The translations under genes were made by a program, and so were the position numbers. A stretch of 64,000 bases of DNA from positions 7,564,001-7,628,000 of the forward strand of contig OZ241829.1 in the NCBI GenBank assembly GCA_965202585.1. Reading direction: 5' to 3'. The notes under the pieces were generated by a model, which worked only from the letters and a program-made list of their open reading frames with translations, was not told the DNA's origin and did not search any database. This document shows, piece after piece, positions 1-64,000 of this stretch (positions are counted from its first letter, which is position 1; each line of letters starts with the position of its first letter). This stretch comes from Thalia democratica. Its lineage: Eukaryota.

Positions 1-3000
1 TAATAAAGTATGTCACTTATACACAAACATTTTACACTGTAGTTTTAATTGCTTAGTGAATAAAAACATGATAATAAAACATTTACTTTAACAATGTGTC
101 TCTAAAAGTGTGCAAAGATTTAAAATTAACTGCTTAATTTTAAAGCTTGTAGCATTCAGAGTTACAACAAACAAAAGTACAGCTTGATTTTTAGCTCTAA
201 AATGGTAATTGAACATTTTACATTGTAATCTCTTTACAAATATTCATAACACATAAGTTTTGACATATAGAAAAGCTAATGAATAATAGTAATAGCTTTT
301 AGTTAATTTTGCACACTTTAGAAACTCTATAGGATAATTTATAATCTAAAATTTTAATTGTAATTAATTCATAATTTTATGACATGCATTTATAAACACC
401 ACTCTTCAATTCGAAAACTGTACTCTTTTAACCAAATTTCAGCTTAATTTGAATAAGATTAGAAACTAAGCAGCAAAAGCTGTTAATGTACTTTACTTGA
501 TATCAATTGAGTTTGAGCACTAATTTACACTAATGATATTCTATATTTACAAAAAAATGACAATATTTAATGAAACAATTATTTTTCAAGTATTTAAAAT
601 TGAGAAAGCACTACTAAAAAAATTAAGTTTTGGCAGCCCTGAAAAATAATCTTATATGACATTTATTATCTTAACATTAACTATTTTGTATAACATATAA
701 AGCACTTACCTCAGTAAGAGCAGTAAACCAAGAACAGACCTGATATTCAAATTGCCACAAGAAGGTTAGTGGCAACAAGGGTTGATATAGATGACTGCTG
801 TAGAAATAGAGATGCCCAATTTGTTTGTGCTTAATAAAAACTTTTCAGTGCAACTATGATTAAATAGAAACACATGATAACTCATGTAGCAGACTGCTGA
901 TTTGAGACACTTATTCACCATAAAGGTGAAGAATTTTCTCTGAAATCATGAAAAAAAAAAAGATAATTAATTATATGGTAAGAGTAGGAGACTGTTGGTT
1001 TGAGATACTTTTTCAACATAAAGAAAAGATTTTCCTCTGAAATCATAAAATATTAGATAAATAATCATATGATCAGAATAGAATACTGTTGATTCAAGAT
1101 ACTTTCAAAACATACAGACATTATTTACATTTCTTTTCTAGCATAAACAGTTTAAGTTTCAACTGTTAAAGACAATGCTAATATTTTTTTCAAACCAAGT
1201 AATTGATTTTATGTGTCTGCTTTTAGTACCTTTTATTACTTACAAAAAGGTAAACTCTAAAATGATTTATGAAAGTAAAGTAAAAAATGACAAGAGCTGC
1301 TACCAGTAACACAACATTTTACTAATGAATGCAATTTCATAAAAATTTCTGCATACAGAATTGAACATGACCATCACAATAAAGTAGAAGTCTGTTGATT
1401 TAAGACAATTTTTCAACATACAGGTAAAGACTTTTCTGTGAAGTTGTCAACAAAAAGAAAGTAAAACACAAGGTTATCACAACAAAGTCTGCTGATTTAA
1501 GACAGTTTTTCAACATACAGGTAAAGACTTTTCTGTGAAGTTGTCAACAAAAAGATAGTAAAACACAAGGTTATCACAACAAAGTAGAAGTCTGCTGATT
1601 TAAGACAGTTTTTCAACATACAGGTAAAGACTTTTCTGTGAAGTTGTCAACAAAAAGAAAGTAAAACACAAGATTATCACAACAAAGTAGAAGTCTGTTG
1701 ATTTAAGACAATTTTTCAACATACAGGTAAAGACTTTTCTTTGAAGTTGTAAACAAAAAGATAATTAAACACAAGATCATCACTATAAAGTAGAAGTCTG
1801 TTGATTTAAATCACTTTGGCAACATGCAGATGATGTAGATTTGTTTTGTGTTCTTTTTTTCAACCATAAACAGTTCAAGTTTCAACTTTTAAAGACAACT
1901 TTGATTTTTTTCATACTAAGTGATTGGTTTTGAATTGTATGTGCTTGTACTTTAAGTACATTTTATTACTTACAAAAACTTTTAAAAGAAAAACTCTAAA
2001 AATGCTTATGTAAAGAAAGTTTAAGTAAAAATTTGATGACCTACCACTCCTATGGAAACTTTCCTAAAATGGATTGCAATTTCTTAAAAAAATTCTGCAA
2101 ACAGAATTTTTGTATAATTACGTAACAAATAAAACTTGTGCAAAAAATTCACTTGGTGACATTCACGAGTTCTCTCTTCTCTCGCTTTGATAATTTTAAG
2201 CTAATTTTAAACTTTTAGCTATACTTTTTTTAAACCTTGGTTTTTTCAAAAATAAATTTTGCCATCATGTCGAGCACCGAATTCTGCTTCAAAAAACACC
2301 AAACACTTTATAAAAAGGATGAAAAATGAGCAAAATAGAACTTAAAAACTTCAAAGCTTTGAATTTTAATTTAAAGTTTTGTCAAACTTGTATCTCTTGT
2401 TCGAAAAGATTTAGAAACAATTAGCAGATACTAGTATTCGAACTATGTTCGTAACAAATATCTCTTCTATGTTTTTAATTTCAGCTTTAAACTTTTGTTT
2501 TACTTAAAGATTTACACTTGTATCTATTCATTAACTGCTTAAACAAAACATTACTTACATGTGTAAATATAAATGATTAAAATAGAGGTGCGATTTTAAT
2601 ACAGTTACAGTAAACTTTTGATTGATTAGTAAATTTTTTTCTAAACTACTTTTTATGGAAACTTGTTGGTTTTTGTACTTATTTATCAAAGTATACTTCA
2701 ATCTAGTAGATACTCTCAGTTGTGATAAGTATGTGGTTAAAAATTTATGCACACATTAAAGCTTAGCTTAATCTCAAAAACTCTGTACTTTTAATTTTGT
2801 CGTTTTTATTTGTACAACAGTTTATTTTTACATGACTTAAGTTTAGCACTATTTCTAAATTAAAATGTAAATGTAATGTTAGTATAATGTAAGTTACAAT
2901 AAAAAAAATTTCATCAAGTTTATAGACAACTGTAGAGTCTTTATTTGATGTGTACACTGACAAACTTATCTATATGATTTGACTGTATTTCTATGTATAG

Positions 3001-3845
3001 TCAAATAAATTGATAATGTAAACTTTTGGTACTTGTAAATACTGTTGTTTACTTAATTGACCTTTTCAAAATATTATTACATTCAAGTTGTTTGAATAAA
3101 TGCTTGTGAGCTGCAGAACAGTTGAACTAATTTAGCTCCAATAGAATCTTAAAATTGTAACACAAGTATTCAAAGTATTGTGTTTTTAAAATACATACTG
3201 TTCCTGATGGAAAAACCAGCACATTTTACCTATCATGTAACTTACATATAAACTGAGCTAAAACTTATTATGATACTTGAACAGGTATCATTCAAAAGTA
3301 AATACATGTGCACTTATTGCTAAATATAGTTTTTAACAAAAGGTGTTTCACTTTATCATAATTATTTCAGTATTATTTGTCAAGTTTCACTAAAGTAAAG
3401 ATTTAACTTTTTTTTATACTAAAACTTTTTTTATGTTTTTCATTTAAAACATAGTGATAAAAATGACCAATAATCTAACACTTTAAGCTAACAGCTAACA
3501 TTTACATTGAAAGCTACTGAAATTTAGTTGATAAAACTTATTGATTAGTGTAGTACTTATTTATAAATTAATGCTTAACTCTAGAATTAAAGAGAACATT
3601 TAGTTGCAATAAGTATGAGAATACACACTTATACAAACACCAATGTTTAGCTTAACTTTACAAACTATAATGGGACGTATCAAAACACTAACAATGCTGT
3701 TAAGCAAAGTAAAAAAACTTTAACCTGTTTTTAAACTTTTGTCTATGTTTTTTTAAAACCTTGTTTTACTTTTAAATAAATTTTACCACCATGTCGAGCA
3801 CCAAATCCTGCTTCAAAAAACACCAAACAGTTTATAAAAAGGATG
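1..3845. repeat. Segmental duplication block, direct paralog of 54517-57245
   Basis: Position 1 (taataaagtatgtcacttatacac) matches 54517 onward colinearly. The paralog lacks 2392-3337 and has fewer VNTR units. The block probably extends left of the window. Confidence 0.95.
885..1825. repeat. 103-bp VNTR (4 units plus a partial, 1381-1825), preceded by 3 older diverged units (about 885-1110)
   Basis: The unit aaagtagaagtctg(t/c)tgatttaagaca recurs at 1381, about 1484 (6-bp deletion), 1581, 1684 and 1787. Confidence 0.9.
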
Positions 3846-5160
3846 AAAAATGAGCAAAATAGAACTTTTAAAACTTATAAATACATTTTTTGCTTGTTTT
3901 AGAGAACATTTAAAAAATACATTTTTCAATAACATATGAGTTAAAAGTTAAAACTAATAGCAGATACTAATATATGAACTATGTTGATAACAAACATCTG
4001 TGCTACATTTTCAACTTCAGTTTTAAACTTCTGTTTAAATTTAAAAGTTTTGTATAAATAATTAAACGTACAAAAATAAAACAAACATTAAATGTAAAAC
4101 TATACAACTTGTTCACAATAATAAATGTATAACACAAGAGTATACGAACGAAAAAAATTATTAAAACAATATAAACCTTTTTACTTTATTTATTCAACAA
4201 ACAAAACTCAATTAAGTTGATTATTTTAGCACAACAATCAAAAACAAATGTTGATTGAAAATATTTTTTTATAGGTTTATTTTTGTTAACTTCCATTAGT
4301 ATAAACATTCAACTGCATAAGCACTTTAGTCAAATATTTTTATAATAAGAACAGCAAGTCTACCTAAGTGATAAAAACAAGCTAAAGTAGCTTTATCTGA
4401 AAACTAGACATAACTGTAAATATGGAAATTTATGCAAATTTTTGAGCAACAAAATTCAATGAAAATGAACAAGTAAGTTTTACTTTTGAAATTTTATTTA
4501 ACTTTTTTTTAAACCTTGTTTTTCTCAAAAATAAACTTTACCATCATGTCGAGCACCAAATTCTGCTTAAAAAAACACCAAACACTTTATAAAAAAGGTA
4601 AAAAATAAGCATAATAGAGCTAAAAAACTTCAAAGCTTTGAATTTAGACTATTTTGTAGCTTTGAGTATCTTTCAAACTTGCATGATATGAGTTAGAAAC
4701 AATTAGCAGGTGTTAGTACTCGAACTATGTTCATAGCCAATACCTCTGCTATGTTTTAAATTTCAGCTTTAAATTTTTGTTATATTTGTAATTGTTAATT
4801 AACTACTTAAAAGATCTTTATATGTAAATTTAAATGTTTCAATTCAAACTTTAATTTAATATTATAACCATAAATTTGAGATTGATAGTTTAGTTGGTGT
4901 AACTTACTATACAAATTTATTGATTCGTTTATTTATTTTTAAAGAGTGCTTCACTCTTATTTTTATGAGTTCATTAGTATCAAACACCTTAATAAAGACG
5001 TTGAGGCTTAGTTTAACTTTACAAACTATGTTTAACACATAACAAAAAACTAATGGATATATTACATTAAAAAAACTGTTAAAGAACAAATTATATCAAT
5101 ATACTCACACAAACTAAAGTAGCTTTTATCTAAAAACCATACCAAGTGTAGTCATTAAAA
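2225..5160. repeat. Degenerate array with roughly 750-bp period and a conserved core (catgtcgagcaccaaattctgctt)
   Basis: The core occurs at about 2265, 3790 and 4545. A downstream block gaactatgtt...ttcagctttaaa occurs at about 2440, 3976 and 4722. Confidence 0.75.
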
Positions 5161-5460
5161 CTATAAAATGTTTTATATAAACTATTTTGACACTTCTATT
5201 TCATACTTCACAGTTAAAATTAATGCACTTATAGTAACAAACTTTAGTTTTAAACATAAGTTTGTTAAACCACAAGTGCTTTTTTCTTTTTGTTTTACTT
5301 ATTACATTTTCTATATATTTTCATTTATTTGCTCTAAAACGGTTTTTGAACTATTTTTAACAACTGAAGGTTTCTTATAATATTATTAATGGTTTTTTTA
5401 TGAGTATTTGAAGAATGTTGGTTGAAAAATAAAAGATAGGATTGATTTTTATGAAATAGC

Positions 5461-6539
5461 CCATTTTGGAGTGCTTGGTTTTCACCTATTAAAGCCGTCG
5501 AACACGAGTATGGAAACAATGAGCGTGAAGCTTTCGACAGTCTGCACGACGCTGATGGGAAGTGTAACCACTTGGTCGAGGTTCTCAATGGTTTTACTAA
5601 TCACACTTTGGCTTGCCTGGTGTACCCGGTTTACGGCCCCAATCTGAGCAAGGCAATGGAGATTAATAAACAGCCGTTTAAAGCGCAAGAGGTTAGAATA
5701 ATGGCGAAACAGCTGATTGAAGCGGTGAATTTTCTTCACAAAAACGGAATGTTGCATTGCGATATCAAGCCAGAAAATATTTTATTAAACAGGTTAGTAG
5801 GACATAAGGACTTTACTTAATTATAATTTTTACTAATTAGGTGCATTTTTTACTGATCTTTATGATGTTTGTTTAAAACAACTTATAGCCGAGTTAAATG
5901 ACTTTTTTTTGTTTTTTTAACAATTTATTATACTAAAAATTTATATATATAATAATAAATCTTAAAATAGTATCTAAAGTATAACATTAAAAAAAACTTT
6001 TACTAAACAGGTTCTACTACGACCAGACTAAAATGTTTTCTTACTTTATGCCCGATATCAAACTCTGCGACCTTGGTTCTGTACGTTGGGAAAGAGATTT
6101 CAACTATGACGTCATAACAACACTTCAGTACCGCGCTCCTGACGTCATAATGGGCCATAAAATTGGGTATCCATGTGACGTTTGGTCGATCGGCTGCACT
6201 TTATACGAACTCTTCATAGGAGAAGTTCTCTTCGATGCATCGACGGTTCAGGAACTGCTCCGGATGATCCATTTTATGATAAAGAATTTTACTGGCGATG
6301 AAGTTGAAATGATAAACAGAAAACTCTCTGAAGACGGTGAAATTGTTGATGTTTTGAATGAGCAAGAGTTGGGACCCATAAAGGGCAAAACCTTGCTTTA
6401 CGAATCAAAGAAGATGCGTTCTTACACTAATAACCAAAATAGAGTTAAGTTATTGTGGAAACTAATAAATAGGATGATTGACCGAAATCCAGTATCAAGA
6501 GCAAACCTGAAAGACTTAGTTGAAGAAGAAGAAAATTAA
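5461..6539 (+). pseudogene. CLK-like kinase copy A, 5'-truncated (no Gly-rich loop found); exons 5461/5488-5792 and 6011-6539
   Basis: The open frame IKAVEHEYGNNEREAF...HCDIKPENILLNR splices (ag|gttagt ... aaacag|g) to FYYDQ...IKLCDLGS...QYRAPD...PCDVWSIGC. In-frame stops lie upstream of 5455. It could be a gene with an unrecognised upstream exon. Confidence 0.75.
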
Positions 6540-7793
6540 ATGGTATTTTTTCTATGTTAACTAAATATCAACAAAGGAAACTTAACTTTTTGTGTTTGTT
6601 TTCTGGACTACTCTTTTTTTTACTTTGTTGCACTTATTTTCACTTTAACTCAGTAGCTTTTTGTTTTCGTTACTGAGATGGAAAACCTTGTGTTATTTAT
6701 AAAATAAAAAAAAGTGGTTTTGTACGACTTGAAAACAAACTTTAGAAAGTTTATTTTTTTATCCTGCTTTTATATTTTTGTTTTCAGTAGTTTAACCCTT
6801 ATAGACAAAATTTGTAATTAAATTTGCTCGATTTGTAAAAATGTGTAGCCTACATTTATAAAACGTGTTCTTTAGATATTAAACGTATATTTTTAACTTC
6901 TTAAAAATTGATTAATAATTTTATATAGGACCTCAAAACAAAACAAAGCTACAAAACAGTGGAATTAAATTATAAATAAATTTTTTTAAAAACGTTTTCC
7001 GGAGTTTAATGAAGTAAGACAAAAATTATTTTAAATATTAGTATTTTAAAGTATGTCGCATCATAACTTTTTTGAAGGTCTTTTTGTTTTTAAATATGCA
7101 TTTATGGCAGCTTCTAAAATTACTTGTAGACCATAAGTTGCAAACTTGTTTTTCTTAGACGCTAAAATGTAAATGTTTTTCATAACTTCGAACTAGAAAT
7201 AAAAACAGACAATTATCTGATATAAATTTAAAAAAGAGATATAGTATTAAAGCTAACGTTTAAAAAATGTAAAATTCAGTAGTACACTGGTTAGTTAAAA
7301 ATAGAAACATATACTTTATATAATATAAAGTATATACATAAACATATTAACATATTTTTAACGGTCTATATTTCTTTTACTCCTTGGTTTCAGACGAGCG
7401 GTCGTTTATCGAAACAAAGTTATACAAACAAAGTTTAAAAAAAATAAGTTAGTGAAGAATAAAATAAATTGGCAATTGGTGTTTTTATAGCTAAAAAAAT
7501 TAATTAGAGCTTTTGTTTTACTTTGTACAATTTTTGTATACGTTCTACAAACAAACAAAATGTTTCAAGAATAACATTTATATCTTAAACACTACACTCT
7601 AAATTGCTGGGGACATATGGCACTAACTAAGTCTAATTATGAAAATGATTAATAGAATATAAACTATGTTGATGAGTAGATAGAAAGTATAATAGACAAT
7701 TATAATATCTATAAAAAATATTTTTTTTAAAACATTTTATGACGATTGTTTTTTCTACAGCTTTTGTAATCAATTAAGTTAAAAACACCTGTC

Positions 7794-8795
7794 ATGCATT
7801 CAGAGCCGAAGAAAAACAGTGAGAAAGTATTTCAATTCAGTATCCGATATGTTCCAGTATCTAGCAGTTCTACGACTAACCAAAATCCTGTAATCCAGCA
7901 AAACAGTGCCAACTTTCCTACACTGAATGAACAAACAAGCAGTATAATACGCTCTTATGAACGAAGTGATCATCGAATATTATTGATGTCCGATATACTA
8001 CTCGAAATGCTGGATATAGTAATAATATGATCCCTTCTGATCAACAAAGGGCTTACGAACAATATCGTATACAAAATTTAACAAATAACATGAACGGCGG
8101 ATTACCCCAACCAGCCAATAGCGGAATGAGGATATCGAGTGGTGTTGAAAATTACCCACATTTTACAGTTTCTTCTGACACTCCAAAAGACATTCTTTAA
8201 GTAGTTCTGCTCAGCTATTTTCTCCAAAATTTAATGGTATGAGACCTTATAAGACCAACCAAGCACCTTCTACGACAAATATCGCTCCTACAAAGTACTT
8301 GACTAATACTATTTAACTGCTTCTAGAAAAAATAGTACTTCAAACGTTTTTGGTCCTACACGCAGTTATGATCCACCTGTATCGAGATTTTTCGGAAGTT
8401 ACCTTCAAAAAGAACCTAACACCAGTAATTACAACTTGCTTATGCTCGATTTCAATCGTGTAAACTTCACTTTAAGCAGGGTCATAAGAAACCAGCAGTC
8501 AGATCACAGGCTATTGGAAGGACTCGAGCAGCAAGTAGACAGTAACCACAAAACGTATGAAAGTCGCTTTGATTTGCTTGATCAGAGTGCAGCTGATAGT
8601 CAAAACTGTTTTGGTAACATTGTCAAGCGCTTTGACTATTTTGATAAACTTCATGATGATGCAAAAGGCGAAAGAACGCAAAGGTGCTCAACCATTGCAA
8701 GTGTGTTACAAGTCGTTTTTCTAATTGCTATAATTGTGTTATTGTCTGTACAGTTGTACTACATTAATCAGCTCTTCTCTAGTTTCTCTGAATAA
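7794..8795 (+). pseudogene. MHS-family copy M1, frameshifted
   Basis: Homologous to M3 from start to stop. Three frameshifts (about 7970, 8190, 8310) and a premature stop at 8028-8030. Confidence 0.85.
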
Positions 8796-10759
8796 TCTTT
8801 ATAAACTAGTTACAGACTTTTCTCTGAGCTCTTCTTTTTACTGTGTTACTTTTATAAATTATTTTGAGTATTTTTTTCACACGCTTTAAATTTATATATG
8901 TGTACATATTTTACTTTTTAAGTTGTTTATTCAGCGGTTCAAGTTTAATAAGTATTTATAAAATTGAAAAGTTAGTATACTATATTACTTTTGAGTTTAT
9001 AAAAATTAATTGGTATCAGCATTAAACTGAAAAAAAAAACTAACAATAGCGTAAATAAATAAACTAGAAAAAATAACTCTTTTTAAAATCGACATTTGAA
9101 CATTTTTTGTGCCCTCATAACCTTTTGAAAACTGTTTTTAGGTTGGTGGACTAATATTCTAATTATGCACAATTTAGTTTTAACGTCTCATTTTATATTA
9201 GTAGTTAAGTATAAATTAATTTATTACCGTGTTTATAAGTATTAAATATATACCAAACGTCAAAAATAAATTTTAAGTGTACTGTTTGCGGTTTTTGAAA
9301 ATTATTAAGGTATTCTTATTGTGTACATATAGTTAATTCGTGATTTTTAAATTGTTATGTTTTTTCCTTTTAATTTAGCTTTTCATAGTTTTCATAGTAG
9401 AATTGATTCGTATAAAATTTTTCCAATATTATCAATGTAATATAATGATTGTAGGACTAGTTATCTTTTTTCACCAAAGTCTAAAGCTATAGCAAAATGT
9501 TTTTGTTAATATTGAACGAAATAACGAGAGCTTTAACAGCATGACACATAATTAGCTAAATAGTAAAAATTTCTAATAAAAAAACTCTAAAATCATTTTG
9601 TTCAAACAATTTTGAAAAATTTAATAACACAAAATAGATTATTCATGTTTTTATTGGTTTTTAAAAACTTTGTTAAAATGTTATATATAAAAAGCATTTA
9701 ATTTCATCAATACGAGTTAATTTAAGTTAAACTGATAGGATTAAAGCATTTAACGAGTTAAAAATTTTTTAAGTACAATGAAAATAACGCATAAAAAATG
9801 TAGTCAAAAAACTTCATGTGTTGAAAGACTTTTTTATCATCTAGTTACGCACCAAGTAATTACTTTATCATTATTGTTTTATAAAAGTACTATTAAACAT
9901 GTAATTTTGTATTAAAAAATAATTAGAATACATAACTATATATCATAAGAAAAACAATGTACAAAACGATATTTAGTTTTGATTAAATTTACATGAAAAT
10001 TTAAGTGGTTTGATAACTAGTAAAGTTAGCTTAGCTTAAACTAATTACTTATGCCTAGTAAATTGTTTTGAGTTGTAAATATTTATCTTAACCTATAACA
10101 AAAAAATACACTTACGTAAGTTAACAAGAAAAACGCAATAAAATTGCTTATTAGAACACTTTTAAAAAAGACAATAAATACATAATGTCCCATAAAAAAG
10201 AACAACCAAAGCTACCAGTAATTATTTAACAGAACCATTTTAAGTAAACAAACCACCAATGTGTATTAAATTTTACACTTTAATTTTAAATATTTTTCAC
10301 TAATATTGTTATATGACTTTTCAAATTTGGACAATTAAAATTCTGCCTATTAAAACTCCAAAAAAAAAGTAAAGGGCCACAGCTCAAAAAGTTATATATG
10401 ATACAAAAGCGTTTGTAGGTACAACTGCAATTTATAAAAAAAAAACATCTTCATTTTCAATAAAAGTGCTGATGGAAAATATCATAAAATTACTATAGAA
10501 CACTATTTTTTAATCCTTGTTGTAGCATTATTTAAACAAAATATTAATATTTTTACAGTTTTTTAGGTAATAATTACAGATATATACACATATATTTTTC
10601 AAATATATTTAACGTTTGAGTTGTCGACTTTTTTAACGTTAAATTCAAAACGAATGCTTAACACTTTTTATTAATGATTTACAGTAGTTTCTCTAAAAAT
10701 AAAAGTTAATTTTCATTATCATTTGATTTTAAAAAACAATAAAATTAATATGCTTCAGT

Positions 10760-10960
10760 ACGGAGTTTGGCGAATTTCGACCCGCATAAACTTTAGGTAT
10801 TTAGTCATATCTATATTGTTCTTTTTACTTTTAAACCGCTAATGCAGTAGACTAATGGTTGAACTGCTCACATCAAAAGCTTTAACAATTCTCTTGTTCG
10901 CTTGTGTATAAACTTCTGCTTATTTTGATCTTTTATTTCAACCGATAATCAATCTCAAGC
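10760..10960 (-). mobile_element. Possible Tc1/mariner transposase N-terminal HTH relic
   Basis: The minus strand gives LSVEIKDQ and, in another frame, RIVKAFDVSSSTISLLH*RFK, which resembles the Tc1 helix-turn-helix. The frame is broken. Confidence 0.3.
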
Positions 10961-12190
10961 ATGAAATTTTTATTTAAATGAAAAAAAAAACACTGTGGCG
11001 TTGTTTTTAAGTAAAACTAACTCGTTCTACGCAAAAGGCTGTTGATTAGGCTGCTGATAAATGCGGCGATCATTGAGTTTTCTGCTGAAGTTATACCATA
11101 CAACCACCTTGTGCAAAATTTAGCTGATTTTTAAACGTTTTTATAGACGTGATAAAAAGTGATAAAAGTTACGTAAAATCAAAAAGCTCCTCAAGCCACC
11201 GAAGCCACCCCACTGTTTATTGTTTTTTATTTTCTTACGAATCAATATTACGATAGGAAGGCATAATGAGGTATAAGATATTGAAAAATCAGTAAGTATT
11301 TTTTGTTGTAAAATTAATTTTTTGTTTGAAAACTAAAATACTTCGAATTATGCTTAAAGTAAAACCTGGTATTAATGTAAAATACAATTTTAATTAGTTA
11401 AGTAACGATTGATTTTTTATCAAACGATTATTAACAGCTATACAGTTTATAAAAAATAGTATAGATATTTTATAACATAAAGCACATCTGTTCTCTTTAT
11501 TAAAAAAGCGCTTCTAAGTTTATTAATTTTAGCCAGTATATAAAAAAATTAATTTTGTGCTTCGTAATCAGTTGTAAGTTACTTTCAAGACTGTAGAAAT
11601 CAACAGTAAGTATAGATTTCAGCATAAGTTAACATTATAGACCACAAACATTGTTAAAATAAGATTGTTCTATAACATATTTAATTCTAAGAGCTTAGTC
11701 ATTTAAACTTTTTCGACCATATTTAGGCGTTATAACAAAAGTTTATCAAACTTTAATTTATACGTATGTTGAAAAAAATTAGATTTTAAATAAACAAAAT
11801 TATATAAATTATATTATTAAGTTAACAAATACACAACGAAATTCAGTAAAATCAATCATAACTTTTACTCATAAATATTTTGTCATTTAGTAGTATATAG
11901 TCAAATATAAGTCACACGTTATATAATACAGTGCTTATTAGTTGATCTTCAGTACAACTTTTTTATTAAATACCTAACAAATTTTGAAAAAATTACTTTT
12001 TATAAATAAACCATACCGTACTTGTGTAGTTATAAAGGTCTGTTAATTGTAGTATAATAAGTAGAAATATTTTATAAGTAAAAAAAATACAGTTTACTAT
12101 CATAATAATTGTAAGTGTTTTCTTTGAATATTTTCAAAATAATGTTTGTTCTTGCAGCTTTTGTATTTGATTTAATTTAAAACACCTGTC

Positions 12191-13069
12191 ATGCATTCAG
12201 AGCCGAAGAAAAACAGTGAGAAAGGTTTTCAATCCATAACCCGGTATGTTCCAGTATCTAACAGTTCTACAACTAATCAAAATCCTGGGGTCCAGCAAAA
12301 TAGTGTGATTGTTCCTACACTGAAGCAGTTTTCTGAACCAACAAGCAGTATAATACGCTTTGATGCATTAAGTGCTTCAACATCCTCAAATGTTATTCAC
12401 TCTAGTGGACAATATTCTACTCAAAATAATGGATCTGGAAACAGTATGATGAAGGGCGGAGTGCCTCAACCAACAAACTGTGTGATGAAAACGTCTTTAC
12501 CGAGTGGTGTTAACTGTCATCCGTCTTCTACAATTTCTTCTGACGCAAATAGCATTGCTCCATTACTTGCTGCAAGTTCTAGTGATTCGCGGTCAATAAA
12601 CACGGTTGCAAATCAAGTACCTTCTACATCAAATTTAGTTCCTATGAACTACTCGGCTAACAATGACTTGTCAAACTATGAAAGTTACATACGAAGAGGT
12701 TATCAACCGATTCAGTCCCACCCTATCGATGACGACACCACTAACCGTCTATCAATATTTCGTTTCAACCTCTTAAACTCCACATTGAACGAAGTTGTAA
12801 GAAACGAGCACACAGTTCTCAATCGGTTAAATGATATTGAACGGCAAATAAATGACAACCAAGAGGCGAATGTGAGATGTTTTAATTTGCTGAATCAGAG
12901 TGCATTTAGTATACAGAACTGTTTTGATAGACGTTTTGATGATCTTTATAAAAAGTACAAGAAATATCTAACGGTTGCATTTATTGTTGGTATAATCTTG
13001 GTTATTTTCTCTTTTGTATTAATTATAATGTCGGCTGCACAGTTGTACTATATAAATCAGCTGTTATAA
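12191..13069 (+). CDS. MHS-family copy M2, 292 aa, intact; predicted tail-anchored coiled-coil membrane protein
   Basis: Single-exon ORF starting MHSEPKKNSEK. Ser/Asn-rich middle, heptad region LNEVVRNE...FDDL, hydrophobic C-terminus LTVAFIVGIILVIFSFVLIIMSAAQLYYINQLL. Confidence 0.85.
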   Translation: MHSEPKKNSEKGFQSITRYVPVSNSSTTNQNPGVQQNSVIVPTLKQFSEPTSSIIRFDALSASTSSNVIHSSGQYSTQNNGSGNSMMKGGVPQPTNCVMKTSLPSGVNCHPSSTISSDANSIAPLLAASSSDSRSINTVANQVPSTSNLVPMNYSANNDLSNYESYIRRGYQPIQSHPIDDDTTNRLSIFRFNLLNSTLNEVVRNEHTVLNRLNDIERQINDNQEANVRCFNLLNQSAFSIQNCFDRRFDDLYKKYKKYLTVAFIVGIILVIFSFVLIIMSAAQLYYINQLL

Positions 13070-16000
13070 CACTTCTCTGAGATATTCTATAAATGATTTT
13101 CGGAATTTTCAGTTTTACATTTGTTTTCAGATGCTTTTCTATGCATACAATCCAGCACGTTTTTTATTTTCTTTTTACTTGATGATAATTTTTTGATAAT
13201 TAGTGATCCAGAATACCATGTTCAATAAAGCCTTCTTAGTTCGTTTGTTATATTGTCATAATGTTAGTATATATAAAATATTATATTATTATTTTTCGTA
13301 TCAAATTCTTTAAAAAACTAAAAAAATAGTTTATATATAAATATTATATAAGTTATATTATTGAAAAATAATTTAATAGATGTTGAAAATACTATTTGTT
13401 TATTGATAAAAAAAATTCATCACTACGTTTTTAGAAACATTTATTTTCTTGGTTTATACATAATATCAGTATTAATTGCTCCATAAGAAGTAAACGTAAA
13501 GCTTTTGATTTCTTATTACTTCATAACATTTTAAATAGTTACATAAAGCAAACTAAAAGATAGTTAAATATTGCTTCAATTAAAAAAAAGATATATGTAT
13601 AGAAACATATTTAATTAATTTGCAAAGTATGAATAGTCACTTAGTTTACAAACTTTTATTAAATGTCTCCGCAGGCGGAAGTGCAAAACAACGTGAACTA
13701 TGTACACATACTTAATGTTGGTATATTAATAGTTTTTTGTTATAAAGTTTTTTATCTAGGATATGAATTTACATTGTACTAAATAAATTATTTCAAACGT
13801 TCCTAACAATGTATAACTTTTTTCGAAAATTATTTAAAGCTAATTTATTGTTGATTAAACGACAAAAAAATCAATATATTTGGTCTCCGGATTTGGTGCA
13901 CCAAGAACCTTTTGGTTATCGAGTCGCACACCATGGATGATTGTTAAGCTTATGTCTAATAAAAATATACAGTGCAAAAAACAGGTAATTGAGTTGATTT
14001 ACTAAAATGTATAATGACTGCCATTGTTTATATAACGGTAAAAAGGAAGTGCTTAATAAGTCTGGTCTAAGGACCTGGTGTAAAAAAAACTTTTCGCTTG
14101 TCGAGTGCTACACCACAAAATTAGTTCGATTCTTTGCATAGCCTATCTTTTTAAATAAGATAAGTATATATTCCCTATATATATATATTACTTTTCTCAA
14201 AAGTTATCTCAAAATTATACTATTATATATATAGAGACATAATAGTAATAATCAAATTTATAACACAACACTCTCATATTTTTTATCATATTAGGTTAAA
14301 TAACCTTGATCAAAATAATTTTAATTTTCTTTTTTACAGTGTTATTATGTAGAAGGTATACATGCTAGAAAGTCGACAATGGTATTAATTAATGTATTTT
14401 TAAGTATGCAATAGTTGACATTAAACATTTTTAACTATTTTATTTTCACAGTTAATTTTTTTATATAGTGAACTTTTCTTTGTTGCTGATAAAAAACTTA
14501 TAACCTTAGGTTAAAAACCTACGACAAAAAAAAGATACAGTTCTGTGTTATAATATATGTATAGTAATACTTCGTATGTTTGAATTTTTTATTAAACTTA
14601 CTTAAGCTCCATAGTTTTATAAAAATGACCGAAGATGTATGTCTATCTTAAAACTTATTGTCAAAAGTTCAAACTTATTCTTAAGTGAACAGAAAAAATC
14701 CAAAACGATGTTTCAATACTTTTAGTGTTTCTTTTTTAAAATTTTACAGTCAAAACAAAACAAAGAAGTTTAATAGGCTCGTAACAGTTTAATTTAGTAG
14801 TATTTACTCTTTTGCTCCTTGGATAATAAAAACTTTATTCATGTTTTAGTCATATATTCTGTATTTGTAATTACGTTTCAAATCTTAGAATTTTTTTTTT
14901 TAACAGTAAACGTTATTATAATTTATAGTATAAAATATAGTTTTAAATTTATAGTATAAACTATAATTTTGCTAAAACTCGCTAAAACTAAAATTTTGCT
15001 TTTTAAAGGTTGTCTCTTTCGTGATGGTTTAGTAAGTATTGACGATTTTAATAAGTATTTATTAAAAAATCTGTTAAAGAATGTAGTTTTTTTTTAAATG
15101 TAATCTTTTTTCTGCTACTTGAGTCAAAATTTAACAATAAGAATTTAAAAAAAAAAATGTTAAGATTAAACAAAAACTTTCTGATATTGATCTAGTATTA
15201 GTATTCTGTCATCAAAGTAAAACACTTAATTAATGACTATGTTATATTCAATACACTTAATGATTTTATTTATAATCATAAAATATTTTTAATAATATTA
15301 TTTTCTATTGTTTCTTTCTAACTTAAGCAGTAAAATTATTTTATGCTCTTTAGCGCTACATCAATTACTGGTTTTAAAGCAAACGAAACTGACACACCGA
15401 TAATTGCTAAACCAACAATCTAAATGTTCTTAAAAATGCTCAGTGAACAAGAGATGCTGTCTTAAAGTATGATAGTGTTAATCAAAATATGGCATCACTA
15501 TTTTTGTATGTTAGTTGCAAACAATTAGTTAAAAAGTTTTTTTAATCTTTTTATTAAGAGTGTTATGTCATAAAACAGTATTCTTTCATATTTTAAAATG
15601 TAGATCAGCTTTATAGTAAATATAATCAGTAACTCTTGTAAGTTTGTTTTTTGAATTCAACAATAGCAATGCCAATATGTTTTCAACATTTAGTATAGTT
15701 AAAGCATATCAACTGCAAACAAATTATTAAAAATTATTTTAAAAGGCAAAGTTAAATAGTTATTTATTCTAAACTTTGTTTACATCAATATTTAGTCTTA
15801 ATAATCTGCACTAAAATAGATTTAAATAACTCAACAAACTGTTTTTCTGCTAAAAATCAAACATTTACTTATTTTAAGCTTAAAAATATATGTAATAGTC
15901 AATAAACACTTTAATGTTAAAATATGATAACTAAATCTAGAAAATAAACTTTAAAAAAAAGATACAGCCAGAAAAAATGATAAACTTAAACTTTAAGTTG

Positions 16001-16721
16001 TGAAGTTCCTTTAAAAATATACTACAATACAAAAATTTTGTAGAACCCAAGAACTTTTTAAATACGTTTAACTAAATATAAAAACAGTTGCCAGATTTTA
16101 AACAGCAAGTAGTACTTCTAGAATACAAATAATTGAGCTAAAGATTGACTAATTGTTTACTGAACTATAAAAAATGCACCCAAAATGTTTAGTCAAAAGA
16201 ACTGGTGCAAGAAAACATCACTAAAGCTTAATATAATGTAAAGTTTATAATTAAAAGATAGTTTTTTATAAAGAATATTCATCACATCAATAATTAAGGT
16301 TTTTACAAACACTGATTTAAATATATTATATTTATTAGAATTTATTATGTATAATAATTGAGTGAATATTAGAAAAGTTTAAATAAGAATTATCATGACA
16401 AATTTTCAACTGTGTTGAAAAGCTTTTTCAACAGTGCACAATAATATAGCTTTATTAGATAAGAGTATTAAATTTTTGATAAACTAATGTTAGCCAAAGT
16501 GAAATTTTAAGTTGCCAACCCTTGGTTAAATTATTACATCAATGATATTTTTTTTAAAACTAAAACTATTATAACACACCTCTCATTTTTGACTTCTAAT
16601 AGACTTATGTATATTCTTTACATATTTTACAAATATAAAAAAAACAAAACACATGTTATTTTGATATAAAATAAAGTACAGTTGTACTATTATCGATGAA
16701 ACAGGGTTGCTACAAAGGTAT

Positions 16722-16900
16722 ACTATCAAAATCCACCCGATCAAAATCCATCCTTTTTTTTCTTTATTTATTAATTTATTTTGTAATTTGTTTGATCTTA
16801 ATTTCTTTTTATGTTTATTTTTCTATTTCACTGTTACCCCTAACCCTTACCCTCAATCAGTAAACGGTTCTCAAATTTAACTGGGTGGATTTTGAACGTG
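16722..16900. mobile_element. Nested MITE relic with a ttacccctaacccttaccctc core
   Basis: aaaatccacc / ggtggatttt inverted ends. The same core occurs at about 19575, 19690 and 40445. Confidence 0.55.
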
Positions 16901-17487
16901 TGAAAACCTCAAAACCTTGCATTTAAAGTTTAGGCTAAAAAAATATGGTAACACCTGGAATTTGAGAAGTACATTAAAAAAATAGAAAAACCTGGAACTT
17001 TGAACAACTTCTACATGATAAGTAGTAAAATTTTGACTTGACATTAAGTTGACTTGACATGACAAATATTAAAGACAAAATAAATTTGTATTTATCAAAC
17101 TTTTAAATTTTCAAAAACACATTGAAAGCAGCTATCAAGTACTTTTTCATTGTTTTTATACAACTTGACACATTTTTCGAATTTTAAAATTAAACTAGGG
17201 CTTGATAAACTTTTTTTCAAAAGGCCCCCTCTAAGGAACTAAAAACCTATGGCCCCCTCAAACAAGACTATTCAAAACACGAAAAACAAAAACCACTATT
17301 AGTCTACCATTTGCAACTTATTATTAACAGATAAATAATTTTATTTTATATTTTATTTCACAAAGCTTTTCAAGCTATACAAGTTTGATTTTCAAGTGAT
17401 AAATGTTAAATGAATTTTGAAAAAACGTTGGTCAGTAAACAGCTAAATAAAAAACTTTAAATTATGACGTATAAAGAAGTTAAACTA

Positions 17488-18271
17488 CAGTAACTTCTCG
17501 CTTGTTTACGCACATTGTGTCCACAGAAAAAGTGCGTAAAGATATGAGAGATCGTAAAGAAACGAGAGGTACCAAATATACTCACTATAATGGCTGTTTT
17601 TTTATATTGCTTCTAGTTAAAAGCAGACTGGGCACTTTCCCACTTTTAACTATTTGTTTACTTCATTTATAATATGAAAACAACAAATAAAATTATACAA
17701 ATATTAAAAAAAAAGAATTTGATTTTCTTTAAAATAATAATAATACGAGTAGAAATAGTTTTACTATTTTAATAATAAGTAGAAATTATCTTTATCTTTA
17801 TTTATATGTGACATTTATATTCTATTCTACTCAGCAAATTCAATTTATAATTAAGCATTTCTTTACATTTATAACATGGTGTTTATTAATATATAGGGCA
17901 AGACTGCTGTATTATTTCTTTGTCTTAAAAACTCTCATTATTTCATTATACTTTCATTATTAAAAACAGTCATGTTTATTTCAGAATTTTGATTTAATCT
18001 CTTATTGTTAACAAAATTTCTGATATACTGAGGTATAACTAAATGTTTATCAATTAGTCAAGGAACATAAATTTACAAAGTCTAAAGATATAGAGAGGTG
18101 TGTTAGCATTCAAAAACATATTTTAGTTTAAAAATATACATTAAACCTAATTTGTGCAATATATCAAAAAAAGTTAAAAATTTTATTTTCTGAAATTTAT
18201 AGAATTCTGAAATGCGTAACTAAACGAGAGTGCGTAACGTCACGAGTGCGTAAAGATCCGAGAGGTTACTG
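17488..18271. mobile_element. Tc1/mariner/pogo-type non-autonomous element, nested
   Basis: TA|cagtaacttctcg ... cgagaggttactg|TA: inverted termini with a TA target duplication and subterminal gtgcgtaa repeats. Confidence 0.85.
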
Positions 18272-19559
18272 TATATACAAAATGTAGAGGTTTAGCAAGT
18301 AAAACTAAAGTGAAGGTATGTTTATTAATAAATAATAATTATTTTGTTTTTCCATTTAATGCTTTTTGCGTATTTAACTTAGGTCGCTCGTCCTCAATCA
18401 ATAATGATTCTATTTTTTTTACATTGAGTTCGTTTTGTTTACATCGTTTTAAAACTTTAAAGTTTTGAACAATGTCAGAGTTTTGACAAGGTGTGCAATT
18501 GAATAGATGTTCAGATACTGCGTTTCTTTAAATGTTCCGCACTGGTCTGTAATTCAAAAACACCAAAGAGCCTTTACTTTTGCTCTTCATCATCAACTCT
18601 AGAATATCTAGTGTAAGCTTCAAGTTATGATCTTATTGTCCCTAAACTGCTCATGACCCTCTAAATTTATGTCATGGTCCACTTTTGGAAACCCTTCTTT
18701 AAACTATTAATTGACCAAAAACGTGTGCTTTTAAAACACCTGGAAAAAAAATCAGAAAACCTGGAAAAATATTATCAAAAACCAGCGACAACCCTGATGA
18801 AACAATTGTAATTAAAAATATTTGAATTGTTTAAAATTATGTTACTTGTTGGATTGGGTAAAATAGGTAAAGACTGCAAGCTGACTAGAATGTTGATAAA
18901 GTTTGAAAGAAGCCTATATCTTTTATAATTAAGGTTATAAACAGTTTATTTACTAATGTATATAATTATCTAAAATTTCAGGATTTTCCAACTTTTTATA
19001 TGATATTAATTCAAAATTAATTTTTTTTCTATATTATTTTTACAATGTATCAAACCCCAAATATTTCAAAGTTTATTATTGTTTAAATTAAATAAGTTAA
19101 AGTTAAAGTATCAGAAAGCCTGAATTTTTTTGGGTAGCCTAAAAACAATTAGCCATTCTGTTCTAAGTATTAAGCATAATTACAAAAGTTCAATTAACAA
19201 AGATAAAAGTTATTTGTATTTGTTTTAAAAATTTTAATAGCTTATAATTAACTATCTGACTGATAGTGAATGTAATTACAAACATACACCAAAAATATTA
19301 TGTAAAAATTAAAGACAAGTCATTTTAAAATGTTATTAACTTGTCATCACTTAATTTAATCTTATAGTTAATTATTAATGGGTAGATTGAAAACTCGGCT
19401 TTTTTATTGTGATCTTTTCAAACTAACTTTAAAGTAACGTTTTTCAAATTAGAATTCAATATAAACTTAACACCAGGTCTAAACATCTACTTATATAGGG
19501 TGCACTACTACTATACTCAGAAAAAAACTTTTTTTTTTATAAATTTTATCAGTTATTAT

Positions 19560-19840
19560 ATTTTAATATCACTGTTACCCCTAACTCTTACCTTCGATCG
19601 GTAGCTTTTTTGTTTATTTATTAATTTACTATTTAGTTTTCTTTATTTATAGTAGTGTTTATTAGTTTTTTTTATATATATACTATCACTTTTACCCTTA
19701 ACCCTTACCCTCGATCAGTAATTTTAATCTTTTAGCTATTTATTTATTATTAATTTTTATTTTACTGAAGTCTAAAAATGACTTTCTGTGCATAACGATC
19801 ACTCGTGCAATTTTGTCTTTGTGCAATTTTGATCCGTTAT
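19560..19840. mobile_element. Relic of the ccctaacc-core MITE family
   Basis: Two ttaccc(c/t)taac cores and gtgcaatttt repeats, similar to 40115-40608. Confidence 0.5.
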
Positions 19841-20122
19841 TATTTTTATTATGTATATTTTAATTTGAAGTGCAGCTTATCATGTTTGTAGTATTTATAT
19901 CAATGAAATATCAAAACAGAAGCAAAATTTAGTTTTTTTTAAAAGATAAAAGCAGCTTTGTACTGACTGGCTTAATAAATAAAAACGAGTTTTGAATCCA
20001 TCACTTATTAATCATTATTATAAATTAAAAATGTGAAAGACTATATTTTAAGGTTTTTATTTTGAATGAATTATTAAAATACTAAGTTAAACTTCATTAC
20101 TGATATTGTCAATTATTTGTTG

Positions 20123-21273
20123 CAGGGCTGCCACACGGTTAGGAATGTTAGGAAAATCAGGAAAAGTCAGGAATTTCTTAAAAAAAAGTTTCAAAAGCGA
20201 TGAAATATCAAAAAAAAAAGGGGTTTTTGAAAAAAGTCATGATATTTGACAAAATTTTAAAAATCATCAGACTTTGTCAGTTCAAGTTTACAAAAATCCT
20301 TATTTTCCAGAGCCTTCAAATGGTAAAAAATTAGTTTAAAGTTGTTTTAAGTCAGACTAAAATTGAGAAATTTTCCAATAAACTTACAAACTTACATAAT
20401 TTCCAATGCCTATTTATGGTAAAAATTAGTAAAACTTCCTTTATGAAACTGCAAAACTTTTCTATTAAAACATTAAACAACAATCCTACTTAAACAAGCA
20501 GTTTTTGTATTCTTTTTAGTAGTGATGAAATACATAAATGTTTGTCTTGCAGTATTTTCAAATCAAAGTGTTTTGTGTTAAAGTATATAATTAAACTCTT
20601 TATAAATGAGTACTAAGTTTAGTATTTTATGTAACAAGTTTATCTGTATCGTTTACCTTTTTATAATATTTTCAAAGTTGTTTATATTTGTAAAACAAGT
20701 AAAAGCAGATTATGTTATTAATTTTTAATGAGTTTACTGCATTTTACTTGTTGTTTCATTTATTTTGAATTCTGAAGATATAGAGGGAGACAACAATGAC
20801 CATATATGAAAGTCAACTCTAAAAACCCAAGTGTAATTTAAATAAGTAATATAAATAAAAAATGTCTGCAAAGGGTCCTAAACATAAACGTCCTAGAAAG
20901 TAACCCTGTCTGCAGGAAAAGTATAAGTTAAATAGGTCAGGTTGACAATCTGCCGTAGACAGAGAACCAGACTAAATTGAGGTTTTGGTTGTCGGCCCAT
21001 CAGCATCCATATCTCACAAAATTTTGTATTTAAAACGTTTCATGATAAATAAAAACATTTTATTTAACAAATTGTAATGGATTAAGATGATTAAATTCAG
21101 AAAAAAACTGTTGTTTCAAATAAAGTAATACTGCTGTAAAAAAGTAACATTGAAAATTTTATCTAGTTTCAAGTGTTTGATTATGTATTTTAGAATAGTT
21201 TAATTTAAGAGTTTGATTTAAAAAACTCAAAAAAAGCAAGATTTTTTTCTCAGCTTGATCTGTGGCAACCCTA
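20123..21273. mobile_element. Non-autonomous DNA transposon, CAGGG(C/T)TGCCA TIR family
   Basis: cagggctgccaca ... tgtggcaacccta. Flanks ttgttg / atgttg (5 of 6 match). Subterminal tcaggaa repeats. Confidence 0.75.
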
Positions 21274-22637
21274 ATGTTGGGAAATTTAAACTTTATACTT
21301 TTCTAACTGTTCTTAAAAACAATCTACTTTCTATTAGGGAAACATTGTTATTTTGACTTGTTTATTGGATATGAACTTTATGACACGGTAGTACATTTGT
21401 ATAATTTTTAAAGTCAACGGATTTAGAAAATACTTTGCTTGAAGTCTTTTCATAAGAATAGACATAAGTTTAGTCGAAACAAATATTAAGAAAAAATAGT
21501 GTTTTTAACACAAAAAAAATCTACCTTTTAACATTTTGTAAGTGTGAAACTCTTATATTTTAGTTCTGTGAAAATAATGATACATGGTATTTAACAAGTA
21601 TAACAGTATTGATTGACCAAGGCAGGCCGAAATAAAAAAATACTGGGCAGGTCATTTTTATCTTAGGGTCGGTTTCCATTGAAATTTTATAAACATTAGC
21701 GGGACAGTCATTCTCAACCTACGAACTGAATTCGGTTTCTGGCCTGGTCCACCGTACCTAACCCTACCTATACTAGATTGTTTGTAACCATATTTTGATG
21801 TATGTACCTTTAGTTTTATTAGACTTAACATTAACCTTAAATTTTAACTTAGCTTGCACATATTTTTTAAAATCTTATTATTTATAACTTGCTTTCTAAC
21901 TGTTTAACTAAATTAATAAAGATATTTTCAATATTAAATTGTATCTTAATAACTATTTTTATTTCAGTTTAATAAAAGATAGCAAACTTCTAGTTTGCAC
22001 TACTAAGTAAAATTTTTCTAGAGTAAATGCAAATAATAATTTAACGGCATCAATATTTTATTTAATTAGTAAAATTATTTGAAACAAATTATTATAACTA
22101 TAAATTTAAATAGATTATCTATTATTTGCTTTCAAAACTTTGAACATTGAGTTCTCGCTTTATGAGATGTTTCAATTATTTAAAACAGTATAATGAAAAA
22201 TGTAAGTCTTTTATATGGTTTTAGTATGTTAAACTTAAAGTTTTACAACTAAATTTTAAAAATCATTTAAAAACAGTTTCAATTTGATGTAACCGTTTTT
22301 TATAATTGATAATTATTTAATTAAATACTATAGTATGTAGAATTGGTCGTCACCATTTTAAAGTGTTAATTATTTAGTTAATTTTTTAATCAATTTTTAT
22401 GGATTATTTAACAGAACTTGTTAAGAGATTTTAACTACTGGTTCACATTTTCATTTTTAAATTATGCTGAATTGATTTATTGTGTTTACATTGTTGCAAC
22501 AACTTCTATTTAAATAAAGTTGTATGAAACCAGTCTAAAAATAAAAACTTTAGAAAAAATAACAAAAACAAAATAAATTTATGTACATTATTTATATATT
22601 TTATTGCCAGAACTGTTTTATTAAATGCTTATATGAA

Positions 22638-25600
22638 ATGTTAAGTTTCATCTCAAGCGATAGTCAGGAAGACTCGGACGATGACTTTTTCGATGAAAGT
22701 TTTTTCAAAACAACTCCAACAAAGAGACTTGATAAAGATTTGAGTAAGAATTTTATTAAACCTTATTTTTCAAAAGTAGTAATATAAAGCTAAATACAGT
22801 ACAGAGTAGAAAGTATGTACTATGAAATGGCTTAAAATTAAGACCTTAAAACTTCTTGAAAAATCACGTATAAAAATTTAAGTATGATTGATAAAGTTTA
22901 TATAAGTTGAAAAATAATCTATCAGAAGTGTCTTGTGTACAAACTTTTTACAAGATTGTTACTTTATAGAGTGTTTATTTACTTTATAAAAACTCTAAAA
23001 TTCTTTTAAAAGCCCGAAAACCAGTGTAACTGAACTGAATTTTACTATTCAAAAATAATCTCATACTGTATGAAATTAATATCATAAAATTCTGATACGT
23101 TAAGGCTTAAAGTTTGTTAAACCTTGTATATCATTTTAAGTAAGCTAACCTATTTTTTTATGCATAAAAATAAAGGAAAGTTGAATTTTTAAACCTTTAA
23201 ATGAACTAATTATATATTTTTTTTTTCAATCAAGTGCCTGATATAGTTGAAGATGTGACCGCAGCATTAAATCAATTTAAAACTGAATTTTCTGAAAGAT
23301 ACTGTCAGGAGAAGGCTGGTCCCAATTTTTCCACCAATACTTTTAGTGATGTTATGGATGAAGCAATTAAGGGTCCAAATTTAAAACAATTAGGTAAAAA
23401 GACAAATTTCAAAATTGTATTTGCTTAAAATAGTGTAGAAAATTTAAAAATAGTTAAATTTAAAACAATTTGTGATTGTGATTTCGTAATTTTAAAATAT
23501 TTCAAAAATTTATTGTTGTTGTACACAAATAACTTCTTCATTTATTTGAAATTTTTTTTTTAAATTTTTATAATAGAAATATTACTAACATACAATTTAC
23601 TTAATTAATAAAACCCCTTTCAAGTAGAACTACTGATAGTAAAATTCAAGAAATTTTGCTATAATATATTAAATACAGTTTAACTAATTAAACATACTAA
23701 TATAAATAAAATGTTTCGTTGAAGTGTTTATTTCAATACCTGAATTCTACTGTATGTAAAATATTTTAACTTTTATATTTTTATTTCACAGCAATCTACT
23801 TACACAATGAGAAGAGTATTGGTTCAAACATATTCTGTTCAGAAGTATTGTGCAATGATAAAATTTCAAAAACTTTAAATTCAAGTTTCATATGTTGGGG
23901 ATGGGACATCACAACTACTTTTAATAAAAATAAGTTTGTTGCTTTCAGTTAATTTTTGATTTACTTTTGAAATATTCATTTGTTTTTTCATAGTTCCTAC
24001 ACTTTTGACTGTTTGTTTTTTTTTTTATTTGACACCTAATTATACTTAAGAGATCTTGTTTATTTCACAATTTTACCTTTTAAGATATATTTCAATACTT
24101 TTTTTTACGATTTTGTGTTTTTATATATTTTTTAGCTATCAAAATTTGTATGCCTTTTTAAATAAATTAGTAAGTCGTTTTTATTTAATTTTTTTTTAAA
24201 TATTTTGCTCCATGTTTTATTACGATTTTACGTTGTTAATAATTTTTTCCGTGTTTGTTTAAAAGTTTTAAAACATTAAAGCTTAGAATGTTTTACTATA
24301 AAATTAATAAAAGAAAATTTTTGAAATCAAATGTAATATTTTTCCTATAGCATAACACAATTTAAACACAGGTTATTAGATTTTGCATTCAACTATTGCC
24401 ATGATCTACGTGAGGAACTTGAAGTTATAAATCAAGGGACCAATTCCATGCTTGTTTTGATAACTGGTGTTGGTGACCATTTCAAAGTTGACAAAATTCT
24501 CAAAGGTATAAGTGTTTTTTGATATTTTTAATAAATAGACAGTATTGAAGCTATATTTTTATATTTTTTAAAGTAATGATTTTAAATTATAATTTAATAC
24601 ATTTAATTTGAAAGTATGAAAACGGCATTTTAAATCTATATATATATAAGTATAAATATACTAAAAAAACTGCTTAAATGTCTATTTTTTAATAAGTTAA
24701 TAATTCAAACAGCGTTACTTTACTATGTAGATAAAAATTTACGTATAAAAAAACTATATTACTAAGCACAGAAAATATTGCAAGTAGTATAACTTTTTTG
24801 TAAAAATTATTTTCTTAACTATTTTTTTTCTAATAAATATATTAAAAATGTTGAGTTTCTTATACTAGTCACAAAATAAAAATTTTCTAAGAATTTGTAA
24901 TCAAACAATTAATTACTAAAATGTGCACTGTGTATCAAATAAAAGTTTATTAACATATTCTGTACAGTACATATTCTAAAACATTACTTGGAGTCACTGA
25001 ACAAAAATGTATTTTTTGTAGATGTTGATGATTCTAATACGGTATACGAAAGCTTAGTTAAAGCTAAGATAAAAGCTGTAAAAAGGTCAGTTAGTTAAAA
25101 TTCTCATATAAAGAAATACTTAACTTGATCATAAAAGATGTTTTTAATATATTGTTATTATAGAATAGTTTAAACTTCCGACAAAAATTTTAGTCTTTGA
25201 AAATATATAAAAACTCAAAAATTGTAGAAATAAAATACTTTTATTTAAACTTACTTGTTTTTTACAGTGTTAAGCTTGTTGTTCAGCTTGATTGTATTTC
25301 TAATTTTTACATACAAGTTTAGTTAACGATAGTTTTGCTAATATTATCAAATACAATTTTCAAACCGTTTAAAATTCATTTAAAAAGTATTCAACAGAAA
25401 CATTACCGAAATGTATGCGGAAAACTCAAAATACGTTTTGGAGGTTATGACGTCATCGGATGAAGATTACGACGTCATAAGGAGAAATTTCGAGAACACA
25501 ACGACGGGTGAGAAAGCTCAAAACATCTACCGCGTAACGAGACGCGATGACGCAATTAATGATAAAAGGGATGATGATGTATGTAGAGAGAAAATTGATG

Positions 25601-26247
25601 ATAAAATTGGTAATGAGAAAAGTAATGATGACATATGTACTAAGAAAGAATGTAATGACGTTGCTAAAGAGAAGAGTTACCATCACGCAAGCAAGGAGAA
25701 TAGAAATGATGACGTCAAAGCAGCTGATGACGTATGTGATGGGAAAAGCGATAATCTCCTACTGTTCCATGGGACCAGCTTGGAAAATTCCGTTGGCATC
25801 ATCGAGGAAGGTTTCAGGCCGTCTGAGAGGGGTAAATTCGGCCCTGGTGTCTACCTCACGGCCAGCTCAGTGTGCGCGATAGGCTACGCGATAAAAAAGT
25901 CCCTGGACAAGAAGCTCTTCGTCCCAAACAGCATTGCGTTTGGACAACAAACCCCTAAAATTATGCATTGCGTTTTCGTTAACGAAGTCTTGGAATCGGA
26001 GAAGCTGAAGGTGCTAAAGTGGAGCGACGCCGACAGCACCAAGAACCAGTTTGCAAAGTACCTGGAGATGGGCAGGATGGAGGATCTGGAGGGAGAGACT
26101 CACGATGAGGACAGCAAGGGAAGAAGGATCAGGAGCTCTCCGGCGACGCAAGCGGATGATTACGATCATTACGTTTGCTGGAAGGACTTGGTCGCTCCCA
26201 GATACTTCATTCAGTTCTACCATATTTTAACTGATGTAAAACTTTGA
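22638..26247 (+). CDS. Chimeric protein, about 484 aa: FAF1-like acidic linker + UAS domain fused to a PARP-like ADP-ribosyltransferase domain; exons 22638-22743, 23235-23393, 23792-23933, 24372-24505, 25022-25085, 25398-26247
   Basis: All five introns are GT-AG with compatible phases (1,1,2,1,2); the spliced length is 1455 nt with no internal stop. The translation includes ALNQFKTEFSERY, AIYLHNEKSIGSNIFCSEVLC and FICWGWDIT (FAF1 UAS-like), then LLFHGTS, GFRPSERGKFGPGVYL and YDHYVCW...PRYFIQF (PARP-like). The 5' end is uncertain; there are alternative acceptors at 22610 and 22657. Confidence 0.88.
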
Positions 26248-27970
26248 AATTTTTGTGGATGTATTTCAAGTACTTATTTTGCTAAATATATATATAGAAA
26301 AATTAAAAACACGTCTTAATTACACTCAATTCAGTTACAAGCAATTTTTTCTACATGATCTCTACTCTTATATTATAAATAGAATATACTCTTTTTGTTT
26401 TTGGATCGAATTTTTGATTTTTTTTACAATATTTTGCACACAAGTTTTAAATTGCGTCGCCGAAATGAGCTTAATAAAATACAACCCATGAAAGTTTATT
26501 TCCTTATACTTCTTAAGTTAAAAAGGTTCATGAAACTTTAATCTTTGTTTAACTTGTACATTTTTTAAATTTAGTAAAAATTTTTGATAGGAATTTTTTA
26601 GATAATTTAGTTTCAATAAACGGAGACTAATAAAATACATTGTATGTTGTAAATATAAGTAATGCTAAGTTATAACGAGTTAAATAAAAAGCAACTTATT
26701 TTAAGTGTTAAGGCATTTGTTTTAGTCAAAAAACTAAATTTATCCAATATTCATTCAAAATTCACCTACAACTTTTGCATTTATGAAAGTTAGTATTTTA
26801 AAATGTTTTTTATAAACGTTAATTTGTTTTTAAAAAAACCTATTTTGTTTTTTTTTAGTTTATATACTATAGTTGTTTATTTGTATTAATATTGTACATT
26901 CAATATGTTAATAAGACCTAAACTAAAATTGTAAAGTTTTCCGTAAAATGTTCTTTTTTAATTTTTTTTAAATTATTTTTTTATAGTTTTATTTTCAACT
27001 AAGTTAACTAACTTAAAAAATTAATTAAAATTTTTTTTCTAATTTTAGAATGTTCGTAATTTTAAACAGTCATCGACTTAGATGAATATCGACATGATAT
27101 TATAATTGTTTTGTTTCTAAAAAACAATACTTAAAATAAATATTTTTTGAAGCATAAAACTACAAATTTTAAGTATCTTTTTTTAAATAGAAGAAAAAAA
27201 TAAATTCGTTCACAGTAGGATTAACTACAACAACGTTATTCAAAAGACCTATATAAAACAAATTTTTATTAAAGTTATAAAATAAAACTATTTAACAATC
27301 AAGCTTTGTATTTTAAAATAGCACCATTAAAGTCCAGGTTACAGTTTATTGATTTTTTTTTCTAATAAATGCTATGAAGTAGTATAAATTTTTCACAAGC
27401 TTCAAAACTGTATTTAGTTTTAAACTAATATCGTTTAAGAACTTCCCACAGGATGTAGTTTTAGGAGTATCAGTATAACAATCTACCAGACTTATAAAAA
27501 ACATTTATCTAGTATAATGTTATACTTTCCAACAAAAATATTGTTTGAACTAAATAGTAGGATGAGTAGATATCTTACTTTTAGTAATTAGTTCCTGTTA
27601 ATAACATACTTGTTGATAAGGGAAGAATGGAAAACCCACGGTTTTTTAGAAATTATTTTATTTTAACGTACAAAAATTTAAACGAATATCCTAAAAATAA
27701 CAACCTAGTCGAAGAAACCAAATGACATGTGTTAAATTTTTAACTTAAAAAAAACTTTAATTCTAAAAGACTAAAATTTTAATAAATTTCAAAAGCATAT
27801 TTGCCTAATCAAATAGACAAAACCCCTTACCATCATTCGTATATAGATTTTTACACACGTTTATAAAGTTAATACATGCTATAAATAGTAAAATATAAAC
27901 AAGCTATATAAATATCATCCATTTATATTCTGAAGTTAATAAAATTCAATAAATATACCAAAATATTTAC

Positions 27971-30900
27971 CTAATCAAAGAGTCCGAATCCCATGTCGTC
28001 ATCTGATTCTTCTTCGGACTCCTCTTTGATTTCCTCCTTCGCAGCTTCTTCATTATTTTCACCACTAGGTGCCACTACACTACCAGAGGAAGCCGATGAT
28101 CCGACACCGACGTTTCCGACAATAGTTTTCACGTCTATTCCGTTGACAGCCTGTTATATGTTTATTTATTTCTTTTGTAATTGTCTGCATAAAATAACTT
28201 ATATACAAACGTAGTAGAACTTTAGATAAACTGATTAAAAAATCTTGTTTTACCTATATTTATAAAACTAAAATCAATATTTCTGGTGTTAAATGGTTGT
28301 CACTTAAAATATGTTGTTAAATAATTAAGAAGAAATACCACACCAAGTTTATCATATTAAACTAAATACTAAATAGTTATGAAAAGTTAATTCAAAAGTG
28401 TTATAGCACTGCAACTGAGCTAGACAGGGTTGCTGAATGTTTTTGGAAAATTTTCTCCAGGTTTTCAAAATTTCTTCAAAGTTTTTAAAAGTACACATTT
28501 TTGGGTCTTTTTTTAGTTTAAAGTTAAGATTAGGTAAAAACTGTGTTAAATAATATAAAAACATTGAAAATAGGCTTTAAAGCTATTTTAAATAAGTATT
28601 AATAAAATAAATTTTGATAATGAAAGAAAAAATAAAAATAGTAGACTTTTTGTGTCAAATCAAAATTTTTATACTTCACGTATAAAATTAATTCAACATT
28701 TAAGATTTTTCCTAGTTTTTTTATGATTTTTGTCCGAAATTCCAGGTGTTTTTTTAAAGTTTTTCAAATTCCAGGTTTTCCAGGTTTTATAGACTAAATT
28801 GTCAAATTCCAGGTTTTTTTCCAGGTTTCCAAGTGTTTTTAACATCCCAAGCTAGTGGTTATTTAAAATAATCAATCACCTGTGCAAAAAGACCTGGCCA
28901 GTAAGGTTCAACATCAACATTGGCAGCAGCTAAAATAGCTTTGATCTTCTCAGCCTATAAAAACAATTTTTCTTAATATTTTTTTAACAAACAATAATAT
29001 TAAAAGTTAAATTACTTTGAACTTGTTTCCGCTATCAGCTTAATACAGTTGTAGTAAATAATATTATAAAATTTAGTAACTAATAAAACTAAAGTGTTTT
29101 CCTTGTATAGTTGTGCATTTAACTTTGTTTTTCTATAGAAAAATAAACAGATTAAAATAACATTTTTGATTTAAGTTTTACCATACTATTTATAAACCAT
29201 TTACAAAAAAAATATCTTACATAATTGGTTAAGCTAGACTAAACTTTAGTCTATTAGCACAATAATTAATCCTGGAAATGTAAAAAAGATTTTTTGTGAT
29301 CCTTAAATGATGATATTAGAGTTTCCAACTTAGAGTGATAATCAAGCTTATCAATTTTATTTGTATATTAAAACTAATTGTTACTAAAACAATTTATTGA
29401 TTAAATGTTGAACAATGGTTCAAAAAAATTTATACAAGTGCTTCCTGATGCCTACTAAGTCGTTTATTTAATCTCTATTCAAAACAACAAATGTAAAAGC
29501 TTCACATCTTTATTTTTAAGTTTTTTTTTGATAGTGTTTTTTTTTGTTTATAACTGATCAGATTATTTTGACTGTAATTATTTTTTTTAACAAAAATTAT
29601 ATACCGACATGTTACCTTTTTCTTTAAACTTTAAGTATTTTATAAATCTATAAAAAAATTCATAGGATATAGCTTTAAAAACATTTCTAAATTAAAAATT
29701 TTAAACATATTTTTTAATTTAACAAAAGTTTTATTATAGTAAATAACTTGTCAATAAAAATAATCTTTTGATTTAAAATAACAAGTTTTTTGTGTACTAT
29801 AAAAAAAAGAAAATAATTTAAAGAAAGTATGATAAAAATGAAAAGTTTGAATACCTAAATAAAATTTAAGAGCTAAAATTCGCCTGTTATTTTGTTTAAT
29901 TTAACCTTATTAACCTAATACTTTTTGGTCATATCATACACAAAAAGTAATGAATTTATTTTTATGTTGATTCTGTAAATAGAAACAAGTTTACTAAATT
30001 TTATATTTATATGTTTAAAATATTTTTTTAAGGTGTCTACTCAAGTGACAAAGAAAAAGTCTGAGCGACCTAAAAATAGCTAGAGTTACACCAAACTCTA
30101 AATAATTGACATTAGATTATGAGAAAATGAATCAAATAGTTAAAATAAATAAAAAATATATAATCAAGCCTAAACATCTAATCACATAAAAATAATAGCA
30201 AAACAACTTCATAGCTAAACAAATTCTAGGAAAAGTTATATAAAAGTCTAGCCTGATATTTAGACAAATAATCAAACTAGGCTGAGTTAAAAAAAAGTTT
30301 CAAACAAACCGTTTTTGAAAAAGTTTAAACTAACTTGAACTATTAAAATGTTTAACTTATTTTTTCTTGTTTTATGTTTTATGGAAACTGTAACAACTTT
30401 GAAAAATCTAGAAAACTTAACATTAACACTATTTATACAAAGTTGCCACAGTTCGAGTCAAAAAAACTGTCTTGATACTGAGTTATTCCAAGATTTTTTA
30501 AAAATTTAATAAATTTAATTTTTTTAAAATAAATTCTTTATCAAGCTCTTCAACAAAATTGGTATTAAAGTATTAAAAATTTTAAACTAAATCAATTAAA
30601 TATCATTCAAAATCTTGTAAAAAGTAGGCTGAGATTAATGAAATCTTGAAACTATACTGAGTTTTATATAAAATTATTCTGAGGTAGTCAGAGTCAAAAA
30701 AAGATATTGATTTATTTTGAGTTAAATTGAGTCATTTAAATAATTAAATATTTCAAATTATTCTTAGTTGTCCTGAGTGTATGGCAGCCCTGTGTACACT
30801 TTTTAGATTTTTCAATACCAATATCCTACCAAATAATCAAATAGTATACTCTAAAATAACTTTGATGTTAAAGTAAGAGATAATAAACCAACAATTTGTA

Positions 30901-31313
30901 AAACATTTATTTAAAATAGATTTGTCTTAAAAAATATAAGTAGAACAATAAATTTGAATTTGTAAATAAATTTATTTAATAAAAATTACTGCAAATGACA
31001 ATTTTAAATACAGTTGGTAACTAATTTTTTATAATAGTTTGTACACAAAATTTTTCCTCGAATCAGTATTAATAGAATTTATTGTCCATTTAAAACTTTT
31101 TTTATTATTTCTATTTACATAACTATATTTCTATACAACTAACAAACTATTGTAAAATTGTCATTAAAAAAATAAATCTTGTCTTGAGTATACTGTAACT
31201 GATTTCAAAATGTGTAGAAATAATAAAAACCCACTCACCGTAGTTTCTACATTGTCATCTGCCATAATAAGTGCTGCATAGACACAAGCTTTTTCTGATA
31301 TGTTTTGATTCAT
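27971..31313 (-). CDS. RPLP1: 60S acidic ribosomal protein P1, 109 aa; exons 31313-31239, 28954-28880, 28150-27971
   Basis: Spliced translation MNQNISEKACVYAALIMADDNVETT|AEKIKAILAAANVDVEPYWPGLFAQ|AVNG...EESDDDMGFGLFD*, with two phase-0 GT-AG introns. Confidence 0.95.
28425..28850. mobile_element. Degenerate CAGGGTTG-family element in RPLP1 intron 2
   Basis: Left end cagggttgc and multiple ttccaggt subterminal repeats; the right end is decayed. Confidence 0.55.
30438..30792. mobile_element. Degenerate CAGGG-family MITE in RPLP1 intron 1
   Basis: caaagttgccaca ... tggcagccctg with internal gagtc repeats. Confidence 0.55.
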
Positions 31314-32382
31314 CTTAAGGTTTGAACTAGTCTTAGTAATATGAAGAGTACTGAAGGTAGGAAATGCTATCATCGCTTCACTGAACACATAAAAGGTGGT
31401 TTAGAAATGCACTTTTTTTAAAATCTAGTATTCAAAGCTCAAAATACTATTGTATTTAAGTATCAATACTATGTATTGATGTAGTTTTTAGGTGATAAGT
31501 TGAACAAGCAAGACAAAAAGTTTTAGTTCTGTGCATAGTTTACTTTAAATTAAAACGTTTTTGTATGAATAATTATGTGGTTCATAGTAATGTTTTTTTA
31601 TTGTTAGTGTTTTACTATTCTTGCTAAATATTATTGTAAATTTGTTTAAGAAGATACTTAATTATGTAACATATGTTCGTTTTATATTTGTTAAAATAAT
31701 TCATTTCATATGATAGTTAAAACTTTTTTGTAGTAACTGTTGCTTATTGAACGACAAAAAATAGCTCAAAAGTTCTGGTCTAAGGACTTGGTGTACGACA
31801 AACGTTTCGATTTTCGAGTATTATACACCACAGACTAAGTTTGATGTCTTCATATGTGTATATGTAAATATGTATGTATTCGTATGGAATTGTTTTTTGA
31901 ATGAAAAAAACTGATTTCTAGATGCGAAAGCAGAGATTAAAATTAAAATAGCAATTTCTTTGATTTACTTACTATATTTTTTACGCATAAGCGTATCGAT
32001 AGAACAAAAAAAAAATTAAAAGCATCGTTTTTAAATAATAGCAAAAATAAGTAGTTGCCATGCTGTGTAATCTTGTTGCTGTTGAAAAAATTACTTTTAA
32101 TTTTATTTTTGTTCTGATGACACGCCTAAAGCTAAGAAACTATAGTGAATTATTAATTGTTTTTTGTTATTAATATATGTACTTATACATATTGTATAAA
32201 AATATTGTGTTATATAACAGCTCCTAACCAATTTTTTAATTAGTTTTAGAAGTGTTGCTTATAATATTGATTGTTGATGAAGTTAATTTTTCAGTTCCGT
32301 TATTGCTCTGCCGACTGAACATTGAATACATAATGGACGTTTATCTTAAACTAAAATGTCATACTTGAGCAACTAATTATTG

Positions 32383-32762
32383 TGATTGTAAATAGCAACA
32401 ACTAAATGAAGAGCAATACCGATTTGTCTAAATAATTATGTTTGGCACCGATAGGCTTTTATTTTTACATAAAATATTAAAAATAACATCTTACTAGTTA
32501 GCTTTATCTTAATTAGTGTATTGTGCATTTATTTCTGTGTTCACTGAGATTTAATTTTTTAGTTACTAAAATTATCTACTAATAGCAATAACACTTAAAA
32601 AATTGTTCTACAATTTTATTATTTAAAGCTACTTTTAAATTCTATACTCATATACTTATTGCGTTTTTTCGGACTTACTATATAAAAACTATTTATCTTA
32701 GATTTACGTACAATTTAATAAAACAGCATTGCTCTACATTTAGTTATTGCTATTTACAATCA
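32383..32762. mobile_element. MITE-like element with 35-bp terminal inverted repeats
   Basis: 32383-32417 and 32728-32762 are reverse complements with 2 mismatches. Confidence 0.7.
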
Positions 32763-33615
32763 ATTATTTTCAATCGTTATATAAAATTTTTAAGGATTCG
32801 GCTTCCGTATTTTGTTTGATCTTATAAGTGTTAGCTCTCAATACTTTAGGTTCAACCTTATACATTTGTTAGACCTTAAAATGTCTTTTTATAATTGTAA
32901 TACTACTAATAAAATAGTTTTCTTAATTTAAATCTATCAACCTAGGTTGCAATTCGTCTACTATAGCAATCTTATAATTGTTAGCAAACATTACAGCGGA
33001 AAGGTTAATTATAAACAAAACGTTTCAATTTTTTTTTTTTTTAGTTGATGTAACATTAGCATTATAACAACTTTATTGTCGAGATTTTAATACAAACAAC
33101 TTATCTAATAAAAAAAAAACTCTAAAAATAGCACTTTCCACTAGAAATATTTGTATGACCATTTATCTTTAATGTAAAGGGTATTATGAGTTTAAGCGTT
33201 AACATAAGGAAATATTGATAAAATTAATTTTCATTTTGATCTAATAAAATTTAAGAGAATTTTTAACTATTTTAAATAATTAGGAATTTTTACTTTTATT
33301 AGCATGTCTATGTTACAGCTCCTAAAAGGTGGTTTACTTTCCGACATTTTAATTTTTTATGTTAATTATTTTCTTGTTTTATAGTTAGTATATAACGTGC
33401 TGATACTAGTTATTTGTTAAATTAATAATAAAAATAAAAAAACAATAACTAATTTTTTAAATATTTATTAAACACGAATAACTGAATTAACTGCTAAGGC
33501 GGTAAAAAATTAACAATGAATGACAAGCGTATAAAAAAAAAAAGAAATATAACTTATAAAAGTGACACTGAAAAAGAGTTGGATCACAATAAAGTCTGAA
33601 ATTAATTTATAAAAG

Positions 33616-34524
33616 TTATTCAGAGAAACTTAAGAAGAGCTGATTCATATAGTACAACTGTACAAAGAATAAAACAATTATTGCAATTAGAAAAACGACT
33701 TGTAACACACTTGCAATGGTTGCGCACCTTTGCGTTCTTTCGCCTTTTGCATCATCATGAAGTTTATCAAGATAGTCAAAGCGCTTGTCAATGTTATCAA
33801 AACTGTTTCGATTATCAGCTGCACTTAGATCAAGCGAATCAAAGCGACTTTCATACGTTTTGTGGTTACGGTCTACTTGCTGCTCGACTCCTTCCAATAG
33901 CGTGTGATCTGACAGCTGGTTTCTTATGACCCTGCTTAATGTGGAGTTCACACGATTGAAATCGAACATTAGCAAGTTGTGATTACTGGTGTTGGGTTCA
34001 TTGAGAATTAATGGTTTATCTCTTCCCAAGTCACTACCATTAAATCTTCTAACATATGGGTCATAAGTGTTTGAGAAACCAAAATTGTTTGAAGCACTAT
34101 TGTTTTTAGAAGCTGTTAAATCAGTACTAGCCAAGTACTTCGTAGCAGCTACACTTGTCGTAGAAGGTACTTGGTTGGTGTTATAAGGTCTTGTACCACC
34201 AAATCTTGGAGAATATGGCGGAGCAGAACTGTTTAAAGATTTTGGAATGTCAGAAGAAACTCTAGAATGTGGATAATTTTCAACACCACTCGATATTCTC
34301 ATTCCTCTACATGCCTGTTCGCTTTGTATACGATATTGTTCGTAAGCCCTTTGTTCATCAGAAGGTGTTATACTGTAGGTTGATCCGGGAAACTTCGTCA
34401 GTGTCGAATAGTTGGCACTATGGACTCCAGGATTTTGATTAGCCATAGAACTGCTAGATACTGGAACATACTGGTAAATGGATTGAAATACTTTCTCACT
34501 GTTTTTCTTCGGCTTTGAATGCAT
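33616..34524 (-). CDS. MHS-family copy M3, 302 aa, intact; predicted tail-anchored coiled-coil membrane protein
   Basis: ATG at 34524 in the same cacctgtcATGCATTCA context as M1 and M2. C-terminal TM-like segment VLQVVFLIAIIVLFFVQLYYM. Confidence 0.88.
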   Translation of the reverse strand: MHSKPKKNSEKVFQSIYQYVPVSSSSMANQNPGVHSANYSTLTKFPGSTYSITPSDEQRAYEQYRIQSEQACRGMRISSGVENYPHSRVSSDIPKSLNSSAPPYSPRFGGTRPYNTNQVPSTTSVAATKYLASTDLTASKNNSASNNFGFSNTYDPYVRRFNGSDLGRDKPLILNEPNTSNHNLLMFDFNRVNSTLSRVIRNQLSDHTLLEGVEQQVDRNHKTYESRFDSLDLSAADNRNSFDNIDKRFDYLDKLHDDAKGERTQRCATIASVLQVVFLIAIIVLFFVQLYYMNQLFLSFSE

Positions 34525-37263
34525 GACAGGTGCTTGTTTTTCAATCAAGTACAAAAGCTGTATAAATAATCATCGTTATAAAATAATTAAAAAAAAATGT
34601 TCTTACAATTGTTATGTTTGTTTATTATGTTTTTTATCTTCTTGTCACCACAGTATATACTCAATGTACTACTTAAAAAAGGCAGACCTTAAAAAGTATA
34701 CAGTTATGTCTTTAAATAATTTACAACTTACAAGTATGGCGTAGTTATTAAGAAAAAAAAACTACTTGAGATTTTATACAAAATAGTACTGTAGAACAAA
34801 TTAAAAATATGTGAATTAATCTTTGATTATTGACTATTTATTTTAAAAAAAATTCTAGAAAAAATTATCAAGCTGTTTTACTTAGATTTGTTTTGTATAT
34901 GTTACGCTAATACTAAATTTAAGAAAAAAACTTTTAGTAACTTTATATCCAAGTTTTTTTTACTTCTATATTAAATAATTTTCATTACACTTAGATTTAA
35001 ACAAAAAACAAAATTTTCTGTAAATATGATCTTAAAAATCATAATTGTTAAGCTGGCAGTATTTTCAGTATAGTAATAATAAACAGCTTTATTTAAATTG
35101 AGTTTTTAATTTTTGATGTCAACTTATGCTAGTATTTATGTTTACTGGTGATATCTACAGCTTTTAACTGTCTTACAACTGATTACAAGATACAATTCAA
35201 TATAACTTAATCATTGATTAAAATTACAACTTTGCAGTATATTTTTCATTCAAGAGACCATTAATGTAATTCTGTTATTACTTATCTAAACTTAACTTAA
35301 AAACTTTAAAGATGTTCATAATTTATAGAAAATAAAACTAAATTTTTACTTAAATGACCAAAACCGCCGTTGATAAAGAGAATAAAGTTTTAGCAAAATT
35401 TAAACTGTTTTGGTTTTTAAAACAAACGAGATAATATTCTTACAATTAAAACTAGTTTGTAATTTTTTTATTAATTAAACCATACTAATGCTTTTAAAAC
35501 TTAGTTTTTTAGCGGAAAGCATCAATAAAAGCAGTTTAGAATTAGAAACCTTTTAAGTTCAATTATTAATTACAATTGAATAACTCCTTCAATGATATGT
35601 TTGAACAATTGTACTTAAAAGTAAAAAAATCATGTATGGTACTGAGTGTGTTTTAAAATAAAAACTCAAAATAGGAAGCAATTTACACACATAACAATAA
35701 TTAATAGATTTTTTTTTGTAGTACTTACATTTTATTTACTTTTGTAGTACTTTTATAGTTATTACGGATGTTACATATATTGTGAACTTTAATTTAAGTT
35801 TGATGTTCAACTTTATAATAACCTAAAGTAGAAACACATCATAAAATACATAACTGTTGTCGTTAATTACTTCTGAAAAGACAATAGCTTAATTTTATTT
35901 GGTAAACACATGCCTACACTTATGCATAAATCTATAATCCAAGTAATACAATATAGTTTTTTAAATTTATTTTAAGTTTTTTGTAACACGTTAAATTTTA
36001 ATTCGTTTTTTTTCTTGTTATAGACATACTACTCGTTTTTAACAAAAATTAAACAACCAATCTATTTGAAATATTTAAACAAATTTCTTAGTTATACAAT
36101 CGTTGTACAATTATGATACTGATAATGAAACCAAATATTTTTTTTCAATCAATTTTGAACAAACTTAAAAATAATTGAATTTACTTATATTGCTTAAGTG
36201 TAATTTAAATTTTTCATTTACTACAAGATAAAAGTGGCTAAAGAAATAAAGTTATTTTGAAAAATTTTTAAGCTACTCTGTTAATTATACTTTTTTAGAA
36301 TGTTCTAAAGTTAGCTAAATACTTATATATGAATAAATCTAACTGAGTATTTTTTTGAAGTTTTATGACGTACAAAGCTGTGCATATTAAATATTAATAG
36401 CGTAACCAGTTACACATTTTTTCTACTACATACTTTGACAATAGCAGTTATAAAAATTTTATGTTTAGTTTTAATTACAGTGTTTTCCTAGTTTACATTG
36501 ATAGTTATTTCTTTATTAAACATTAAATGTCTTTTTGAACTGTTGTTTTTCGAACATATTTATCTAATTTATTTTTTGTATCTATAATAAATAATTTGTG
36601 TACAAAAATACGAAGAGCTAATATAAAAATTAAACATTATAGCTTTTTTTTTAACTGATTTTATTTTTTTTTTACTTTCAAGTACGGCTTTTGTAATAAA
36701 CAAGTTTTAAAAAAAAAGTGATTAAATCAAAGGCTTTAAACGCTTTCAGGAAACATATTTAAAAATAAAGTTAAAAACGACTATAGTATATCAGTATATT
36801 TGTATATTTTATGCCAACAAGTTATATGAGAAAAAAGTTTTAGAGGCTAATGAATGTTAAGTTTGGAACAAACTTATTTGTAGCATTATTTAAAGAAGCT
36901 TGAAAATGTATCTGCAGTTGTATCTTGTAAGCAACTAAATGCCAAAGTATGTTAACAAGCATGTCAAAAAAGAAAATAACATTTTAAGACAGCCTACTGT
37001 TTTAATTTTATTACTTTCGTTAGTCAAAAACAAATTTTTTTGCATAAAACCTGTAATACAACTTAACTGAAATACTTTTTAGTACTACATATAACTGTTA
37101 TATACAGCAGTACTACAACACTTCGTTATCTTAATAACAAGTAAATTAAATTCTAATAAGTTGCAGTAATTATAGATTTTTTTATTACCAACAGTTATTA
37201 ATTTTCACTACTAAACAAAGTGTAACAAAGTAATAAAATATTAGAACTTTACATAAAAAAAAG

Positions 37264-38700
37264 ATGTCTAAATCAAGTCAAGTAAATAAAAACAATTTAA
37301 TTGGAAACAATCTGGGATCCAAATACAATGTTCTCAGCAAACTTGGAGAGGGAACTTTCGGAACTGTATATAAGTGCCTTAATATCACAACAAATCAATA
37401 CATTGCTATTAAGGCAATGAACCCCAAGCATGCAAAAGACGAGTTGGATGCTTTAAAGAGTCTGAAAGACGCTGATGGAAAGTGTAACTACTTGATTGAA
37501 ATACTTGAATGGTTTGAGGAAGATAGTTTAGCTTTCCTCGTTTACCCACTCTACGGACCTAATACAGAGGTAGCTATGGAAAAAAATAATCAACCGTTTA
37601 AGATGCAAGATGTACAAATCATGGCTAAACAGCTGATTGAAGCGACAAATTTTCTTCACAAAAATAAAATGTTGCATACCGATATCAAGACAGCAAATAT
37701 TTTATTAAACAGGTTAATTGTTTCATGTTATATTTTTTACTCTTTAAATTACATTTGTATAACACAGATAACAACTTCTTTTGTTGCCATTATACGCCTT
37801 ACTAAATAATATTTGTTTTTGTACTATACACTATACAAATATTTATTAATAATTAAATATTATTGATTTAAAGATATGTAGTTAACTTACATTTTTATTA
37901 TACAGGTATTACTACGACAAGTCGAAAAATGATTTTTACATGAAGCCTGACATCAAGTTGTGCGACCTTGGCTCGGTGTTCTTTGAAGAAGAATTCGACT
38001 ATGACGTCATAACAACACTTCAGTACCGCGCTCCTGACGTCATAATGGGTCACAAGGTTGTTTAAGTATATTACTAAGAAAGTTAACAACTTTACATAAA
38101 CAAGCAACTTATTATAACTAAATATCTTTAACAGAGTAAGCTAATACAACAAGTTAATTTTCAAAAGAAATATAACCTTATAAACAAAGTACATGTATAT
38201 TTTGCCTTGTAATTAAAATATACTTTATACATTTAAAATTAGTTTTATTTCAACAGATCGGGTATCCATGCGACGTTTGGTCGATCGGCTGCACTTTGTT
38301 CGAACTTTTCACAGGAGAAACGCTTTTCAAGGTGGATACTGTACAGGAACTTTTCAGGAAGATCCACTTGATGATTGATCCTTTTACTGAACAAGAAGTT
38401 CAAAGGATTAACTTGAAATTGACCGAAGATGATAAAAAGAATAGGATTGGTCAAAAACTGACTGAAGATAAGGAAAATGTAGATATTTTGAAAGAGCCAG
38501 AGTTTGCAAAAATAAAAGGCGAAGTTAAGAAGATAGAGTCTTATTTTGATAAGAACGACAGTGGAGAAAAGGATTTGTTTGAATTGATTGTTCGCATGCT
38601 AGATGTAAATCCAGTAACAAGAGTGAAACTTAAAGACTTAATTTTAACAATTACAATTAGTAATATCGATTTTAAATTATCAAATTTTCTTAAAAAGTAG
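37264..38700 (+). CDS. CLK/LAMMER-like CMGC kinase copy B, 347 aa, intact; exons 37264-37712, 37906-38056, 38257-38700
   Basis: Motifs LGEGTFG, IAIK, HTDIKTAN, DLG, YRAPD and PCDVWSIGC. The GT-AG introns are phase-compatible (1044 nt spliced). Confidence 0.93.
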
Positions 38701-40114
38701 ATTAATTAGGTTTTTCACCTCAATTAAAATAACAGTTCATTTGTATGTTTTATATTCTTTCATATTTTAGAATACGATTCATTTTTACTTTTACTTCCTA
38801 CCATTTTGCTATATTTATCTAGACATAAATTTTTGACGTGATAATAACAGGCATAACTAAGTGTTTTGTAGTACTTAACGATAAACTCTTAAATTTCAAT
38901 TAATACACTTAGTGTTTTACTGTAACTTTTGTTACATAAAATTCATACTTTTTGCGGACATTGTAGTAAAGTTCAAGTTGGTCAAAACTACACTGAAGGG
39001 ACTCTAACTCAAAATTAATACAATATCATAAGATAAGAAAAATTATGCTAGCAACGTTTGATATTTGTCGAAAAATGTTGAAACATATATTGGCACATAA
39101 AAAAGAAAAATAATTAGAAAAGTTACTAACTTCCAGGAATATCAAATTAATAGAGATTATGGTAGAAAGATAAACAATTATATGAATAGTTTGTAACTAC
39201 TGAGAGTACTATAAAGAAAATCTATATAAATATTATCTTTCATAAAAAACTAATAAAAAAGGTCAATTCAGTGAAAAGAACCATAGTAATGTCAGTCTTA
39301 TAAGAATTTAAGTAGTCCTACCAAATACATGATATAGGTACGTCAAATTACAAAAAAAAACTGAAATTATATAAATTAAAGTTTAAAATGTATAAAAAAT
39401 AGTCCGATTTCAGTGCGTTTTTAAATTATTATAATGCTGTATTAATATAAAACATGTTTAACAATGTATTGTGCTATTATTTCGCTGTGGATATGAAGAG
39501 GTGATTGTAATGACAGCTTTTAAACCTTATCAGTATCAAAAACACATTTTGCTAACATATATTATATTTTGCTTGAAAACATAATAAGTTCTTATAAAAA
39601 ATTGATTTATTGCAAATGATGTATAATTAAGTAAAGTATTGTTTTTATAATCTAAATGAAGTTAAACAAAAACTCGTATGTTTTTAAGTTCTGTGCCACA
39701 ATAAACTTTTCCGACTGATTTTTAGGTCTTATCGAAATAGCTTTTATAACAACTATAAAATAGTTATTTTTAATTATTGATTTACTAAGGTTTAACTTAT
39801 ACTGTATATAGTATATATATATTATAATAATTATGAAAAAAAGATTGTTTATAAATGATTGTGTTAATGACTAAGTTTTATTTTTGAAAGTTGCTTAAAA
39901 AGTTAGGTAAAAGGAACTCATGTACAAAAAATTGTTTGAACTAAACACTGCAGATACAGTCTATTGCGTGTCCAGAACTTTAAACAGAAAAAATCGATTA
40001 ATTTTTGTTATTATGTTAAAAATACTTCCTTTTTAAAAAAGTTTATACTTAGATTAAAAAAAAATAGTTTTAAACAGTTCAGCTATAGAAATATCTAATA
40101 TTAATATTATATGA

Positions 40115-40608
40115 AACGGGTAGCTGTTAAATATACTTGAAGGGTCGATTTTGCACGAATACCTTTTTGCTGGAGGGGTCGCTTTTTAACGATGAAACAA
40201 TTTTGCACGAATATATTTTTGCACAGCCTCAATTTTAAACTAAGACACTTTTGCAAGGGTTCAATTTTTTTAACTTTTTATTATTAATTTTATATATGTT
40301 ATTTTTACTATCACTTTTACCCCTTACCTCAGTCAGCAATTTTTCTTCTTTTTTGATTTTTATTAATTTGTTTTTTATTTGCTTTTTATTATCATCCTTT
40401 TTTTTATTAATACCTTTTACTCAGTTTTACGTTTATTATCACTGTTACCCCTAACCCTTACTCTCAGTCGGTAACTTTTTTTACTATTTTTGTTTTTAGT
40501 TAATTTTTTTATCTTTTTTGTTTTTATTAAATTTTTTATATACTTTTTTACGCTCGTGCAGAAAATGACCTTCCGTGCAAAAATGTCTTTGTATTTATTT
40601 AACCCGTT
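40115..40608. mobile_element. MITE of the ccctaacc-core family
   Basis: aacggg...aacccgtt ends, ttttgcac(g/a) repeats on the left, gtgca(g/a)aaat on the right, and a central ttacccctaaccctta. Confidence 0.7.
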
Positions 40609-41004
40609 CGCCCACAAAATAATACAAATTAAAAACAACATTATATACTAATCTTTATTAAACTGTATTAAAAAAACTTAATCTCTAAACAAAACTATAA
40701 CTTTAATTTATAAAAGTTTTAAAGTATCTAACTTTTAATTGTGTTACAAAAACCATTTTTATTTTTACTAGTTATTCGTCAACTACTTACCAAATTTAGA
40801 TTGGGATTATACTAAATAAGCTAAGAAACTATTTACAAATTTATTACACTTAAAATACAATTTAAAGGTAAATTATTTAAAACAAAGAACCTATATAAAT
40901 AGAAAATTATCTTTTTAGGGTTTAACAAAAAGTTATAGATTTTGTTGGATCGGTCTTTTTTAAAAGATAGTAAAAAGAAAAACGAGTCAATAAAAAAAAA
41001 ACAT

Positions 41005-41420
41005 ATTGTTTGCATGCTAAATAAGGATCCTGTAACAAGAGTAAAACTTGAAAACCTTATCTAAATAATTATCAATTATTATACCTGATCTAATTTTTTA
41101 AAGCTGTTGAATAAGGTAGAATGTTTTAATTTTTTATTACTTTAAAAAAATACCTCAATGAAAATAGTAGTTCATTTGTATGTTTTTGTTTTTTAATTTC
41201 ATAACAGTACGATTTATTTTCACTTTAAGTTTCTAGAATTTTTAACATTTACTCATATATAAAACTTTGACGTAATAATAAGTACAATTAAGTAACTTGT
41301 AACATTTTACGGTAAACTTGAAATTTTCATCTAATAAACCAGGTGTTTTGTTATAACAAATTACGAATTTTGATGTAAGTCATAATTTTTGCTGAGATTG
41401 TAATAAAGTTAAAGTTTAAC
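41005..41420 (+). pseudogene. Kinase remnant E: last 19 codons plus 3' flank
   Basis: 41005-41064 reads IVCMLNKDPVTRVKLENLI*. The downstream sequence matches the reverse complement of about 45880-46240. Confidence 0.85.
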
Positions 41421-43137
41421 AAAAATTCAAAAATTATTTTATTTTATTTCTGTCTTGTAACATTTTCTTGATCAAAAACATTATTTTATTGATTTTTAAA
41501 ATTATCTTTTAATAAAATTGTCGCTTCAGCTATTTCAGAAATACATTACAACTAAATATTAAATACAACTAAATTGTTTAAAGCTTGTAAGCAATTTATT
41601 TCATTGCGAAAACGTTTAAAATAAGTTCAAACAATACTTTAAAAAATAACATTCTAAACTTTATACTTTCTTTTTAACATCTTATATTGTTTCTACAGTC
41701 TTGAATACTTCTTCGAAATTACAAACTCATATAGAACGTAATATTAAAAGTTAATTTTTTTTTTAAATAAATACAACTATTTCTTTGAAAATTTATCAAT
41801 AATGTTTTACCACATTATTTATGTAAACTATAGAGTTGTAAACATAACAATATTAAAACAAAAATATATGCATAAGTTAGGTACAAAACGTTATAATCAA
41901 GTTGTACAATAATATCATATAAAATTAGCGTTACAAAAGAACTGTACAAACTTTAAACAAACTGCACGATGATAATACTGACAATAAATACGAAATTACC
42001 ATTTTCTTTAAGTAGCAGGTAAACAAAAACACGTTTTCATTTGCTTTTCATTTCCAGTAAAAACTATCAACAACTTTTTGTATACTTAAACACTCATTTT
42101 GATTTAAAGATGCCGTGAAAAATTGACTCATTGTGCAAAATGGACTATGCGACAAAAGTTACCTGTTCTAGTTTAAAAATAACTATTATTAAATGTCAGC
42201 ATCACAAGAAAAAAGTATTTGCTATATATAAAGCATTTTGTATTCTAAGTTTTACTATATACAAATAAACCCAAAACTATGTAACTAACGCTATAATGTA
42301 CTATCTTTACTACTATATAAAAAATAGTCATAATAGTAAAACGGTTGACTTAATTTTCCTGATCATAGACATAAGTTTTTCCAAATATATTTTCTATTGT
42401 TATATGTATCTAAAGTAAACATATCTATAAGTTATATTATTTGTAAACAACTTTTTAATTCATAAACTGTCTATTTTGAACGCTACTTTATAAACTTCAA
42501 TCAATAATAAATATTAAAACTTTTTTATACACATTTTGCGTCATTTTTACAACTTAGCTTAAGTTTTTATAAACTTCAAAATATATACTTAATAAATAGA
42601 TTATTCTACCTTTAATTACGTATTAAAGTTGTATAAAGTATGTAAGAATACCCTTTTGTTTTACAATTAAAAATATCTTTTTAATCTAAAAGAGTTAATA
42701 TTATTTTAATGATTTCTAATTATATACGATATCTCATCCTACATATATTGAATAAAAACAATGACTGATGTTCATTGTTCATAATGCATTTACTCATTTA
42801 ACTGCTAATAACAGTTAACAGACCGAAAATCAGCTACTTCAACATCCGTGCTTAACCCTAAACTATCATTTTAATTTTAATAAAAACATAAATTAATTGT
42901 GTTTAATAATCTTAGATTGATATTAAAGTTTTAAGTTTGAGTCAACTCAAGAACTAACGCTGTCGAATGCTATACAAACAGAGTTTTTAAGCTAATCTAT
43001 CAAAACCATCTTTAACTATCTGTTTGTTTTCCAATTATTTTTAAACTCTATAGTGTACACAATTTCGTTAAACAAAACTGTAAATAAAAATGCAAACAAA
43101 TTTTATTTTAAAAACCATTTATCCGTTTTAAATACAG

Positions 43138-44062
43138 TGTCACAGCCAGTTGACGAAGTTGATCTACTTGCCCAGGAGACTTGGTGAGAGTTGGTAAAGG
43201 AGAATTGTCTGGTTTGACTTGAAAAATCACTAAAATTGACGTCACAATGCTGCCAAGTCACCTAGAGTTTAAGGTTAGCCAACATTAGCTTGTAAACTCA
43301 AAAAAATATTATAATAAAGTATATTTCGTCAAACTTTCATAAGTTAAGAGAAAATTATAAGTTTATTAACTTTATCAAACAATAAGTTTTATATATAGTA
43401 ATTGTAAACTAAGCTAACTAGTTGAAATAAGATTTATTTTTGTCCGAGGAGTCTCTGGAATTTTAAGCGCAACGAGGTCAGGAAACAATTTAATGTTGGT
43501 AACCATGTTAAATTTATCAATGGAAAGCATATGGTTCATACAGGTAACAATAAACGCTAATGTAAACTTTCAGCGATTATTATTACTTGTTCAGCTAAAG
43601 TTTTAGATAATGTTCAAGCTAATATGGATTTTACCTCGTTATAGTTTTAAGTTAATAGTATAAGTAGCTTTAAAGTTATATTTTTATAAAATTATTTTGA
43701 ACTTTTGTTATAGTTTTCTGTGTTTTAGAATTAGTGAATGTTGTTATTATAATAACTTAAATTTTTTAATCAACTTTACGGTTACTGTGTATATAATAAT
43801 AGTAGTAAAAAAGTACAATACGTTTTTTTCGTACTATGAATAATAAATACAAATATTTTTTTATTTTAAAGCTGAAACACATATACTTATTATATTTATT
43901 TAAACAGGTCTAGTATTGACAGTTAAACCGAATAATGTTGTCATCATAGCAGACCTGACACTAGGAAAGCTGGAAGTCTTGCCTCGAGACCTGCACCTAT
44001 TCGATAGGAGGTTTCAAGTACAGCAACTGTTAAAATGTTGTCTAATACAATGTGATGCATGA
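43138..44062 (+). pseudogene. SUPT5H: Unprocessed SPT5 fragment (KOW2-KOW3); exons 43138-43273, 43449-43543, 43908-about 44000
   Basis: Reconstructed PGDLVRVGKGELSGLT*KITKIDVTMLPSHLEFK|ESLEF/KRNEVRKQFNVGNHVKFINGKHMVHT|GLVLTVKPNNVVIIADLTLGKLEVLPRDLHL matches the SPT5 KOW region. It has one nonsense codon and two frameshifts. Confidence 0.85.
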
Positions 44063-46239
44063 TTGAATAAAAAAAAATCAATTAGAAAAATATGTTGTAG
44101 TGCGAAGTACATATAAACAAGTCGAACGAAAATTAAATATTATATTGATTGTTTGTATTGACAAACAGTTGTTAAAATTTTAATTTTATCATCAATTAAT
44201 TTTCAATTTTAAAGTGACAAAATAAGTCTTTACCACTTTGTCTACAAAATGTCTAGAAATCAGCCCTATCGACTTTAAATGATTAGGCCTTTCTTGAAAT
44301 TAACATTGAGAAAAACTACAAAAAAATTGAAATGAAATAACATTAAGTATATTTGTGAAGACTTTGAAGTATATTTGTGAAGACTTTAAACTTATTTATA
44401 AAGGGCTGCCAACCTCTACCTTAGATTTTTAAAAAACTTTTATGTAGCTATAAAATAATTTCAAGAATGAAACAATCGAAATTTACTTTATTTAATATAG
44501 CAATAAATTTTATTTTTAAGTATTTTTAATAATTTAAGTAAACTTAGTAGGATTATATTTTTCTGGGCAGTTATATTACCTTTATTGTGTACAGTTTGGT
44601 TTGACAGGTGCTACAGCAGAATGCGTGTTTTAAATACAAGTGTTTTGTATCTTACATGATTTACCGATTTGAGTAATTTGTACTCAAAGCAATAATATAA
44701 AACTTTTTTAAAAGTTAACCAAGTACAGTAGGTTTTCGCTTAAGTACGTATCTAGTACGTATCTAATTACAACTAATTTTGAACACTGACCTTAAAGTAA
44801 ACTCTACCAATATGAAATTATAAATCTACAGCTTTTTATGTTTGCTTTTTTTGAACTAGAATATCTTAAATAAAAATTCTTTAGAGCAAGTCTTCTACTT
44901 TATTGGGTGTTGTGAATATAAAACTAGTGCACTGCTAAGCTTTAAAACTTTTGTACGCTAGCTATTACATTATACATATAATTCATATTTTTGTTGAACA
45001 GTATTAATAAATTGTCTAATATTGTTTCATTTCGTAAATTTAGATAAAACATTTAAGAATTGATGTTAATGAAAAATACGCAAGAAATAAACAATTTAAC
45101 AGCGGTCATAAAGTTTTCGGAAAAAATTATTACGGCACAGAATCTGAAGTAATACGAGATTTTGTATTACTTCATTCAAATTATAAAACATTACTAAACT
45201 TAGTTCAAAATATTTATTATTATATGATAATATAACATAATAAACTTATTATTTATTTTTTAGTGAATAATAAAACATGTTAGCAAAAGGTGTTTTATAA
45301 ACTGATAAGCTTTAAAAGCTATCAATACAATGAACCTTTTCATATTAAAAGCAAATGAAAAAATAAATGATAACTATTGAAAAGTATATTTTTTATCATG
45401 TTTCTGACTAATATGACATTATACTAATTCAATAATGCTGTGAATTCGGACTTATGATGACGTGTTTTGAACTAAACTCTTTTGAAAACCTTTATGTGAG
45501 TTGACGTTTGTTTATCAGGTTCACTAATAGTATGTATGGGGTATGATGATGCAATTTCTTATAACTTAAGTTTTGACATTTATTCTCGTAATATAAACAA
45601 ACTACTGAGTTAATTTTTTTAGTTTGTTATAGAGTTGTTTTTTATTAAAGATAGTTTATTGAGATAGATTAACAATATTATAATGCTATTAGCTGTTAAA
45701 AATTATTTATTTATAAAATAAGTTTAACTTTATTTTTAACATTCTGTTAAGTTAACAATATTTTTATAAAAAGTTTTTTTTAAATAGACAATTTATGTTT
45801 CAATCCATTTTGACAAGTATCATAAAAAGGAAATAACTAGGATATTTTACTGTTTGTCAGTTCAGACCCTTCAATTAATTTTTGAATAACTTGAACTTTA
45901 TTACAATATCAGCAAAAATTATGACATTTTCAAAAGTCTTAATTAGTTACTACAAACCATCTGTTTTATTAGTTGAAAATTGAAATTTACCGTAAAATAT
46001 TACAACTCACTTTATTGTTCTTATTATTATTATTATATCAAGGTTTTATATATAAGTAAATGATAAAAATTTTAGGAAGTCAAAGTGCAAAATAAATAGT
46101 AGTGTTAAGATATTGAAAAAAAAAAAGCAAATGAATTACTATTTTTATTGAGGTTATTTTTAAAGTAATTAAAAATCCAAACATTCTACTTTTTTAACAG
46201 CTTTAAAAATTTAGATCAGATAAAATAACTAATAATTGT

Positions 46240-46963
46240 TTAGATAAGTTCTTCCAGTTTCACTCTTGTTACTGGATCTGGATTTAGCATGCGAACAATC
46301 AATTCAAACAGATCCTTTTCTCCAGCGTCGTTCTTATCAAAATAAGACTCTATCTTCTTAACTTCGCCTTTTATGTATACAAACTCTGGCTCTTTCAAAA
46401 AATCTATTTCATTTTCATCCTTTGACAACTTTTGACCAACCTTCTTCTTTTTATCATCTTCGGTCAATTTCAAGTTTATCCTCTTGATTTCATGTTGAGT
46501 AAATGGATCAATCATCAAGTGGATCATCCTGAAAAGTTCCTGAACAGTATCCACCTTGAAAAGTAATTTTCCTGTGAAAAGTTCGAACAAAGTGCAGCCG
46601 ATCGACCAAACATCGCATGGATACCCGATCTGTTTAAATAAAACTAATGTTAAATTTATAAGTTTAATTACAAGGCAAAACATACAAGTACTTGGTTTAT
46701 AAGAATATACTTCTTTTGAAGATAATGGCTTACTCTTTTAAAGATATTTACTTATATTAAGTTGCTTGTTTAAGTAAAGTAGTTTACTTACTGAGTAATC
46801 TACTTAAACAACCTTGTGGCCCATTATGACGTCAGGAGCGCGGTACTGAAGTGTTGTTATGACGTCAAAGTTGAATTCTTCCTCCCAGTACACAGAGCCA
46901 AGGTCGCACAATTTGATGTCAGGCTTCATGTAAAAATCATTTTTCCACTGGTGGTAGTAATAC
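46240..46963 (-). pseudogene. Kinase copy C, exon 1 lost; exons 46963-46813 and 46629-46240 are open
   Basis: Near-identical to exons 2-3 of copy D. Homology ends inside intron 1 at about 47085, where the satellite starts. Confidence 0.92.
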
Positions 46964-47085
46964 CTGTTTAACAAAAATGTAAATAAACTACATATTATTT
47001 AATCATTAACATTTGAATATTAATAAATATCTGTATAGTTTAAAATAGAATAACAAATATTTCTTTAGTAAGACGTATAATAGCA

Positions 47086-48407
47086 TTGAAATTTGAGTTA
47101 AATTACAAACGATATTAATTAAAACTGCTTAAAGCACGTTTTTTAATAAAATTATACTGTTCATTATAAATATAAAGTTTAATTTAGACCTTAAGTTAAA
47201 CGAACTATGAGTTACCCCATAATTGAGTATCACAAAATATACTTGAAATTTAAGTTAAATGACAAACGATATTAATTAAAACTGCTTAAAGCACGTTTTT
47301 TAATAAAAATATATTATTCATTAAAAATATAAAGTTTCATTTAGACCTCAAGTTAAACGAACTATGAGTTACCCCATAACCGAGTATCACAAAATATACT
47401 TGAAATTTAAATTAAATTACAAACGATATTAATTAAAACTGCTTAAAGCACGTTTTTTAATAAAAATATACTATTCGTTATAAATATAAAGTTCATTTAG
47501 ACCTCAATTTAAACGAACTATGAGTTACCCCATAATCGAGTATCACAAAATATACTTGAAATTTAAGTTAAACTACAAACGATATTAATTAAAACTGCTT
47601 AAAGCACGTTTTTTAATAAAATTATACTGTTCATTATAAATATAAAGTTTAATTTAGACCTCAAGTTAAACGAACTATGAATTACCCCATAATCGAGTAT
47701 CACAAAATATACTTAAAATTTAAGTTAAATTACAAACGAGATTAATTAAAACTGCTTAAAGCACGTTTTTTAATAAAATTATACTGTTCATTATAAATAT
47801 AAAGTTTCATTTAGACCTCAAGTTAAACGAACTATGAGTTACCCCATAATTGAGTTTCACAAAATATACTTGAAACTTAAGTTAAATGACAAACGATATT
47901 AATTAAAACTGCTTAAAGCACGTTTTTTAATAAAGTTATACTGTTCATTATAAATATAAAGTTTAATTTAGACCTTAAGTTAAACGAACTATGAGTTACC
48001 CCATAATCGAGTATCACAAAATATACTTGAAATTTAAGTTAAATTACAAACGATATTAATTAAAACTGCTTAAAGCACGTTTTTTAATAAAATTATACTG
48101 TTCATTATAAATATAAAGTTTCATTTAGACCTCAAGTTAAACGAACTATGAGTTACCCCATAATTGAGTTTCACAAAATATACTTGAAACTTAAGTTAAA
48201 TGACAAACGATATTAATTAAAACTGCTTAAAGCACGTTTTTTAATAAAATTATACTGTTCATTATAAATATAAAGTTTAATTTAGACCTTAAGTTAAACG
48301 AACTATGAGTTACCCCATAATCGAGTATCACAAAATATACTTGAAACTTAAGTTAAATTACAAACGAGATTAATTAAAACTGCTTAAAGCACGTTTTTTA
48401 ATAAAAT
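47086..48407. repeat. 157-bp tandem satellite, about 8.4 units
   Basis: Unit starts at 47086, 47243, 47400, 47556, 47713, 47870, 48027, 48184 and 48341 (partial). Confidence 0.97.
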
Positions 48408-48414
48408 ACAAATA

Positions 48415-48970
48415 GAGACCTTATAAGACCAACCAAGCACCTTCTACGACAAATATCGCTCCTACAAAGTACTTGGCTAGTACTGATTTAACTGCTTCTA
48501 GAAAAAATAGTACTTCAAACGTTTTTGGTCCTACACGCAGTTATGATCCACCTGTATCGAGATTTTTCGGAAGTTACCTTCAAAAAGAACCTAACACCAG
48601 TAATTACAACTTGCTTATGCTCGATTTCAATCGTGTAAACTCCACATTAAGCAGGGTCATAAGAAACCAGCAGTCAGATCACACGCTGTTGGAAGGACTC
48701 GAGCAGCAAGTAGACGGTAACCACAAAACGTATGAAAGTCGCTTCGATTCGCTTGATCATATTGCAGCTGATAGTCAAAACCGTTTTGATGAAATTGTAA
48801 AGCGCTTTGACTATTTTGATAAACTTCATGATGACGCAAAAGGCGAAAGAACGCAAAGGTGCGCAACCATTGCAAATGTGTTACAAGTCGTTTTTCTAAT
48901 TGCAATAATTGTGTTATTGTCTGTACAGTTGTACTACATTAATCAGCTCTTCTCAAGCTTCTCTGAATAA
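48415..48970 (+). pseudogene. MHS-family copy M4, 5' half lost
   Basis: Homology begins abruptly at gagaccttataagacc (mid-gene) next to the satellite. The frame is open to SSFSE*, but there is no native ATG. Confidence 0.9.
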
Positions 48971-49368
48971 CTTCTACAAATTAATTTCAGACTTCAGACC
49001 TGTGATCCCCCTCTTTTTCAGTGTCACTTTTATCAGAACTTTTTTTTTATACTCTTGTGATTTATTGTTAATTTTTACCGCCTTAGCTGTTAATTCAGTT
49101 ATTCGTTTTTAATAAATATTTATGAAATTAACTTTGTTACATTATTTAATATTATTAGTTAAAAAGATAAATAGTATCAGCATTATATATACTAACTATA
49201 AAACAAGAAAATAATTCACAAAAAAAATAGAAATGAAGAAAAGCAACCTACCTTTAAGGAGCTGTAACATAGATGCTAATTAAAGTAAAAATTCTTAGTT
49301 ATTGAAAATAGTTAAACTAAAAAAATAAGATTAAAAAAGTCAACGAAATTTTGTTAGTTAAAAAGATT

Positions 49369-49440
49369 TGCAGTGCGGACTCGAACTCGGGTCTCTAGAT
49401 TGGAAGGCACCGGTGGTGACCTCTCCGCCATGATTCCACT
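49369..49440 (-). mobile_element. tRNA-derived element (SINE head or tRNA-Gly(TCC)-like pseudogene)
   Basis: A-box-like tggcggagagg, then tgccttccaa, gacccg and B-box-like agttcgagtcc. The acceptor and T stems do not pair. Confidence 0.6.
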
Positions 49441-50280
49441 TGGATGCTATTACATTTTCGAGTATACATAACAAAATTATTTTCATAATCGATCTTTTGG
49501 CAACTATCAATGAAACTCGAACCCAAAATATTTTATTGGAATAAGCACAATGGAGTTAATTTGAAGCTGTATCAAAAAGTAGTGTATAAATACAACATTA
49601 AACAATTTTTGATGATTTTTATACCTTTCAAAGACAGTTCACTTGTTAACACACTATTGCACAGTCAGTTTTACTATTAATCTAATCGCAACCCTTACCG
49701 TTGGTCAGTAATTTTTTTTTCTTAACATATTCAAAGAAAGCTTTTTGGTATCATTGCTCATTTTTCGAAAAAAAAACTGGAAAACTTACAAAAAGTCATA
49801 AAAATAACATAAAATCAAAAATTCCACAACAAAACTTCATTTGAGTCGTTTCAAAATGTTCACAATCTGTTTGTGTGTAGCCACATTTAAAATAAATCAG
49901 CTTAAAACTCCAAGGTCGCTTTTTTTTGATCCCATTTTGCATTGGCGTGGAAATTAGAAAATCGGTTAGAGGTAAGGTGAAAGTTTCTTCAAATCATTTA
50001 AGTCAACACAGAAAAATTAACACCAAAGCATAACTTTTTTAACAACTTTTCTAACCATATTTTAGTTCTTTGTGTTTGTTTTTAATGAAATTAGAACTAT
50101 TCTATTCAATTTATGTTTTTTGAACTAAGTTTATTCTATTCGTTGATATTTGTAAATACCTTCTGTTACGGAATTAGTGTTTTGAAAACGGAATACTTTT
50201 GTACATAGTAAAGTTAAAGAATAATTTAAGATGCTGACTAGTTAAACCTAAAATATAGATAAAATTTTATCAATAAAAGT

Positions 50281-50360
50281 GATTACCACCGGACTCGATC
50301 TCGCGACCTTCTGCTCACGCATCGGGTCGGCGATCGCTGAACCACACAGCCACTTGCTTG
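50281..50360 (-). mobile_element. Second tRNA-derived (SINE-like) head
   Basis: A-box-like tggctgtgtgg and B-box-like agatcgagtcc at tRNA-like spacing. Confidence 0.45.
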
Positions 50361-52856
50361 TTGACTTCAATGCTGGTATATAAAGTTTAAAAACTTTAGA
50401 TTTAAATAAGTTCATTTAGTACTTATTAGTTTACCTTTCTGTAAATTGCTATTATTTTTTTATTTGAAACATATTTACAAAGATAAGACTGTTTTTTTTT
50501 ACACATAACGTTTACGTGAATTTTAATATTTGAAAGTTTTCCATTCAAAAGCTGCATAAGCAGAGCAAGTGTACTTATTAAAGGCAGTTTTGATTTTTGT
50601 TGCTTAAATCTAATTTAAAAGAACAAAACTGATTAAATGCTTTGATAATAAGAAAAATTCAGCGTGCAAAAACTTTTTTTTGTACATTTAAAGTATTAAA
50701 ACTTTATAAATTAAACAAACTTATCCAGCTTTTATTAGCTATTATGGCAAAACAGATGCAAATATAACCTAACAGTTTATATATTATCGAAAATCAGAAC
50801 TAAAGCAAAGGAGATATATTTCAAAATTAAAATCAACATTATAACAGCATTTATATCACAAAGCAAAGTTTTAGAAACATCACAAGCATTTACGTTGTCG
50901 TTTTGATATTTTGTTGAACCAGCCAGTAATGAAAATTATATGGGTATGAATAAAATGTGGTAGAATATCTAAACTTTTAAATCATCAATGCCAGGAATTC
51001 TAATTTACCTGCCTGGACTTTTATGTCAAATAAATTCACGTGGTTGCTTATAATGCTGATAAATTTAAGATTATTGATTGTAATGTCTAATTAAGCAGAA
51101 GTATAATAAAGAATGTAAGGCTGAACTACATTAATCCCAGGCGTTTCTACAGTTAAAAGACCAAGTTTACCCTTCATTTTACGTATGATTTGATTTTTTA
51201 AAATAATGAAAAGTGTTAAGGTTAACCGAGAAAAAAAAGATACTTTAAAAAACTTAAACTTAGTAGATGTACTTCAAAACATAGGTAAGTAAGGATATCA
51301 ATGTCTTTCAAACTAATTAACAGCAAATTTATGCTTAGATATAAGACATTAGAAAGCATTGTATATGATACACATAAAAAACCCTGTAGACCAAAACCTT
51401 GGCTTAGATGGCACTAAATAATTGTTATTAAAATATAACTAAAAATAAAAACTTAAAGTTATAATGGTACTTAGTCGGTGTAACGGTATTTGATTTATTT
51501 TATCAAAAGTACAGAGCTTGTACCTACCATTGTTTATTTATTTTAACACATTCGGTGGTAAATAAAGTTATATATAATGGTTAAATCTAATAGAGACCTT
51601 TAAACTCATAAAGGCTCTAAATGGAATTTTATTTGAAATGTAATTATTACTTAAAAGAAACAGTTTAATGTTTTAAATTTATAGCTAAATACATATGTTG
51701 TTTGTGATATAAAACTAGATACGATCATATAGAAATTAGATTCATGTATATGCAGCAGTAAAATATTTAAGAGCTAATTGCCATATATATTTGTATCTGT
51801 TAGTTTAATTAAGATGCACATTATCCAATACATGGACATATAGTTAGTGTTATTCATTACTATATAAGTTGCTTTATTCAACTTAAAAATATAGAGCAAT
51901 TAAATAATTTATAAAACATACCATACACATACAACTTAAGTGTAAGTGAAATTTATGCTAAACTAAGTTTAAACTGTATAAGACTACAAAGTGATGACGT
52001 AATAATAGTAAAAAGGTAAAAATGAAAAATATTACATAATTACTTGAAAAATCGTGGACAAAAACAGTCTGATTTATTAAAGTCTAACTTAAAAGACGCC
52101 CAAACTGTTTTATACAAGTTAAGACGTAAATACTTACTTGTGTAAATGGAAAACTTTAGCGTAGATTTTCCAAAATTTAAGTTGTTGTGGAGTGACAACG
52201 ATACTAATTAAAACGAGAAGTTAATGTACTCACTTACTTTGTATAGTTTATCAAGTAACCAACAAAAGATGTTATCAGACCTGCTGATCAACAAAGTAAT
52301 AATACATATAATCAAAACAGTGGTCAAACTTGAAATAGACATATACCAAATGTTAAATGTAATATAAATTAATTCAATGTACCTACTACAGAATGTTACT
52401 TAACATATAAGTTTTAGTAGATAATTATAAATGCCATAACAACTAAACAAATGATTAGCTTTGGTGTATTACAAACTTGCCATAACTAACTTTCAATAGA
52501 CCTTTATACACAAACAAACTAAGATGTAATTTATTTACTAGACATACTAGGTATTTAATACTGTGTAACAATGTAATTAGTTAAATGACGACAATAAAAT
52601 GATCCTGATAAATAAAATTACAAAGTAAGTTGAAGTGTTTATTATAGAATAATACCAGGCTGTCTACTACAAATCTGTAGCGTTTGTAGTACGACACCAA
52701 AGATACATACTATAAAACATAAAACTTTACTTGTAATTTATATATGTTAGTATTGAGTTTAAAAGAAAAATAACATACCAAAAAATTGTGCGTAACTACT
52801 CGTACATCAAACAAAAAACTAATTAGGTGCCGACCAGCATAAGGACGCGGCCTAAA

Positions 52857-52959
52857 GGACGGCTTTCGTTATTTGTGCAAAAGTCCCGGGAGCAAGAGCT
52901 GCTCCGATAGGAGCAGCTCGCAGCGGGAGGGACTTATGCACAAATAACGAAAGCTGTCC
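52857..52959. repeat. GC-rich nested inverted repeat (31-bp outer arms, 10-bp inner stem)
   Basis: 52857-52887 vs 52929-52959 are reverse complements with 2 mismatches. The inner gagctgctcc-gata-ggagcagctc is perfect. Confidence 0.9.
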
Positions 52960-53680
52960 GCTACCACTTTAACTCAAAACCGAACTACTTCTTAGAGCTC
53001 AGTACCACACTTTTATCTGGTTTGGCTGTCAGGCTTACTAACTGGGCTCCAAGCGTAATTAGGTTTTCAAGAAAAAAGGGTTGGGAGTAAAAGTGAAAAA
53101 TTTTTCGCCGGCGGAGCCGGCGAAATGACTAAAAAATGATTTTTTAAATAATCTACCCAAAAATTTTCCAAAAAAGTTTTGATTTGGGGAAATCCCCATT
53201 TTGAAAAAAACTTGTGCGGCTTGGCTTAAAAATTAAGTGACTACCTTATAGCGTACTCCTTAAACATAACCCTAACTTACTACCATATAGTTGTTAACTA
53301 AAAAATGAATGTCTTTTTAGGTGGTTGTAGTAGGATTAATCTTAATTTGGAATATTATTAATTTTTCGAAGGTGTTATCATTGTAATAATAAATACCTAT
53401 AACCATAAAATTCGTGTGAGACATGTTAAATAGTCTTTCTTTTTGGAATGTTTGTTGTGACACAGTCTAATAACAGTATCCAAAACTTATAACTTAAATT
53501 TGAGTACTGCTAACTTAAACATTTTGATTTGATGTTATGTTAACACAATATCAATCGAAAACTTTAATAAAATAAATGCTTACTGTTCTTATTAGGCTGA
53601 TTTACAACAAATATTCAAAAAAAAAAGCCATTTTCACATGTCATTCTATAAAGCCACTGCAAATCATTTTTGATCTAGTC

Positions 53681-54426
53681 AGATAAGAGTCTGGCTTTTG
53701 TCAGCTAGTAACAGTTGCTTATAATAACTCTATAAAACATTAAATGGTTATCAAAGATTTGCTAGCTTTTAAATACACTTCATAAACACTACAAGTAACA
53801 AACAACCAGACTCTTATCTAATTTAGTTATATTAGCATTATCAATTATTACACTATGCTACATAATTCTAAAATATTTATCAGGAAAAACAGTGGTTAAT
53901 CATTTCTTGTTATGTTTTGAACAGTTCAGAGACATAGACATGCTTGTATATTTTTTCAAAGACTAACTATTACTAAATGTTCAAATACTATTTGATAAGA
54001 ATTTCTATGGTGACACTGTCTAATAGTATATCATAAGTTTTTGTTCTACATCATCAAACAGCATTTGTATAATGAAACCAACAAAATAATATTTGATTTA
54101 ATGCTACACATAGTATCAAGCTGAAGATTAAACAAATACTTATTTTATAATATCACTATTAAAATTCCAAACAAAGACTATTTTTTAGTACTATTAATAC
54201 TCCAAAAATTAAGTTTAACACATCAGTACAACATAGCCTTTTTATAAAGATCATACATAGTCAGATAAAGGTCTGGTTTTTGTCAGCTAGTTACATTTAA
54301 CTTATCATAACTCCATCAACTATAATAACCACTAAATGGTAATCAAAGTAATAATACACTTAAACTTTGAATTTTACTGTTAACTATAAACACTAAAAGT
54401 GACTGAAACAAACCAGACTCTTATCT
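53681..54426. repeat. Two related short modules bounded by 14-bp inverted repeats (53681-53819, 54263-54426)
   Basis: agataagagtctgg / ccagactcttatct arms; the modules are about 580 bp apart. Confidence 0.65.
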
Positions 54427-54928
54427 AAATTAGTAATATGAACATACAAAAACACTCAACATAAGTCAGTTGATCAAGCTGCCTTAATGTTGCTTGTGTT
54501 CCTACATGTTCACATGTAATAAAGTATATCACTTATACACAAACATTTTACACTATAGTTTTAATTGCTTAGTGGATAAAAACATAATAATAAAACATTT
54601 ACTTTAACCGTTAATAACAATGTGTCTCTAAAAGTGTGCAAAGATTTAAAATTAACTGCTTAATTTTAAAGCTTGTAGCATTCAGAGTTACAACAAACAA
54701 AAGAACAGCTTGATTTTTAGCTCTAAAATTGTAATTGAACATTTTACATTGTAATCTTATTACAGAGATTCATAACACATAAGTTTTGACATATAGAAAA
54801 GCTAATGAAGTTTAATAGTAACAGCTTTTAGTTAATTTTGCACACTTTAGAAACTCTATAGGATATTTTATAATCTAAAATTTTCATTGTAATTAATTCA
54901 TAATTTTATGACTAGCATTTATGAATAC

Positions 54929-55173
54929 CAGGGCTGCCACTCTTCAATTCGAAAACTGTACTCTTTTAACCAAATTTCAGCTTAATTTGAATAAAATTAG
55001 AAGCAGCAAAAGCTGTTAATGTACTTTACTTGATATCAATTGAGTTTGAGCACTAATTTACACTAATGATATTCTATATTTACAAAAAAATGACAATATT
55101 TAATAAAACAATTAATTTTCAAGTATTTAAAATTGAGAAAGCACTACTAAAAAAATAAGTTTTGGCAGCCCTG
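54929..55173. mobile_element. 245-bp CAGGGCTGCCA MITE
   Basis: Perfect 11-bp TIRs here. The paralog at about 397-641 has lost the left TIR. Confidence 0.75.
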
Positions 55174-55912
55174 AAAAATAATCTTATATGAAATTTATTA
55201 TCTTAACATTAACTATGTTGTATAACATATAAAGCACTTACCTCAGTAAGAGCAGTAAACCAAGAACAGACCTGATATTCAAATTGCCACAAGAAGGTTA
55301 GTGGCTACAAGGGTTGATATAGATGACTGCTGTAGAAATAGAAATGTCCAATTTGTTTGTGCTTAATAAAAACTTTTCAGTGCAACTATGATTAAATAGA
55401 AACACATGATAACTCATGTAGCAGACTGCTGATTTGAGACACTTTTTCACCATAAAGGTAAAGAATTTTCTCTGAAATCATGAAAAAAAAAAGATAATTA
55501 ATCATATGGTAAGAGTAGGAGACTGTTGGTTTGAGATACTTTTTCAACATAAAGAAAAAAACTTTCCTCTGAAATCATAAAATATTAGATAATTAATCAT
55601 ATGATCAGAGTAGAATACTGTTGATTCAAGATACTTTCAAAACATACAGACATTATTTACATTTCTTTTCTAGCATAAACAGTTTAAATTTCAACTGTTA
55701 AAGACAATGCTAATATTTTTTTCAAACCAAGTAATTTATTTTATGTGTCTGCTTTTAGTACCTTTTATTACTTACAAAAAGGTAAACTCTAAAATGATTT
55801 ATGAAAGTAAAGTAAAAAATGACAAGAGCTGCTACCAGTAACACAACATTTTACTAATGAATGCAATTTCATAAATATTTCTGCAAACAGAATTGAACAT
55901 GATTATCACAAT

Positions 55913-56155
55913 AAAGTAGAAGTCTGTTGATTTAAGACAATTTTTTAACATACAGGTAAAGACTTTTCTGTGAAGTTGTCAACAAAAAGAAAGTAAAACA
56001 CAAGATTGTTACTATAAAGTAGAAATCTGCTGATTTAAGACAGTTTTTCAACATACAGGTAAAGACTTTTCTTTGAAGTTGTAAACAAAAAGATAATTAA
56101 ACACAAGATCATCACTATAAAGTAGAAGTCTGTTGATTTAAATCACTTTGGCAAC
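55913..56155. repeat. 103-bp VNTR, 2 units plus a partial
   Basis: Unit starts at 55913, 56016 and 56119. Confidence 0.9.
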
Positions 56156-57246
56156 ATGCAGATGATGTAGATTTGTTTTGTGTTCTTTTTTTTCAACCAT
56201 AAACAGTTCAAGTTTCAACTTTTAAAGACAACTTTGATTTTTTTCATACTAAGTGATTCATACTAAGTGATTGGTTTTGAATTGTATGTGCTTGTACTTA
56301 AAGTACCTTTTATAACTTACAAAAACTTATAAAAGGAAAACTCTAAAAATACTTATGTAAAGAAAGTTTAAGTAAAAATTTGATGACCTACCACTCCTAT
56401 GAAAACTTTCCTAAAATGAATTGCAATTTCTTAAAAAATTTCTGCAAACAGAATTTTTGTATAATTACGTAACAAATAAATCTTGTGCAAAAAATTCACT
56501 TGGTGACATTCACGAGTTCTCTCTTCTCTCGCTTTGATAATTTTAAGCTAATTTTAAACTTTTAGCTATACTTTTTTTAAACCTTGGTTTTTTCAAAAAA
56601 AAAATTTACCATCATGTCGAGCGCCGAATTCTGCTTCAAAAAACACCAAACACTTTATAAAAAGGATGAAAAATAAGCAAAATAGAACTTAAAAACTTCA
56701 AAGCTTTGAATTTAAATTTTAAGTTTTGTCAAACTTGTAAAAGGTGTTTCACTTTATCATAATTATTTCAGTATTATTTGTCAAGTTTCACTAAAGTAAA
56801 GATTTAACTTTTTTTTATACTAAAACTTTTTTATGTTTTTCATTTAAAACATAGTGATAAAAATGACCAATAATCTAACACTTTAAGCTAACAGCTAACA
56901 TTTACATTGAAAGCTACTGAAATCTAGTTGATAAAACTTATTGATTAGTGTAGTACTTATTTATAAATTAATGCTTAACTCTAGAATTAAAGAGAACATT
57001 TAGTTGCAATAAGTATGAGAATACACACTTATACAAACACCAATGTTTAGCTTAACTTTACAAACTTTAATGGGACGTATCAAAACACTAACAATGCTGT
57101 TAAGCAAAGTAAAAAAACGTTAACCTATTTTTAAACTTTTGTCTATGTTTTTTTAAAACCTTGTTTTACTTTTAAATAAATTTTACCACCATGTCGAGCA
57201 CCAAATCCTGCTTAAAAAAACACCAAACAGTTTAAAAAAAGGATGC

Positions 57247-60200
57247 ATATAAAAATATTTATAATAGTAAAACGGTTGACTTACTTTTTACTGATCATAG
57301 ACTTAAGATTTTCTAAATATATTTCCTATTGTTATAAGTATCTAAAATATACATATCTATAAATTATATTTGTTGTAAGCGATTTTTTTGATTTATAACC
57401 TGTCTATTTTCAAAGCTACTTTATAAACTTCAATCAATAATAAATATTAAAACTTTTTTATACATATTTTGCGTCATTTTTACAACTTAGCTTAAATTTT
57501 TATAAACTTCAAAATATATACTTAATAAACAGATTATTCTACCTTTAATTACGTATTAAAGTTGTATAAAGTATGTAAGAATACCCTTTTGCTTTACAAT
57601 TAAGAATAACTTTTTAATCTAATAGAGTTAATATTATTTCAATGATTTCTAGCTATATAAGAAGTTAGTTTTGATAGCTCTATATACATATATTGAATGA
57701 TAATAAAGACTAACATTCTTTTGCTAATACATTTATTAATTTAACTGCTGATAACAGCAAACAGACCGAAAATCAGCTACTTCAACACCCGTACTTAACC
57801 CTAAATTATTAAATTAACTTTAATAAAAACATAAATTAATTGTGGTTTATAGTCTTAGAAGGATTTTAAACTTTTAAGTTTGAATCAACTCAAAAACTAA
57901 CGCTGTCGAATGCTATATAAATAAAGTTTTAATGCTAATCTATCAAAACCATCTTTAACTATCTGTTTGTTTTCCAATTATTTTTAAACTCTATAGTGTA
58001 CACAATTTCGTTAAACAAAACTGTAAATAAAAAATGAAAAAAAAAATTTATTTTAAAAACCATTTATCCGTTTTAAATACAGTGTCACAGCCAGTTGACG
58101 AAGTTGATCTACTTGCCCAGGAGACTTGGTGAGAGTTGGTAAAGGAGAATTGTCTGGTTTGACTTGAAAAATCACTAAAATTGACGTCACAATGCTGCCA
58201 AGTCACCTAGAGTTTAAGGTTAGCCAACATTAGCTTGTAAACTCAAAAAACTATTAAAATAAAGTATATTTCGTCAAACTTTCATAAGTTAAGAGAAAAT
58301 TATAAGTTTATTAACTTTATCAAAGAATAAGTTATATATATAGTAATTGTAAACTAAGCTAACTAGTTGAAAGCTGAAATAAGATTTATTTTTGTCCGAG
58401 GAGTCTCTGGAATTTTAAGCGCAACGAGGTCAGGAAACAATTTAATGTTGGTAACCATGTTAAATTTATCAATGGAAAGCATATGGTTCATACAGGTAAC
58501 AATAAACGCTAATGTAAACTTTCAGCGATTATTATTACTTGTTCAGCTAAAGTTTTAGATAATGTTCAAGCTAATATGGATTTTACCTCGTTATAGTTTT
58601 AAGTTAATAGTATAAGTAGCTTTAAAGTTATATTTTTATAAAATTATTTTGAACTTTTGTTATAGTTTTCTGTGTTTTAGAATTAGTGAATGTTGTTATT
58701 ATAATAACTTAAATTTTTTAATCAACTTTACGGTTACTGTGTATATAATAATAGTAGTAAAAAAGTACAATACGTTTTTTTCGTACTATGAATAATAAAT
58801 ACAAATATTTTTTTATTTTAAAGCCGAAACACATATACTTATTATATTTATTTAAACAGGTCTAGTATTGACAGTTAAACCGAATAATGTTGTCATCATA
58901 GCAGACCTGACACTAGGAAAGCTGGAAGTCTTGCCTCGAGACCTGCACCTATTCGATAGGAGGTTTCAAGTACAGCAACTGTTAAAATGTTGTCTAATAC
59001 AATGTGATGCATGATTGAATAAAAATAAATCAATTATAAAAATATGTTGTAGTGCGAAGTAGATATAAACAAGTCGAACGAAAATTAAATATTATATTGA
59101 TTGTTTGTATAGACAAACAGTTGTTAAAATTTTAATTTTATCATCAATTAATTTTCAATTTTTAAGTGACAAAATAAGTCTTTACCACTTTGTCTACAAA
59201 ATGTCTAGAAATCAGCCCTATCGACTTTAAATGATTAGGCCTTTCTTGAAATTAACATTGAGAAAAACTACAAAAAAATTAAAATGAAATAACATTAAGT
59301 ATATTTGTGAAGACTTTGAAGTATATTTGTGAAGACTTTAAACTTATTTATAAAGGGCTGCCAACCTCCACCTTAGATTTTGAAAAACTTTTATGTAGCT
59401 ATAAAATAATTTCAAGTATGAAACAATCGAAATTTACTTTATTTAATATAGCAATTTACTTTATTTTTAAGTAATCTTAAGAGGGTTATATTTTTCTGGG
59501 TAGTTATATTACCTTTATTGTGTACAGTTTGGTTTGACAGGTGCTAAGGCAGAATGAGTGTTTTAAATAGAAGTGTTTTGTATCTTACATGATTTACCGA
59601 TTTAAGTAATTTGAACTGAAAACAATAATATAAAACTTTTTTAAAAGTTAACCAAGTACAGTAGGTTTTCGCTTAAGTACGTATCTAGTACGTATCTAAT
59701 TACAACTAATTTTGAATACTGACCTTAAAGTAAACTCTACCAATATGAAATTATAAATTTACAGCTTTTTATGTTTGCTTTTTTTGAACTAGAATATCTT
59801 AAATAAAAATTCTTTAGAGCAAGTCTTCTACTTTATTGGGTGTTGTGAATATAAAACTAGTGCACTGCTAAGCTTTAAAACTTTTGTACGCTAGCTATTA
59901 CATTATTCATATAATTCATATTTTTGTTGAACAGCATTAATAAATTGTCTAATATTGTTTCATTTCGTAAATTTAGAGAAAACATTTAAGAATTGATGTT
60001 AATGAAAAATACGCAAGAAATAAACAATTTAACAGCGGTCATAAGGTTTTCGAAAAAATTATTACGGCACAGAATCTGAAGTAATACGAGATTTTGTATT
60101 ACTTCATTCAAATTATAAAACATTACTAAACTTAGTTCAAAATATTTATCATTATATGATAATATAACATAAAGAACTTATTATTTATTTTTGAGTGAAT

Positions 60201-62020
60201 AATAAAACATGTTAGCAAAAGGTGTTTTATAAACTGATAAGCTTTTAAAGTTATCAATACAATGAACCTTTTCATATTAAAAGCAAATGAAAAAATAAAT
60301 GATAACTATTGAAAAGTATATTTTTTAACATGTTTCTGACTAATATGACATTATACTAATTCAATAATGCTATGAATTCGGACTTATGTTGACGTGTTTT
60401 GAACTAAACTCTTTTGAAAACCTTTATGTGAGTTGACGTTTGTTTATCAGGTTCACTAATAGTATGTATTGGGTATGATGATGCAATTTCTTATAACTAA
60501 AGTTTTGACATTTATTCTCGTAATATAAACAAACTACTGAGTTAATTTTTTTAGTTTGTTATAGAGTTGTTTTTTTATTAGAGATAGTTTATTGAGATAG
60601 ATTAACAATATTATAATGCTATTAGCTGTTAAAAATTATTTATTTATAAAATAAGTTTAACTTTATTTTTAACATTCTGTTAAGTTAACAATATTTTTAT
60701 AAAAAGATTTTTTTAATAGACAATTTATGTTTCAATCCTTTTTGACAAGTATCATAAAAAGGAAATAACTAGGATATTTTACTGTTTGTCAGTTCAGACC
60801 CTTCAATTAATTTTTGAATAACTTAAACTTTATTACAATATCAGCAAAAATTATGACTTTTTTAAAAGTCTTAATTAGTTACTACAAACCGTCTGTTTTA
60901 TTAGTTGAAAAATTGAAGTTTACCGTAAAATATTACAACTCACTTTATTGTTCTTATTATTATTATATCAAGCTTTTATATTTAAGTAAATGATAAAAAT
61001 TTTAGGAAGTCAAAGTGCATAATAAATAGTAGTGTTAAGATATTGAAAAAAAATATGCAAATGAATTACTATTTTTATTGAGGTTATTTTTAAAGTAATT
61101 AAAAATTCAAACATTCTACTTTTTTAACAGCTTTAAAAATTCAGATCAGATAAAAAAACTAATAATTATTTAGATAAGTTCTTCCAGTTTCACTCTTGTT
61201 ACTGGATCCGGATTTAGCATGCGAACAATCAATTCAAACAAATCTTTTTCTCCAGCGTTGTTCTTATCAAAATAAGACTCTATCTTCTTAACTTCGCCTT
61301 TTATGTATACAAACTCTGGCTCTTTCATAAAATCTATTTCATTTTCATCCTTTGACAACTTTTGACCAACCTTCTTCTTTTTATCACCTTCGGACAATTT
61401 CAAGTTAATCCTTTGAACTTCATGTTGAGTAAAAGGATCAATCATCAAGTGGATCATCCTGAAAAGTTCCTGTACAGTATCCACCTTGAAAAGCGTTTCT
61501 CCTGTAAAAAGTTCGAACAAAGTGCAGCCGATCGACCAAACATCGCATGGATACCCGATCTGTTTAAATAAAACTAATGTTAAATTTATAGATCCTAGTT
61601 TAATTACAAGGCAAAACATTCAAGTACTTGGTTTATAAGAATATACTTCTTTTGAAGATAATGGCTTACTCTTTTAAAGATATTTACTTATATTAAGTTG
61701 CTTGTTTAAGTAAAGTAGTTTACTTACTGAGTAATCTACTTAAACAACCTTGTGGCCCATTATGACGTCAGGAGCGCGGTACTGAAGTGTTGTTATGACG
61801 TCAAAGTTGAATTCTTCCTCCCAGTACACGGAGCCAAGGTCGCACAATTTAATGTCAGGCTTCATGTAAAAATCATTTTTCCACTGGTGGTAGTAATACC
61901 TGTTTAACAAAATGTAAATAAACTACATATTATTTAATCATTAATATTTGAATATTAATAAATATCTGTATAGTTTAAAATAGAATAATAAATATTTCTT
62001 TAGTAAGACGTATAATGGCA
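57247..62020. repeat. Segmental duplication block, paralog of 42315-47085
   Basis: Colinear match including the SPT5 fragment and kinase exons 2-3. Confidence 0.97.
58083..59014 (+). pseudogene. SUPT5H: Second copy of the SPT5 KOW2-KOW3 fragment; exons 58083-58218, 58401-58495, 58860-about 58950
   Basis: Same exon lengths and same disabling lesions as 43138-44062. Confidence 0.85.
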
Positions 62021-62550
62021 AAAAAAAAGAAGTTGTTATCTGTGTTATACAAACGTAATATTAAGTGTAAAAAGTAGCACAAAACAATTAACCTGTTTAA
62101 TAAAATATTTGCTGTCTTGATATCGCCATGCAACATTTTATTTTTGTGGAGAAAATTTGTCGCTTCAATCAGCTGTTTTGCCATGATTTTTACTTCTTGC
62201 AATTTAAACGGTTGATTATTCATTCTTATTGCTTCTTCTGTATTAGGTCCGTAGAGTGGGTAAACAAGGAAAGCTATATTACCCTCCTTAAACCATTCAA
62301 GTATTTCAATCAAGTAGTTACACCTTCCATCAGCTTTTCCTAAGCTCTTGAAAGCTTTCAGCTCATTAGTTGCATTAGTTGCATGTTCTGGATTTATTGC
62401 CTTGATAGCAACGTTTTGATTGGTTGTAATATTTAGGCATTTGTATACAGTTCCGAAAGTTCCCTCTCCAAGTTTACGGAGAGATTTGTATTTAGATCCA
62501 AGAATTTTTCCGATGAGGTCGTTTTTATTTCCTTGACTTGATTTAGACAT
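61170..62550 (-). CDS. CLK/LAMMER-like kinase copy D, 332 aa, intact; exons 62550-62093, 61899-61749, 61559-61170
   Basis: Motifs LGEGTFG, VAIK, HGDIKTAN, DLG, YRAPD and PCDVWSIGC; 999 nt spliced with GT-AG introns. Confidence 0.93.
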
Positions 62551-64000
62551 TTTAGTTTTCTGCAAATTCTAATATTTTTCGATTTCGTTACACTAACTGT
62601 ATATAAGCCAAATAAGAATTTTTTTGAAAACTCATGAGTTCAAATTTACATAATGTTTAGTAGTATAAATTAATATTTGTTTTATTAAAAATTCTATAGT
62701 AACTAAAGCTTATGGGAATTTAGTTCAATTGTTAATAAGAAAACAATTATTACAGTACTGCTGTATATAACAGTTAAATGTAGTAAACATTATTTTTATA
62801 ACAGTTTTAATCCTAGAAAACTAAAAACAAAGACAAGACAAAAAAATTTATTATTTTAAAGTTAAACTAAAAATTTCAACTGGAACAAAACATATTTTTA
62901 TTAATTTATAAATATATATTTACATAAGTTTAATTAAGTATTAAAATTAAGCTGGTGTCTTTACAAAAGGACACAACAACAACAGTGTATGCATTTTATT
63001 ATGTATTTCAATTTTAAGTTTTTATTAACTTGTACACTAAACATAAACTAAAACTCACTATATCTGTATGATATGTGTAAATATTATGATAAAACTTGAA
63101 ACTCAATGTTAAAAAGTTTTTCTTTTAAAACATCTCGTCGTTTCAACTGACTAATACTTATTTCGGCTATATTTAATAAAGCTTAAACGTTTTCTGTAAT
63201 TTATATTAACTACTGATATCATAAACACTCGTGTGGTGAAGTTTATAAACTATTAGTTTTTAATAGCAAATATTGCTATTGATGAAATGAGTAATGCATG
63301 AAATACTTTATTCGTATTGTTTACTAACATATTGTTATATCAAAATTTCAATTAATAAAATTAGAGTATAAAACAAATTATGATTTGACTTGAGGTAAAT
63401 AAAGTTTATACTTTAGTATAAATTAAGACTAAAATGAATGATTTTAGTTAATATAATATATTTTATTTCAAAACTCTAGTTAAACACAAAATAAAAATGT
63501 AAGTATGGCACTGAAAATACATTTAGCAAAAGTACTACAAAACCGATTAGATAAAACAATAAGTTATAATTAGATAAAAAATTATAAATTCTTTAAGTCA
63601 AGTTTTTTTCGCCAAAATAAAAAAAAAAACTTAAAAGCATATTTTTACTGTACAAACAAAATCATTTAATATATTTGATTGCTTCTTGTACTAAAATATT
63701 TAGTTTTTATTAGAAATGTTTTTTGTATCAAGTTTAATTCAACAAATAACCTTAAATAATTTTATCAAAGATTTACATTATTTTTTTTCCAGTATAAAAC
63801 GTTTTCGAAGTCATACTAACTTTGACAAATAATAAACTAAACATACTACCGACTCGATAGGACCGATAGACAATTAAAACTGTTTTGTTTTAACAAAAAT
63901 TTCAAACTATTATTGTTTATGCATGTGTGTAAATTGCTTCCTTTTTTAAGTTTTTTATTTGGTTAAACTCTCAGTGCTATTTTGAAATAAAATTATTCAA
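62551..64000 (-). promoter_or_regulatory. Upstream region of kinase D, homologous to the M3-kinase B divergent intergenic region
   Basis: Shared blocks: taactgttatatacagcagtact (about 37090 vs 62755-62780, inverted) and ggaagcaatttacacacat (about 35675 vs 63922-63942, inverted). Promoter function is inferred from position only. Confidence 0.55.

Follow-up and report, generated by a model that had tools for sequence, protein, structure and literature searches.

A UAS-encoding exon series directly upstream of a PARP-like gene: tightly packed neighbors or a candidate chimeric gene

In the window, the whole 64,000-nt stretch of DNA analyzed here, six exons lie on the forward strand in the following order (slashes mark splice borders).

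22638–22743, + strand: E1, with ATG at 22638 and an acidic stretch (MLSFISSDSQEDSDDDFFDE...); donor A/GTAAGA, phase 1
23235–23393, + strand: E2, start of the UAS domain (PF21021, E = 0.043, profile positions 1–32)
23792–23933, + strand: E3, FAF1-type UAS (thioredoxin-like) core (PF21021, E = 2.6e-18, profile positions 41–86)
24351–24505, + strand: E4, presumed continuation of the UAS domain, in frame and with GT/AG borders
25022–25085, + strand: E5, presumed last UAS helix; consensus donor AAG/GTCAGT, phase 2
25398–26247, + strand: E6, PARP-like exon; acceptor caacag/A, stop codon TGA at 26245–26247

The original prediction had joined these exons into one candidate chimeric gene, and their borders and frame were reproduced. 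Read from the sequence, the joined exons comprise 1476 nt, corresponding to 491 codons and a stop codon, with no internal stop codon and with GT/AG at every border. E5 and E6 join as AAG/GTCAGT ... caacag/A, from phase 2 to phase 2 and free of stops, and 312 bases lie between the E5 donor of the UAS copy and the PARP-like exon. Cis-splicing of 25085/25086 to 25397/25398 would give, as the main product, a 491-aa protein in which about 10 linker residues connect the N-terminal UAS part to the complete PARP-like ADP-ribosyltransferase (ART) domain. We regard such a true chimera as plausible but somewhat doubtful. The in-frame joining of all six exons with GT/AG borders speaks for it. The prediction had further held that five matching phases without stops are unlikely by chance; the match is real, but it is weaker evidence than claimed. 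The first four junctions fit because E1–E5 simply follow a real FAF1-like gene, and the E5-to-E6 phase match with five open leader codons would occur in about 1 of 4 cases by chance (an estimate, not a computed value), so that it counts for much less than "five of five".

Read contigs from runs X1–X3 covered introns and exons evenly and had joints at no exon border; with exon–exon joints absent, these runs represent DNA. A 750-nt X1 contig seemingly skipped 24873–25300, which contains E5. A clean deletion of E5 was rejected, since another X1 contig spans E5 exactly at similar depth; in our reading, the 750-nt contig enters a spacer that differs in form from that of the window and includes a repeat-like partial match. 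An Rfam search of the whole window yielded no matches.

The domain identities given in the prediction held for both halves, with PF21021 (FAF1 UAS) found on E3 and weakly on E2, and PF00644 (PARP) on E6. E3 scored 66.6 bits against PF21021 (cut-off, 27) and matched the human FAF1 UAS structure 2ec4 (E = 2.9e-10). On the other hand, E2 had no match in the PDB, E1, E4, and E5 searched singly had no family match in Pfam, and E4 as a sequence query retrieved nothing. The predicted full UAS domain is accordingly clear in E3 and weak in E2, but E4 and E5 fit by order and length only, 72 aa being left after E2 and E3 for about 60 positions of the UAS profile. In the case of the predicted FAF1 acidic linker in E1, the acidic stretch is present, but with no Pfam match on E1 its identity as that linker is presumed. 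The UAS part comprises about 209 aa, to which read-through would add the tail R-S-V-S, for a total of 213 aa. Two further features delimit it.

22608–22610, + strand: acceptor-like CAG, 27 nt 5′ of the E1 ATG, with 9/14 pyrimidines upstream (sequence reading)
25084–25098, + strand: read-through ending when the E5 donor is unused (...K-R-S-V-S-stop), identical in the related locus L001

At the 5′ end of the UAS gene, the CAG at 22608–22610 could serve as a trans- or UTR-splice acceptor; its pyrimidine content of 9/14 is reached by 32% of background ATGs. Over 9 kb upstream and 7 kb downstream, no exons for UBA, UBL, coiled-coil, or UBX parts were found. Ten open + strand segments at 15.7–20.5 kb, examined for an N-terminal UBA/UBL, had no Pfam matches, and shorter + strand segments upstream contained no stand-out UBA/UBL candidate, although very small exons could have escaped. 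The best explanation for E1–E5 is a partial, intron-bearing duplicate of an FAF1-type gene, reduced to the acidic stretch and the UAS domain.

The missing parts, as well as the absence of a family match of their own for E1, E4, and E5, would suit a decaying, untranslated duplicate upstream of a working PARP-like gene. However, the 209 codons in five exons are free of stops and frameshifts, although chance open frames are short at a G+C content of 25%; every splice site is intact; the match of E3 to the human FAF1 UAS is strong; and E5 differs from L001 by 5 synonymous and 3 replacement codon changes (2, 2, and 5 differences at the three codon positions), i.e., mostly synonymously. We therefore consider a relic improbable. 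A complete FAF1-type gene with its coiled-coil and UBX exons farther downstream, and with the PARP-like gene nested in its intron, is far less probable still. Single-exon genes are often nested in introns, so the single-exon PARP-like gene would suit this arrangement, and the E5 donor needs a partner, but no UBX-like open segment was found on the + strand at 26248–33600, an opposite-strand ribosomal protein P1-like gene occupies 27974–31400, and homology to L001 stops at 26508, about 260 nt past the PARP stop, at a rearrangement point.

The PARP-like exon contains the following features.

25411–26247, + strand: PARP-like ORF from its own ATG (MYAENSKY...), 278 aa and a stop codon
25552–25743, + strand: acidic low-confidence insertion between strand 2 and the His strand, containing degenerate N-E-K...D-D-V motifs
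25768–25770, + strand: His124 of the NAD+ site (LLLFHGT), invariant in 54/54 relatives and aligned to the His of PARP16 and PARP2
25852–25854, + strand: Tyr152 of the NAD+ site (GPGVYLT), invariant in 54/54 relatives
26167–26169, + strand: His257 at the family's (D/N)-E-Y-V motif, where the catalytic Glu would presumably lie
26302–26478, + strand: ATTAAA (26302) and AATAAA (26473), downstream of the PARP stop

PF00644 matched E6 with 45.2 bits (cut-off, 26.7; E = 1e-11; profile positions 48–197 of 199). The AlphaFold2 model of the ORF had a pLDDT of 80.8 and a pTM of 0.78, and Foldseek matched its residues 11–275 to the ART domains of PARP1/2/3 (E about 1e-10, probability 1.00). According to this model, E6 encodes a complete PARP/ART catalytic fold. 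The acidic insertion consists of 64 aa with a pLDDT of about 50; most relatives are without it, and that of the relative P0001 is 27 aa longer. The His-Tyr-Glu triad appears to be incomplete, with His124 and Tyr152 present and His257 at the presumed Glu position. Of the 54 relatives, 30 have Glu, 15 have His, and 3 have Tyr at position 257; judging from the motif, rather than from superposition on the model, this position probably corresponds to Glu988 of PARP1. The Glu of the PARP triad is needed for chain elongation. His at this place suggests a presumptive mono-ADP-ribosyltransferase at most, or a non-catalytic binder of NAD+ or ADP-ribose.

The dN/dS of the PARP core against L001 was 0.48, and that of the N-terminal half of the ORF was 1.04. 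The value for the core, together with the synonymous excess in E5, makes both parts look like live coding sequence; such signs of purifying selection fit a chimera as well as two separate genes. The GC3 of the PARP exon was 0.54 (locally up to 0.83), compared with 0.28 for the UAS exons, and this sharp difference in codon usage between the two halves favors separate genes over a chimera.

Searches with the PARP-like sequence yielded 205 representatives at E 0.001 or better, all on marine metagenome contigs. These relatives are single ORFs of 170–310 aa, most of which begin, where the window has its ATG, with M-Y-(A/S)-(E/D)-N-S-K-Y; P0001, P0005, P0013, and P0021 begin at the same Met as the 25411 ATG. 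By this sequence comparison, E6 represents one member of a family of small, stand-alone single-ORF PARP-like genes that is lineage-specific. The family is divergent and intronless, is G+C-rich although the genome is A+T-rich, has come to light only in marine metagenomes, and is interesting in its own right. Pfam scans found a UAS domain in none of the 20 longest relatives, in line with stand-alone genes, and word-indexed and exhaustive representative searches with the PARP exon retrieved neither the protein of the gene itself nor a UAS-bearing relative. A scan of JGI metagenome contigs with the exact leader pattern and the family alignment gave no matches. No relative was found among viral contigs, and hence there is no sign of a viral origin for the PARP-like gene. 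The ESM Atlas contained only generic PARP clusters of mixed taxa. A combination of UAS and ADP-ribosyltransferase domains, which the prediction had called undescribed, indeed occurred neither among the 205 relatives, the 20 longest of which were Pfam-scanned, nor in the papers searched.

The region between E5 and the PARP-like ORF contains the following features.

25229–25234, + strand: AATAAA, the only one between E5 and the PARP exon; AACAAA in L001
25250–25267, + strand: stronger competing acceptor cttacttgttttttacag/TG, a site kept in L001
25274–25315, + strand: place of about 570 nt of spacer missing in the window and present in L001, L012, and L013
25395–25397, + strand: CAG acceptor before the PARP exon, where conservation among relatives starts in the alignments
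25398–25410, + strand: 13-nt leader AAACATTACCGAA, open in the E5 phase (R-N-I-T-E)

Directly behind the acceptor (...AG), the PARP exon starts with AAACATTACCGAAATG. The leader is either a coding linker or 5′ UTR. It is identical in five loci, and the same CAG and leader precede the ATG in L003, L004, L012, and L013, whereas upstream of the conserved CAG similarity to the relatives decays. In distant relatives, a CAG lies 15–35 nt ahead of the ATG. TAA replaces GAA immediately before the ATG in L014, the leader of L008 contains in-frame stops, and in L004 and L013 an in-frame TAA follows a stronger upstream acceptor. These comparisons indicate that the CAG at 25395–25397 is the family's ordinary 5′ acceptor. 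Since an acceptor with an ATG 13 nt behind it is the normal 5′ end of the stand-alone genes, an ancestral feature of the family, it provides no evidence for joining to the UAS exons. Similarly, an acceptor lies 27–69 nt before the ATG in other genes of the window, namely three tail-anchored protein paralogues, a kinase, and RPLP1, and in the UAS gene itself. In favor of the chimera, L002 has lost the family ATG and its frame is open back to the acceptor, a hint that a coding exon upstream may be required in some members of the family.

The acceptor itself argues against cis-splicing from E5, its pyrimidine tract being weak (5/14, compared with 11–17/25 in the four FAF1-type introns) and a stronger, conserved acceptor lying at 25267. 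When E5 is joined to the latter, an 18-codon tail follows before a stop, and this tail is not conserved in L001. On the other hand, E5 ends exactly at the consensus donor AAG/GTCAGT, with the read-through stop four codons on and no other conserved ending: the AATAAA at 25229–25234 is at chance frequency for such AT-rich DNA and is not kept in L001, so that a conserved poly(A) signal behind E5 is absent. The read-through stop sits 313 nt before the PARP ATG, a short interval in which to fit a 3′ end, a promoter, and a leader exon, and the loss of the ancestral spacer of about 570 nt in the window draws the donor and the acceptor nearer to each other. These points, like the fitting phase and the open leader, favor the chimera over two genes. 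A loose end at 25299 in run X3 agrees with the spacer form of L001.

In L001, E5 and the PARP exon are linked in the same order, strand, and frame and with the same donor and acceptor, despite rearrangement of the surrounding DNA. This conservation supports the chimera, but L001 is only about 12% diverged throughout, and its agreement is therefore not independent. The linkage is known from L001, the contigs of L012, L013, and L004 being too short to reach E5.

Taken together, the evidence leads us to prefer, at about even confidence, two tightly packed same-strand genes over a proven single gene. The upstream gene, E1–E5, would encode a UAS-only protein, and the downstream gene would be the PARP-like gene with its own ATG at 25411. 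If this genome trans-splices a tunicate-type leader, the acceptor at 25395–25397 would most likely receive the spliced leader, and the PARP transcripts would start as spliced leader-AAACATTACC...; the two genes may be transcribed together, much as in an operon. A Ciona-type spliced-leader 16-mer occurred in the window at chance level only, which does not favor this arrangement. Because the E5 donor lies in matching phase 312 nt upstream, some in-frame UAS–ART transcript could form by cis-splicing on a shared precursor. In C. elegans outrons, Conrad et al. reportedly found that a trans-splice acceptor becomes that of a cis-intron once a donor is placed ahead of it; by this rule, a shared precursor should yield the chimera, which counts against two separate products. 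The chimera would then have originated when the orphan donor of the partial FAF1 duplicate took over the acceptor, probably one for trans-splicing, at the 5′ end of the downstream gene, a route that we propose tentatively.

The UAS–PARP fused protein thus stands as a candidate predicted from DNA. If the junction is real, it would be a new domain combination for the UAS and PARP families, in which the UAS domain would bring an ART enzyme to UAS-bound targets and a lipid-sensing or RING-binding module would be tied to ADP-ribosylation. The locus would, in addition, show cleanly in nature how a gene can be born when a trans-splice acceptor of a downstream gene is converted to cis use, in an animal in which trans-splicing is probable. 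The role in immunity that was suggested for the locus is pure speculation. If the junction is not real, the locus is a small but useful example: an acceptor right before the ATG is the rule in such genomes, and in-frame joins of neighbors are therefore not to be taken as fusions without RNA.

FAF1, FAF2 (UBXD8), and UBXN7 are UBA-UAS-UBX adaptors of p97/VCP, which is bound by the UBX domain. The thioredoxin-like UAS encoded by E3, and weakly by E2, is shared with these proteins (PF21021, 2ec4). In contrast, the UBA, UBL, helical, and UBX parts are absent here, and with them the p97- and ubiquitin-binding functions. Known partners of UAS domains are long-chain unsaturated fatty acids for FAF1 and FAF2, which polymerize upon binding, and a RING domain for UBXN7 (PMC10080908). 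The p97-stimulating activity resides in the helix-UBX fragment and not in the UAS domain (PMC12965308). A UAS-only protein would consequently not act as a p97 adaptor.

PARP16, PARP10, and similar enzymes are mono-ADP-ribosyltransferases with a changed third catalytic residue. The PARP-like ORF shares with PARP/ARTD mono-ADP-ribosyltransferases a complete ART fold and both the His and the Tyr of the NAD+ pocket, but differs in its identity of 12–16% to solved PARPs, its 64-aa acidic insertion, the His at the presumed Glu position, and the absence of the regulatory helical domain and other accessory domains.

Chimeric genes of the Drosophila jingwei type are born when a partial duplicate captures a downstream exon. 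Although the PARP-like exon retains its own start codon and the candidate join is a prediction from genomic sequence, the locus shares with this type a partial duplicate without 3′ exons, an intact donor, and a foreign exon with a phase-matched acceptor just downstream. Tunicate and nematode operons are resolved by a spliced leader. Unlike a normal operon gene, the upstream gene here ends in an unpaired consensus donor, but, as in such operons, the locus consists of a same-strand gene pair a few hundred bases apart, in which the downstream acceptor lies a few bases before the ATG.

The window is A+T-rich throughout (22–30% G+C), with small eukaryote-style exons. The six exons and domain identities of the original prediction were borne out, because the exon frame was open and Pfam, PDB and fold searches gave matches: E1–E6, with canonical GT/AG at their borders, joined into 1476 nt (491 codons) without internal stops, Pfam families were detected on E2, E3 and E6, and the E6 fold matched known structures.

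Exons of the UAS/PARP locus and the gene downstream
E1: 22638–22743, plus strand, UAS exon, GT/AG borders, in frame
E2: 23235–23393, plus strand, UAS exon, GT/AG borders, in frame
E3: 23792–23933, plus strand, UAS exon, GT/AG borders, in frame
E4: 24351–24505, plus strand, UAS exon, GT/AG borders, in frame
E5: 25022–25085, plus strand, UAS exon, GT/AG borders, in frame
E6: 25398–26247, plus strand, PARP-like exon, GT/AG borders, in frame
Ribosomal protein P1-like gene: 27974–31400, opposite strand to the UAS and PARP-like exons, downstream of the PARP-like exon

E3 matched the FAF1 UAS family PF21021 (E 2.6e-18, profile 41–86) and the solved human FAF1 UAS domain 2ec4 (E 2.9e-10), and E2 weakly matched the start of PF21021 (E 0.043, profile 1–32). 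E1, E4 and E5, searched singly, gave no match. The full UAS domain that had been claimed is thus clear in E3 and weak in E2, with E1, E4 and E5 presumed to complete it from order and length. UBA/UBL-like segments were not found upstream, where ten open segments at 15.7–20.5 kb had no Pfam hit, nor was a UBX-like segment found downstream of the PARP exon. The FAF1 part is a partial duplicate that covers the UAS alone and has retained its introns. The P1-like gene (60S acidic; exons 27974–28153 and 31167–31400, minus strand; C-terminal ...EESDDDMGFGLFD) lies tail to tail with the PARP-like gene. Positions 21000–21393 are a very high-copy repeat, with a summed contig word depth of ~40,000–67,000 against about 100–400 in neighbouring DNA in three sequencing runs.

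E6 scored 45.2 bits (E 1e-11) against the Pfam PARP catalytic domain, above the curated threshold of 26.7 bits. Its model (pLDDT 80.8, pTM 0.78; alignment of 53 relatives) resembled at residues 11–275 the ART domains of PARP1, PARP2 and PARP3 (Foldseek against PDB and Swiss-Prot models, E about 1e-10). The predicted ART fold begins ~11 residues into E6, and E6 is therefore a self-contained domain. An exhaustive search yielded 205 family representatives at E 0.001 or better, all from marine metagenome assemblies, largely Tara Oceans, and none named. Most are single ORFs of 170–310 aa, and many begin M-Y-(A/S)-(E/D)-N-S-K-Y, which corresponds to ATG 25411 of the window. Across 54 sequences, His124 and Tyr152 were invariant, and position 257, in the motif (D/N)-E-Y-V, was Glu in 30, His in 15 (the window copy among them) and Tyr in 3. 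A 64-residue acidic insertion, modelled with low confidence, is peculiar to the subfamily of the window copy and differs in length from that of its nearest relative. None of the 20 longest relatives carried a UAS domain; they were tandem ART domains, plus one ubiquitin-plus-ART ORF. The 735-aa metagenome relative P0079 combines four ubiquitin repeats with two partial PARP domains in one ORF; ubiquitin-family parts are thus joined to this ART family elsewhere. GC3 in the ART core (25759–26118) was 0.68–0.83 in a genome of about 25% G+C; this was common to the relatives' loci L001, L002 and L003, while L006–L008 were low (0.27–0.35). Reads of run X1 over 25853–26292 gave two contig forms of the PARP exon at similar depth, one identical to the window and the other 5–9% different. 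They represent strongly diverged haplotypes or, alternatively, a second copy. Locus L014 (28–80) is probably a decayed copy, since TAA replaces GAA directly before the ATG and an internal deletion removes the first ~100 residues of the ART protein.

A dedicated chimeric gene, in which E5 is spliced to the PARP exon, is a possible but rather doubtful reading. In its favor, the E5 donor AAG/GTCAGT matches 7/8 consensus positions (expected by chance at ~4e-5 per site in window composition, a rough estimate made without a computational tool), the unspliced E5 frame ends four codons downstream, and L001 lacks the sole AATAAA of the gap (25229). This Tara contig, whose identity to the window is about 88% both in the exons and in the spacer, retains E5, its donor, the acceptor and the frame. 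The linkage is thus seen in a relative, one that is too close for an independent test of fusion. A decaying FAF1 relic is improbable; of the codon changes in E5 relative to L001, 5 are synonymous and 3 are conservative replacements. Against L001, dN/dS was 0.48 in the PARP core and 1.04 in the N-terminal half. Past window position 26508, L001 continues as the reverse complement of window 13445–15732 (L001 2159–4375, just after the PARP gene; 83% identity), which implies that roughly 15.7–26.5 kb was inverted or otherwise rearranged between the two genomes or copies; the UAS–PARP pair has therefore remained linked across this change. About 570 nt of spacer common to L001, L012 and L013 is absent from the window, leaving 312 nt between donor and acceptor, also in favor of fusion. 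The loss lies at 25274–25315 (L001 283–856, L012 109–544, L013 63–316; 70–76% identity among them), and in run X3 a loose end at 25299 resembles the L001 form, so both forms are present in the sequenced animals. L012 1–108, at the contig end, is a short tandem repeat (cgtgcaatttt..., units ~16 nt) located where L001-like spacer homology stops.

Against fusion, the PARP acceptor has a poor pyrimidine tract (5/14), splicing to a conserved and much stronger acceptor at 25267 would instead add a short tail that is not conserved, and GC3 differs between the PARP exon (0.54) and the UAS exons (0.28).

CAG/AAACATTACCGAA-ATG is identical in L003, L004, L012 and L013, whose PARP exons share about 72–75% DNA identity with the window, and similarity drops off upstream; because of this pattern, the acceptor looks like a genuine exon start, but one belonging to the PARP family itself. 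In more distant relatives CAG lies 15–35 nt 5' of the ATG; L008 has in-frame stops within this leader. L004 and L013 have a stronger acceptor ~35 nt further upstream, followed by an in-frame TAA. At L002 300–345, TCG occupies the start-ATG position and the frame is open back to a ttttcacag acceptor without an in-frame ATG; L002 either begins 12 codons later or requires an upstream coding exon. Three tail-anchored protein paralogues, a kinase, RPLP1 and the UAS gene share the acceptor-before-ATG layout, and at least 9/14 pyrimidines were counted for four of five independent window genes versus 32% of all ATGs, an enrichment that is suggestive only. Three single-ORF MHSEPKKNSEK... paralogues, at 7794 (+), 12191 (+) and 34524 (-), share the placement of a strong acceptor, exactly 33 nt upstream of the ATG, and the conserved leader that follows it (cag/cttttgta...cacctgtcATG). 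If the genome has a Ciona-type spliced leader, the PARP acceptor would most simply be a trans-splice site; the 16-mer of this leader occurred once in the window with two mismatches, at chance level.

Contigs of three runs of unknown kind covered introns and exons evenly and had no joints at exon borders, so the runs behave as genomic DNA. The protein collections searched contained no transcript-derived protein of the locus, fused or not, and a literature search found no paper on UAS and PARP domains in one protein.

The most likely reading, at about even odds, is a closely packed pair of live cistrons that may also yield a chimeric isoform; a nested gene is highly improbable. The first cistron would encode a UAS-only FAF1 paralogue and the second a stand-alone-type PARP-like enzyme, its 5' end formed at its own acceptor. 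The functions of these products may be suggested by analogy: the UAS of FAF1 and FAF2 binds long-chain unsaturated fatty acids and that of UBXN7 a RING domain (PMC10080908), and the p97-stimulating activity of UAS-UBX adaptors resides in the helix-UBX, not the UAS (PMC12965308).

Follow-up and report, generated by a model that had tools for sequence, protein, structure and literature searches.

The 64,000-nucleotide stretch of Thalia democratica DNA analyzed here (the window) repeatedly places a CLK-like kinase gene next to a gene for a tail-anchored protein, M, which raises the question of whether this recurrent pairing marks a functional two-gene unit, as the initial annotation proposed, or a shared history of neighboring genes. 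We consider it likely that the pairing was inherited from a single ancestral arrangement within a decaying tandem array, for which a functional link between the two genes is not needed. Our reference was the intact pair of M3 and kinase B, which comprises the following coding features:

33619-34524 (stop codon 33616-33618), minus strand: M3, an intact intronless open reading frame of 302 amino acids from the first ATG
37264-37712, plus strand: kinase B exon 1, the N-lobe as far as the HTD catalytic loop (Pkinase E = 9.7e-24)
37906-38056, plus strand: kinase B exon 2, DLG motif and activation segment
38257-38700, plus strand: kinase B exon 3, the C-lobe

Kinase B has three exons with GT-AG at all borders and reads without stops through 347 amino acids, the stop codon of its paralogues having been lost from exon 3 so that the protein is ~18 residues longer. 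M3 and kinase B are transcribed divergently, with 2,739 bp from ATG to ATG; gene models and spacing thus agree with the earlier description of two intact genes lying head-to-head 2.7 kb apart.

The window lies inside an ~840-kb array (C5:6.89-7.73 Mb) in an AT-rich genome of ~800 Mb, and this array holds more than 100 copies and fragments of the two families. Genome searches gave 137 matches to the M family and 87 to the kinase, almost all of them within these coordinates; additional copies lie on three unplaced contigs (C281, C600, and C787). Near the clusters of CLK-like kinases on C6, no M genes were found. Units of the array occur in both orientations, with tandem periods of 15.1, 19, and 22 kb, and identical match scores recur at periods of 15-22 kb.

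Kinase and M were duplicated together as a block of ~6 kb (33262-39714 in the window). Three other copies of this block matched the M3/kinase B unit about equally well over its two halves, M and kinase (identities of 84.5% and 85.5%, 84.5% and 83.9%, and 75.2% and 75.6%), and homologous flanks are common to every head-to-head pair, indicating descent from one arrangement. As far as these alignments tell, the pairing is repeated far beyond chance, yet the repetitions are not independent of each other, given the homologous DNA that flanks the copies. The initial annotation had itself cautioned that linkage alone could explain the pattern, and this caution turned out to be the better reading. Of its two-gene unit, the joint duplication is supported, a single bidirectional promoter is not supported, and coupled fates do not hold, as detailed below.

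We suggest that the ancestral ~6-kb block would have held two divergent genes, one for a catalytic-domain-only CLK-like kinase and one for M, that unequal crossing-over would have multiplied this block along with the A-type kinase and M2, which are older paralogues, and that deletions, inversions, and frameshifts would then have disabled most copies, in a birth-and-death pattern. If one ancestral block was copied repeatedly, the recurrent pairing amounts to the inheritance of one arrangement. Birth-and-death or ampliconic tandem arrays can co-amplify neighboring genes, and the present array resembles them in its 15- to 22-kb multi-gene units in tandem, with many truncated or frameshifted copies and few intact ones. 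Its cargo, by contrast, combines a CLK-like kinase with an orphan tail-anchored protein and is new.

The most striking case of two genes damaged together is a head-to-head pair further along the window:

46240-46963 (exons 46813-46963 and 46240-46629), minus strand: kinase C, exons 2 and 3 only, with exon 1 and the promoter deleted
47086-48407, no strand: a 157-bp satellite of 8.4 copies between kinase C and M4, replacing the deleted spacer and both 5′ ends
48416-48970, plus strand: M4, a 5′-deleted M remnant covering residues 112-302

Both genes are indeed 5′-deleted, with only exons 2-3 and residues 112-302 remaining, and the homology of kinase C breaks off at the position equivalent to 37785 of the kinase B unit. 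Copies of this dead pair number five in 264 kb and at least 19 genome-wide, and all of them have an identical breakpoint, which bears out the view that kinase C and M4 were lost in one event: one deletion, of the shared spacer as we would reconstruct it, that was later amplified at least 19 times. As the joint truncation is a single amplified deletion, it lends no support to coupled fates.

The remaining copies in and next to the window are more varied:

5486-6539, plus strand: kinase A, an A-type paralogue with exons 2 and 3 fused, lacking the start codon and the glycine-rich loop
7794-8795, plus strand: M1, a pseudogenized M copy spread over four or more reading frames
12191-13069, plus strand: M2, a diverged paralogue of M (37-43% identity) whose open reading frame is intact
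61170-62550 (exons 62093-62550, 61749-61899, and 61170-61559), minus strand: kinase D, intact, 332 amino acids
65034-65984 in window-equivalent coordinates, just beyond the window end, plus strand: M5, intact, 316 amino acids, the partner of kinase D

Kinase A and M1 are both disabled, as had been noted, the former by the loss of its ATG and glycine-rich loop and the latter by its broken frame. The homology of kinase A to a full-length copy begins at 5486, with 433 bp of that copy replaced, and the gene belongs to a different, older subfamily that shows ~60% amino-acid identity to kinase B and lacks intron 2. M2 had been described as unpaired; we found that M genes regularly have an M2-type neighbor ~3.4 kb downstream. 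Kinase D and M5 form a second intact head-to-head pair, 2.5 kb apart. The statement that kinase D keeps the same intergenic DNA proved right for the DNA adjoining each gene, but not for the central spacer, which is unrelated to that of the kinase B/M3 pair.

If the two genes shared their fates, intact kinases should face intact M genes, and the copies of the array show otherwise. Within the 264 contiguous kilobases that we read base by base (the window plus 200 kb), two intact kinases, C5:7711851 and C5:7719525, face a broken M, namely a 60-residue stump and a frameshifted gene. Conversely, five intact M copies, one at C5:7242747 and four on C281, have no B/D-type kinase, their sole kinase neighbor being a 5′-truncated A-type copy. 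Over the whole of C5, where the state of kinases outside the 264 kb rests on search coordinates, 10 of the 11 B/D-type kinases that retain exon 1 face an M 5′ end (six of these M genes being intact), while a B/D-type kinase is faced by 10 of 30 M 5′ ends. On C5, pairing is seen for six of the seven M genes that are intact and for 4 of the 23 that are broken, and some selection for keeping the pair is therefore possible. The four intact unpaired M genes on C281 weaken this enrichment, and after merging identical tandem copies, about four paired lineages stand against one or two unpaired ones. We hence rejected the enrichment of intact M among paired copies as evidence, as the counts mostly reflect tandem copies of single events.

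The DNA between the two start codons bears on the proposed bidirectional promoter, and it falls into three parts:

34525-36040, no strand: M-adjacent upstream DNA, a candidate M promoter region, whose homology ends at 36040 in kinase-less units
36041-37064, no strand: central spacer, conserved in the closest copies only and absent from the kinase D/M5 pair
37065-37263, plus strand: ~200 bp adjacent to the kinase, a candidate kinase core promoter and 5′ UTR, common to all B/D-type kinases

The M-adjacent ~1.5 kb accompanies M or M fragments even in units without a kinase, and a block within it (35103-35692) is 65% identical to DNA upstream of an M homologue from a related species (L031, L032, L033). 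On the other side, the similarity between the upstream regions of kinases B and D (74-78% identity) is confined to the 200 bp before the ATG, and matches in this part took the form of small blocks at query positions 2541-2739. What the B/M3 and D/M5 spacers have in common is thus ~1.15 kb adjoining M and ~0.2 kb adjoining the kinase, the DNA in between being unrelated. As sharing is limited to gene-proximal DNA, two separate promoters fit better than one common promoter, and each gene probably has its own proximal promoter, that of M spanning ~1-1.5 kb and that of the kinase ~0.2 kb. ATG-to-ATG distances range from 2.46 to 3.86 kb across copies, with the intact pairs, all divergent, at 2.5-3.6 kb. 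By the usual definition, as worded in a passage of PMC2648788, a bidirectional pair has transcription start sites at most 1,000 bp apart. The present genes resemble such pairs in being divergent and in having retained this arrangement through duplication, but differ in their wide start-codon spacing and unconserved central spacer; long 5′ UTRs or introns within them could place the transcription starts nearer to each other than the ATGs. Given the wide spacing, the unconserved center, and the ~1.5 kb that M keeps upstream without a kinase, a single bidirectional promoter is not supported.

M3 has the layout of a tail-anchored protein. An AlphaFold2 model shows a disordered stretch at residues 1-184, rich in S, T, N, and P, followed by one long helix at residues 189-301. 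The top 19-residue hydropathy window covers residues 270-288 of 302 with a mean of 3.06, compared to a maximum of 0.27 elsewhere, giving a single predicted membrane segment near the C-terminus; neither an N-terminal signal nor a second hydrophobic stretch is present. With this topology, M would be inserted post-translationally, and its disordered N-terminal part would be cytosolic. Tail-anchored coiled-coil membrane proteins include SNAREs and the mitochondrial fission factor, and M is similar to them in its hydrophobic segment 14 residues from the C-terminus, the long helix before the anchor, and the disordered N-terminal part. In contrast to them, M matched no Pfam family at E up to 0.1 and hence shows no recognisable SNARE motif, and its relatives were seen only in metagenome contigs of close species. 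A protein atlas search with M gave no usable match, and word-indexed, exhaustive phmmer (1.84 billion representatives), and profile searches for distant relatives returned close marine-metagenome relatives only; M is, by all these searches, a lineage-restricted orphan family. Its dN/dS was 0.17-0.49 in the C-terminal part and ~0.9-1.0 in the N-terminal part, and purifying selection acts on the C-terminal helix and anchor. The N-terminal part consists to 57% of S, T, N, P, Q, G, or Y and carries S/T-P and R-x-x-S/T sites, which are general kinds of sites used by CMGC kinases (CLK specificity).

For the kinase, the best solved-structure matches in both lobes were CLK1 and CLK3 (human structures such as 1z57 and 2eu9), with CLK4 and CLK2 also among the top ones, at E-values of 1.6e-19 for exon 1 and 2.5e-15 for the entire C-lobe of an A-type copy. 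The protein retains the glycine-rich loop, the lysine of AIK, an HxD loop complete with K and N, and the aspartate of DFG, and the catalytic residues (AIK, HTD-IK-TAN, DLG) are intact in kinases B, D, 227851, and 235525, suggesting that the kinase is catalytically active. With a dN/dS of 0.35-0.52, purifying selection acts on it. While its catalytic domain resembles that of the CLK/LAMMER kinases, which are dual-specificity enzymes of the CMGC group, the array kinase departs from them in several respects. Only ~20 residues precede the glycine-rich loop, which starts at about residue 27 in kinase B with no RS repeats before it, and the N-terminal RS domain is thus absent. Furthermore, HRD is replaced by HTD or HGD, DFG by DLG, and APE by APD, and the gene forms a lineage-specific array of short three-exon copies. 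Read by eye, the EHLAMMERILG signature is degenerate, with scattered residues kept: kinase B reads QELFRKIHLMIDPF and kinase A QELLRMIHFMIKNF.

Contigs from a related species provided a weak argument against conservation of the pairing, as neither gene adjoins the other on these short sequences. Every relative outside this genome stems from a marine metagenome. The M homologues L031 and L036-L038 have no kinase in the 2.9-3.5 kb upstream of them, and M is absent from 10 kb of upstream and 4 kb of downstream sequence at the kinase homologue L041 and from 3.8 kb of upstream sequence at L043, another kinase homologue, all of these on short contigs and with uncertain orthology. A literature search for the M family or the kinase/M pairing found nothing.

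The alternative closest to the initial annotation is a functional module in which the kinase phosphorylates the disordered, Ser/Thr/Pro-rich cytosolic part of M, or docks to a membrane via M, and the head-to-head order is kept because it co-regulates the two genes. This would fit the finding that an M 5′ end lies opposite 10 of the 11 B/D-type kinases on C5, the uniformly divergent intact pairs, the purifying selection on both genes in these pairs, and the candidate phosphosites of M. We nevertheless regard it as unlikely, given the intact kinases with a dead M and the intact M genes without such a kinase, the unconserved spacer middle between two intact pairs, the pairing not seen on related-species contigs, a dN/dS of ~1 in the very region proposed as substrate, and the single origin of all pairs. 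It is equally unlikely that kinase and M are a young, lineage-specific signaling module, with M recruiting the kinase to a membrane or offering it a fast-evolving disordered arm as substrate, whose intact pairs are working copies selected within the amplicon; if they did act together, a kinase-partner module would have been born and amplified in one lineage. A selfish or conflict-driven amplicon, such as a germline toxin-antidote or drive system with copy number under selection, would account for the very high copy number with many near-identical copies, the units in both orientations, and the confinement of the family to one lineage. We consider it very unlikely, since most copies are dead fragments that were amplified as readily as intact ones, and Pfam revealed no toxin or nuclease signature in either protein.

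Several tandem units have identical match scores, and the same units appear on the unplaced C281, C600, and C787, as might arise from collapsed or falsely expanded repeats in the assembly. Such an artefact is highly improbable, because the region is present in independent DNA runs of two studies, conserved parts of the genes are covered by contigs of those runs at 10-40 times the spacer depth, and the copies diverge by 3-25% and break at distinct positions. On present evidence, the locus is a birth-and-death gene cluster of the ordinary kind, unusual in its cargo, in which a repeated gene pairing that resembles functional evidence reflects shared descent in a segmental-duplication array. That cargo was previously undescribed, comprising an orphan tail-anchored coiled-coil family and a catalytic-domain-only CLK offshoot in dozens of copies in a pelagic marine animal. 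A search for RNA runs containing the locus returned none. The three DNA runs that we examined yielded DNA-like contigs spanning introns and spacer; a joint near intron 2 in these contigs was rejected as a sign of splicing, as it derives from paralogues without intron 2.

Upon searching the 800-Mb genome (26% G+C, genes spliced), we obtained 137 matches with M3, a member of the orphan M family, and 87 with exon 1 of the CLK-like kinase, nearly all of which fall within C5:6.89-7.73 Mb (C5 being the contig with the array, of which the window covers 7564001-7628000) and on three unplaced contigs. The recurrence of copies with identical match scores gave tandem periods of 15.1, 19 and 22 kb. Three sequencing runs contain the locus, none of them RNA; all three behave as DNA, with contigs that cover spacer and introns. 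Depth is 10-40 times greater over conserved gene parts than over spacer, consistent with a genuine multi-copy family. Outside relatives of both gene families all come from marine metagenome assemblies, largely Tara Oceans. The two genes of the head-to-head pair are, in window positions:

33616-34524, minus strand: M3, intronless, 302 residues
37264-37712, 37906-38056 and 38257-38700: kinase B, three exons with GT-AG borders, 347 residues

M3 has no Pfam match and, beyond close relatives, no homologue among 5.8 billion proteins or when 1.84 billion representatives were scanned exhaustively. In an AlphaFold2 model built from ten family members, residues 1-184 are disordered and residues 189-301 form a single continuous helix (pLDDT 77-92), with the sole hydrophobic segment (270-288) ending 14 residues before the C-terminus; by this helix and lone C-terminal segment, M3 is a tail-anchored protein whose stalk resembles a coiled coil. 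Whether intact copies were compared with each other or with the homologue from the related species, dN/dS was 0.17-0.49 for stalk and anchor and about 0.9-1.0 for the N-terminal half, values that indicate a real and constrained gene whose long, predicted cytosolic arm is free to drift or is diversifying. Kinase B is a protein kinase by Pfam, both lobes of which find their best matches among solved structures in CLK1 to CLK4. Judging by its residues, the lysine that binds ATP, the HTD..K..N catalytic loop and the aspartate that binds metal (DLG) are all retained; unlike CLK, kinase B has no RS domain and only a degenerate LAMMER signature. The stop codon of its paralogues is lost, adding ~18 residues (window 38647-38700), while kinases C, D and other B/D-type copies terminate in ...KLEELI or ...KLKDVI. 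Intact kinases gave a dN/dS of 0.35-0.52.

Together with its flanks (200 kb), the window was joined into one contiguous stretch of 264 kb, on which we placed every copy. All four kinase/M arrangements described in the initial annotation were present in the window; three points needed correction, that on M2 being given further below. Kinase D, said to keep the same intergenic DNA, is itself intact and has an intact 316-aa M gene (M5) 2.46 kb upstream, past the window end. Kinase A does adjoin M1 and is disabled, its window copy having lost the start codon and glycine loop, but it belongs to an older subfamily, without intron 2 and with ~60% identity to kinase B. Five B/D-type kinases in the mapped region have all three exons.

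B/D-type kinases with all three exons and their M partners
Kinase B, C5:7601264: intact; partner M3, intact
Kinase D, C5:7626550: intact; partner M5, intact
Kinase at C5:7668410: 7-nt frameshift; partner a 60-residue stump
Kinase at C5:7711851: intact; partner a 60-residue stump
Kinase at C5:7719525: intact; partner broken, in four or more frames

There is a co-duplicated two-gene block, as had been proposed; the coupled fates ascribed to it did not hold up, and the shared promoter found no support. The M partner is lost for two of the four intact kinases, and intact M genes without a B/D-type kinase occur once on C5 (C5:7242747) and four times, each in its own unit, on the unplaced contig C281. 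In these kinase-less units, homology upstream of M ends at the equivalent of window 36040, and the sole kinase nearby is of A type, truncated at its 5' end and placed tail-to-tail. The joint 5' truncation of kinase C and M4, already suspected to be a single event, is seen in five copies in the mapped region, beside the five kinases listed above, and at least 19 kinase remnants genome-wide share a breakpoint equivalent to window 37785; the deletion gap is now occupied by a 157-bp satellite. This form is a single deletion that was amplified once both genes were dead.

Pairing frequency, which had been put forward as a check, was counted on C5: of 11 B/D-type kinases, 10 lie opposite the 5' end of an M gene (6 M genes intact, 3 stumps, 1 broken), and of 30 M 5' ends, only 10 have such a kinase opposite them. 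Compared with window 33262-39714, other units diverge alike on the M and kinase sides (84.5%/85.5%, 84.5%/83.9% and 75.2%/75.6% identity), so the pairs descend from a single ancestral arrangement and did not come together independently time and again; this favours the linkage explanation that had been allowed for part of the pattern. When identical tandem copies were merged, about four paired lineages stood against one or two unpaired intact ones, numbers too small to demonstrate that selection maintains the pairs. The most likely reading, which we hold with good though not full confidence, is an array of segmental duplications that evolves by birth and death, with pairing due to physical linkage. 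That the genes form a functional kinase-partner module seems improbable: several copies are counter-examples, and nothing testable supported coupled fates, a common promoter or partnership.

The start codons of kinase and M lie 2.46-3.86 kb apart across copies; a gene pair is usually called bidirectional when its start sites are at most 1 kb apart (PMC2648788). The window's two intact pairs share homology only at the gene-proximal ends, for about 1.15 kb from M and no more than ~200 bp from the kinase; past those ~200 bp, identity drops to ~50%, the background for AT-rich DNA here. The M-proximal 1.5 kb accompanies M in kinase-less units, and ~800 bp of this DNA can be recognised 5' of M2, the divergent M paralogue. 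This gene-proximal conservation, with M-side DNA staying with M, fits two separate, putative proximal promoters. Within the M-proximal 1.5 kb, at 0.6-1.2 kb from M, lies a 590-bp non-coding block (window 35103-35692) with 65% identity to L031:2464-2997, upstream of an M homologue on a related-species metagenome contig; the block may be a regulatory element or a 5' UTR exon.

Related species lend a conserved pair no support, although these negatives are weak, given short contigs and uncertain orthology. M homologues (46-48% identical) on four metagenome contigs have no kinase in 2.9-3.5 kb upstream; a kinase homologue (~59% identical) on a 24-kb scaffold has no M in 10 kb upstream or 4 kb downstream, and a 60%-identical kinase on another contig has none across 3.8 kb upstream. 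On three related-species contigs (L039:1876-2037, L037:4666-4806, L038:4547-4651), another M-like C-terminal fragment lies ~0.7-1.1 kb beyond the M homologue, so that tandem duplication of M is either older than this genome or recurrent.

M2 had been called unpaired, yet a gene of M2 type is regularly found about 3.4 kb downstream of an M gene (window 12191-13069, window-equivalent 69380-70255, C5:7493405, 7512344 and 7728154); of the six M2 copies in the 264 kb, only that of the window is free of internal stops. The 300 bp directly 3' of M3 (window 33262-33561) also occur 3' of M2-type copies, and in kinase-less units they are inverted and joined straight to the M upstream region at the 36040 equivalent, marking a recurrent rearrangement junction.

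Outside the array contig, C8:7100143-7100937 holds an M copy (285-aa open frame, 75% identical over residues 51-312) with no kinase match nearby in the genome search. Single-exon ORFs for CLK-like kinases (331-424 aa, with 38-47% identity to kinase B exon 1) are clustered at C6:13.44-13.68 Mb, 18.9-19.4 Mb and 30.97 Mb and on C181, with no M genes near them in genome searches with M3 and kinase exon 1, and point to a wider expansion of this kinase type. A PARP-like gene (window 25411-26247) has a second copy at C5:7740789-7741622, 151 kb downstream (91% amino-acid identity), and is therefore also part of the large duplicated landscape.

Follow-up and report, generated by a model that had tools for sequence, protein, structure and literature searches.

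The joint at which two truncated genes meet a 157-bp satellite array in the genome of Thalia democratica is probably one old rearrangement scar, inherited by all copies of an amplified unit of ~15 kb, one of which lies in the window (the whole stretch of 64,000 nucleotides that was analysed, C5:7564001-7628000, in an 802-Mb assembly with roughly 25% G+C). It is likely that the founding event was a single one; it is older than the divergence of the units, and the amplification alone is young.

Self-BLAST of the window showed that the homology between kinase C (42315-47085) and kinase D (57247-62020), which are 95.3% identical, stops at 47085, whereas the homology of the M4 remnant to M1 (8241-9024) and M3 (34191-33262) begins at 48415/48416. 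These limits coincide with those given by a first-pass annotation of this DNA, whose description of two 5'-truncated head-to-head genes with only satellite between them also holds, with the addition of a 7-bp filler at the right junction (Table 1). Together with base 48415, the filler creates a TAG at 48413-48415 that closes the M frame right at the joint. The annotation was likewise correct in placing the kinase cut within intron 1, as seen by comparison with kinase D, where the equivalent of the breakpoint (62020) lies 73 bp into an intron 1 of 195 bp (donor at 62093).

Table 1. Positions in the window of the array, the gene remnants at its borders, the repeat unit and the intact counterparts.
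Feature	Position	Strand	Remarks
Intact head-to-head pair M3 (-) / kinase B (+)	33262-39714	.	Reference of the first-pass annotation
Kinase C remnant block: CLK-like kinase 3' part and downstream DNA	42315-47085	-	Ends at breakpoint Y, intron 1
Kinase C exon 3: C-lobe through stop codon	46240-46632	-	Pfam Pkinase positions 172-257; frame open
Kinase C exon 2: activation segment DLG...APD	46813-46963	-	Frame open
Kinase C intron 1, leftover 3' 122 bp	46964-47085	-	Lacks 5' 73 bp, donor and exon 1
157-bp satellite array	47086-48407	.	8 full monomers and a 67-bp partial
Filler ACAAATA, 7 bp	48408-48414	.	Right junction; no match to either side
Full 13.6-kb repeat unit: M remnant, 8-kb block and kinase block	48408-62020	+	
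M4 remnant: C-terminal ~185 codons of orphan tail-anchored 'MHS' gene	48415-48970	+	Cut mid-exon
Q/P joint within the unit	57244-57245	.	Restricted to array units and the D unit
Kinase D: rest of intron 1 and intact exon 1	62021-62566	-	Part missing from copy C

The kinases of this family match Pfam Pkinase (PF00069), and the best solved relative of D exon 1 is human CLK1 (E = 1.7e-19). CLK/LAMMER kinases carry an EHLAMMERILG signature in the C-lobe; at this position exon 3 reads QELFRMIHLMIDP, a pattern recognisably related and strongly diverged, and the catalytic loop in D exon 1 is HGD instead of HTD. Since the kinase C stump lacks exon 1, and with it the glycine loop, the VAIK lysine and the catalytic loop, no active kinase can be made from it. 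The M ('MHS') gene consists of a single exon of about 300 codons with a hydrophobic C-terminal tail, and a Pfam search with it returned zero matches. In the window copy the M4 frame is open through the natural stop, and the remnant shares 96% identity with M1-type genes and 85% with M3 and M5. With parts needed for function missing and decay seen among the copies, we infer from the sequences that both stumps would be pseudogene fragments without function.

Tandem Repeats Finder reported a single strong array in the window, with a period of 157, 95% matches, a score of 2392 and 8.4 copies, an array length that, like all others given here, is that of the assembly, no single read or contig running across an entire array. 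Monomers start at 47086, 47243, 47400, 47556, 47713, 47870, 48027, 48184 and 48341, the last one being the partial copy, and show 93-99.4% mutual identity; the last four are a recent duplication of a 314-bp dimer. According to the list of open reading frames, none of at least 90 aa lies inside the array. The period is not divisible by 3 and the monomers follow each other head to tail with constant length, so that the array is a non-coding satellite.

The same joint recurs many times in the genome. A 180-bp probe of the left junction found full-length matches of 99-100% at 21 places and a 187-bp probe of the right junction matches of 98-100% at 24 places, all of them on C5 6.98-7.70 Mb and the unplaced contigs C600 and C787, counts that are perhaps somewhat inflated because both unplaced contigs may be redundant assemblies of placed copies. 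A 314-bp array probe detected arrays every 11-28 kb or so in these regions, and the length between paired junctions ranges from about 545 to 3980 bp. Among the junctions that were read, the five canonical left ones are identical and so are the seven right ones, 7-bp filler included. Full mapping covered the 250 kb of C5:7.50-7.75 Mb, and the copies farther away are known through probe matches and 3-kb loci. Seven arrays with 8.4-17.3 units each lie in the mapped region, two of which have other left junctions, located after unit positions 53651 and 53073, with a different monomer phase and 2-3 bp of microhomology; these are best read as secondary deletions from the unit interior into the next array.

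What recurs with the joint is a head-to-tail repeated module that consists, in this order, of the 157-bp array, the M stump, an 8-kb block and the kinase stump as far as intron 1. The full unit in the window has full-length matches of 97-98% at C5:7542548-7556106 and 7683720-7697357, both of which run as far as the kinase breakpoint and meet the next array there, and C600 holds three module copies with a period of 14.8 kb. Units of at least 1 kb, identity of at least 90%, head-to-tail order and a common junction identify these copies as a segmental tandem duplication. In the window itself, a partial unit precedes the array and the full unit follows it, whereas past 62020 kinase D continues and there is no array. 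Inside the unit, the Q/P joint is likely the junction of the tandem amplification. In units without an array, homology ends at 57245 and an A-type kinase follows 1665 bp on, and runs of array units end at the same position, also followed 1665 bp on by an A-type kinase. Conversely, such runs start at unit position 57244-57247 behind a B-type kinase (in the window and at 7670781), an adjacency that is also found at the array-free E locus and in solo kinase blocks. Also missing from the array unit is a stretch of 4.6 kb containing an M2-type gene, which comes after M in both the M1-type and the D/M5 units. An extra 946 bp found in most other copies of the block is absent from the window at 56739, in the unit interior. 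Arrays of equal length were also seen in distant copies: 1801 bp at C5:7555987-7557900 and 7675424-7677337, 2724 bp at 7017975-7020819 and 7697238-7700074, and 1154 bp at 7347867, 7358648 and 7373445 as well as on C600, which points to recent duplications of at least 100 kb or to redundant assembly of C600.

An unrearranged form, which the first-pass annotation had proposed to look for, exists next door. The D/M5 unit, 15 kb away, is the unrearranged counterpart of the array unit and continues beyond 62020 with intron 1 (GT donor at 62093), an exon 1 encoding the glycine loop, the VAIK lysine and the HGD catalytic loop, an intergenic stretch of 2.4 kb and the complete M5 just outside the window. 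Across the genome, D-type kinases intact through the breakpoint are restricted to D and one copy on C281 (97%, collinear over 3.8 kb), against 21 truncated ones. The equivalents of both breakpoints are 3387 bp apart in D/M5, 3593 bp in B/M3 and 4854 bp in E/M, which agrees with the loss of about 3.6 kb that had been estimated by analogy to the M3/B pair. Moreover, the DNA between the breakpoint equivalents of these three intact pairs is mutually homologous, which makes the head-to-head arrangement an ancestral trait of the family. Within the window, M4 has its closest intact-type relative in M1 (7714-8795), which is frameshifted soon after the equivalent of the breakpoint, where its sister at C5:7508391 is open.

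The copies of the module differ in their state of decay. By their identity to the window copy, the M stumps form three classes, at 99%, 96-97% and 94%, with a maximum difference of 6%. Among ten that were read, five are open and five share one 1-bp deletion that shifts the frame, and judging from match lengths, 18 of the 24 have a net loss of 1 or 2 bases. Both the deletion form, at place 48592, and the open form occur in public data, in three independent runs. This shared frameshift, together with the divergence of the copies, means that open frames are no sign of recency. Kinase exons 2 and 3 have kept an open frame in each of the five canonical copies read, with pairwise pN/pS of 0.2-0.9, and the translation of exon 2 is identical in four of the five truncated copies. 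In C5:7.50-7.75 Mb, the coding stumps (window 46240-46632 and 48500-48900) are 93-96% identical between copies, whereas the non-coding flanks reach 98-99.7%. This pattern suggests that the coding stumps may have been patched by ectopic gene conversion from diverged paralogues that are homologous in the coding parts only, and where such paralogues are functional, patching would also give the stumps an apparent pN/pS below 1.

Several other explanations have to be weighed against an inherited scar. An assembly join through the satellite, which the first-pass annotation saw as the main alternative, is suggested by the tendency of satellites to attract misjoins, by the lack of any read across the whole 1.3-kb array and by the location of some module copies on unplaced contigs. 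Short Logan contigs from four public runs of four studies, placed on 45800-49800, contradict it: a 288-bp marine-metagenome contig bridges the left junction (46838-47125, 1 mismatch) and a 139-bp contig of another, independent run bridges the right one (48378-48516, 0 mismatches), and misjoins would not regenerate two base-exact junctions and the 7-bp filler 20 or more times. A misjoin at the array is thus very unlikely, its chance being close to nil. The same annotation had proposed one recent event, judged recent from the open frames, that silenced the kinase C/M4 pair. Both stumps are indeed open in the window copy, and the missing stretch equals the intact M3/B pair in size, but a recent deletion with satellite filler specific to this locus is highly improbable: the junctions are identical at 21-24 places, sister copies have diverged by as much as 6%, many of them with a frameshift, and the flanks of the window copy are part of the amplified unit. 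What stands of that proposal is the likely singleness of the founding event; its assignment to the window locus falls with the identical junctions (21 left and 24 right), and its recency with the frameshift shared by five of ten sister M stumps. It is also unlikely that selection amplified a functional module, in which the array would act as a promoter or chromatin element and the product would be a shortened tail-anchored protein of about 117 aa from the first in-frame ATG, a fragment of the kinase C-lobe, or both. The open kinase exons with pN/pS below 1 in all five copies would fit such a module, and so would the large excess of the truncated unit over the intact D-type unit. Nevertheless, half or more of the M stumps are frameshifted, the low pN/pS is of a kind importable by conversion from functional paralogues, the kinase stump has neither the ATP-binding lobe nor the catalytic loop, and the stretch is present in no public run on record as RNA.

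A more serious competitor, possible although clearly less probable than a scar left by a loss, supposes that the pair lost nothing, and that the joint is a tandem-duplication junction or a fusion of two cluster units, connecting a D-type intron 1 to the middle of an M1-type exon with capture of the satellite; kinase D would then be the terminal copy that continues into its original exon 1. The nearest intact relatives of M4 are M1-type genes (98% for the initial 120 bp, 96% across 556 bp), the nearest relative of kinase C is D (96-97%), and a D-type kinase and an M1-type gene are partnered in no locus examined. Moreover, M1-type genes come after A-type kinases and share their orientation, the full unit in the window ends exactly at the breakpoint and is followed by the intact exon 1 of D, and just two intact D-type kinases are found against 21 truncated. 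On the other hand, no unit was found that leads from an intact M1-type gene through the unit interior to a first array, the runs of units begin and end at 57244/57245 beside ancestral B- and A-type contexts, away from the array breakpoints, and the solo kinase blocks behind B-type kinases would require additional recombination. As the 57245/57244 joint is found only in array and D units, the amplification joint probably sits at that point, with the array joint inside the unit, which, together with the unrearranged D/M5 neighbour, favours a replacement within one unit. A simple deletion in a D/M5-like unit would nonetheless require later conversion of the M stump or replacement of M5, given the identity of M4 to M1-type genes (96%) and to M5 (85%), and it is this closeness to the M1 type, with the missing 4.6-kb M2-type stretch, that keeps the duplication or fusion joint under consideration. 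Two exon-1 fragments, at C5:7289196 and 7031842 (88%), were considered as a relic of a D-type/M1-type pair and discarded as not diagnostic, since B-type genes reach 89-91% there.

Under the preferred reading of one inherited scar, the ancestral unit would have held an intact head-to-head pair like that of the neighbouring D/M5 unit. One unit would then have lost about 3.4 kb, made up of 73 bp of intron 1 together with exon 1, the upstream DNA that both genes shared and the 5' half of M, and a piece of a dispersed satellite would have been captured at the break through end-joining or template switching. The rearranged unit would have multiplied by unequal exchange and larger segmental duplications, after which the arrays may have lengthened and shortened, with paralogues patching the coding stumps via gene conversion. 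The functional cost of the loss was probably nil, as many intact paralogues remain.

The satellite belongs to a family that is dispersed over unrelated sites and split into subfamilies on C4, C5, C6 and C10, so that the search for further arrays of the unit suggested by the first-pass annotation was successful there and on C600 and C787. Further sites were reached via the loose ends of contigs, although one 30-mer from such an end is absent from the assembly. A subfamily of 82% identity with other flanks occurs at C5 6.10-6.52 Mb, with two copies 16.3 kb apart, at least six copies lie at C4 81.82-81.87 Mb in a macro-repeat with a period of 10,613 bp, and the 314-bp array probe detected more diverged arrays on C6 and C10. 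Alignment of the C4 flanks with those at C5 6.1 Mb revealed nothing in common but the repeat. At C4:81816272-81819301, two subfamilies (about 82% and 92% to the window unit) adjoin in opposite orientation, and at least 14 arrays of 94% identity are found on the minus strand of C6 21441795-22058797 with a spacing of about 16.8 kb.

A local origin of the monomer was rejected, as the dimer compared with the three intact kinase-M gaps under permissive scoring gave only AT-rich matches of about 60%. The arrays at unrelated sites and the absence of real similarity to the missing stretch indicate that the satellite is foreign to the locus, as the first-pass annotation had held of the filler. A transposon carrier was also discarded, because independent sites show no conserved non-repeat termini and the canonical junctions no extra conserved sequence. 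The 157-bp family appears once per unit in at least four macro-repeats of unrelated content (C4, 10.6 kb; C5 6.1 Mb, 16.3 kb; C5 7 Mb, about 15 kb; C6, about 16.8 kb). It is conceivable, although doubtful, that the satellite seeds or drives the amplification of 10-17-kb segments, the truncated pair then being the closure joint of one segment; array-closed circular DNA with rolling-circle replication, or a preferred site of unequal exchange, might provide the route. The presence of the satellite within the macro-repeats may also be mere hitch-hiking.

Comparable situations have been described in other organisms. In Drosophila, the euchromatic clusters of Rsp-like and of 1.688 satellites on the X (Sproul et al. 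2020, PMC7403614) also consist of short arrays of dispersed satellites within gene-bearing DNA, with microhomology or short filler at the junctions and growth by unequal exchange. Many of those clusters have one junction in common base for base and the other variable, whereas here the common junctions derive from a copied 15-kb unit and not from repeated insertion into an older satellite, and the array abuts two truncated genes. The Cast satellites of Tribolium castaneum (PMC11610590) similarly form arrays of several kb in gene-rich euchromatin of many chromosomes, with subsets of arrays that have common flanking sequence; that work contains no gene-truncating replacement, and here the association with 10-17-kb macro-repeats dominates. 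Tribolium satellites have poly(A)/(T) insertion sites (PMC11610590), and the A8 tract that directly follows the left breakpoint in intact D recalls them, a weak hint by analogy. In common bean, the Co-2 cluster and the khipu satellite (PMC6102362) offer another example of a fast-evolving multigene cluster between satellite blocks, with unequal recombination, segmental duplications and gene loss. It differs in its plant subtelomeric location, its 528-bp unit and its NLR genes from the present case, which is found at about 7.6 Mb in an animal chromosome arm and involves CLK-like kinases and an orphan membrane protein, the array-linked genes being mostly stumps. Finally, non-autonomous transposons with central tandem repeats (Helitron/MITE) also scatter arrays of 150-180-bp monomers through euchromatin, but the arrays described here have no conserved termini and directly touch the kinase intron and the M exon.

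For annotation, the kinase and MHS fragments at the at least 21-24 array loci should be treated as pseudogene fragments of one module, not as independent losses, and array-flanked copies are to be left out of counts of family members. The structure is an ordinary satellite plus segmental duplication in a decaying gene cluster, and its mechanism is not new; it provides a clean case, resolved to the base, in which a breakpoint that destroyed genes took up a dispersed satellite, later brought to high copy by segmental amplification, and an animal example outside insects for satellites within gene-rich DNA.

Other members of the kinase family show peculiarities of their own. In the A-type kinase (window 5998-6342, compared with 46449-46976), exons 2 and 3 are fused, APDVIMGHK being followed by IGYPCDVW, whereas a 180-bp intron separates them in kinases B, C, D and E; contigs of three runs that skip 46627-46816 probably derive from intron-less A-type-like paralogues. 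Kinase E (C5:7714244-7719541) was considered as a case with the breakpoint but no array and rejected, as a 100-bp profile places the end of its high-identity tract about 500 bp earlier. Its identity to the D/C type is 94-96% across exon 3 and the DNA downstream of it, but only 64-91% over the 500 bp that precede the breakpoint and 83% for exon 1; it looks like a mosaic gene that may have arisen via conversion or recombination.
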